Position numbers and translations under genes: made by a program
The notes under the pieces: model-generated
What the model was told of the DNA's origin: nothing
Seen by the model: the letters and a program-made list of their open reading frames with translations, nothing else
Databases searched by the model: none
Assembly (NCBI RefSeq): GCF_009707865.1
Contig: NZ_WMBA01000048.1
Location: 1-32,000 of the forward strand
Direction of reading: 5' to 3'
DNA length: 32,000 bases
DNA from: Amycolatopsis pithecellobii
Lineage (GTDB): Bacteria; Actinomycetota; Actinomycetes; Mycobacteriales; Pseudonocardiaceae
Shown here: positions 1 to 32,000 of the stretch, one piece after another
Layout of the letters: the number at the start of each line of letters is the position of its first letter
Position numbering within the stretch: the first letter of the stretch is position 1

Positions 1-49
1 CGACGAGCACGTACAGTGCCGTCAGGAGGGTGTTCAGATCGTTCGTCAC
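1..49 (-). CDS. Possible first 16 codons of a transposase gene running off the left edge
   Basis: GTG at 49-47 opens a minus-strand frame reading VTNDLNTLLTALYVLV up to the window edge. I remember this 'LxxLLTALYV' opening from IS982-type DDE transposases. Only 16 codons are visible. Confidence 0.2.
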   Translation of the reverse strand, partial: MTNDLNTLLTALYVLV

Positions 50-119
50 AAAATGATCATGGACACCCTCCACCCATGCCCAGACCCCGGGCCACTTCAC
101 ATGACCTTCACGGAATCAG

Positions 120-497
120 TCATCTAGCGCCAGTCGGAGGGGCCTGGAATCCCGCCATACACAGCAACGCGTGTTTCACATTGCCGTGCGCCGGGGTCGA
201 GGCCAGGATCCGACTGAGTCGGTCTTCGCTGAGCGGTTGCTCGGGCCACACGATATCCAGGAGGTAGTACCTGCCATCCAGGACGAACGTGACCCGGCCG
301 CCGTCGGCGAAGCCCGGAGGCTCGTCAGAACGCGCGTGTACGGCTTGGTGGCCGAGCAGGTCTACGACGAACGCGACGAACTGCTCCTGGCGTTGATCGC
401 CCGACAACCCGGAGTCGAGTAGTTGGCCATATCCGCCGATGAGGTTCAGCATGCTCTCCCGATGTCTGGTCCAGATAGAGGTCGAGGAAATCAACAA
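120..497 (-). CDS. Hypothetical protein (125 aa; internal ATG at Met16 is an alternative start)
   Basis: ORF with very high third-position GC, for example in GRVTFVLDGRYYLLDIVWPE. There is no recognisable catalytic motif; the C-terminal half only loosely resembles a restriction-endonuclease-like fold. Confidence 0.45.
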   Translation of the reverse strand: MLISSTSIWTRHRESMLNLIGGYGQLLDSGLSGDQRQEQFVAFVVDLLGHQAVHARSDEPPGFADGGRVTFVLDGRYYLLDIVWPEQPLSEDRLSRILASTPAHGNVKHALLCMAGFQAPPTGAR

Positions 498-602
498 CGC
501 GGTCGGACGGTATCGGAACGGCGGTTACCGGACGCCTGACGGGCCGACTGATCGCTGTATCGTCGCGACCGTCTCGGCAGGTCAGGGGTTCAACCGGTTT
601 AC

Positions 603-881
603 CTACGTGGTCCTACCAAAGGCAGAGTCGCTAGCGGTGAGTGTAAACGCGAACGGCGACGCCTGGTCGTCGCCGATGAGGTGGCGGAACTCCTCATCAA
701 CGGCGATCAGGACATCGTCATCTTCGGTGGCAGGCGGCACAGGGCCACCGGAGAACAGCAAGTTCGTCCAGCGATTCGCCACACGCGACCAGATCACGAG
801 ATGAGTCTCGGCGAGGAGGATCCACACCGCCTCGATCTCGTTCGGAAGGTCGGATAGCGGCTCGAGGTGGTGCGCGATCAT
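603..881 (-). CDS. Hypothetical protein (start uncertain; 93 aa from the ATG at 881)
   Basis: The C-terminal part of the 205-aa track ORF has coding-like GC3 (MIAHHLEPLSDLPNEIEAVWILLAETHLVIW...DDDVLIAVDEEFRHLIGDD). The upstream 110 codons are R/G/P-rich and look non-coding. Confidence 0.4.
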   Translation of the reverse strand: MIAHHLEPLSDLPNEIEAVWILLAETHLVIWSRVANRWTNLLFSGGPVPPATEDDDVLIAVDEEFRHLIGDDQASPFAFTLTASDSAFGRTT

Positions 882-1464
882 CGGATCGAGGATCTCCGCG
901 TATATGTAGTCAAACGTGTGCGCGATGAGAACTACGCCAAACTCGATGAGCCCTACCTCCGCCTGTTCGTGGCCGCGCGCCGATTCTGCGCTGGCGAATG
1001 CACACCTGTTCTGGTGACAGCCGCGGACCCGGCCTGTGCGCCAGCACTTCACCAGCCGCCCTAACCGAACACCAAACCCAGGGCCGCTAGGCACCCCGAC
1101 CGTGCAGATCGGCCCGTCACGACACGTCACAACCACCAGAAACCGGTCGCCACCGCCGCCAGCCCGATCACCATTCCCAGCCATGCCCACGATGCGTGCA
1201 TTGAGCGGCCCGCGCCGCACGACACATGCGAAACAACGACAAACCAGCCGCCGACAAAAGAAAATGTGCAGAACCGCCCAGCTGGGTGACCCGCCTGGAG
1301 CAGTTTCCGTGACCCCGTTTCAAACGGGGTCAAAGCCCTGCTCCAGATTTGCTCCACTTACTGAACAGTAACTGAAGCGAAGTCCACAATGGACAAAATT
1401 TCGTCGCACCTAAAAACAACGCCCGACCTGCGAAAATCGCAGAGCCGGACGATCTTGAAAACTG

Positions 1465-1513
1465 TGGAGCTAAGGGGACTCGAACCCCTGACCCCCTCAC
1501 TGCCAGCGAGGTG
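1465..1513 (-). pseudogene. Truncated tRNA-Ala(GGC): anticodon arm to 3' end only, with no 5' half; att-like remnant
   Basis: The reverse complement reads CCTCG-CTGGCAG-TGAGG (anticodon stem-loop, anticodon GGC), GGGTC (variable loop), AGGGG-TTCGAGT-CCCCT (T arm) and TAGCTCC-A (acceptor 3' strand plus discriminator). The sequence 5' of this (1514-1540) has no D arm and no GGAGCTA acceptor strand. Confidence 0.7.
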
Positions 1514-1723
1514 GCCTAGACCTTTCTACCTGCACAAACGGAGAACCCGCAGAAAAAACGGTGCCGTTCAGTGCAGTTGACTGCAGCTCGACGCTGTTCA
1601 GCGCGCACCTGTGCCCCAGATTTGCCCCGCGGAAAACAGCGTGAAGACCGACCGTCGCACGGTAACTCCTTGCAATCGAACCTCTATCGATTGCTTGAGC
1701 GTGGACATGGATAGTCATTGGTG

Positions 1724-1750
1724 AAGGCTCGACATCGATGGTCGAGGCTT
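1724..1750 (-). terminator. Candidate stem-loop terminator about 40 nt after the helicase stop codon
   Basis: aaggctcgac-atcgatg-gtcgaggctt forms 9 bp with one mismatch and a 7-nt loop. No U-tract follows, which is common in actinobacteria. Confidence 0.3.
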
Positions 1751-1789
1751 AACCACTGTGAACGATCACGTAATTCCCCGGGCTTGCAC

Positions 1790-4558
1790 TCACGGGACCT
1801 CGTGGCCAGTGCCAGTGTTGAAGCGGTCGTCCGTACTCTTCTGAAACCGTGCATGTAGGCGGAGCAGGACTTCGGCATCGAGTGCGGCGTAGGTTTCCTG
1901 GCTGTCGGTGAGGGGGCGCCGGGTCCAGTCGCTTGCTTGCTCTCGCTTGTCGAGTTTGACGCCTAGCTCACGCGCGCAGACTTCGCGGAGGCTGTGGCCG
2001 GTAGCTGTGCTGCGGAGTTGGCGTGACGTGTCGCGGGTATCCAGCACCCCTTCCAGGGAGTAGCCATACCGGCCGAGGACGTTGCGCTCGAATGTGGCGT
2101 TGTGGATCAGCTTTATTGTTTCAGTGCTGGTGAGCAGTTGTCCGAGTGGGGCCAGGTCGGGTACCTCGAGTGCGTCGATGAGATAGGTCGCTTCGCCAGC
2201 GGCGATCTGGATTAGGCACAGAGTGCGATCCGTGAGGGTAGTTTCGACGTCGAGGCCGACGATGGGCTCGGACGTCAATGCAGCTACCGCTGCCTCGAGT
2301 TGCGGTAGCGCGCGGACCCAGATCAGCGGGCGGTCCTCTTCTCGGCGCAGGAGAGGCAGATCCGCTGGGATTTCCGCAAGCTGACCAACAGCATCCATGT
2401 CCTCGCGGGTGAAGGTGCGGACGCCGTCGGGCACGCGGGAAAGGGTGGCCTCGATCCCGGACAACCATCGCCAAGCACCGCCGATGTCGAGCAAGTAGCG
2501 CGCCACGACCTCGCGTTCAACCCATGGTGCCATCAGTGGTTGGAACTTACTGAGTCGGTAGTTTGGGAGTGATTGGGCGACTTCCGTCCAAAGTTGGTCG
2601 TTCTCCCAGAAGTCGGGTTCCGTGATTTTGGCAAGTGCGTCGAGGAAACTGCGGCGGTCGACAACGCCCTTTATCTTGATCAAGAAGTTGTCCGGGATGA
2701 CTTTCCAGCCAACGCCCACGGCTTCGAGTGCGTAGCGAAGCGTCGCGTTGATACGTCCTCCGGCGAAGGTCCACCAGCGAATCTCGCCGTCGTCGAACTC
2801 CATTCCGCCGCGCTTAGGGTTGACGATTTCTAGCATGGAAGCGCGGTGCTCGGCGAGTACCGCCCATGCCGCGTCGTCAAGGTATGGATAACGGTCGTCG
2901 CTCTGGAGCACCGACAGTATGCGCTGGCAGACGTCGAACCCGAGGAACTGTGGGAGAAATCCGCCCCACGTGGGCCGACGACCACGGGGGGCCGGTTCGA
3001 CGACCAGGCGACGATCGTTGTGCACTAGTCGCAGTGCGGTCCATGCGCGGCCGCCGAGTAGGAAGCTGCTGATGCCTTCGACGAGTCGGTCGACGAAGGC
3101 TTGGTTCAGGGAGCCAAGCGGCTGACCGCTGGCGGTTTCCACCGTGTAGGTCTGTGGGCTGGAGAAGACCGCATAGAGTTCCATGAAGTTCTTGCGGCCG
3201 AATCGGCGTTCCGCCTTCGGTCCGAGGACCAGTTGGCCGCTGGTGAGCCGTAACGCCCCGTCTCGGAGCATCCAGTTCAGCAGTCGGTCGTATTCGGCTC
3301 GGTGAATGCCTTGGAAGTCGGGTACGTGGGCCAGATGTTCCCAGGCGTCGTCGGCCGTGACCCCGCCAGTCGCCAGCGACATCGCGAGCAGTTGATGGAT
3401 AAGGACCGGCCAGCAACGTTGCTCTACCTCGACGGATTCGACCCAGCCAGTCTTGGCCAGCTCGATCACAGCGATGGCTTGCAGCATGCCCTCGGTCGTC
3501 GTGCAGAAGAACGTGGTGTTGGCCGATTGCCCTCCTCGTCGCCCTGTTCGGCCCATGCGTTGCATAAACGAACTCACAGTGTCCGGTGCCTCCGCCTGCA
3601 GGACCCGATCGAGGTCGCCGACGTCGATGCCCAGCTCCAGGGTGGAGGTGCACACGATGCAGGTGTCGCTGCCGTGGTGGAAACGCTCTTCGGCGATTTG
3701 GCGATCTTCTCGGGACACCGCGCTGTGGTGCACGAACACGGCGATTCCCGCGCGTCTCATGTATTCGGCGACGGCTTCCGTCGTAGCCCGGGATTGGCAG
3801 AAGAACAGGCTTTTCTGCCCGCTCGCGACGCGCGCCGCGTCGATGGACAACTCGGCGAGATTCTCCCGGTAGACGACTAGAAGACGTCGGCGGACGGGTT
3901 CCTTCAGCGGATCTACGATGCGTCCTGGTCGGTTCGACGTGCCTTGCAGCCAGGTTAGGATCGCTTCCGGGTTGCCCACGGTCGCGGACAGCCCCACGCG
4001 CTGAACGTCGTGCTGAGAGATTCGTGCCAGGCGTTCGAGCACACTCAACAAGTGGGCACCCCGGTCCGATCCGGCCAGCGCGTGTACCTCGTCGATGATC
4101 ACGGTCCGCAGGTCGGCGAACAGCTTATGCTCGTCCACTCGCTGGGACATCAGCATCACTTCGAGTGATTCCGGCGTCGTCATCAGAAGCTCAGCGGGCT
4201 CCTGGAGAAACTGGCGGCGGTGGTGGTCGGCGGTGTCCCCGTGCCACACGAACCGACGCAGGCCGACCATATCGGTATAGCGACCGAGTCGATCCTGCTG
4301 GTTATTCAGCAGCGCTTTGAGCGGCGCGATGTAGAGTGCACCGACGCCGTCGGGCTCGTTCTCGACCAGCTTGGACAGGGTGGGAAACATCGATGCTTCG
4401 GTCTTGCCACCCGCGGTTGGCGCCAAGATGACCGCGTTGTCGCCGGCGAGCAGTGCCTCGCCTGCCTCTTCTTGCACCGGTCGCAGGCTCGACCAACCGA
4501 GCCTGGACACGATCGCCTGCTGGAGGCGCGGTGCGAAGCGGGCAAAGACACTCACCAC
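1790..4558 (-). CDS. brxHI: BrxHI-type Lhr-like DEAD/DEAH (SF2) helicase with a C-terminal RNase D/DnaQ-like DEDDy 3'-5' exonuclease domain
   Basis: Helicase motifs: Walker A APTAGGKTEA, motif II IIDEVH, SAT, and motif VI QRMGRTGRRG, followed by an Lhr-type associated region (RWWTFAGGRINATL). The C-terminal aa 745-905 carry Exo I LDVETT, Exo II HNATFE and Exo III YAALDAE. The GTG start overlaps the brxD stop (GTGGTGA). Confidence 0.85.
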   Translation of the reverse strand: MVSVFARFAPRLQQAIVSRLGWSSLRPVQEEAGEALLAGDNAVILAPTAGGKTEASMFPTLSKLVENEPDGVGALYIAPLKALLNNQQDRLGRYTDMVGLRRFVWHGDTADHHRRQFLQEPAELLMTTPESLEVMLMSQRVDEHKLFADLRTVIIDEVHALAGSDRGAHLLSVLERLARISQHDVQRVGLSATVGNPEAILTWLQGTSNRPGRIVDPLKEPVRRRLLVVYRENLAELSIDAARVASGQKSLFFCQSRATTEAVAEYMRRAGIAVFVHHSAVSREDRQIAEERFHHGSDTCIVCTSTLELGIDVGDLDRVLQAEAPDTVSSFMQRMGRTGRRGGQSANTTFFCTTTEGMLQAIAVIELAKTGWVESVEVEQRCWPVLIHQLLAMSLATGGVTADDAWEHLAHVPDFQGIHRAEYDRLLNWMLRDGALRLTSGQLVLGPKAERRFGRKNFMELYAVFSSPQTYTVETASGQPLGSLNQAFVDRLVEGISSFLLGGRAWTALRLVHNDRRLVVEPAPRGRRPTWGGFLPQFLGFDVCQRILSVLQSDDRYPYLDDAAWAVLAEHRASMLEIVNPKRGGMEFDDGEIRWWTFAGGRINATLRYALEAVGVGWKVIPDNFLIKIKGVVDRRSFLDALAKITEPDFWENDQLWTEVAQSLPNYRLSKFQPLMAPWVEREVVARYLLDIGGAWRWLSGIEATLSRVPDGVRTFTREDMDAVGQLAEIPADLPLLRREEDRPLIWVRALPQLEAAVAALTSEPIVGLDVETTLTDRTLCLIQIAAGEATYLIDALEVPDLAPLGQLLTSTETIKLIHNATFERNVLGRYGYSLEGVLDTRDTSRQLRSTATGHSLREVCARELGVKLDKREQASDWTRRPLTDSQETYAALDAEVLLRLHARFQKSTDDRFNTGTGHEVP

Positions 4559-5874
4559 ACGTCCTCGGCAGGCACAAGCTGCTCGTGCTCGTCGAAGTCG
4601 ACGAGCGGAGCGCCGGTGAGGACATGCTGCTCTTCCGGACTGAGTTCCTTGGCCGAGAACCCATACTCGGTCATAGGCTCGTAGTCCACGTGTTCCTCGA
4701 CCAGGTCGAGCTGGGTGACGAACTCACGTAGGAACTGGCGTGGTACCACGCCGACGTCACCTTTGAACCCCATGGTCACCTCCGTTACCAACTGCTCGAC
4801 GAAAGCCGTGCTGATCTTCTGATCGAGCCGGCCACGATCCGACGTGGGGAACAGCTCGCGGAGACGAAGAGCGACCGAACGAAGCCGGTCGGCATCGAAC
4901 GGCACAAGCTCGAGCTGAGCCTGTCGCATGCTCGCGAAGCGGCCTTGTTTCAGAAAACGGATTCGGTCGTGCAAGGGTGCAAGGCCAGCGACGCCGTGCC
5001 GTGAATCGAAAAATTCCGGCGTACCGGTGAATATCCATAAAATTCCTGGATATGATCCTGCGGCGTCAGCGATCTGCCGAATCCCGTTGAGCGATTTGTG
5101 CCGCGAGTCCGAACGCATGCGAAGAATGGTCTCGGCCTCATCGATGACGATGACGAGCCCGGAGTATCCGGCAGCTTTCACGATTTCGAGCACACCGCGC
5201 AGGTAATCCAGCGCATCACGGCTCCCGATGTCGCCCTTGATGCCTGCGGCCTTCTTTGCCGACGCGGCGACGTTGCCGCTGCCGCACAGCCACGACGTCA
5301 GCGCACCAGCTTCCGCGACGTCGCCTCGTTGCTTCAGATCGAAAATGGTCTGAATAACGCGCACGAAGTCCTGCGGCGCCTGGCCACCGGTCATCGCCGC
5401 GAGGTCTTCGTCGAGGCGTTTGCGAACCTTGGCGTCGAAGGCGGGGTCCGAGTCGTCCTCTCCGGCCGCGATCAGGCTTTCCTCCACACGGCCGATCCAA
5501 CGGTCGAGGATGTCACCGAGGGCGCCGCGTGGCGCCGACGCGGTGCCGAGCTCGGTCAGCACCTTGCGGTACACGTCGTCGAAGCGGTGGAACCTGAGAT
5601 CGTTGTCGGAGACCACGACGAAACTGGTCGCGAATCCGCGAGCACGCGCGTCCAAGAGAGCAAGGCGGGCCATGAAGGTCTTGCCACAGCCATAGCCACC
5701 ACGGAGGAACTTGATGGTGCCCTCGCTATTGTTCGCAAGGTCGAGCTGCCGGTGCAGTTCTCCGCGTTGTTTCTCGATGCCGACGGCAAACGCATCGATT
5801 CCTCGTTCCGGCACCAGGCCTTTACGCAATGACTCAAAAACGTGCTCGACGCCTTTGTTGGTCAACGTGCTCAT
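4552..5874 (-). CDS. brxD: BrxD-like P-loop ATPase (DUF2791-type BREX ATP-binding protein)
   Basis: Walker A LRGGYGCGKTF and Walker B LVIVIDEAE. The size (440 aa) and the position between pglZ and the Lhr-like helicase match BrxD. Its ATG overlaps the pglZ stop (ATGA at 5871-5874). Confidence 0.75.
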   Translation of the reverse strand: MSTLTNKGVEHVFESLRKGLVPERGIDAFAVGIEKQRGELHRQLDLANNSEGTIKFLRGGYGCGKTFMARLALLDARARGFATSFVVVSDNDLRFHRFDDVYRKVLTELGTASAPRGALGDILDRWIGRVEESLIAAGEDDSDPAFDAKVRKRLDEDLAAMTGGQAPQDFVRVIQTIFDLKQRGDVAEAGALTSWLCGSGNVAASAKKAAGIKGDIGSRDALDYLRGVLEIVKAAGYSGLVIVIDEAETILRMRSDSRHKSLNGIRQIADAAGSYPGILWIFTGTPEFFDSRHGVAGLAPLHDRIRFLKQGRFASMRQAQLELVPFDADRLRSVALRLRELFPTSDRGRLDQKISTAFVEQLVTEVTMGFKGDVGVVPRQFLREFVTQLDLVEEHVDYEPMTEYGFSAKELSPEEQHVLTGAPLVDFDEHEQLVPAEDVW

Positions 5875-8798
5875 GTGCTTCCCTCGCGTACGTATCGCTT
5901 CACTCCAGCCACAATGTCGATGCGCACATCGAAAGGAGCCTTCTGGGCATATTCCTCGAACTTGATGGCAAAGCGCCGCAGGCCACGCGGGCCGCCCAGC
6001 ATCGCGGTAGCCTCATTTTCGGTCACTGTACCGTGCGCTGCCAGATGTTCGAACACTTGTCGGACACCCGATTCGGGGAATTGCTGGAGCCAGCTTGCAT
6101 TGCTCGTCGTGGTGGTTGCTGCCTGCGCGGGCGCTGCTGCCGGCATCTCCCGCGTGGCGGTAACAGCGAACCGCGCATCTGGTACGAACGGCTGCACGTT
6201 AACTTCGGCGCTCGGGTGATGAAGTTCGACGCGCACCCGCTCGTCGAGCGCGCCGGTGAGGCGGAAGAAGACCTCGAAACGTTTACCGACGGTCGCGACG
6301 ACCACGCCACCCGAGATCCGCGCGCCGCCACGAGTCTGACCGAGCTCAACGAACACGTTCTCTACATCGTGCACCCTCAACGCGAGCTCGACCTCTGCGG
6401 GGCTGCCGAAGTCCAGCGATTGGTCGCCAAGGACATCGACCTTGGCTTCGATGCAATGCATTCCGGCGACGCCCTCGCTAGCCGCGGCGGTGACGCCGTA
6501 CTGAACGCCGCTGCCGCCGGATGCCGCGCGATGCGCCACGGTCAGCACCGGGATGACCCGTTCCTGCAGACTGTTGCCACCGTGCGCGAAGCTCTTGACC
6601 ACCCGACCGGTATCGAAAACCGCGGTGGTCTCCGGGAACATCACCTGCCCGGTTGCTCCCTGATAGCCGAGGTCCGCCAGCGCGACCCTCGCCTCTCCTA
6701 CGTGATCAGCCGGCACCGGCGAGAACACAAACCGCTGGCTCGGATCGATGCGACGGCCATGGGCTTGGGCAGTTGCGCGCGTGTTGTCCAACAGTAGGAA
6801 GCCGTGGTCGCTGGTGATGACGAAGCGTCGCACACCCGCGTCGCGCAACGTTCTCCACGCGGCCCGCAGCTTCTGCATGACAACGTCGAACATCGCAGGG
6901 CCGACGCCTTTCTCACCAGCGTCGTCGATCTCTCGGCTGTGCACGACGATCAGCCGTGCTTTGGCGATGGAGCGCTTGAGCCAGGCGATATCTCGGCTGA
7001 CAACCTCGTCGAGGGGAAGCCATGGGCATGTCGCGCCGCCGACCCGGTCGTGCATGGCACGTTTGCGTGTTTCTGGGTCTCGCACGCGGAACTCGCCGGC
7101 CTGAAAGCCCTGAATGCCACCGGTATCACCGGCTAGCGAGATCTGCAGCCGACCGTTCTTCTCCACCGGCGCGAGTACATTCATGCCCACTGCGGTCACT
7201 GTCGGCAGCTCGGCGAGCCGGGGTTTGATCAGCACAGTAGTGGCCGGCGTGTCGGCTAGTTGGCGATAAAGCTCCTCGCCCATCTCGAACCGCAACGCGT
7301 CGACGACGAAGTAGGCGGTGGTGCCGGGTTCTTTGGTCAGTGGCTTGACCACCTCGTCGAAAAGCGTCCGCTGCTGATACGAGGCGCCTGGGAGGAAACC
7401 GTGGGTCTTGCAGAGCGTGTTGAACTCCCGTGCCCAGCCGTCAGCCCAGACGCGCCAGGCGTGACGCATCCCGTCGAGACGGCTCCGTAGGGTTTCGAAC
7501 TCGGGCAGAAGCGGGTAGAGCAGCGCCATCCGAAGCTGCTCAAGCTGCCGATGCGCCTGATCTACGGCTGCGCCACGTTCGACGTAGGTGGCAACAGCAG
7601 CTTCGATGCCATTGTGCATGCCTTTGGCAATGCCGATGCGGTCGCCCGCCCGCGCGATCGCCTGACCAAGCCGGGCTGCAGCATGGACGAGCTGCCAAGC
7701 GGACTGCCGTGCCGGATCGTCCCGGAGCCAGAACGACGCACCGGCTGGTTCAGGTGCCGTCCGCGGATCAGCCCACTCGGCCGCCTGGTCGAAGTCCGCG
7801 CGTTCGAGCGCGACCAACGCGGCCTTGAGGACCTTGTCCTCCTCGAACCGGAACGTGTCGATCTTGCCGAGGTCTTCGGCGCGGGCCGCCTCGACCTCGT
7901 CGGCCAGCAACGCCTCGGTCTCGTCGGCCGTTCGCCGATAGAAGTCCGGGTATCGCTCCCTAAGGTGCGCGGCCACCGTCCGGCAGGTCTCGATGATCTG
8001 ACTCGGCAGGTTCACCGCAGGACCGAGCAGCGCCCCGGCTGGTTCGTGTTTCGGGTCGTGCACGTATTCCACGCACAGCGCCCAGCTCGCCGCCGCGAAC
8101 GCCACGTCCTCAGCGCGCGGCGGCGTTGGCGGCAGCGTGATGTCACGCCAGTTTTCCGGGAGACCGACCCATGCGGCGAGGCGTTCCCACAGGGCGTTCT
8201 CGTCGTCGAGCTGGCCGATGCAGGTGGCAACGAACCCGCCGGTAAGCAGGTCGTCGAATACGGCAGTCGGTTTCATAGCACGTAGCTGAGCCGGGAGACC
8301 CCCGCCTGTGTCGTTCAGGAGAGCGCTCAGCCAGGCGTCCGCGCCGGCGAGCGTCAGGTCCGGCTGCGCGGTGAACGCCACGATCTGGTCCGGGCGCACC
8401 CGGCTGGCCGCGGCGTCGGTGATCAGCGTGTGCAATGCCTTCCGGTAGCGCGTGCCCGCCGCGTACAGTTCGAACAGCGGCGTCCGACGGACGGTCTCCT
8501 CGGTGAACCCGGGCAGATGAACGACCAACGGCGGCTTTTCGGTCCCGGCGGCGACCCCGTCCAACGCCAGCATCAGCGCCAAGTGGCTCCCACGAAACGC
8601 ATGCACCTCATACGGCAGAGCCCCGGCGGAGCGCAACGCTTGGAGCCGATCAACGAACTCGCTGTACTGCCCAGCCTGGTCCAGCCACATGACCAAGCCC
8701 TGCTTACGCACCCACGAACGCAGGTCTTTTTCCAGCGTCGCGGATACCGGGCCGTCGATTCCCGCCGTCGAAGGCGGGGATTCCGCTGCCGTCGTCAT
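5871..8798 (-). CDS. pglZ: BREX PglZ-domain alkaline-phosphatase-superfamily protein (975 aa from the ATG at 8798)
   Basis: PglZ signatures YFVVDALRFEMGEELY and FVITSDHGFLLL. The ATG at 8798 forms an ATGA overlap with the pglX stop at 8795. The 51 extra N-terminal codons in the track ORF (to 8951) are R-rich and lie inside pglX. Confidence 0.88.
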   Translation of the reverse strand: MTTAAESPPSTAGIDGPVSATLEKDLRSWVRKQGLVMWLDQAGQYSEFVDRLQALRSAGALPYEVHAFRGSHLALMLALDGVAAGTEKPPLVVHLPGFTEETVRRTPLFELYAAGTRYRKALHTLITDAAASRVRPDQIVAFTAQPDLTLAGADAWLSALLNDTGGGLPAQLRAMKPTAVFDDLLTGGFVATCIGQLDDENALWERLAAWVGLPENWRDITLPPTPPRAEDVAFAAASWALCVEYVHDPKHEPAGALLGPAVNLPSQIIETCRTVAAHLRERYPDFYRRTADETEALLADEVEAARAEDLGKIDTFRFEEDKVLKAALVALERADFDQAAEWADPRTAPEPAGASFWLRDDPARQSAWQLVHAAARLGQAIARAGDRIGIAKGMHNGIEAAVATYVERGAAVDQAHRQLEQLRMALLYPLLPEFETLRSRLDGMRHAWRVWADGWAREFNTLCKTHGFLPGASYQQRTLFDEVVKPLTKEPGTTAYFVVDALRFEMGEELYRQLADTPATTVLIKPRLAELPTVTAVGMNVLAPVEKNGRLQISLAGDTGGIQGFQAGEFRVRDPETRKRAMHDRVGGATCPWLPLDEVVSRDIAWLKRSIAKARLIVVHSREIDDAGEKGVGPAMFDVVMQKLRAAWRTLRDAGVRRFVITSDHGFLLLDNTRATAQAHGRRIDPSQRFVFSPVPADHVGEARVALADLGYQGATGQVMFPETTAVFDTGRVVKSFAHGGNSLQERVIPVLTVAHRAASGGSGVQYGVTAAASEGVAGMHCIEAKVDVLGDQSLDFGSPAEVELALRVHDVENVFVELGQTRGGARISGGVVVATVGKRFEVFFRLTGALDERVRVELHHPSAEVNVQPFVPDARFAVTATREMPAAAPAQAATTTTSNASWLQQFPESGVRQVFEHLAAHGTVTENEATAMLGGPRGLRRFAIKFEEYAQKAPFDVRIDIVAGVKRYVREGST

Positions 8799-11700
8799 GC
8801 GTCGTCCTCCGCGCTTTTCCCGAAGTCCTCGTCCGCGAAGAAGATCAGCGGGACGAGCTCGGCGAGGCGTTTCTTGCGGGCTTGCGCCTTCTGCGGATGT
8901 TTCGTCTCGAACGCCGCGCGGGCAGCGGGCTCGTCGGGCGCGACGATGCACAGCTCAGCGCCCTGCTTCTCGGCCAGTCGCAGCTCCATGTCCCACAACT
9001 CCTCGGCGTGCGCCGACCACAGACCCGCTTCGAGAAGACGCAGTTCATCGATGAGTTTCCGGTTCTTACCCCGCCCCATCCGCCGGATCGCCTCGTTCTC
9101 GATGGCCGCGAGGGCGACCTCGGGCTGGTCACGCAGGAACGTTTCGCGGTGCGGGTCGTCGCCGCGGTCACCAATGTCGCGTCCTCCTGGATGGTAGGGC
9201 GGCTCCTCGATCCGGAAATCGGGACCGATCTCGTCCTGCAGCCGCAGCTCCCATGCCCACGCGCGCGCCTGGTGGTAACGCCAGAAACAGCCGTGCGCGA
9301 CGCCAAGGCTGGGGTCGTTCTGGCATTTCTTGTCGACCCTGGTCGGCCAATACCGCACCGCCAGATGGGACCAGTCGTAGTCCTTGCGACCACTCGCGAC
9401 GGCCAGCTCTTTCCACCACTTCTTCGGGTCTTTCCACTGCGGGTCGAGCAGCGGCCACAACGCGGCGGAGTTGATCATCACCCCGTCGTCGAGATCAGGC
9501 GCATACCGTGCGTCCCGCTCACGGGCCGGACACTTGTCGTCGGTCGGCGGCGCACCCCGATCCGCACACTGCTCGACATCGGCGATGAAGGCCCGCAACT
9601 CGTCCCGTGCCTTGGCCATCCGAACGTATTGCCGCTCGGCGGCAGTGGCGGCCTTTTTGTCCGCGCCGTCCCGGGCTGCGCGGACATCGGCAAGCTCGCC
9701 TTCCAATCGCTTCAGCGTCGGCATGAGATGGTCGGCGAGCAGCACCCGCAACGTCTGCTCATTCATCTGGTGAATATTAACCCACGCCACGAAGGTCTTG
9801 CCCGACGAGGACAGCGGCCAATGAATAGGCCGGTTTTCATACATGCCTTTATGGACGTCCTTGAAGAAATCAAGCGCAAGCCAGTCCCGCAGCCCGCGCC
9901 TCGTCCCGATCGCCGGACCGTACTCGGCCCAAGCAGTATGCAACGGCGCCGCGGCGGACTCCCCAAGACTGTCCCGCCAATCCGTGGCGTCCAACGTCCG
10001 ATCAAGAAACAAGATCCCACCCGGCAACACATGGGACAGGTCGGCAGTCGTGGGATTCAACACGCCCTTTCCCTCGGAATCAAAACGTCCAAGAGTCACG
10101 CCGAGCGCGAAACTAGCGTGGTCGACGGCGGGTTCAGGATCAAGCTCTTCAACATATTCTGGCAATGGCGTACCCGGTGAACGGTCGATGGCGACTTGGG
10201 CCCACTCTTGGACATGACGCCAGGCCGAAGGGCCAGGGCGACGAAACTCGACAGAGGGTTCACGGTGAGATTCATGCGTGACGAATGCCGCCTCGACCTG
10301 AGCGAAGATGGCATCAGCGTCCGGCATGGGGAACAGTGGAAGTCGGTTTACGTCACCAACAAGGAAATGCACTCCCGGATTTAGCGACGAAAGAATAAAT
10401 CGAGCAAAAGATGAGTTCAACAGGCAGACGATAGTTGCCAGATTGTCCTCGCCGGGAAAAACCGATGCGCCCATATGTCCGAAGACCGAACGATACCGAT
10501 GGGCGCGTGCGCTGAACCCGCTGCCGATGAGAGCGAAGGCAACACCCTTATTGAAGTAGAGACCCTCGTTCTTAACTGTCCGGGAGTACGATCCGTACAA
10601 CATCTCGTTGAAAACTTTTGCTTCCATGCCAAAGTTAGAGAATCGGACTACATCCCTCGCGTCTTCGAACCACGCCCGCCCTTCTGCTCCTTTAATGTAC
10701 AAAGCCCACTCTTCGGATGGGCAAGGATTCAGGTCGCCAAGCCCCAGATACACCCGAGACGGCAATAACTCCCATTGCATGCGCAGAAAGCGGGCGTTGT
10801 TTTGCGTGGACATCCCATTACGCACAGGGGCGACGTTTGCCAACTTTGCATAGTGTGTGTACACGTTAATAATGTCGTTGGCCCACCAATAGACAAGAGG
10901 CCAATCTGGAACGACCTTCAATTTGGCGGGGTCGAAGGTGCATCTCCCGTTGTGACAGAGAACGGCCGCACGCTTTCTGTTTAGTGCCGAAATAGACCGA
11001 TCGCGTGGTTCGTCCCGAGGTGTTGGAACTAGACCTGCGGCCTGCACGCCCTTCGTTATTCCCCGCAACAGGCAGTACATTGCGATAGTATTATCGCGCA
11101 TTTGCTCAAAGGAAGACCAGAGAAGATCGACCACGGACTGGACAGAATGTTCTTCCAGTATGCTCCCTCGAAATTCAGCATACTGATTAAGGTACATCCA
11201 CCCATTCATGGATACTTGCGCAGTATATCCCCCATTGCGCACCAGTTCCAAACCTCGTAGGAGAAATGCTGCATACAGGTCGGCTTTGCCAAGTGGGTAC
11301 ATTGTCTCTACATACGCCGAGTTCGCCATTTTGCTGGTGCCCTGGTATGGCGGGTTGGCCATAACCAGGTCGTACGTTCCTTCGCGGACAAGGCGGATGA
11401 AGCGGACGCCTGCAGTGAGTTGTTCGCCGCGTAGCCGGAGGCCTAGGTCGTCGCCGTTGGTGTGTCTGGTTAGGAAGGTTTCCAGGCGGTCGAGCAGGGT
11501 GGCCTTGGCTTCGGCACGGCCGATGGTGGTGCGTTTGGGCTGTGGCGTGCCGTCGTCGAACAATGACCCCTGCTCGCTGATCGCCCGGCCGAACGCGGCT
11601 TCGTGTTGGGCCAGTGCCTTGTCCACCGCGGCGTCGACCTTGAGCAGGCTGCCTAGATGGTCGGCGCCGCGGAGGGCGTGGATCAGGGTGTCGGTCAGCT

Positions 11701-12737
11701 CGCCGGGTAGGCCGGTCTCGCGTTCGACCTCGCGGCGCAGTTCGACTAGTGCCGGGTCGTCGTCGGCGAGGCCGGCCAGACGCAGGTTCGACGCGACCAG
11801 GTTCAACCGTTCAGGTTGGGCGCCAGGGCAAATTTGTTGGGCCTTGAGCCAGAGGGCCGCCGCCGCGATCTGGATCGCCCGTGGATCAAGATCGATGCCG
11901 TGCAGGTTGTGCGACAAGATGCGTTCGATGATCGCCCGGTCGGACCAGCGCTCCGCGTCGGCTTCGCCCCGGTGCCGTGCTTCCTCGCGATAAAGGGGAA
12001 CAAGCAGGTCCAGCGCCACGACGAGGAAATGGCCTGAGCCTGCTGCTGGGTCGATCAGCTTCAGGTCACGCACGGTGTCGGGTGCTTGTGCCACGGCGTC
12101 GTCGGGGATCGGTTGCGGCAGGTAGTAGGCCCAGTGGCGTTCGGCTTCGGTATGCAGCGGCATCAGGTCGGTCAGCTCGACTTCGCCGGACCCGCGCTTG
12201 GCCCGCCACTCCGTGCGCCGCTCTTCCAACCGGTCCAGCGTGCCGTCAGCCTGGACTTCCGGGGTCCAGCCGTGTTTGCGGCACATGGCGAGCCACATGG
12301 GTCCGAGGCTGTTCTGCAGCCAGTCCACCATATAGCGCTCGGTGAACATCTGGGTTTTGCTGGCGATCTCGTGCGGCTCCACCTTGCCGCCGCCATTGAG
12401 CTTGTCGTCGAGGGCTTCACGTTCGGGGTCATTCCAGTACTGGTAGACCCAGCCGAGGGTCATGTCGTCGGTCCAGCAACTGTCCAGCGCATCGTCATTG
12501 AGCGCGTCAACCACGTGCCGGAGCGTCGACGCCGGGACTGGAATTAGATCAGCGATACCCGCAGGCCCGTAGAGACCAGGCAGTTCGATGGCGAGGTCTT
12601 CGAACGTGAGGCGCAGCAGGAACGCGTAGCCCTCGGTCTCGTCGGCGCGCACCAGGTCTTTGGCGAGGTCGCGGAAGTCTGTGTAGCCGCGGCTTTCCCA
12701 GCCGCCGGTCAGCACGGCGGGCGCCCGTAACGGCTTA
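8795..12737 (-). pseudogene. pglX: BREX PglX N6-adenine DNA methyltransferase, main body (1313 codons), cut off from its 5' end by IS insertions
   Basis: AdoMet motif LIDPAAGSGHFLV and catalytic motif MANPPYQG (NPPY = 11345-11356). PglX-type C-terminus (HWPLSSSGKTF..., YAPDLDDGVMINSAALWPLL, DYDWSHLAVRYWPTRVDKKC). The frame stays open upstream of the GTG at 12715 right up to the IS junction, and it continues in frame with the fragment at 15022-15344 once the IS DNA is removed. Confidence 0.88.
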
Positions 12738-12738
12738 G

Positions 12739-14120
12739 TACTGCAACGACACTTCGAGATGTTGTCGGCGGCGGTAGTGGCTGGTTCGGGCTCGGGCTTG
12801 GCTGCTTCGTCGCCATCGTGACCAGTGCAGGGCGTGCTGGATTGTGTGGCGAATTGGCGTGGTGACGCGGTTGAGTAGTTTGCGGATTTCGTTGGATGTT
12901 AGCGGTATCAGGCCGGGCGTGGAGCCCCTTTTTTCGCGGCGTCCCGGGTGATCACGAGAAACGCCGCGGCAGCCATCGAAAGGGTGATATGCCGGTACCA
13001 GGCTTCGTATCTGCGGGCCTGGTAGTGGTCGAGTCCGGTTTCGTTCTTCGCGGTTTGGAAGCTTTCTTCGATCGCCCAGCGGCTTCCGGCAACACGCACC
13101 AGTTCTGGCAAATCGGTTTCGGCAGGGCCGAAGCAAATGTAGTAGGAAATCTCGGTCGGGTCGCTGATCGAGCGGCGAGCCAGCAGCCAATGCCCGGCCT
13201 CGGGGCAACGCAGGGGCCGGATGTCGACCGCGGCCCAGTCGTAGATCCGCTGGCCGTGGGCGCCATCGCCGCAGGACAGACGCTGCCAGATAGCCGGGTC
13301 GATCTCGGCGATGACGGCGTGGGCGCGCCGCTGCCGCAGATCCATGGAAATCACCATCTGCGACTTGGGGACCGCGAGCACGTGTGCGATGTCCTGCGCT
13401 TCCAGCCAGAGCCGCAGCCGTCCGACCTGGCCGTAGGCTTCATCGGCGGTGAACCACGCAAACGGAATATTCGCCGCCAGTGCACGTTCCACCATCCGCT
13501 GCGCCAGCTCCGGCTTGGTCGCGAAACCGACATCGTCGGGAATGCCGGCGGCAGCGCACCGGTCACGATCGGCGATCCAGTCTTTCGGCAGATACAACTC
13601 CCGATCGATCAACGCCCGGCCACGGTCCGACGCATACGCCAAGAACACCCCGATCTGGGAATTCTCGATCCGCCCGGCCGTGCCCGAATACTGGCGTGCC
13701 ACGCCAGCGGATTTTATGCCCTTCTTCACGAAGCCGGTCTCGTCCGCGATCAAGACTCCGCGTTCGGCGTCGCCGAGAACCTCGACCACCGCGCCCCGCA
13801 CGTCGTCACGTACCCCATCCGCGTCCCAGGCATAGAAGTTCAGCAGCCGCTGCATACCCTGCGGGCCGGCCTCACCGGCCATCTCCGCCAGCGTCCAACC
13901 GTTCTTCCGCTCGACCTCGGCCAGCAGTCCCCGCAGGTAGGACACCATCTGCCGGCGCGGCTCGACCCGCGAAAACCGCGTCGCGAACCGCCCCGCGAAC
14001 TCAGCGAACCGCGCAGACCAGCCCGTCACCATCTCCAACACACAAGATCAACTACACTATGGACAGCGCTGAGCCTAGCCGACACACCCAGCCAACACGT
14101 AACAAAGTGTCGTTGCAGTA
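12739..14120 (-). mobile_element. IS701-family insertion sequence (1382 bp) inside pglX
   Basis: 16-bp terminal inverted repeats TACTGCAACGACACTT (12739-12754 and the reverse complement of 14105-14120). Flanked by a direct TTAG at 12735-12738 and 14121-14124. Contains a single DDE transposase ORF. Confidence 0.85.
12908..14041 (-). CDS. IS701-family DDE transposase (377 aa)
   Basis: Motifs typical of IS701/ISRso17-type transposases: LIADETGFVKKG, ARQYSGTAGRIENSQIG, FTADEAYG, RWAIEESFQTAKNETGLDHYQ. Confidence 0.85.
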   Translation of the reverse strand: MLEMVTGWSARFAEFAGRFATRFSRVEPRRQMVSYLRGLLAEVERKNGWTLAEMAGEAGPQGMQRLLNFYAWDADGVRDDVRGAVVEVLGDAERGVLIADETGFVKKGIKSAGVARQYSGTAGRIENSQIGVFLAYASDRGRALIDRELYLPKDWIADRDRCAAAGIPDDVGFATKPELAQRMVERALAANIPFAWFTADEAYGQVGRLRLWLEAQDIAHVLAVPKSQMVISMDLRQRRAHAVIAEIDPAIWQRLSCGDGAHGQRIYDWAAVDIRPLRCPEAGHWLLARRSISDPTEISYYICFGPAETDLPELVRVAGSRWAIEESFQTAKNETGLDHYQARRYEAWYRHITLSMAAAAFLVITRDAAKKGAPRPA

Positions 14121-14123
14121 TTA

Positions 14124-15021
14124 GAGGTCCTAACAGAATGATCTTGGGTGTGGTTTGATCTTGCCGGAGTGGTGATCGTCTGGCGGGAGGTTGGTGTGGC
14201 CCAGCGCAGGCCGTGGGAGGTCGAGGATGGGCTGTGGGAGCTGATCGAGCCGTTGCTGCCCAAGGTCGAGCGGCGTTTCCGCAACCCTGGCCGCAGGCGG
14301 CTGGATGACCGCAAAGCGTTGTGCGGGATCCTGTTCGTGCTGTACACGGGCATTCCGTGGGAGTTTCTGCCGCAGGAGATGGGATACGGCTCGGGGATGA
14401 CCTGTTGGCGGCGGCTGCGCGACTGGCACGATGCGCAGGTGTGGCAGCGTCTGCACGAGCTGCTGCTGGCCAAGCTGAATGCCGCTGGGCTGATCGACTG
14501 GTCGCGGGCCGCGGTGGACGGGTCGCACGTTCGCGCGTTAAAGGGGGCCCGAAAACCGGTCCCAGTCCGGTCGATCGGGCCAGGACGGGCTCGAAGCATC
14601 ATGTGATCACCGAGGGCGGCGGCCTCCCGTTGGCGGTGACGCTGACCGGCGGCAACCGTCACGATGTCACCCAACTGCTCCCGCTGGTCGAGTCGATTCC
14701 GCCTGTCCGGGGACGACGTGGGCGGCCCCGCCGTCGCCCTGACGAGATCTACGCCGACCGCGCCTACGACTCCAACAAGCACCGAGACCTGGTGCGCGCG
14801 AAGGGGATCGAGCCCCGGTTCGCCCGCAAGGGCACCGAGCACGGTTCCGGGCTGGGCCTGAACCGCTGGGTCGTCGAACAATGCTTCGCGTTGCTGCACT
14901 GGTTCCGGCGGCTGCGCTCCGGTGGGAAATCCGCGACGACATCCACGAAGCCTTCCTCAGCATCGGATGCAGCATCATCTGCTGGCGCCGACTCAAGATC
15001 AACTCATTGTGTTAGGACCTC
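14124..15021 (+). mobile_element. IS5-family (IS427-group-like) insertion sequence (898 bp) inside pglX, abutting the IS701 element
   Basis: Inverted repeats GAGGTCCTAACAGAATGA (14124-14141) and the reverse complement of 15004-15021 (GAGGTCCTAACACAATGA) match at 17 of 18 positions. Flanked by TTA at 14121-14123 and 15022-15024. Confidence 0.85.
14196..15015 (+). pseudogene. IS5/IS427-type transposase: orfA/orfB joined by a -1 frameshift, plus a likely additional frameshift near the 3' end
   Basis: orfA reads RRPWEVEDGLWELIEPLLP...DGSHVRALKG. It shifts -1 at the slippery TTAAAGGGGG (14538-14547) into GPKTGPSPVDRARTGSKHHV...DRAYDS...NRWVVEQCFALLHWFRRLR. The expected tail RWEIRDDIHEAFLSIGCSIICWRRLKINSLC* (stop 15013-15015, inside the IR) is in yet another frame from about 14917. 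Confidence 0.7.
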
Positions 15022-15344
<323 letters not shown>

Positions 15345-15709
15345 TGGTCGAAGGACCGGATCCTCGCCGCCGTCAAGCAGGCCGACACACAGCCGGTGAC
15401 AACCGGACTGGCACCTGCGGTGCCGGCGTTGACCCCACGCGAACTCGATCTGGTGCGCGAACTGGACTCCGGGTTTTCCTACCAGGAGATCGCCAGGCAA
15501 CTCGGACTGACCACCGAGACGGTGCGCACCTACTCAAAGTCGCTCTACACCAAGCTGGATGCGCACTCGCGCGGCGAAGCCGTCTTCCGGGCACGGCTAC
15601 AGGGTCTGCTTTAGCGAACCCCCACAAATGTGGCTGTCGGTCACACTCCAGGAAGTACACCCTGGATGACCGCCGCGGAAATGCCGCAAGTCCACCCCAA
15701 AGGAGTGTC

Positions 15710-16657
15710 GTGCGCCTTGCCAGCTTCGGGCCCTCGCAGATCGAAAGTCCGGGCATCCTGCTCGGTGAGCAGCTACTTGATGTCCGTCGCGCGCTCGCAC
15801 GGCGCGGACATCACGCTGTCGGCACGCTGACCGATCTGATCTCGTTGCCGTACTGGCGAGAGATCGCCGCCCTGCTCGTCAAGGAGGCCGAAGACGCCGA
15901 CATGGTGCCGGTGTCCGGCACGCGTATCGGGCCGCCGATACCGCGCCCCGGCCAGGTGATCCTCATGGGCGCCAACACCTATTCCCACGTCAAGGAGTCG
16001 GTGGCCATCTCCGGCGGGGTGCCACCCCACCGGCCGATGGCGGTCGGGAAGGCATCCGGGACGGTCGTCGGACCAACCGACGACGTCGTACGACGGCCGG
16101 GCGTCGAGACCCTCGACTACGAAGTCGAGCTCGGCGTGGTCATCGGGACCACTGCCCGCGACATCCCCGAGGAGCGGGCGCTGGACGTCGTCGCCGGGGT
16201 GACCGTCGTCAACGACATGGCCGACCGTGACCTGCAACGGGCCATCCACGAGGATCAGGACTTCTACCGCAACCCCTACCTCGGGAAAAGCTACGACGGT
16301 TTCTGCCCGAGCGGTCCGGCGCTGGTCACCGTGGACGAGTTGGACGATTTCCGGGACCCGGCCGCGATCCGGCTCCGCACCTGGGTGAACGACGAACTCC
16401 GCCAGGACTCGGACCTGACGGACCTCGTGTTCGACGTGCCGCGGATCATCTCCTATCTCTCGACGGTGCTGACCCTCATGCCCGGGGATCTCATCTGCAC
16501 CGGCAGCCCGGCGGGAGTGGCGGCCTTCCGGAAGCCGCCGCGGTACCTGCAGCCCGGTGACCTGGTCCGGACCGACATCACCCGACTCGGCGGCACCGCA
16601 AACCGGATCGTCGCCGCCCGTCATCCGACCACCAGCGAAAAAGGAGCTTCTCAATGA
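15710..16657 (+). CDS. Fumarylacetoacetate hydrolase (FAH) family protein
   Basis: GTG at 15710 is preceded by AAGGAG (15700-15705). Motifs GANTYSHVKE, LDYEVELGVVIG and PGDLICTGSPAGV. The 122 upstream codons of the track ORF are R/G-rich and overlap the LuxR gene. Confidence 0.85.
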   Translation: MRLASFGPSQIESPGILLGEQLLDVRRALARRGHHAVGTLTDLISLPYWREIAALLVKEAEDADMVPVSGTRIGPPIPRPGQVILMGANTYSHVKESVAISGGVPPHRPMAVGKASGTVVGPTDDVVRRPGVETLDYEVELGVVIGTTARDIPEERALDVVAGVTVVNDMADRDLQRAIHEDQDFYRNPYLGKSYDGFCPSGPALVTVDELDDFRDPAAIRLRTWVNDELRQDSDLTDLVFDVPRIISYLSTVLTLMPGDLICTGSPAGVAAFRKPPRYLQPGDLVRTDITRLGGTANRIVAARHPTTSEKGASQ

Positions 16658-17800
16658 TGTTGTCAAGCCGCCGTGGTGACGGGTGTGGCTTGGTAGCGGG
16701 CTCCGTTTCGGATCATGGCCCACAGGACGTTGACCCGTCGACGGGCGAGGGAGAGCAGTGCTTGTTTGTGGTTTTTCCCCTCGTGTCGCTTGCGCCAGTA
16801 GTAGGTGCGGGAGGCGGGGCAGCCTCTGAGGCTGGCCAGTGCGGACAGGTAGAACGCGCGCAGCAGCGTGCGGTTGAACCGTCTGGGGCGGCGCAGGTTG
16901 CCGCTGACTCGACCGGAATCGCGTGGTGCGGGTGCGAGGCCGGCGAATCCGGCCAGGCGGTCGGCGCTGCCGAACGCGGCCAGATCGCCGCCGGTGGCGG
17001 CGAGGGTGGCGGCGTTGCGGACCTTGCGTGTGGCCAGCCAGGTCTCGATCTGTTTCGCGCCCGCTCGGCGGATCGCGGCCGGGGTCTGGAAACCGGTGAG
17101 CAGGACGACCGGGCCCTGGTTGGTCAGGTCGAGCGCGCGTTCCAGGACGGGGAAGATCTCCAGCAGTTGCGCGTGCAGCCGGTTGATCTGCCGGGTTCGG
17201 TCGGCCACCAGGTCGGCGCGGCGTGTGGTCAGGATGCGCAAATCGACGGCGCTCTCGTCGCCGGGTCGCAGCTGTCCAAGGTCGTTGCGCATGCGGGCTT
17301 GGTCGGCGATGACGAACGCATCCTTGGCGTCGGTTTTGCCTTCCCCGCGGTAGGTGCCGGAGGCGCGGTGCACGGCCAGGCCGGTCAGATAAGTCATCGG
17401 CTGGTTGCGGTTGACCAGCAGGGCGATCAGCAGCGCGGCGCCGCCGTGGTTGAGGTCCACCGCCCACAACACGTCCTGCGAGATCTCCAGTACGTCAGCG
17501 ATCAGTTTCAGCAGCGTGGTCTCGTCGTTGAGCACCCGACGCGACAGCAGCCGCTCGCCCTGGGCGTTGATCACCACGCAGTGGTGACGTTCCTTGCCGA
17601 CATCCACTCCGGCCCACAGCTCGGGCACCGGCACCTCCACACGCTCGATCGTCATCATTCCCACAGACGACCTCGCCGACGTTGCCCTACACAGCGATCG
17701 TTCGCAGTTCTCAATGAGCGGTCGAGTCATCGCGGGGACTCCGGGTGGCCAAGCTCCTTGAGCCATCCGACGGCTCACACCATGCAGCCATGCCCAGAAC
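16658..17800 (-). mobile_element. IS110-family element (ends not definable by eye; the family lacks classical IRs)
   Basis: Contains the IS110-type transposase. It lies between the FAH stop (16657) and the VOC gene start (17863). The boundaries given are approximate. Confidence 0.55.
16663..17658 (-). CDS. IS110-family (DEDD) transposase, about 331 aa from MMTIERV; possibly internally deleted
   Basis: ELWAGVDVGKERHHCVV, GEGKTDAKDAFVIA and LAGFAGLAPAPRDSGRVSG are IS110 hallmarks. The helix-hairpin-helix 'PG(I/V)G' segment that normally precedes the ...AAFGSADRLAGFAGL block is absent. Confidence 0.8.
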   Translation of the reverse strand: MMTIERVEVPVPELWAGVDVGKERHHCVVINAQGERLLSRRVLNDETTLLKLIADVLEISQDVLWAVDLNHGGAALLIALLVNRNQPMTYLTGLAVHRASGTYRGEGKTDAKDAFVIADQARMRNDLGQLRPGDESAVDLRILTTRRADLVADRTRQINRLHAQLLEIFPVLERALDLTNQGPVVLLTGFQTPAAIRRAGAKQIETWLATRKVRNAATLAATGGDLAAFGSADRLAGFAGLAPAPRDSGRVSGNLRRPRRFNRTLLRAFYLSALASLRGCPASRTYYWRKRHEGKNHKQALLSLARRRVNVLWAMIRNGARYQATPVTTAA

Positions 17801-17862
17801 CCCTGGGTCCACCAAGCCTACGAATGCCGATTCAGACCCAACAAGAAAGGTAGGGCACACCA

Positions 17863-18339
17863 GTGAGCACACCAACCCTGAACGGGATCCACCACATCCG
17901 GATCCCGGTCAGCGACCTCGCCACCAGCCTGAGCTGGTACCAGCGCGTTCTCGACGCGACCCACCGTCCCGAGTACAACCACTACGCCCTCGACGGCACA
18001 CTCAACGCCTACATCCTCGACATCCCCACCCTGCCGTTGGTCGAGCTACGCTTGGCGCCGCTGACCGCCGCCGGCTGCAAGGGGTTCGACCCACTCATCT
18101 TCTCTGTCCCCGGCCGCTCCGACATCGAGGCGTGGATCCGGCACCTTGACGCCGAAGGCGTCGAACACTCCCCTGAACTGCGCGGCCTCCTCGGCTGGAC
18201 GCTGGTGTTCCTCGATCCCGACGGGCTCGCGCTGCGGGTGTACACCGAAGAGGTCCACGAATGGGATCACGACAAGGCGGACCTGCACTCGCCATGGCTG
18301 TACACCTCGCGCGACGCGCAGGCCCCCACTGCCGGGTGA
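17863..18339 (+). CDS. VOC (glyoxalase/bleomycin-resistance/dioxygenase) family protein
   Basis: LNGIHHIRIPVSDLATSLSWYQRVL...LVFLDPDGLALRVY is typical of the VOC fold. GTG start with GAAAGG upstream. Confidence 0.75.
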   Translation: MSTPTLNGIHHIRIPVSDLATSLSWYQRVLDATHRPEYNHYALDGTLNAYILDIPTLPLVELRLAPLTAAGCKGFDPLIFSVPGRSDIEAWIRHLDAEGVEHSPELRGLLGWTLVFLDPDGLALRVYTEEVHEWDHDKADLHSPWLYTSRDAQAPTAG

Positions 18340-18541
18340 GTGCGCATCCACATCAACGACGGATATAGGCGGAGTGACCGGACCGGTGCGGCCGGTGGTC
18401 TGCCGACCTCCACAACGACAACCGGTCAACCACACCCAAGATCTTTAACCGACCCGGTGATGGGGACCACGCGTCGCCTTCCTTGGTCTAAAACAGAAAT
18501 CGGCCGCGCACATGGGCGTGGCAGCTGAGGCCTGTCCTCGA

Positions 18542-18567
18542 GGCGGGTCTCGACCGGGAGACCCGCC
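18542..18567. terminator. Strong GC hairpin (10-bp stem) in the intergenic region
   Basis: ggcgggtctc-gaccgg-gagacccgcc forms a perfect 10-bp stem. It lies about 200 nt downstream of the VOC gene, with no T-tract. Confidence 0.3.
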
Positions 18568-18673
18568 AACGGTCTGAGGCGGGCCGGCAGCCGTCAGTGG
18601 ACGCAGGTCGCCGACGCACAGCCGGCATGACGGGCAATGCGTTGGCGGATCTCATTTACCAACGATTGGCTAT

Positions 18674-18800
18674 TTGAGGGACCGTCCGTACCGGCAGGTG
18701 ATCACATCCGAGCTCACCGTCATGGCTGGGCCGGCCGGCGTCGGCAAGACGACACTGCTCGAGCAAGCCCGAGCAGCCTCCGTCGACGCCGTCAGAGGTG
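18674..18800 (+). pseudogene. Remnant of the 5' end of a P-loop NTPase/large LuxR (LAL)-type regulator gene
   Basis: LTVMAGPAGVGKTTLLEQARAASVDAVRGAC has a Walker A and the following 'G.C' pattern seen at LAL regulator N-termini. The frame then runs antisense into the 3' end of the aminotransferase gene and degenerates. Confidence 0.2.
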
Positions 18801-20141
18801 CGTGCGAGCGATCGGCGCGAAAGTGTCGAGGAAACGGCCGACGTCGTCGAAGGTGAAGGCCAGCGGAGGACGAATCTTCAGGACGTTCACACCGATGCCG
18901 GTGCCGTTGATGAGAATGTGCTGGTCGCGCAGCGCGTTGATCACCGCTTCGGTCCGGGACCGGTCCGGCGTGGCAGTGTCGCGGTCGGTGACGATCTCGA
19001 CACCGATATACAAGCCCGCCCCGCGCACCTCGGCGACATGCGCGGATTCCGCGAGGATTTCACGCAGTCCCTCACGTAAGGCCGTGCCGGTGGCCAGGAC
19101 GCGTTCCGCCACTCGTTCGGTCTCCAGGACGTCGAGCACGGCCGCCGCCGCCGCGATCGGGACCGAGCTGCCCCCGAAGGTGTTGAAATAGCGGACATTC
19201 CGGCCGAACTCGTCGGAGACCTCAGGGCGGAACACCACGCCCGACAGGGGGAGCCCGTTGGCCATCGGCTTGCCCATCGTGACGATATCGGGAACCACGT
19301 CATGGCGCTGGAAGCCCCACATCGACTCACCGAGCCTGGCGAACCCGGACTGAACCTCATCAGCGATGTAGATCCCGCCGGCGGTGTGTGCTTCGTCGAT
19401 CATGACCTGGAGGTAGCCGACCGGATCGGTGAAGATTCCGTCGCTTGTGTGCGCGTTGTCGGTGATCAGCGCGGCCAGCCCGGATCCGTGGCGCTCCAGG
19501 TCGGCGATCGCCCCTCGCACCTGTTCCCGCATGTACTCGGCCAATGTTGTGCCCGCGGGTACCCGTCGCGGATCCGGCGGTTCGATCAGCCGCACGTTCG
19601 GGCCCAGCGGAGAGCCCGTTCCCAGGTGCGGGGAGAAAGACGCGGTCTCGCGCGTGATCCCGTGATAGGCGTAGCGAGTGACCACAATGCCCTCGTGGCC
19701 CGTGTGGAATCGGGCGACCCGGACCGCGAGATCGTTGGCCTCTGAACCCGAGCACGCGAACGTCACCCGGGACAGCTCCACCGGGAAGGTCGCCACCAGC
19801 CGTTCGGCGTATTCGACCAGGTCGTTCTGCACATACCGGGTGTTGGTATTCAGCGTCGCCATCTGCCGGTCCACCGCCTCCACCACATGAGGATGGCAGT
19901 GGCCGACACACGGCACGTTGTTGTACGCGTCGAGGAAGTCGTTGCCCTCCGCGTCGAACAGGTGGGCTCCGCGGCCTGACACGAACCCGACCGGCTCCCG
20001 GTAGATCAGCGAGTAGCCCGGCCCCAGCACGTTCATCCGCCGCTCGATCGTCGATCGCAGTTCCGGGGCCAGTTCGGCCAGCGATCCTGGATCGAACCGA
20101 TTCGGATAGTTCGCCAGTGCCCGGCCCATGGTGAAGGTCAT
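18792..20141 (-). CDS. Class-III PLP-dependent enzyme, AGXT2L-like (aminotransferase or phospho-lyase type), apparently intact
   Basis: NNVPCVGHCHPHVV, GSEANDLAV, AYHG, IADEVQSGF and PDIVTMGKPMANG (Schiff-base Lys codon AAG at 19271-19269). ATG at 20141 is preceded by GAGGTG; the track start (GTG 20150) is 3 codons longer. Confidence 0.85.
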   Translation of the reverse strand: MTFTMGRALANYPNRFDPGSLAELAPELRSTIERRMNVLGPGYSLIYREPVGFVSGRGAHLFDAEGNDFLDAYNNVPCVGHCHPHVVEAVDRQMATLNTNTRYVQNDLVEYAERLVATFPVELSRVTFACSGSEANDLAVRVARFHTGHEGIVVTRYAYHGITRETASFSPHLGTGSPLGPNVRLIEPPDPRRVPAGTTLAEYMREQVRGAIADLERHGSGLAALITDNAHTSDGIFTDPVGYLQVMIDEAHTAGGIYIADEVQSGFARLGESMWGFQRHDVVPDIVTMGKPMANGLPLSGVVFRPEVSDEFGRNVRYFNTFGGSSVPIAAAAAVLDVLETERVAERVLATGTALREGLREILAESAHVAEVRGAGLYIGVEIVTDRDTATPDRSRTEAVINALRDQHILINGTGIGVNVLKIRPPLAFTFDDVGRFLDTFAPIARTHL

Positions 20142-20159
20142 CGAAACCACCTCGGGACT

Positions 20160-20184
20160 AAGTTTCAGTTTCAGTCAGAAACTT
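20160..20184. promoter_or_regulatory. Candidate operator in the aminotransferase/ROK divergent intergenic region
   Basis: AAGTTTC-N11-GAAACTT inverted repeat with an internal AGTTTC AGTTTC tandem, set in an AT-rich patch of otherwise GC-rich DNA. Confidence 0.3.
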
Positions 20185-20264
20185 TATCCAGACCAGCACC
20201 AAAAGGCAATGTTCTTCCTCCATACAGGCTGGAACTGAGACAAAACACTCGTTAAGGTTGTCCG

Positions 20265-21446
20265 ATGAGTTCGCCGACCGCCCGTGACCACAACACGGCC
20301 AGCGTGCTCGGGGTGGTTCTTGCCGGGGCCCCGATCACCCGCAACCAGGTCATGGCGTCGACCGGGCTGAGCAAGGCCACCGTCTCCCGTGCCGTGGAGG
20401 AACTGCGCATCGCGGGCCTGGTTGTCGACGGCGAAGTGGACAGCGTGGCCGGCCGTGGTCGCCGGTCGACCTATCTCGACCTGGCGCGCAGCGCTGGGCA
20501 TGTGGCCGGCGTCAGCTTCGGGGTACAGGACACCCGTCTGCTGGTCACCGACCTGCGGGGCCGGGCGATCACCAAGGAGTCGCACGCCACGCCCGGTCTG
20601 GCTTCCGCGGCGGAGGCCGGGGCCTGGCTGGCGCGGCACGTACGCCGGGTGAGTGCGGCCGCCGATGGCGCCCTCCGCCAGGTCGTGGTCGCGGTCCCGG
20701 CCACCGTGCGGGCAGGCGCCGAGGTCGTGCGCCCCCCGGATGCGCTCGGCTTCCTCGCCGGGACGGCGCTGCACGACACCATGCAGCGCAAGTTCGAAGC
20801 ACCGGTCAGCTTCGACAGCGACGCCAACGCGGCGTTACTCGGAACGCTCGCCGAGGAGGACCTCGGCGAGCGGGGAGATGCCGTCCTGTTCAGCGTCAGC
20901 AGCGTCTTCACGGCCGCGGCCTGCGTCGACCGGCAACTGGTGCGCGGACATACCGCGGCCTTCGGAGAGCTCGGTGTTTTGCGGGCCGGTGTCGGCGATG
21001 AGACCCTCGGCCGGCTACTGAGCAGCAGGGGATTTCTCGACTTCGCTCGCCAGCGAGGCTTACGGCTCCGGCGGATCGAGCACGCCTGGACCCGCACCCT
21101 GCCGGGGAGCGAAGCGGTTGTGGCTGCGTTCACCTCGGCCGTCATCACCGCGGTCGGCGTCGTCGCCGTGACACTCGACCCCGCCATCGTCTTCTTCACC
21201 GGTCGTCTCGCGCCGCTCGTGGAAAAGGTGCTGCCCGAAGTTCGCGACGCACTGGCATCCGCACTGCCGGTCGTGCCGGCCATCGTAACCTCCAGCACGC
21301 GTGAGCTCGGCCTGTCGACGATCCGGGGCGCCGCCGAAGCCGGGCTCCGCGCCGCCCACCGGCAATTGCGCGACCACGTGCTGACCGTGCGCTCGAAGCG
21401 GCTTTACGCCGAAGCCGATGGGCTGGCCGGGCCATACCTTTCATAA
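20265..21446 (+). CDS. ROK-family transcriptional regulator
   Basis: N-terminal winged HTH (ITRNQVMASTGLSKATVSRAVEELRIAGLV) followed by a sugar-kinase-like ROK body (VVVAVPATV..., DSDANAALLG). Confidence 0.8.
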   Translation: MSSPTARDHNTASVLGVVLAGAPITRNQVMASTGLSKATVSRAVEELRIAGLVVDGEVDSVAGRGRRSTYLDLARSAGHVAGVSFGVQDTRLLVTDLRGRAITKESHATPGLASAAEAGAWLARHVRRVSAAADGALRQVVVAVPATVRAGAEVVRPPDALGFLAGTALHDTMQRKFEAPVSFDSDANAALLGTLAEEDLGERGDAVLFSVSSVFTAAACVDRQLVRGHTAAFGELGVLRAGVGDETLGRLLSSRGFLDFARQRGLRLRRIEHAWTRTLPGSEAVVAAFTSAVITAVGVVAVTLDPAIVFFTGRLAPLVEKVLPEVRDALASALPVVPAIVTSSTRELGLSTIRGAAEAGLRAAHRQLRDHVLTVRSKRLYAEADGLAGPYLS

Positions 21447-22651
21447 AACGCACGCCCTCGGGGCGACTTCAGCCATTCCGTGGCCATCGCCAGTAATGCG
21501 GCCTCGTTGGGAACCGCGAGGCTCAGGCCGGTCGCGTCCTCCACTGCCTTCAGCCGGTTCCGGATGGTGTTGCGATGCCGGTAGGTCTGCTCGGCCACCG
21601 CTGCCACCGATCCGAGTTCGAGAAAACTGCACAGCGTTTCGATGATGCTGTCGCACTCACGGAGTTTCATCAACGGAGTAAGGACCTCCCCGGCCATGAG
21701 GCCCGCGAGTTCCTCGTTGCCCGACATGATGGCGCCGACCCAATGGGACTTGATGGGGCGGATACCGGACTCGACGCTGCTCCGCATCGCGGCGCGAGCC
21801 AGCCGTACTCCGGCGGCGGTGTTCCCGAGCCCGGTGATTTCCGCGGTCCCGCAACGCCAGTCGTCCAGTGGCCGGAGCATGCGGTGAATGGCGCGACCGG
21901 GTTGACGTCCGCTGTTCACGATTCCCAGTAACTCGTCGCCGAGATATCCGAAATGAAAGGGGAGGCTGGCCTGCTGGAGCGCGTTGCGACATTTCGTGAG
22001 GGCGTGATGCTGAATCGGCACTCCGGCGGCCACGACGACGGTGAAGCTGCCGTGCGCCGCCATGCCCAGAGCGGCCGAAGCCTCGGCGACGACAGCGTCG
22101 TCGTGTTCTCCCTCCAGGATCAGGCGCTCGAACGCACGCCTGCGGATCTCGAAGCGGTGACTGTCCAAATGGGCCTGCGTACGCCGGTATGCGTCGACGA
22201 CTTCGATGTTGTTGGCATCGATCGCTTCCCAGGCCACCAGAAGGCCATCGAGAAAATTGTGTCCGTCGGCAAGGCCCCGGCTGCGTCCCTCCTCGATGAT
22301 CGCCTCCCACACGGTGTGGAGGTCCAATTGAAACGAACGAACTACCGCGGGTAGCGGAAAGCCTTGTTCGGCTCGCTGCCGGCCGACGTCTGCCGTGGCT
22401 TGCGCGACTTCGGAGGGCACCGCTTCGCCCGCGAGCCGGGTGAGTGCCAGCCGGAGTGTCCTACGCATGCCCGCCAGTTTCTGCCCCGGCTCGGTTTCGA
22501 TCATCCCCGCATAAGCGGGCTCCTCCCGATCGAGGCGGGCTTGAGCAGTGACGGCCAGTTCGTCAAGGCGCTCGGTGAGCAGCATTTTGGCGATCGAGCG
22601 GACCGCCTCGTCTTGACGGCCTCGGCTCCAGTCGTCGGCTGATGTCCTCAT
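21404..22651 (-). CDS. PucR/CdaR-family transcriptional regulator
   Basis: C-terminal PucR HTH (AVAEQTYRHRNTIRNRLKAVEDATGLSL). ATG at 22651 has GAGGGGTG upstream; the track start at 22678 is 9 codons longer. The 3' end overlaps the convergent ROK gene by 43 nt. Confidence 0.8.
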   Translation of the reverse strand: MRTSADDWSRGRQDEAVRSIAKMLLTERLDELAVTAQARLDREEPAYAGMIETEPGQKLAGMRRTLRLALTRLAGEAVPSEVAQATADVGRQRAEQGFPLPAVVRSFQLDLHTVWEAIIEEGRSRGLADGHNFLDGLLVAWEAIDANNIEVVDAYRRTQAHLDSHRFEIRRRAFERLILEGEHDDAVVAEASAALGMAAHGSFTVVVAAGVPIQHHALTKCRNALQQASLPFHFGYLGDELLGIVNSGRQPGRAIHRMLRPLDDWRCGTAEITGLGNTAAGVRLARAAMRSSVESGIRPIKSHWVGAIMSGNEELAGLMAGEVLTPLMKLRECDSIIETLCSFLELGSVAAVAEQTYRHRNTIRNRLKAVEDATGLSLAVPNEAALLAMATEWLKSPRGRAFYERYGPASPSASA

Positions 22652-22690
22652 GACCACACCCCTCGTCCGTGGGCCCACGATCTGTGCGGA

Positions 22691-22706
22691 TTGTGCATGC
22701 GCACAA
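22691..22706. promoter_or_regulatory. Candidate operator palindrome between pucR and the permease gene
   Basis: TTGTGC-ATGC-GCACAA, with a further TGTGCG half-site at 22683-22688, in the 150-bp divergent intergenic region. Confidence 0.3.
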
Positions 22707-22802
22707 TAATAGGCGTGTCATCGCAGGTCAAAGCTCCATTGACCCTTCCTGGTCGGCGCTGATTGACTAGTCGAAATCCACCCGTGAAGAGACGGTGATC
22801 AC

Positions 22803-24281
22803 ATGAGCGTATCGCCCACGGCAGAAGCAGCGGAGCCGCAGCGGAGTCGGCCGGCCACGGAAAGTGGCCTGAGCAAGAATAGCATCGGCGTCACCGGCAT
22901 TGTGTTCTTCGTGGTCGCCGCCGCCGCACCGCTGACCGTTGTCATCGCGCTTTACCCGCTCATTATCGGTAGTGGCAACGGCATCGGAATCGCCGGCGCG
23001 TTCCTCGCGATAGCGATCGTGCTACTGGTCTTTTCGGTCGGGTACGTCGCCATGAGCAGGCACGTGACCAACGCCGGCGCCTTCTATGCCTACGTCACGC
23101 TGGGGTTGGGCCGCTCCCCCGGTCTCGGGGCCGCCAGCCTGGCGGTTTTCGGCTACAACGCCATCCAGCTCGGGCTGTACGGTGGCATCGGCTATTACGC
23201 ACACGACCTGGTGAAGGACTGGGCCGGCATCGACGTGCCGTGGTGGCTGTACTCATTCCTGGCCATGCTGATATGCCTTGTGCTGGGTGTGAATCGTATT
23301 CACTCCGGTGCCCGTGTCCTGGGCGCGCTGCTAACACTGGAAACCGCGGTCATCATCGTCCTGAACGTGGCGATCCTGTTCAATTCCGACACACCAGTCG
23401 GCAAATTCTCCTTTCAGCCATTCGCGCCGTCGACAATTTTCGCCGGGGCGGTCGGGGTCGCTCTCATGTTCGCCCACGCTTCCTTTATCGGCTTCGAAGG
23501 TACCGCGATCTACGGTGAAGAAGCCCGGGATCCGAAGCGGACCGTGCCCCGCGCCACCTATATTTCGGTGATCTTCATGGGCGTGTTCTACGCGATTACC
23601 TCCTGGCTGATCGTGAACGCCCTGGGCGTCGACAACGCGGTGTCCGTGGCGAAGGAACAGTCGGGAAATCTGGTGTTCGCCGTCAGTGACCGCGTGCTGC
23701 CGGCCGTGCTGACCGGAGTGATCCACATTCTGATCATCACCAGCATGTTCGCGGCACTGCTGACCTTTCACAACAATGTCGCACGCTACCTGTTTTCACT
23801 GGCCCGCCAGGGTGCGCTGCCCGCTTTCCTCGGCCGGACCCACGTCAAGCGCCAGTCACCGCACGTGGCATGTGTGGTCCAGACCATTATGGTGGGTGTG
23901 GTCGTCGCCGTGTTCGCCTTGGCCCGCCTCGACCCGTACACCACGTTGTTCTCCTGGATGACCGGGATCGGCGCGGTGGCCATCATTCTGCTGCAGTTCG
24001 TCGCGAGCATCGCGGTCTTCGTGTTCTTCCGCCGCAACAATCTCGACAAGCGCGTGTGGAACACCGTGATCGCGCCCCTGCTGGGCATGGCCGGGCTGGC
24101 ACCGATTCTCTATTTCGCGCTCAGCCAGGTCGACGTCCTGCTGGGCACCGGTGGCTGGCTCGCGACGCTACTGGTCGGTCTGGTGTTCGCGTCCCTGCTC
24201 GGCGGCATCGCATGGGGGCTCGTCCTTCGTAAGGCCAGGCCGGAGGCCTATTCACGGCTGCTCAGCGACGTCGGCCGATAG
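22803..24281 (+). CDS. APC-superfamily amino acid/amine permease
   Basis: 492 aa and highly hydrophobic, with about 12 predicted TM segments. APC-like motifs (FFVVAAAAPLTVV, GFEGTAIYGEEARDPKRTVPRA). Confidence 0.85.
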   Translation: MSVSPTAEAAEPQRSRPATESGLSKNSIGVTGIVFFVVAAAAPLTVVIALYPLIIGSGNGIGIAGAFLAIAIVLLVFSVGYVAMSRHVTNAGAFYAYVTLGLGRSPGLGAASLAVFGYNAIQLGLYGGIGYYAHDLVKDWAGIDVPWWLYSFLAMLICLVLGVNRIHSGARVLGALLTLETAVIIVLNVAILFNSDTPVGKFSFQPFAPSTIFAGAVGVALMFAHASFIGFEGTAIYGEEARDPKRTVPRATYISVIFMGVFYAITSWLIVNALGVDNAVSVAKEQSGNLVFAVSDRVLPAVLTGVIHILIITSMFAALLTFHNNVARYLFSLARQGALPAFLGRTHVKRQSPHVACVVQTIMVGVVVAVFALARLDPYTTLFSWMTGIGAVAIILLQFVASIAVFVFFRRNNLDKRVWNTVIAPLLGMAGLAPILYFALSQVDVLLGTGGWLATLLVGLVFASLLGGIAWGLVLRKARPEAYSRLLSDVGR

Positions 24282-24350
24282 CGCCGGTCCCGCTGTGCGC
24301 GGGCACAGACAGCCCTTCAACTTGGACTACACAGTGAGAGGTATCCGCAG

Positions 24351-27269
24351 ATGACTTCGGTCACCGCCGACGACGCCGGCAAAGCAACCTTGATGCGGCT
24401 TCCCGAGCATATGCTGACGGCGGCACTGCTGCGTTACTTCGATATCACCTGTGTCGCCAGCGAGCGGCTGGGCGGCGAAATCGACCAGAACTTCAAGGTC
24501 ATCGATCCGAATGGGCAGAGCTATTTCGTCCGTGTGACCCGGGCCGAGCCCTCGTCGGTCGATCTCGCCTGGCAAAACACCCTGTTGCGGCATCTTGCCA
24601 GGACCGTGCCGGAACTACCGGTTCCCCGCCTTGTCAGGACTGCGTCGGGCGATGACCAGGTTGATCTTTCCTACGCCGGAAAGTCCTATGTCGTCCGCGT
24701 GATGAGCTGGTTGCGTGGCCGCCCGCTGGTCGAAATCCCGCACCATCCGACAAACCTGTTACGCGATCTCGGCACCATGGCGGGCCGCATGCACCTGGGC
24801 CTGTCGGGCCTGGCCCGGCCGGACGGACTGGCCGGTCATGACTGGGACGTGTTACGCGGCCGCGAGATCATCGACAGCTCGATCTCGTTCGTCGACGATC
24901 GGACGGACGCGGCACACGTCGGCGAAATCATGACGTGGTTCGATGATATCCGGGCGGGCCTGCCGAACCTGCCTCATTGCGTTGTGCACCACGACCTCAA
25001 CGATGCCAACGTACTCGCGGACCTGGACGAAAACGGCGTCCTGCGGATCAGTGGAATGGTCGACGTCGGCGACGCCATGTACAGCGTCCGCGCCGTCGAG
25101 GTCGCCATCGCGGCCGGGTATGCGATGCTTCGCAAAGACGACCCGTTGGCCGCCGCCGCCGAGGTGGTGGCCGGTTTCCACGCTGTCGTGCCGCTCACCG
25201 CGGAGGAACTCGCCGCGGTCTATCCGTTGGCGGCCACCCGACTGTGCATGAATGCCGTGACCTGGTATCGCCGGGTGGCGGAGTCGGGATCGGAGTACGG
25301 GCGCAGCCGCTCGCGGCATGTCTGGCCCGCCATCCGGAAACTCACCCGGACTCCGCCCGACCTCGCCGAAGCCATTTTCCGGGCCGCATGCGCATTGCCT
25401 CCGGAAATGGTGGAAGGGGTGAAAACCGCGGGCCAGGCGATCGCGTCCTCCCTCCGCCCCGCGCTCGACCTCGACGCGACGCCGGCGGCCGATATCTATG
25501 ATGATCTCGACTGGACCGATCAGGCCGGGCTACGGGCGGCGGTCCGGAGCCGGCTGGACGGAAGCCCGGGCGTACTGGCGCATCTGGACGCATCCCTCGT
25601 ATGGTCCGGTCCCGGTGCCGGCGGATTGAAGGAGCCGGCCACGGCCAGGCTGGGCACGACGGTGCTCCTCGATGAAGGCACGGAAGTCCGCGTCCCGATC
25701 CACGGCGTCGTCGAACACACCGCGGCCGAAGACCGTCCGCTGGTGTTGCGTCATGACATAGACGGCGCCGAGCTTTACACCTGCTGGTGGAATCTGGAGT
25801 GTGCGCACCGGATCGGCGACGAACTGGCGACGGGTGCCCGGATCGGGGTCGTCGGTCCGCACCCGGTCGAGCCAGGTTTCGGGCCAGGCGTCCAGATACA
25901 ACTTCTGGCCTCGGCACAGATCGCCACCTGGCCACCGCCGCGCCGGATCCGGCCGTCTCAGCGAGCGGCGTGGGAACAACTTTCGGCCGACCCGGTACCA
26001 ATGCCGGGCGAAATCCCCGGGAAGCCGGCCGCGGCGACCTTACCGGAATCCGGCACCGTGCGGCTTCGGGCCAGCCCCATGAATTTCGTGCGTGGCCGGG
26101 ATGTCTGGCTGTTCGATGGAGACGGGCTGGCGTACCTTGATGCGCTGAGCGACGTCGCGCCCGTGGGGCATGCCGAACCACGGATCACTGCCGCGGCAAC
26201 TCGCCAGATGCGCAAACTCGCCACCGGCAGCGGGTTCGTGTCCCCGCAGGTTTCCGGTTATGTCAAAAAACTGGTGGCGACCTTGCCCGCACCGCTCGAA
26301 GTCGTCTTTCTTGTCCGTTCCGGCAGTGAGGCCAACGAACTCGCCGTGCGGATGGCCCGGCAGGTCACCGGGCGCGAAAATGTTGTCGCCGTCGAGGGCT
26401 CGTCTCGTGGGGGTATCTCACGGTACGCGACACACGAGGTTCGGATACCTGACCGCTATCGCGGTCCCTACGGCTATGGCGATCCGGGCGCGGGCTCGAA
26501 ATACGCAAGCGAAGCCGCTGCCGTCATCGAACGAATCGACGCGGACGGCCGTCGGCCCGCGGCCTTCATCGGTGAGCCGCTGATGGGCGAGGCGGGCACC
26601 GTCGTTCTCCCGGAGGGCTATCTTGCCGACGTGTACGACGCGGCCCGGAAGGCGGGCGCGCTCTGTGTCTCCGACGAAGTCCAGACGGGCGTCGGGCGGC
26701 TGGGACCGTGGTGGGGATTCGAAAGCCAGAATGTGGTACCCGACATCGTCACGATGGGGGAATCCCTGGGAAACGGCCATCCGTTGGGCGCTGTCGTCAC
26801 CACCCGGGAAATCGCCGAGGAATTCGGCCGCACTATCGATTGCTTCTCCACTTTCAGCGGGAATCCTGTCTCGTGTGCCATCGGCGAGGCGGTGCTCGAC
26901 ATCGTCGACGGCGACGGTTTGCGGCAGAATGCGGTGGAAGTAGGTGACTATTTCGCGTACGCACTGCGCGAGCTTCAGCACCGGCAGCCGCTGATCGGGG
27001 AAGTACGTGCGCGCGGCTTGTATCTCGGTGTCGAACTCGTCCGCGACCGCGAGACCAAGAAGCCGGCGCGCCGCGAGGCGTCAGTCGCCGCCCAACTGGC
27101 CCGTAACCACCATGGAGTGATGGTTTTCCCGGCGGGTGTGCGGGAAAACGTGCTCACCATCAAGCCACCCCTGACCTTCCGCCGGGACCATGTCGATATC
27201 TACGTGGAGACTCTCGATCAGGTCTTGTCACGGCCTGAGCTTTCCGCCCGTCCGAGTGAGGAGTTTTGA
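24351..27269 (+). CDS. Tripartite fusion: APH/hydroxylysine-kinase-like phosphotransferase + degenerate M23/LytM-like domain + class-III (AGXT2L-like) PLP domain
   Basis: Kinase domain: GGEIDQNF, HHDLNDANVL, VDVGDA (aa 20-300). Middle domain aa 430-520: IGDELATGARIGVVG...GPGVQIQLL. C-terminal domain: GSEANELAV, VSDEVQTGVGR and PDIVTMGESLGNGHP, which has Glu where the PLP lysine is expected. Confidence 0.85.
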   Translation: MTSVTADDAGKATLMRLPEHMLTAALLRYFDITCVASERLGGEIDQNFKVIDPNGQSYFVRVTRAEPSSVDLAWQNTLLRHLARTVPELPVPRLVRTASGDDQVDLSYAGKSYVVRVMSWLRGRPLVEIPHHPTNLLRDLGTMAGRMHLGLSGLARPDGLAGHDWDVLRGREIIDSSISFVDDRTDAAHVGEIMTWFDDIRAGLPNLPHCVVHHDLNDANVLADLDENGVLRISGMVDVGDAMYSVRAVEVAIAAGYAMLRKDDPLAAAAEVVAGFHAVVPLTAEELAAVYPLAATRLCMNAVTWYRRVAESGSEYGRSRSRHVWPAIRKLTRTPPDLAEAIFRAACALPPEMVEGVKTAGQAIASSLRPALDLDATPAADIYDDLDWTDQAGLRAAVRSRLDGSPGVLAHLDASLVWSGPGAGGLKEPATARLGTTVLLDEGTEVRVPIHGVVEHTAAEDRPLVLRHDIDGAELYTCWWNLECAHRIGDELATGARIGVVGPHPVEPGFGPGVQIQLLASAQIATWPPPRRIRPSQRAAWEQLSADPVPMPGEIPGKPAAATLPESGTVRLRASPMNFVRGRDVWLFDGDGLAYLDALSDVAPVGHAEPRITAAATRQMRKLATGSGFVSPQVSGYVKKLVATLPAPLEVVFLVRSGSEANELAVRMARQVTGRENVVAVEGSSRGGISRYATHEVRIPDRYRGPYGYGDPGAGSKYASEAAAVIERIDADGRRPAAFIGEPLMGEAGTVVLPEGYLADVYDAARKAGALCVSDEVQTGVGRLGPWWGFESQNVVPDIVTMGESLGNGHPLGAVVTTREIAEEFGRTIDCFSTFSGNPVSCAIGEAVLDIVDGDGLRQNAVEVGDYFAYALRELQHRQPLIGEVRARGLYLGVELVRDRETKKPARREASVAAQLARNHHGVMVFPAGVRENVLTIKPPLTFRRDHVDIYVETLDQVLSRPELSARPSEEF

Positions 27270-28705
27270 TGGCCACCAACCTGAACATGTTCATCGCCGG
27301 CGAAGCCTGTCCATCGGCATCCGGTGCAACGGAATCTGTCGTGAACCCGGCCGACGGTGAAGTCGTCGCCACGGTTCCGCTTGGCGGCAAGGAGGACGTC
27401 GACCGGGCCGTGTCGGCCGCGGAAAATGCCTTCTGGGACTGGGCCGAGACGTCGCCGGCCGAGCGGGCGAAGGCATTGCTGACGCTCGCCGACCGGCTCG
27501 AAGCCAACGCCGACGAATTCGCGTCGCTGGAATCGACCAATGTCGGAAAGCCCTTGCACATCGCTCGCGAGGAGGTCGATTTCGCGGTCGACAACTTCCG
27601 TTTCTTCGCGGGCGCCGCCCGGGTTCTCGAGGGTAAGGCCGCCGGCGAGTACTCGCCGACCCACACCAGTTTTCTCCGGCGTGACCCGCTCGGTGTCGTC
27701 GGCAGTATCGCCGCATGGAATTTCCCGTTGGTACTGGCGACGTGGAAGATCGGGCCCGCACTGGTGACCGGCAACACACTCGTTCTCAAACCGAGTGAAC
27801 AAACCCCGCTCACCGCCCTCAAGCTGGCCGAACTCGCCGCCGACCTGTTTCCCGCGGGCGTGTTCAACGTGGTCACCGGGCACGGCGGCACCGTGGGGGA
27901 GGCGATCACGACTCATCCCCGGATCCGGATGACCTCGCTCACCGGTGACTCGGCCACGGGCAAGCGCGTCGCCGTGGCCGCCGGCGCAAACCTCAAACGC
28001 CTCGCCCTCGAACTGGGTGGCAAAGCACCGGTTCTCGTTTTCGAGGACGCAGACATCGAACTCGCGATACGCAAGATCGTCGAAGGCGGATACGGCAATT
28101 CCGGGCAGGACTGCATGGCCGCGTCCCGCGTTTACGTGGCGGCCTCCATTCACGATGACTTCGCGGCCGAGTTGGCCAAAGCCGTCGGCAACGTGGCCAT
28201 GGGCGACCCGAAACTGGCCACGACCGAGATGGGGCCCGTCATATCGGAGCAGCACCGCGACCGTGTCGCGCGATTCGTGGAACGCGCCGTGGCGGCGGGC
28301 GACGGTGAGCTCACCGTCGGTGGTCCCGCCGAGGGTCCCGGCTTCTGGTACAAGCCGTCGCTGATCGTCGATGCTCCGCAGCACTCCGAGATCGTGCAAC
28401 GAGAGGTGTTCGGACCGGTTGTCACCACCACGCCTTTCGCCGACGAAGCGCAAGCGTTCGAGTGGGCCAACGACATCGAATACGGGCTCGCCTCCTCGGT
28501 GTTCACGGCGAGCGTGTCCCGTGCCATGCGAGCGGCCCGGCGCCTGCAGTTCGGCACCGTGTGGATCAACGAGCACGCCCCGATCGTGCCGGAGATGCCC
28601 CACGGCGGCTTCAAGCAGTCCGGCTACGGCAACGACATGTCGGCGTATTCGCTCGAGGGCTACACCGAGATCAAGCACGTGATGATCAACCTTGTCGAGG
28701 GCTGA
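27269..28705 (+). CDS. NAD(P)-dependent aldehyde dehydrogenase
   Basis: ALDH motifs WNFPL, LELGGKAP, GQDCMAASR and EVFGPV. The ATG overlaps the upstream stop (TGATG); the track's TTG at 27266 is 1 codon longer. Confidence 0.88.
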   Translation: MATNLNMFIAGEACPSASGATESVVNPADGEVVATVPLGGKEDVDRAVSAAENAFWDWAETSPAERAKALLTLADRLEANADEFASLESTNVGKPLHIAREEVDFAVDNFRFFAGAARVLEGKAAGEYSPTHTSFLRRDPLGVVGSIAAWNFPLVLATWKIGPALVTGNTLVLKPSEQTPLTALKLAELAADLFPAGVFNVVTGHGGTVGEAITTHPRIRMTSLTGDSATGKRVAVAAGANLKRLALELGGKAPVLVFEDADIELAIRKIVEGGYGNSGQDCMAASRVYVAASIHDDFAAELAKAVGNVAMGDPKLATTEMGPVISEQHRDRVARFVERAVAAGDGELTVGGPAEGPGFWYKPSLIVDAPQHSEIVQREVFGPVVTTTPFADEAQAFEWANDIEYGLASSVFTASVSRAMRAARRLQFGTVWINEHAPIVPEMPHGGFKQSGYGNDMSAYSLEGYTEIKHVMINLVEG

Positions 28706-28729
28706 GGCCTTTTTCCGCCAATGTGAAGG

Positions 28730-29086
28730 ATGACGATGATGGACCATTCCGCCGGCGGTCGCACGCTCGTGGTGAATATGTTCCGGACCCGTTCCGGTGT
28801 CTCCGCGGCACAGTTCGCGGAGTTCTCGGCCAAAGTGGACCAACCGCTTTGCCTCGCGCACACCGGTGTGGTCAAACGATTCGACGCCTACGTGGTGACC
28901 GGCGCGACGGCCGAGGCGCTGGACGCGGATGTCGTCGAGTTCCTGGAGGTCAGCGACTGGGATGACTGGGTGCGGATCCGGGACAACGACCCGTCGCTGC
29001 GTCCTGTCATGTCCGGCTTCGACGAACTGGTCGATCCGGCCTCCGTGCGTTCGTCTTTCGTCACTGCGATACCGAAGGTGCACTGA
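28730..29086 (+). CDS. Small hypothetical protein, possibly EthD/Dabb-like ferredoxin-fold
   Basis: 118 aa with coding-like GC3, tightly packed between the ALDH and flavoprotein genes. The TLVVNMFRTRSGVSAAQFAEF opening resembles EthD-type proteins, but the similarity is weak. Confidence 0.5.
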   Translation: MTMMDHSAGGRTLVVNMFRTRSGVSAAQFAEFSAKVDQPLCLAHTGVVKRFDAYVVTGATAEALDADVVEFLEVSDWDDWVRIRDNDPSLRPVMSGFDELVDPASVRSSFVTAIPKVH

Positions 29087-29088
29087 TC

Positions 29089-30831
29089 ATGTCTGAAAAC
29101 GGAACCAGGGCCTACGACGCGATTGTCGTCGGTGCCGGTCACAATGGTCTGATCACGGCGAACTATCTTGCCCGGGCGGGCCGCCGTGTCCTCGTGCTCG
29201 AGGCCCGCGATGTGGTCGGTGGTGCGTGTGTCACCGAAGAACTCATCCCCGGCGCCCAGTGGTCTTCCTGCGCGTTCATCGCGGGCCTGCTCCGGCCGGA
29301 GCTCCTGCGGGACCTGGAGCTGGAGAGATACGGGCTCGAGTTGTACCAGAACGACGCACTCGAGGTCGGTATCTTCCCGGACGGCAGTCACCTGTTCCTC
29401 TGGAAGGACATGGACCGCACCCTCAAGGAGCTGGCCAAGTTCAGCGAGGCCGACGCCAAGTCGTTCCTGGATTTCGGCCTTCACGTCAAGCAGTTCGCGT
29501 CCATTATCACGCCGTTTCTCATGCGACCTCCGACCAGCCGCTCCGAGGTCATGCGCGCTTTCGAAGAGGCAGGCGCAGAGGGACTTTTCGACGAGTTCGT
29601 GCTGTCCTCGATCAAGGACCTTCTTGATCGCTACTTCGAGTCCGGCAACATCAAGGGACTGTTCACCTTCTTCGGCATGGTATCGATCTGGGGTGGCCCG
29701 TCGACCCCGGGCACGGCAGGTGTGTACGGACACCATTCGGTCGGCGAATTCAAGGGTCACCTCGGCCAATGGGGCCTGGTCAAGGGCGGGATGGGCGGCA
29801 TCACGGGAGCGATCGCGAAGTCGGCCGAGGCCCACGGCGCGGTCATCCGGGTCAGTTCGCCCGTGGCGGAGGTGCTGGTGTCACGCGGTCGCACCACCGG
29901 GGTACGGCTGCAGTCGGGCGAAATCTTCCATGCGCCCGTAGTCGTATCGAACGCCGATCCGTTGCGCTCGCTCGACCTGCTGCCCAGCGGAGCGCTGAAG
30001 CCCGCGGTCAGGAAGTCGATCGGCCAGTTCGACTACCGCGGTTCCATGGCGCGAATTCATCTGCTTATCGATGAACTTCCCGAGTACATCGGCTTTCCCC
30101 CTGGCCGCGGTCCCCAGCACGAAGCCCAGCAGATCATGAACGCCTCGGTGGAAGCGTTCGAGCTGGCGTGGGAAGCTCAACGGCGCGGTGAACTACCGGA
30201 CGAATTCGTGGTCGAAGCGATGATCCAGTCCACGACCGATCCGACTCTCGCGCCCCCCGGCAAACACACGATGACCCTTGGCGTACTGCAGATTCCCTAC
30301 GAACTCGCCGGTACCACCTGGGACGAAAAACGTGACGAGTTCGCCGACGCGGTTCTCGAGACGGTGTTCCGTTACGCGCCGAATCTCCGCGAGCATATTC
30401 TGGACCGGGTCGTGCTCACCCCGCTGGACCTGGAACGCGAATATCACCTGACCGGTGGCAACATCTTCCACGGAGCAATGTACTTCGACCAGCTCTTCGG
30501 CAACCGGCCGATTCCCGCGCTGGCCGACTACCGGACTCCGGTCGGCGGTTACTATCTCTGCGGTTCGGGTACCCACCCCGGCGGCGGTGTCATGGGCGCG
30601 AACGGGCACAACGCGGCGAAAACGGTGCTGGACGACCTTGACGGCTCCGGAACCGTCCCATCGGCGCCGGTCACGGCCAAGCTTCACCGGGGCTTGCCCG
30701 ATCGTGTCATGGGCAGCAAGTACGGTCGCGAATTGGGCTATCGGGTCGCACGCCAGCCCGCGCTCCGCCAGGTCGTCAAATTCTTCACCCGCAGTTCGCA
30801 ACTTGGCTCGAAGGCCGAGCGGCATGACTGA
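29089..30831 (+). CDS. Phytoene-desaturase-family NAD(P)/FAD-dependent oxidoreductase
   Basis: N-terminal dinucleotide fold YDAIVVGAGHNGLITANYLARAGRRVLVLEARDVVGGA and C-terminal GGYYLCGSGTHPGGGVMG. Confidence 0.85.
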   Translation: MSENGTRAYDAIVVGAGHNGLITANYLARAGRRVLVLEARDVVGGACVTEELIPGAQWSSCAFIAGLLRPELLRDLELERYGLELYQNDALEVGIFPDGSHLFLWKDMDRTLKELAKFSEADAKSFLDFGLHVKQFASIITPFLMRPPTSRSEVMRAFEEAGAEGLFDEFVLSSIKDLLDRYFESGNIKGLFTFFGMVSIWGGPSTPGTAGVYGHHSVGEFKGHLGQWGLVKGGMGGITGAIAKSAEAHGAVIRVSSPVAEVLVSRGRTTGVRLQSGEIFHAPVVVSNADPLRSLDLLPSGALKPAVRKSIGQFDYRGSMARIHLLIDELPEYIGFPPGRGPQHEAQQIMNASVEAFELAWEAQRRGELPDEFVVEAMIQSTTDPTLAPPGKHTMTLGVLQIPYELAGTTWDEKRDEFADAVLETVFRYAPNLREHILDRVVLTPLDLEREYHLTGGNIFHGAMYFDQLFGNRPIPALADYRTPVGGYYLCGSGTHPGGGVMGANGHNAAKTVLDDLDGSGTVPSAPVTAKLHRGLPDRVMGSKYGRELGYRVARQPALRQVVKFFTRSSQLGSKAERHD

Positions 30832-32000
30832 GCAATACTACGACCATTTCATCGGCGGGGATTGGCGTCCACCGGCGACAGGTGAATACTTCGACAGCTT
30901 CAACCCGGCAACGGGCCGGCCGTGGTACCGGGCCGCACGGGGCAACCACGTGGACGTCGCCGATGCCGTCGTCGCGGCGCGGAACGCCTTTTCGGACGGG
31001 ATCTGGCCCCGGCTCACCCCGACCAAACGCGGAAAGCTGCTCAGGCGCCTCGGCGACCTGATCGAGGAGAACGCCGAAGAACTGGCCCGCAAGGAGTCGC
31101 TCGACAACGGCAAGCTCCTGCGGGAAATGCTGGGCCAGGTCAAAACGCTGCCCGAGTACTATCACTACTTCGGCGGCCTGGCCGACAAGGTCAACGGTGA
31201 ACTGCTGAACACACTGGATCCGGCGATCCTCAACTACACACGCAGGGAACCGCTCGGGGTGATCGGCGCGATCACCCCCTGGAATTCGCCGTTGTTGCTG
31301 ACCACCACGAAGGTCGCGCCCGCACTCGCGGCAGGAAACACCGTGGTGGTCAAACCGTCCGAACACACCGCCGCCTCCGTGCTCGCCCTGGCGCAACTGT
31401 TCGATCAGGCGGGATTTCCACCCGGTGTCATCAACATCGTCACCGGTTACGGAACCGAGGCCGGCGCACCACTGGTCCGGAATCCGGGAGTCGCCAAGAT
31501 CGCCTTTACCGGCAGTACCGCGACCGGCCGTGCTATCGCCCGGGAAGCGGGCAGCCGGCTCGCGGGCGTGGCGCTGGAGCTGGGTGGAAAATCGCCCAAT
31601 ATCGTCTTCGCGGATGCGGACCTGGACAACGCGGCGACCGGCATCGTGGCGGGGATCTTCGCGGCCGGCGGGCAGAGCTGTATCGCGGGTTCACGAGTTT
31701 TCCTTCAGGATTCGATCTACGACGAGGTATTGGCGAAGGTGGTCGATCGCGCGAAGTCGATTCGCATCGGCGATCCGCTGGAGGCGACCACCGAACTCGG
31801 GCCCCTTGCGCTCAGGGAACAGGTCGAGAAGGTCGAACGCTACGTCGAACTGGGCCTGCGGGAGGGTGGCGATCTCCTGCTGGGGGGTGCCCGGCCCGTC
31901 GGACAGGGCGACGGGTGGTTCTATCAGCCGACGATTTTCACCGGGGTCGAGAATACGCACACCATTTGCCAGGAGGAAATCTTCGGTCCGGTGATGGCGG
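30824..32000 (+). CDS. Second aldehyde dehydrogenase (partial; runs off the right edge, so it is not in the ORF track)
   Basis: The ATG at 30824 overlaps the upstream stop (ATGACTGA). Translation: MTEQYYDHFIGGDWRPP...ITPWNSPL...LELGGKSPNIVF...AAGGQSCIAGSR...EEIFGPVMA. Confidence 0.85.
   Translation, partial: MTEQYYDHFIGGDWRPPATGEYFDSFNPATGRPWYRAARGNHVDVADAVVAARNAFSDGIWPRLTPTKRGKLLRRLGDLIEENAEELARKESLDNGKLLREMLGQVKTLPEYYHYFGGLADKVNGELLNTLDPAILNYTRREPLGVIGAITPWNSPLLLTTTKVAPALAAGNTVVVKPSEHTAASVLALAQLFDQAGFPPGVINIVTGYGTEAGAPLVRNPGVAKIAFTGSTATGRAIAREAGSRLAGVALELGGKSPNIVFADADLDNAATGIVAGIFAAGGQSCIAGSRVFLQDSIYDEVLAKVVDRAKSIRIGDPLEATTELGPLALREQVEKVERYVELGLREGGDLLLGGARPVGQGDGWFYQPTIFTGVENTHTICQEEIFGPVMA

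What the first reader, a model, noticed from the sequence alone, without database searches (positions are those of the whole stretch)
10300..11340. Sharply bounded low-GC block inside pglX, just downstream of the NPPY motif (possible swapped specificity module)
I hand-counted GC in 60-nt lines. Inside the block the values are about 42% (10381-10440), 52% (10801-10860), 47% (10861-10920), 47% (11101-11160), 45% (11161-11220) and 50% (11221-11280). In the same gene the flanks give 63% (10201-10260), 60% (11341-11400) and 68% (11401-11460). The block covers about aa 458-805 of the 1306-codon body. That is everything from just after NPPY (aa 454-457) through the region where gamma-class methyltransferases carry their target-recognition domain. 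Codon choice also changes there (AAT, TTA, ATA, AAA appear). This looks like a recombinational mosaic in which the sequence-specificity part of the methyltransferase came from a lower-GC donor.
Basis: seen in the sequence. Interest (0 to 1): 0.65.

Follow-up and report, generated by a model that had tools for sequence, protein, structure and literature searches.

The report
AT-shifted specificity cassettes in BREX-6 pglX
The low-GC stretch is real and covers the two DNA-reading parts of a phage-defence methyltransferase gene, parts that relatives swap by recombination; every relative shows the same dip, so it is a standing feature of the gene family and does not prove a recent import, and the copy here is a broken remnant.

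Summary
The dip is real. A two-breakpoint fit puts it at aa 468-883 of the 1306-codon ORF (window 10067-11314), with GC3 0.555 inside and 0.797 outside. That is far beyond permutation and ranks 5th of 550 long ORFs in this genome. The upstream edge is sharp.

The gene is a BREX type 6 pglX. The block holds two hypervariable cassettes:
- A (aa 497-580) is the C-terminal half of the methyltransferase fold. It includes the loop that reads the last motif base pair in E. coli BrxX.
- B (aa 612-815) is the target-recognition domain.

Among homologues A and B assort independently. All four combinations occur, and there are clean swaps between near-identical genes.

The low GC does not point to a donor:
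- All 73 BREX-6 pglX genes examined (hosts 41-73% GC) have B below the arms.
- The deficit is regional, not residue-level.
- Twelve diverged copies of this B type all sit near GC3 0.6 and show no upward amelioration.
- The window's B co-diverges with its arms. Only A looks extra-diverged.

This pglX is split by two IS elements, and brxC was not found in the genome. The scan has reported the same pattern in pglX of other genomes.

The parts
8795..12715 (-). 3' body of pglX (1306 codons, open frame), BREX type 6 adenine methyltransferase. It lacks about 118 N-terminal codons, which an insertion has separated from it.
   Evidence: PADLOC PglX model PDLC02523, 2055 bits, profile positions 114-1408 of 1428. 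Pfam Eco57I, MmeI_Mtase and N6_Mtase. 79% identity to proteins that NCBI names BREX-6 PglX.
10067..11314 (-). Low-GC3 block (aa 468-883) as fitted by two breakpoints.
   Evidence: GC3 0.555 against 0.797; 2*dlnL 78.8 against a permutation maximum of 23.4.
11345..11356 (-). Motif IV, NPPY (aa 454-457), just upstream of the block.
   Evidence: Aligns with NPPY 509-512 of Salmonella PglX.
11228..11344 (-). Conserved anchor or shoulder 'pre' (aa 458-496). 5' crossover points of cassette-A swaps fall here.
   Evidence: Nucleotide identity between L017 and L016 drops from 0.88 to 0.64 between aa 451-480 and 481-510. GC3 is 0.56 here against 0.72-0.92 in 11 close relatives.
10976..11227 (-). Cassette A (aa 497-580): the hypervariable C-terminal half of the methyltransferase fold.
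   Evidence: Identity to homologues is bimodal (20-40% or 60-70%). There is a clean swap between S. cavernae and Streptomyces sp. NPDC007851. On cassette-A data the AU test rejects the clade of the three Streptomyces genes, p 2e-67.
11081..11125 (-). aa 531-545 (LLWSSFEQMRDNTIA), the counterpart of the E. coli BrxX loop 587-601 that reads the last base pair of the motif.
   Evidence: HMMER alignment to 9EWZ; role of the loop from bioRxiv 10.1101/2024.04.12.589305. F536, invariant among the 28 aligned homologues, aligns with BrxX F592.
10883..10975 (-). Conserved connector between the cassettes (aa 581-611, RKRAA...PLVYWW), around the hinge.
   Evidence: Aligns near the Salmonella PglX hinge 654-659.
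10271..10882 (-). Cassette B (aa 612-815): the target-recognition domain.
   Evidence: Query 446-798 aligns with Salmonella PglX 501-853, where the TRD is 662-849. The AF2 model matches 8Q56, 8C45 and 9EWZ at TM about 0.65. Identity is bimodal, and there is a clean swap against Micromonospora L018.
10796..10825 (-). aa 631-640 (VRNGMSTQNN). N633 and S636 align with BrxX K681 and D684, which contact base pair 2. G634 and T637 are invariant in the family, and the contact positions differ between cassette types.
   Evidence: Alignment; contacts; invariant columns; variants read from the sequences.
10067..10270 (-). Shoulder 'post' (aa 816-883): start of the helical spacer. It has low GC3 in this copy only.
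   Evidence: GC3 is 0.55 here against 0.74-0.92 in 11 close relatives.
12736..14123 (.). Insertion sequence 1, with a DDE_5 transposase at 12908-14041 (-). It splits pglX.
   Evidence: 19-nt inverted repeats at 12736-12754 and 14105-14123. Pfam DDE_5, E 2.5e-49.
14123..15022 (.). Insertion sequence 2, abutting the first.
   Evidence: 19-nt inverted repeats at 14123-14141 and 15004-15022. A partial copy lies on contig C74.
15021..15287 (-). Detached 5' fragment of pglX (matches aa 21-109 of full-length PglX).
   Evidence: tblastn with the S. cavernae PglX N-terminus, 76% identity, E 9e-35.

Best explanation
The block is the DNA-specificity region of a BREX type 6 PglX methyltransferase. It consists of two exchangeable cassettes set between conserved anchors.

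Cassette A (aa 497-580) is the C-terminal half of the methyltransferase fold, with the loop that reads the 3'-most base pair of the motif in E. coli BrxX. Cassette B (aa 612-815) is the target-recognition domain, which reads the first four base pairs there.

Shown: across the family, crossovers in the conserved anchors (NPPY...LELVRxGG, RKRAA...PLVYWW, HESHREPSVEF) move A and B independently between otherwise similar genes.

Inferred: this reassorts motif specificity.

Shown: the AT shift at synonymous sites is a long-standing regional property of these cassettes in every host examined. It does not date or source an import. In the window's copy the TRD has diverged together with the arms.

Inferred, weakly: only cassette A and the two shoulders suggest an older exchange.

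Inferred: the likely cause of the shift is that the GC-favouring force acting on the arms (selection or GC-biased repair during homologous exchange) works less well on cassettes. Cassettes exist as many deeply diverged allele classes and move only as whole units.

Shown: the gene here is inactivated by two IS elements in a truncated island, so the specificity is probably no longer expressed.
For: - Identity of the gene.
- Real dip.
- Domain mapping: HMMER alignment to 8C45 and 9EWZ, published domain limits and DNA contacts, and an AF2 model with Foldseek hits to PglX/BrxX.
- Independent assortment: segment identities are bimodal in A and B but unimodal in the arms. The four-gamete table is 3/15/12/89.
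- Clean swaps: L017 against L016 is 0.94-1.00 nt identical in most 30-codon windows outside aa 361-600, against 0.56-0.64 within aa 481-600. L017 against L018 is about 0.9 up to aa 600, then 0.40-0.53 over aa 631-810.
- AU tests: on cassette data they reject the groupings seen on the arm tree (p 2e-67 and 0.0012).
- Family-wide dip: B is below the arms in 73/73 loci and A in 71/73. B GC3 = 0.76*arms - 0.04, r 0.86.
- Regional, not site-wise: dGC3 is -0.23 at invariant columns of B and -0.04 at the least conserved arm columns.
- No amelioration: 12 B1 cassettes have GC3 0.56-0.68 at up to 28% nt divergence, with W->S 59 against S->W 91.
- Window copy: B distances match arm distances.
- Decay of the locus.
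Against: - No methylation motif is known for any BREX-6 system used here, so the link from cassette type to motif rests on about 21%-identity alignments to type 1 enzymes.
- For the window's own gene, no arm/cassette discordance reaches significance.
- The clades tested were named after the trees were seen.
- Directional counts use parsimony, which is biased in GC-rich sequence. The arms give an implausible 63:393.
- The 73 loci are related, not independent.
- The cause of the AT shift is inference only.
Confidence: 0.78

Rival explanations
1. One reading: the whole block (aa 468-883) was brought into this gene in one recombination from a pglX living in a lower-GC genome, and it has not yet ameliorated.
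For: - In this copy the low-GC3 tract is contiguous and wider than in 11 close relatives. GC3 is 0.56 in 'pre', 0.49 in A and 0.55 in 'post', against 0.72-0.92, 0.69-0.73 (same A type) and 0.74-0.92 in relatives.
- Cassette A is 69% identical to same-type relatives, where other early-branching members show about 90%.
- The 5' GC3 edge coincides with the anchor where A swaps cross over.
Against: - No closer block was found in 5.8 billion proteins.
- B is no more diverged than the arms.
- All segments place the window within the actinomycete BREX-6 clade.
- The dip in B is universal and stable.
- The arm data do not reject a clade of the window with the B1 carriers.
Confidence: 0.2
2. The dip is a by-product of weak amino-acid constraint: variable residues use fewer preferred (GC-ending) codons, so a variable domain looks AT-rich.
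For: Within the arms GC3 rises slightly with column conservation, from -0.04 to +0.03. The cassettes are the least conserved part of the protein (mean column conservation 0.52-0.58 against 0.74).
Against: Invariant columns inside B are as depleted (-0.23) as its most variable columns, and fourfold-degenerate codons give the same result. Variable stretches of the arms (aa 361-420, conservation 0.50) show only -0.04 to -0.06.
Confidence: 0.05
3. The composition reflects decay of a dead gene after the IS insertions.
For: pglX is split by two IS elements, and the S. cavernae upstream proteins (BrxC and a 295-aa ORF) have no hit anywhere in the genome.
Against: The 1306-codon frame has no stop codon. 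The arms keep GC3 at 0.80. Most relatives read without an internal stop and show the same dip.
Confidence: 0.02
4. The cassettes are kept AT-rich by selection at the DNA or RNA level, for example on local duplex stability, silencing, or translation pace through the DNA-binding domain.
For: The offset is regional, always downward, and present in hosts of 41-73% GC across several phyla.
Against: No element was found. Nothing was tested beyond composition. A selected DNA or RNA feature shared across so many phyla is hard to specify.
Confidence: 0.08

Closest known systems
Type 1 BREX PglX/BrxX (Salmonella PglX, PDB 8C45/8Q56, PMC11341690; E. coli HS BrxX, PDB 9EWZ/8ZEK, bioRxiv 10.1101/2024.04.12.589305)
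   Same: Same order of domains: helical N-terminus, gamma-class N6-adenine methyltransferase with GxG and NPPY, hinge, TRD, helical spacer, C-terminal region. The best sequence and fold matches are to these structures. In them the TRD is reported as the fastest-evolving part, and specificity was re-engineered through TRD residues.
   Different: Only about 21% identity. This is the type 6 subfamily (about 1425 aa) with the gene partners brxD and brxHI. No motif or structure is known for it. The papers read here do not describe two independently assorting cassettes or the family-wide synonymous AT shift.
Allelic TRD substitution and 'domain movement' in Type I HsdS, Type IIG and Type III Mod genes (Furuta et al., PMC2853133, PMC3077401, PMC3467074)
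   Same: Hypervariable DNA-recognition segments sit between conserved flanks and are exchanged by homologous recombination, giving new specificities.
   Different: Here the two units are not two TRDs of one S subunit. They are a TRD and part of the catalytic domain of a single-chain BREX methyltransferase. The exchange is seen across genera, not within one species.
Phase-variable or shufflon-type pglX (inverting or slipping loci mentioned in PMC11341690)
   Same: Both change PglX specificity or expression.
   Different: This genome holds no second copy of the block, and no silent cassette array was seen in the window. The variation is between genomes, not within a cell line.

Membership tests
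BREX type 6 PglX | Full-length similarity to proteins annotated as BREX-6 PglX, or to the matching PglX profile | tested here: met
   PADLOC PDLC02523, 2055 bits over aa 1-1304. 63-79% identity to proteins that NCBI names BREX-6 PglX.
BREX type 6 PglX | Gamma-class N6-adenine methyltransferase motifs I (GxG) and IV (NPPY) | tested here: met
   AGSGH at aa 225 and NPPY at aa 454-457. They align with the motifs of 8C45.
BREX type 6 PglX | Operon context: brxE/A/B/C upstream; pglZ, brxD and brxHI downstream | tested here: not met
   PglZ, BrxD and BrxHI are present downstream. The S. cavernae BrxC and the neighbouring upstream 295-aa ORF give no tblastn hit (E<=1e-5) anywhere in the genome, and metabolic genes follow the 5' fragment. 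The locus is a truncated remnant.
BREX type 6 PglX | Intact gene of about 1425 codons | tested here: not met
   The first ~118 codons are missing from the ORF. Codons 21-109 lie 2.3 kb away, beyond two IS elements.
BREX type 6 PglX | Motif-specific adenine methylation and phage exclusion | not testable with these tools
   Needs a methylome and phage assays.
Exchangeable specificity (TRD) cassette | Hypervariable segment bounded by conserved flanks | tested here: met
   Identity is bimodal in A and B and unimodal in the arms. Column conservation profile.
Exchangeable specificity (TRD) cassette | Phylogeny of the segment discordant with the rest of the gene | tested here: met
   Met for relatives: clean swaps, four gametes, AU tests p 2e-67 and 0.0012. 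For the window's own gene the test is inconclusive (p 0.17 and 0.68).
Exchangeable specificity (TRD) cassette | The segment is the DNA-recognition part | tested here: met
   Alignment to solved structures with published TRD limits and DNA contacts, and a fold match.
Exchangeable specificity (TRD) cassette | Different cassettes give different recognition motifs | not testable with these tools
   Only inferred, from differences at positions aligned with BrxX K681/D684 and the loop 587-601.
Recently imported segment from a lower-GC donor (amelioration model) | A nearer relative of the segment exists elsewhere than of the rest of the gene | tested here: not met
   The block-only search returned the same best hits, at 76%.
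Recently imported segment from a lower-GC donor (amelioration model) | Net AT-to-GC synonymous substitution in a GC-rich host | tested here: not met
   W->S 59 against S->W 91 in cassette B across 12 genes. About 80:20 would be expected if it were rising to the arms' level.
Recently imported segment from a lower-GC donor (amelioration model) | The anomaly is absent from relatives | tested here: not met
   73 of 73 relatives have it in B.
Phase-variable shufflon | Silent alternative cassettes in the same genome | tested here: not met
   tblastn of the block against the whole genome finds only itself.

The most novel reading that the evidence does not exclude
The synonymous AT shift may be an intrinsic, stable equilibrium of exchangeable specificity cassettes. 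It would be a population-genetic mark of allele classes held by frequency-dependent selection, which rarely meet a homologous partner and so escape the GC-favouring force acting on the conserved arms. If so, an internal GC3 dip that is regional, host-independent in sign and not ameliorating would be a sequence-only detector of specificity determinants in defence genes in general.
Probability: 0.3. Interest if true: 0.55.

Novelty: new member of a known kind. Interest (0 to 1): 0.33.

Why it matters
It corrects a tempting inference. A low-GC block in a specificity domain is not by itself evidence of a recent foreign donor, because here it is a family-wide standing feature.

It also gives BREX type 6, which has no solved structure or known motif, a concrete map of two separately exchangeable specificity units. 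These could be tested with methylomes of existing strains that carry the four combinations.

For this genome the practical consequence is small, because the locus is a broken remnant.

Tried and rejected
- A search of 60 related genomes found no close pglX, so the island is sporadic and offered no within-genus comparison.
- A first genome-wide null based on the minimum 100-codon GC3 of stop-to-stop frames was contaminated by non-coding leaders. I replaced it with a flanked-block scan.
- Pair-wise polarisation across the 73 loci gave only two usable pairs for cassette B. I therefore fetched eight more same-type genes.
- The residue-constraint explanation was rejected.
- The pool-mixing explanation predicts that cassettes regress to a common GC. 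It was rejected because the offset stays negative even in 41-46% GC Nostoc hosts.
- A silent-cassette or shufflon arrangement was rejected.
- Literature searches for a published statement on low GC of TRDs gave nothing directly usable beyond general remarks on RM genes.
Full report
**What is there**

The finding lies in a 1306-codon open frame on the minus strand (window 8795-12715). Its product matches PADLOC's PglX model over its whole length (2055 bits). It has Pfam Eco57I, MmeI_Mtase and N6_Mtase domains. It is 63-79% identical to proteins that NCBI names "BREX-6 system adenine-specific DNA-methyltransferase PglX", mostly from Streptomyces, Micromonospora and Actinomadura. PglZ, BrxD and BrxHI follow on the same strand.

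**The observation**

A 120-nt sliding profile shows 47-58% GC between about 10300 and 11360, against 60-74% on most of either side. Per codon position, the fall is strongest at the third position: 0.70-0.90 down to 0.42-0.68. It is also present at the first position and nearly absent at the second.

A maximum-likelihood two-breakpoint fit places the block at aa 468-883 (window 10067-11314):
- GC3 is 0.555 inside and 0.797 outside.
- 2*dlnL is 78.8, against at most 23.4 in 200 permutations.
- The start is tightly bounded (aa 424-474) and the end loosely (aa 878-968).

In the same genome (7.9 Mb, 68% GC) this internal dip ranks 5th of 550 long ORFs. NPPY is at aa 454-457, as stated.

**What the block encodes**

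HMMER aligns query aa 446-798 with residues 501-853 of Salmonella PglX (8C45) and 500-836 of E. coli BrxX. In Salmonella PglX the methyltransferase domain ends at 661, the hinge is 654-659 and the TRD is 662-849, followed by spacer helices (PMC11341690). In the BrxX-DNA structure the TRD reads the first four base pairs, and a loop of the methyltransferase domain (587-601) reads the last one (bioRxiv 10.1101/2024.04.12.589305).

Transferred through the alignment:
- The TRD is query aa ~607-795.
- The loop is aa 531-545.
- BrxX K681 and D684 fall on N633 and S636, within VRNGMSTQNN. There G634 and T637 are invariant in the family, while the contact positions differ between variants.

An AlphaFold2 model of aa 150-1100 (mean pLDDT 74) has the PglX/BrxX structures as its best Foldseek matches (TM about 0.65).

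**Mosaic structure of the family**

Segment-wise identity of 119 homologues to the query is unimodal in the N-terminal arm (70-90%). It is bimodal in aa 497-580 ("cassette A": 20-40% or 60-70%) and in aa 612-815 ("cassette B": 30-50% or 60-80%). All four combinations occur: same/same 3, A same only 15, B same only 12, neither 89.

At the DNA level:
- S. cavernae and Streptomyces sp. NPDC007851 are 0.94-1.00 identical in most windows outside aa 361-600, against 0.56-0.64 within aa 481-600.
- S. cavernae and Micromonospora sp. NPDC005806 are about 0.9 identical up to aa 600, then 0.40-0.53 over aa 631-810.
- On cassette-A data an AU test rejects the three Streptomyces genes as a clade (p 2e-67).
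- On cassette-B data it rejects the Streptomyces+Micromonospora clade seen on the arms (p 0.0012).

These groups were named after seeing the trees. So the specificity region is a recombinational mosaic in this family, with two units that move separately. Each unit carries one of the two DNA-reading elements.

**Is the low GC a donor signature?**

I extracted pglX from 73 genome loci without internal stops, from hosts with flanking GC of 41% to 73% and from several phyla.
- Cassette B has lower GC3 than the arms in 73 of 73 (mean -0.23). Cassette A does in 71 of 73 (-0.17).
- The offset stays negative in the AT-richest hosts (Nostoc: arms about 0.41-0.47, B 0.20-0.29).
- B tracks the arms (B = 0.76*arms - 0.04, r 0.86).

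A common AT-rich reservoir or simple mixing between hosts does not fit this.

The deficit is regional, not a residue-level effect. Invariant amino-acid columns inside B are as depleted (-0.23) as its most variable ones. The least conserved arm columns lose only 0.04, and fourfold-degenerate codons give the same result.

Twelve genes carry the window's B type (the window, three loci and eight fetched).
- They differ by up to 28% of nucleotides in B, in step with their arms.
- All have B at GC3 0.56-0.68, with arms (the N and C segments) at 0.74-0.87.
- Polarised synonymous changes in B run W->S 59 to S->W 91. Roughly 80:20 would be expected if B were rising towards the arms' level.

Parsimony is unreliable in the GC-rich arms (63:393), so I rely only on the cassette figure.

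**The window's own copy**

In every segment its nearest relatives are actinomycete BREX-6 genes. A search with the block alone found nothing closer than the whole-gene best hits (76%). B is about as diverged from the S. cavernae clade as the arms are (tree paths 0.29 against 0.27 and 0.30; nt identity 0.72-0.78 against 0.76-0.79). The arm data do not reject a clade of the window with the other B1 carriers (p 0.68).

What is particular to this copy is the width of the dip. The anchor before A, cassette A itself and the first 70 codons after B have GC3 of 0.56, 0.49 and 0.55. Eleven close relatives have 0.72-0.92, 0.69-0.73 (same A type) and 0.74-0.92. Cassette A is also only 69% identical to same-type relatives, where other early-branching members show about 90%. 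An older exchange involving A and its surroundings is therefore possible but not demonstrated.

**State of the locus**

The ORF lacks about 118 N-terminal codons found in all homologues. Codons 21-109 lie at 15287-15021, separated from the body by two abutting IS elements:
- IS 1: 12736-14123, with a DDE_5 transposase.
- IS 2: 14123-15022.

Each has 19-nt terminal inverted repeats. The S. cavernae BrxC and the neighbouring upstream ORF have no counterpart anywhere in the genome, and metabolic genes follow the 5' fragment. The scan's earlier notes say the same and name the organism as Amycolatopsis pithecellobii. I did not verify the name.

**Comparison with what is known**

Exchange of TRDs between alleles is established for Type I, IIG and III systems (PMC2853133; PMC3077401 and PMC3467074, listed). 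The TRD of type 1 PglX/BrxX is described as the fastest-evolving, specificity-determining part. Earlier notes from this scan report low-GC specificity blocks in pglX of BREX types 1 and 2 in other genomes, and one notes that nearly all relatives share the dip.

The present case is the type 6 instance. What I add:
- Two cassettes move independently.
- The AT shift is regional.
- The shift has the same sign in all hosts.
- It is not ameliorating.

Its cause remains an inference.

**Verdict**

The feature is real and well explained as exchangeable specificity cassettes. The donor inference is not supported. The copy itself is a dead remnant. Interest is modest.

Noticed in passing
window 12736-15022 and 15021-15287: pglX is split by two abutting IS elements, one carrying a DDE_5 transposase and one of about 900 bp. 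The detached 5' fragment (codons 21-109) lies beyond them. The S. cavernae BrxC and the neighbouring upstream 295-aa ORF have no counterpart anywhere in the genome.
   Followed up: partly
genome contig C74:40743-41042: A 301-nt stretch 90.7% identical to part of the second IS element. It is the only other trace of either element in the assembly.
   Followed up: no
window 10286-11497 (aa 407-810): PADLOC's Type IIG restriction-methyltransferase model PDLC03600 scores 334 bits for the whole protein, with its best stretch at aa 407-810. That is higher than several PglX subfamily models with their best stretch in the same region, and hints at kinship of the cassettes with Type IIG enzymes.
   Followed up: no
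arms of pglX in the window and 11 actinomycete loci (L015-L017, L095-L102): Polarised synonymous changes in the conserved arms run 63 W->S to 393 S->W. Either parsimony is badly biased at GC3 0.84, or the whole gene is losing GC in these hosts.
   Followed up: no
L023, L041, L077: The pglX frames of these three loci (a Planctomycetota MAG, a Synechococcus MAG and a Myxococcales MAG) contain internal stop codons, so broken BREX-6 pglX copies occur elsewhere too.
   Followed up: no
P0099 (Thiocystis violascens PglX, 1513 aa): Its C-terminal end appears to carry a second copy of the '...EAERRI..GR..R..V.EL.ILE.GLWSA...ELRL.GRQ...F..RAPDE..ARA.F' module, read by eye from the sequence.
   Followed up: no

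What the first reader, a model, noticed from the sequence alone, without database searches (positions are those of the whole stretch)
12735..15024. pglX inactivated by two abutting IS elements; excision in silico restores one long ORF and reveals the insertion order
Deleting 12735-15021 joins ...RLLEAPGPSG (the 15022-15344 fragment) to KPLRAPAVLTGGWESRGY... (the 12737-8795 body) in frame. This gives about 1420 codons if the ATG at 15344 is the start. Every junction base is explained if the IS5/IS427-like element inserted first at cggc|TTA|cctgag with a 3-bp TTA duplication. The IS701-family element would then have inserted into the TTAG formed by that duplication plus the first G of the IS5-like left IR, duplicating TTAG (12735-12738 and 14121-14124). 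The reverse order leaves an unexplained base. In BREX, PglX is needed for both modification and restriction, so the system is probably off. The IS701 transposase gene points the same way as pglX. Read-through into the GTG-initiated 1306-codon remnant and into pglZ-brxD-brxHI therefore remains possible.
Basis: seen in the sequence. Interest (0 to 1): 0.7.

Follow-up and report, generated by a model that had tools for sequence, protein, structure and literature searches.

The report
Two insertion sequences split decayed pglX

Summary
An IS701-family element (12739-14120) and an IS5-family element (14124-15021) sit side by side in pglX. Deleting 12735-15021 gives a 1420-codon ORF that aligns without a gap at the junction to 24 intact PglX proteins.

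The proposed insertion order, IS5-like first and IS701-like second, is supported. Thirteen of 18 two-ended relatives of the IS701-type element carry identical 4-bp YTAR direct repeats. The native site (CGGC-TTA-CCTG) has no YTAR. TTAG exists only after the IS5-like element adds its terminal G.

The interpretation needs three corrections:
- The system is BREX type 6, not a Pgl/type 2-like set.
- brxE, brxA, brxB and brxC are absent upstream. Homology to PglX starts only at 15287, so the ATG at 15344 is fortuitous and about 20 native codons are missing. Removing the IS elements would not restore the system.
- The IS5-like transposase carries a 1-bp deletion (14917/14918).

RefSeq annotates the remnant as an intact 1321-aa PglX that starts inside the IS.

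A side result: relatives of the IS701-type element in other actinomycete genomes repeatedly sit at the tip of IS5-family elements.

The finding itself is ordinary.

The parts
1790..4558 (-). brxHI (922 aa): Lhr-like DEAD/DEAH helicase with a C-terminal 3'-5' exonuclease domain. The ORF is intact.
   Evidence: PADLOC model PDLC02501 BrxHI matches residues 2-907 (1104 bits). Pfam finds DEAD, Helicase_C, WH_Lhr and DNA_pol_A_exo1. It is 76% identical to BrxHI of locus L001.
4552..5874 (-). brxD (440 aa) ATPase. The ORF is intact. Its start overlaps the pglZ stop (ATGA).
   Evidence: NF033438 BREX_BrxD scores 528 bits against a cut-off of 350. PADLOC BrxD also matches. The overlap is shown.
5871..8798 (-). 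pglZ (BREX-6 type). The likely start is the ATG at 8798, which overlaps the pglX stop (ATGA).
   Evidence: NF033443 BREX_PglZ_6 scores 1240.7 bits against a cut-off of 400 and covers model positions 1-957 of 958. The overlap is shown.
8795..12737 (-). pglX 3' body, equal to codons 108-1420 of the restored gene. It contains the methyltransferase motifs and includes the 1306-codon GTG ORF 8795..12715.
   Evidence: NF033455 BREX_6_MTaseX scores 2055 bits on the restored protein. tblastn maps L001 PglX residues 113-1434 to 12736-8801. P0001 is 100% identical.
12735..12738 (.). Left copy of the 4-bp TTAG target duplication made by IS-A. It consists of the TTA of the IS-B duplication plus a copy of the first G of IS-B.
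   Evidence: Read directly from the sequence. Thirteen of 18 two-ended relatives carry identical 4-bp YTAR direct repeats.
12739..14120 (-). IS-A: IS701-family insertion sequence, 1382 bp, with 16-bp perfect terminal inverted repeats TACTGCAACGACACTT.
   Evidence: It is 96.3% identical, without gaps, to metagenomic copies L002-L004. It is 84-86% identical to full-length copies in Amycolatopsis genomes and a Kribbella MAG.
12908..14041 (-). IS-A transposase gene (377 aa from the GTG; relatives are called at 374 aa). It is intact and points the same way as pglX.
   Evidence: NF033540 scores 449.5 bits and covers model positions 1-363 of 363. Pfam DDE_5 also matches. P0121 is 95% identical.
14121..14124 (.). 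Right copy of the IS-A duplication (TTAG). Bases 14121-14123 are also the left TTA duplication of IS-B, and 14124 is the first base of IS-B.
14124..15021 (+). IS-B: IS5-family (IS427-like) insertion sequence, 898 bp, with inverted repeats GAGGTCCTAACA[G/C]AATGA. Two overlapping ORFs are joined by a -1 frameshift near 14540 (AAAGGGGG).
   Evidence: The repaired transposase matches NF033580 over positions 2-258 of 258 (231 bits). Relatives are 881-903 bp and are flanked by TTA or TAA.
14917..14918 (+). Site of a 1-bp deletion in the IS-B transposase gene (CTGCGC^TCC). It puts the last ~33 codons (RWEIRDDIHEAFL...) out of frame.
   Evidence: Two plasmid relatives read CTGCG[C/G]ATCCGC here. All 17 metagenomic relatives keep the extra base (16 read ATCCGCTG, one ACCCGCTG). 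The as-encoded protein stops matching NF033580 at position 235 of 258. tblastn switches frame between 14917 and 14923.
15022..15024 (.). Right copy of the 3-bp TTA duplication made by IS-B.
   Evidence: The restored gene is colinear with homologues only if exactly one TTA is kept.
15022..15287 (-). pglX 5' fragment that is homologous to PglX (residues ~20-107 of the restored protein). As it stands it reads on into the IS-B inverted repeat and ends ...PSGKRS* at the stop codon 15012-15014.
   Evidence: tblastn maps L001 PglX residues 23-113 to 15287-15021. A DNA local alignment with L001 starts at 15287. The stop is shown.
15288..15344 (-). Nineteen codons with a fortuitous ATG that do not resemble PglX. 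The rearrangement or deletion breakpoint lies at about 15287/15288. The native first ~20 codons and brxE-brxA-brxB-brxC are missing.
   Evidence: All 24 homologues share MTSDAKRALSTTIRSLRARL, whereas the window has MPGDNDGRTVDHPRFAVGE. No BrxE, BrxA, BrxB, BrxC or integrase hit was found anywhere in the window. Canonical gene order comes from L001.
15273..15614 (+). LuxR-type HTH ORF (113 aa from the GTG; alternative ATG at 15309) that runs away from pglX and overlaps the breakpoint. Whether it is 5'-truncated is unresolved.
   Evidence: Pfam GerE matches residues 52-105. Only self hits were found in the clustered database. Only the HTH part has relatives: the best is a 214-aa GAF-LuxR protein, and ~110-aa stand-alone forms also exist.

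Best explanation
This is a decaying BREX type 6 defence locus in Amycolatopsis pithecellobii RM579. Only pglX-pglZ-brxD-brxHI remain.

Three lesions are shown:
1. A rearrangement or deletion with its breakpoint at about 15287/15288. It removed brxE, brxA, brxB, brxC and the first ~20 codons of pglX, and joined the rest to a LuxR-type gene region.
2. An IS5-family (IS427-like) element, IS-B, transposed into the TTA between codons 107 and 108 of pglX and duplicated TTA.
3. An IS701-family element, IS-A, then transposed into the tetranucleotide TTAG formed by that TTA plus the terminal G of the IS-B inverted repeat, and duplicated TTAG. It therefore abuts IS-B exactly.

IS-B also carries a 1-bp deletion in its transposase gene. 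The timing of that deletion relative to the other events is unknown.

Inferred: IS-A relatives insert at YTAR, and the native pglX site had no YTAR, so IS-B created the target for IS-A. The locus cannot methylate or restrict. PglX is split and lacks its native start, and the ATPase BrxC and BrxB are not encoded here. Precise loss of both IS elements would not restore function. The timing of lesion 1 relative to lesions 2 and 3 is unknown.
For: Identity of the system: NF033455 (PglX-6, 2055 bits), NF033443 (PglZ-6), NF033438 (BrxD) and PADLOC BrxHI all match. The source organism comes from P0001, P0241 and P0242.

Canonical type 6 order HTH-brxE-brxA-brxB-brxC-pglX-pglZ-brxD-brxHI is seen in L001. 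Type 6 is described as type-1-like with a helicase and BrxE added (PMC12839542).

Missing genes and truncated 5' end.

IS anatomy. Junction colinearity.

Insertion order:
- 38 of 39 distinct flanks of IS-A-type ends begin with YTAR.
- 13 of 18 two-ended copies have identical 4-bp repeats. These include the non-palindromic TTAG/TTAG and CTAA/CTAA pairs.
- The IS701 family makes 'exactly four bp' duplications (PMC2266710).
- IS-B relatives are flanked by TTA/TTA or TAA/TAA.
- An IS-A-first order with a 4-bp duplication predicts TTA-G after IS-B. The sequence observed is TTA-C.

IS-B decay.

Gene requirements: in E. coli BREX-1, deleting brxB, brxC, brxX or brxZ abolishes both methylation and defence (PMC6326788).
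Against: The window is only 32 kb of a 63-kb draft contig. brxE-brxC could therefore lie elsewhere in the genome, through translocation or inversion rather than loss.

No experimental data exist for BREX type 6. The gene requirements are extrapolated from type 1.

pglZ, brxD, brxHI and the 1313-codon pglX body contain no stop codon or frameshift. Either the lesions are recent or these genes are still under selection.

No allele with an empty site or with only one IS was found, so the insertion order is deduced from junction logic and family behaviour, not observed.

Five of 18 IS-A relatives have non-identical YTAR flanks.
Confidence: 0.85

Rival explanations
1. An otherwise complete BREX system has been switched off solely by the two IS insertions in pglX. 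It could be switched back on by excision, or partly rescued by read-through from the IS701 transposase gene into the GTG-initiated remnant and pglZ-brxD-brxHI.
For: The IS insertions and the in-frame restoration are real. The IS-A transposase gene points the same way as pglX, and no terminator-like site was found on the minus strand between 12908 and 12739. The downstream genes are intact and linked by ATGA overlaps.
Against: brxE, brxA, brxB and brxC are absent from the 17 kb upstream and from the rest of the window. The native N-terminus and start codon of pglX are gone. The pglX frame has no ATG, GTG or TTG between the TAA at 12899-12901 and the GTG at 12715, and that GTG lacks an evident Shine-Dalgarno sequence. 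The remnant would lack residues 1-107. DDE transposons rarely excise precisely, and here two precise excisions would be needed.
Confidence: 0.07
2. Reverse order: the IS701-family element inserted first, and the IS5-like element then landed next to it.
For: In other genomes with the same architecture (L036, L040, L042, L069, L073, L108) the far flank of the IS5-like element reads TTAG or CTAG, so either order is formally possible there.
Against: In the window the native site is CGGC-TTA-CCTG and contains no YTAR. An IS-A-first order with the family's 4-bp duplication requires TTA-G after IS-B, but the sequence is TTA-C. A 3-bp duplication with an extra G at the end of IS-A contradicts the conserved TACTGC... 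terminus, which is preceded by either G or A in 39 distinct flanks. None of 64 metagenomic IS-B-type ends abuts an IS-A-type end.
Confidence: 0.02
3. The truncated PglX (lacking residues 1-107) together with PglZ, BrxD and BrxHI still works as a reduced defence or DNA-processing module, which would explain why these four ORFs are intact.
For: There are no stops or frameshifts in about 11 kb of coding sequence. The methyltransferase motifs (DPAAGSGHF, NPPY) are retained. BrxD and BrxHI co-occur as a linked pair in type 2 systems (PMC12839542).
Against: No promoter or good start codon is evident. BrxC is part of the conserved tripartite core of all BREX types (PMC12839542). BrxX alone does not methylate in BREX-1 (PMC6326788). 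Intact ORFs are equally well explained by recent lesions: both IS elements have perfect target duplications and near-perfect inverted repeats.
Confidence: 0.05
4. The apparent 5' truncation and the missing brx genes are an assembly or scaffolding artefact of the draft genome, or brxE-brxC were moved rather than lost.
For: The source is a draft assembly with a 63,327-bp contig. No reads or second assembly could be examined. Exact look-ups of window proteins in the assembly index failed.
Against: The contig runs continuously through the breakpoint into ordinary chromosomal genes, including a fumarylacetoacetate (FAA) hydrolase and an aminotransferase. The switch from 0% to about 75% similarity to PglX is abrupt and falls within an ORF. 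Misjoins in short-read assemblies usually occur at repeats, and none is present at 15287.
Confidence: 0.08

Closest known systems
BREX type 6 (Goldfarb et al. 2015 classification; NCBIfam BREX-6 models)
   Same: PglX, PglZ, BrxD and BrxHI match the type 6 or BREX-specific models end to end. They lie in the canonical order pglX-pglZ-brxD-brxHI with overlapping stop and start codons, as in L001.
   Different: brxE, brxA, brxB and brxC are missing. pglX lacks its first ~20 codons and is split by two IS elements. This is a remnant, not a complete system.
IS701 family of insertion sequences (De Palmenaer et al. 2008, PMC2266710)
   Same: It has a single DDE transposase matching NF033540 and DDE_5. 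It has terminal inverted repeats containing the family's YACT signature (TACT...). Target duplication is exactly 4 bp.
   Different: At 1382 bp it is slightly below the 1400-1550 bp range quoted for the family. This clade shows a strict YTAR target and often sits at the tips of IS5-family elements. I found no description of that pattern, but ISfinder could not be consulted.
IS5 family, IS427-like group
   Same: The element is about 0.9 kb. A DUF4096 ORF and a DDE_Tnp_1 ORF are joined by a -1 frameshift. The inverted repeats start with GAG. Duplications are 2-3 bp at TTA, TAA or TTAA. NF033580 matches end to end after repair.
   Different: This copy has a 1-bp deletion that removes the conserved C-terminal ~23 model positions. 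Assignment to the IS427 group rests on my recollection of ISfinder's group features, not on a test done here.
Insertion sequences that home on the ends of other mobile elements (IS4321/IS5075 of the IS1111/IS110 group, which target the inverted repeats of Tn21-family transposons)
   Same: One IS is repeatedly found at a fixed position relative to the terminal inverted repeat of another mobile element. The analogy is from my own knowledge. These IS names appear in PMC11187229.
   Different: Those elements use DEDD transposases, with target choice guided by RNA or DNA pairing. IS-A has a DDE transposase, and the only target requirement shown here is the tetranucleotide YTAR.
Solved PglX/BrxX structures (Salmonella PglX 8C45/8Q56; E. 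coli BrxX 9EWZ)
   Same: The methyltransferase core and C-terminal region align (E = 2e-50 and 2e-48).
   Different: These are type 1 proteins. The N-terminal ~180 residues of the type 6 protein, which include the insertion site at residue 107, do not align by sequence.

Membership tests
BREX type 6 | Type-6-specific PglX methyltransferase | tested here: met
   NF033455 scores 2055 bits against a cut-off of 900 on the restored protein. PADLOC PDLC02523 scores 2171 bits. However, the gene is split and truncated at its 5' end.
BREX type 6 | Type-6 PglZ, plus BrxD ATPase and BrxHI helicase downstream | tested here: met
   NF033443 scores 1240.7 bits. NF033438 scores 528 bits. PADLOC BrxHI scores 1104 bits.
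BREX type 6 | BrxC ATPase (part of the core of all BREX types), BrxA, BrxB and the type-6-specific BrxE, all upstream of pglX | tested here: not met
   tblastn with the L001 BrxE, BrxA, BrxB and BrxC proteins finds nothing in the window. The upstream ORFs are LuxR-type and metabolic genes. The rest of the genome could not be searched.
BREX type 2 (Pgl) | Type-2 PglX, PglW kinase and PglY | tested here: not met
   NF033451 (BREX-2 PglX) scores 33 bits against a cut-off of 400. No kinase or PglY-like ORF is present in the window.
IS701 family | IS701-type DDE transposase | tested here: met
   NF033540 scores 449.5 bits against a cut-off of 150 and covers model positions 1-363 of 363. Pfam DDE_5 has E = 2.5e-49.
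IS701 family | Terminal inverted repeats and a target duplication of exactly 4 bp | tested here: met
   The inverted repeats are perfect over 16 bp, and TTAG/TTAG flanks the element. Thirteen of 18 relatives have identical 4-bp YTAR repeats. The literature reports the same.
IS5 family (IS427-like) | IS5-type DDE transposase (DUF4096 + DDE_Tnp_1) made from two frames | tested here: met
   After repair NF033580 scores 231 bits against a cut-off of 110 and covers positions 2-258 of 258.
IS5 family (IS427-like) | Short (2-4 bp) duplication at T(T/A)A and inverted repeats starting with GA/GG | tested here: met
   The window copy is flanked by TTA/TTA. Relatives show TTA/TTA, TAA/TAA, or TTA...TAA. 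The group definition itself is recalled from ISfinder, not checked here.
Autonomous (transposition-competent) IS, applied to IS-B | Uninterrupted transposase reading frame apart from the programmed frameshift | tested here: not met
   There is a 1-bp deletion at 14917/14918 relative to 19 relatives, and the match to the model ends at position 235 of 258. Loss of activity is inferred, not shown.

The most novel reading that the evidence does not exclude
The clade of IS701-family elements with TACTGCAACGACACTT ends preferentially integrates at the outer tip of IS5-family elements. It uses as its YTAR target the tetranucleotide formed by the IS5 element's own YTA duplication plus its terminal G. 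In other words, a DDE-type IS homes on other ISs.

In the sample taken here:
- 8 of 19 copies abut an IS5-family element that was verified by its transposase and its paired inverted repeats. These are the window, L036, L040, L042, L069, L073, L092 and L108. They involve four different IS5-type partners and both IS-A ends.
- 5-6 more copies on short contigs have flanks that look like IS5-type inverted repeats.

YTAR occurs about 1.5 times per kb, so chance adjacency should be around 1% or less. In the window this preference would explain why the two elements abut.
Probability: 0.55. Interest if true: 0.5.

Novelty: new member of a known kind. Interest (0 to 1): 0.3.

Why it matters
For the genome itself, a gene that RefSeq lists as an intact 'BREX-6 system adenine-specific DNA-methyltransferase PglX' (1321 aa, start codon ATC inside an IS end) is really the 3' part of a gene that is both split and truncated. 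The locus should be scored as a non-functional BREX remnant in defence-system censuses.

For BREX biology it adds one more example of pglX being where such systems break. It does not bear on mechanism.

The more useful by-product concerns transposons. The junction logic, backed by about 40 flanks from other genomes, gives a clean YTAR/4-bp target rule for an actinomycete IS701 clade. It also suggests that this clade accumulates at the tips of IS5-family elements. If that is a true preference, it would be a simple, testable case of one IS creating the landing site for another. It would also help explain nested IS clusters in large actinomycete genomes.

Tried and rejected
1. Exact-protein look-ups of the window's IS701 transposase, BrxD, P0001 and P0002 in the assembly index all returned nothing. 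The source genome and close strains could therefore not be inspected for empty-site or single-IS alleles.
2. A metagenome scan for the restored junction 20-mer CCTCAGGTAAGCCGTTACGG found no uninterrupted allele.
3. Plasmid searches with both IS sequences found only relatives at 80% identity or less. These served for the IS-B alignment but not for IS-A ends.
4. I tried to decide whether the LuxR-type ORF at the breakpoint is a truncated regulator. The clustered-database search gave only self hits. The exhaustive HMMER search showed that only the HTH part has relatives, in both long and short proteins. This stays unresolved.
5. Alternative IS boundaries were considered and rejected. Extending the IS-A inverted repeat to TAGTAC.../...GTATTA, or the IS-B repeat to AGAGG.../...CCTCT (pairs I6 and I9), leaves no matching direct repeats and breaks the frame of the restored gene.
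6. A 2-bp 'TA' duplication model for IS-A was considered, because five relatives have non-identical YTAR flanks. It was rejected. The outer bases co-vary as direct repeats in 13 of 18 copies, including copies within one genome. The mismatched cases are better explained by recombination between copies.
7. The idea that the two ISs arrived together as one composite unit was rejected. The outer ends belong to two unrelated transposase systems, and each element has its own complete duplication.
8. The promoter and terminator scan of 12.5-15.7 kb found nothing informative, and the sigma-70 consensus is of limited value in actinomycetes.
9. The tRNA-Ala next to brxHI was considered as an island attachment site. 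The island lies on the 5' side of the tRNA, so this was not pursued.

Full report
**What is in the sequence**

The window comes from Amycolatopsis pithecellobii (strain RM579). The 3' part of the gene is 100% identical to a RefSeq protein of that species, and the neighbouring LuxR-type ORF matches locus tag GKO32_26075.

On the minus strand lie four genes:
- pglX, 15344..8795, interrupted;
- pglZ, 8798..5871;
- brxD, 5874..4552;
- brxHI, 4558..1790.

Curated models assign them to BREX type 6. NF033455 (PglX-6) scores 2055 bits and NF033443 (PglZ-6) scores 1241 bits. NF033438 (BrxD) and the PADLOC BrxHI model also match. The BREX-2 PglX model scores only 33 bits against a cut-off of 400. Stop and start codons overlap (ATGA) at pglX/pglZ and at pglZ/brxD.

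**The two insertion sequences**

IS-A spans 12739-14120 (1382 bp). It has perfect 16-bp terminal inverted repeats, TACTGCAACGACACTT. Its intact 377-aa transposase on the minus strand matches the IS701-family model over its whole length.

IS-B spans 14124-15021 (898 bp). Its inverted repeats are GAGGTCCTAACA[G/C]AATGA. It has two plus-strand ORFs (DUF4096 and DDE_Tnp_1) typical of IS5-family elements that use a -1 frameshift.

TTAG flanks IS-A (12735-12738 and 14121-14124). TTA flanks IS-B (14121-14123 and 15022-15024).

**The restoration test**

Deleting 12735-15021 removes 2287 bp, which equals 1382 + 4 + 898 + 3. The result is a 1420-codon ORF.

Aligned with 24 intact BREX-6 PglX proteins (64-79% identity), the junction reads EAPGPSG-[K/E/Q]-PLRAPAV with no residue missing or added. 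tblastn with an intact PglX from a metagenomic BREX-6 locus maps residues 23-113 to 15287-15021 and residues 113-1434 to 12736-8801.

**The insertion order**

To learn how IS-A behaves, I collected relatives from two sources: three metagenomic contigs that encode a 95%-identical transposase, and a scan of species-representative genomes for the terminal 16-mer. After chance matches were removed by similarity to IS-A, the results were as follows:
- 38 of 39 distinct flanks start with YTAR directly next to TACTGC.
- 13 of 18 two-ended copies have identical 4-bp direct repeats. These include the non-palindromic pairs TTAG/TTAG and CTAA/CTAA, and different repeats on different copies within one genome.

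This fits the published description of the IS701 family, whose members make duplications of exactly four base pairs (PMC2266710).

IS-B relatives from plasmids and metagenomes are flanked by TTA/TTA, TAA/TAA, or TTA...TAA.

The native pglX site must have been CGGC-TTA-CCTG, because exactly one TTA keeps the frame. That sequence contains no YTAR. After IS-B inserts and duplicates TTA, the left junction reads TTA|G, which is a YTAR. IS-A duplicates exactly those four bases. If IS-A had come first with a 4-bp duplication, the base after the far TTA would have to be G, but it is C. A 3-bp duplication with an extra G on IS-A contradicts the conserved terminus. The order IS-B then IS-A is the only one that fits. 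It remains a deduction, because no intermediate allele was found.

First, the locus is incomplete. In a canonical type 6 locus (L001) the order is HTH-brxE-brxA-brxB-brxC-pglX-pglZ-brxD-brxHI (PMC12839542). In the window nothing upstream of pglX resembles these genes. Instead there is a LuxR-type ORF, then a fumarylacetoacetate hydrolase and other metabolic genes on the opposite strand.

Second, the 5' end of pglX is not native. All 24 homologues, from actinomycetes to Thiocystis and Geomonas, begin MTSDAKRALSTTIRSLRARL-LEDLH. The window has MPGDNDGRTVDHPRFAVGE-LDDLH. DNA and protein homology both start at 15287. The ATG at 15344 is therefore fortuitous, and a breakpoint lies at about 15287/15288.

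Whether the lost segment was deleted or moved elsewhere in the genome cannot be told from 32 kb. Whether the LuxR-type ORF is itself truncated also stays open.

Third, IS-B is damaged. Compared with two plasmid copies and 17 metagenomic copies, it lacks one base between 14917 and 14918. After in-silico repair the transposase matches the IS5 model over 2-258 of 258 positions. As encoded, the match stops at position 235.

**Functional reading**

In E. coli BREX-1, deleting brxB, brxC, brxX (pglX) or brxZ abolishes both methylation and defence, and BrxX alone does not methylate (PMC6326788). By extrapolation, this locus is inactive for several independent reasons, and losing the IS elements would not revive it.

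Read-through from IS-A is geometrically possible, because the orientation is the same and no terminator-like site was detected. But the pglX frame entering from IS-A is closed by a TAA at 12899-12901. It has no ATG, GTG or TTG before the GTG at 12715, and that GTG has no evident ribosome-binding site. The product would also lack residues 1-107.

The remaining ~11 kb of coding sequence is intact, and both IS elements have perfect duplications. Both facts point to recent events.

RefSeq nevertheless annotates a 1321-aa 'PglX' that begins at an ATC codon (12760) inside the IS-A inverted repeat.

**Side result**

In other genomes the same architecture recurs. An IS-A-type element sits exactly at the outer tip of an IS5-family element in the following loci:
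- A. nalaikhensis (L036, L069), next to a 943-bp partner;
- Amycolatopsis sp. CA-161197, at L042 and L108 (an 875-bp partner, with the IS-A-type element at opposite ends) and at L092 (a 943-bp partner);
- Nocardiopsis sp. CNT-189 (L040, L073), next to a ~1070-bp partner.

Each partner was verified by its paired inverted repeats and by an IS5-type transposase found with tblastn. Five or six further copies on short contigs have flanks that look like IS5-type inverted repeats.

The window has 49 YTAR sites in 32 kb, so such adjacency should be rare by chance. Conversely, none of 64 metagenomic IS-B-type ends abuts an IS-A-type end.

In those other loci the order of arrival is ambiguous. A shared liking for the same rare sites, or selection against insertions elsewhere, cannot be excluded. 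I therefore rate true homing on IS5 tips as somewhat more likely than not, not as shown. I found no paper describing it, but ISfinder could not be consulted.

**Verdict**

But the event is an ordinary one: IS disruption within a defence island that was already, or is also, truncated. Interest is low to moderate. What lasting value it has lies in the annotation correction and the target-site rule for this IS701 clade.

Noticed in passing
window 12715-12760 (minus strand): RefSeq annotates the pglX remnant as an intact 1321-aa 'BREX-6 system adenine-specific DNA-methyltransferase PglX' (P0001, MSKCRCSTKPLRAPAV...). Its start is an ATC codon at 12760, inside the terminal inverted repeat of IS-A, so its first eight codons are IS sequence.
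   Followed up: yes
L036, L069 (A. nalaikhensis); L042, L092, L108 (Amycolatopsis sp. CA-161197); L040, L073 (Nocardiopsis sp. CNT-189): Relatives of IS-A sit exactly at the outer tip of IS5-family elements of 875, 943 or ~1070 bp, at either end and in either orientation, with YTAG or CTAR at the junction. This is far more often than the density of YTAR sites would predict.
   Followed up: partly
window 14917/14918: A 1-bp deletion in the IS-B transposase gene shifts the conserved C-terminus (RWEIRDDIHEAFL...) out of frame. The aberrant ORF runs through the right inverted repeat to 15061.
   Followed up: yes
L127-L185 (metagenomic IS-B relatives): Complete copies show three flank patterns: TTA/TTA, TAA/TAA, and TTA...TAA. 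The last pattern fits a 2-bp TA duplication within TTAA. The same kind of element therefore seems to make both 2-bp and 3-bp duplications.
   Followed up: partly
window 10001-11000: GC content drops to 54%, against about 64% elsewhere. This stretch encodes PglX residues ~690-1020, the part that is least conserved among homologues and probably determines target recognition. Most YTAR sites in pglX lie in or near it.
   Followed up: no
window 1466-1535 (minus strand): A tRNA-Ala(GGC) gene lies about 250 bp beyond the brxHI stop codon. Small ORFs with no family match (603-1220, 120-497) follow it. This may be the edge of the island.
   Followed up: no
L096:327-3205 (Amycolatopsis sp. cmx-4-68): An IS-A-type copy measures 2879 bp between its ends because about 1.5 kb of other DNA is inserted in it (blastn shows two pieces). 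It still has CTAG/CTAG flanks.
   Followed up: no
L003 (metagenome contig, 1693 bp): An IS-A-type copy is flanked on both sides by IS5-like inverted-repeat tips of two different kinds (GGGCGTGTCTGA and GAGGTCAGTTCAGAATGAG), with non-identical flanks CTAG and TTAG. The contig also begins with an inverted copy of the IS end, so it may be an assembly chimera.
   Followed up: no
L001:1-4338 and 21550-22718: The intact BREX-6 locus used for comparison lies next to an integrase, a Replic_Relax protein and an HTH_17 gene on one side, and an IS3-type transposase on the other. BREX-6 there appears to ride on an integrative element.
   Followed up: no
window 24351-27269 (plus strand): A 972-aa ORF fuses an APH-type phosphotransferase domain to a class-III aminotransferase domain. 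It sits in a cluster with a PucR-type regulator, an amino-acid permease, an aldehyde dehydrogenase and an amine oxidase.
   Followed up: no
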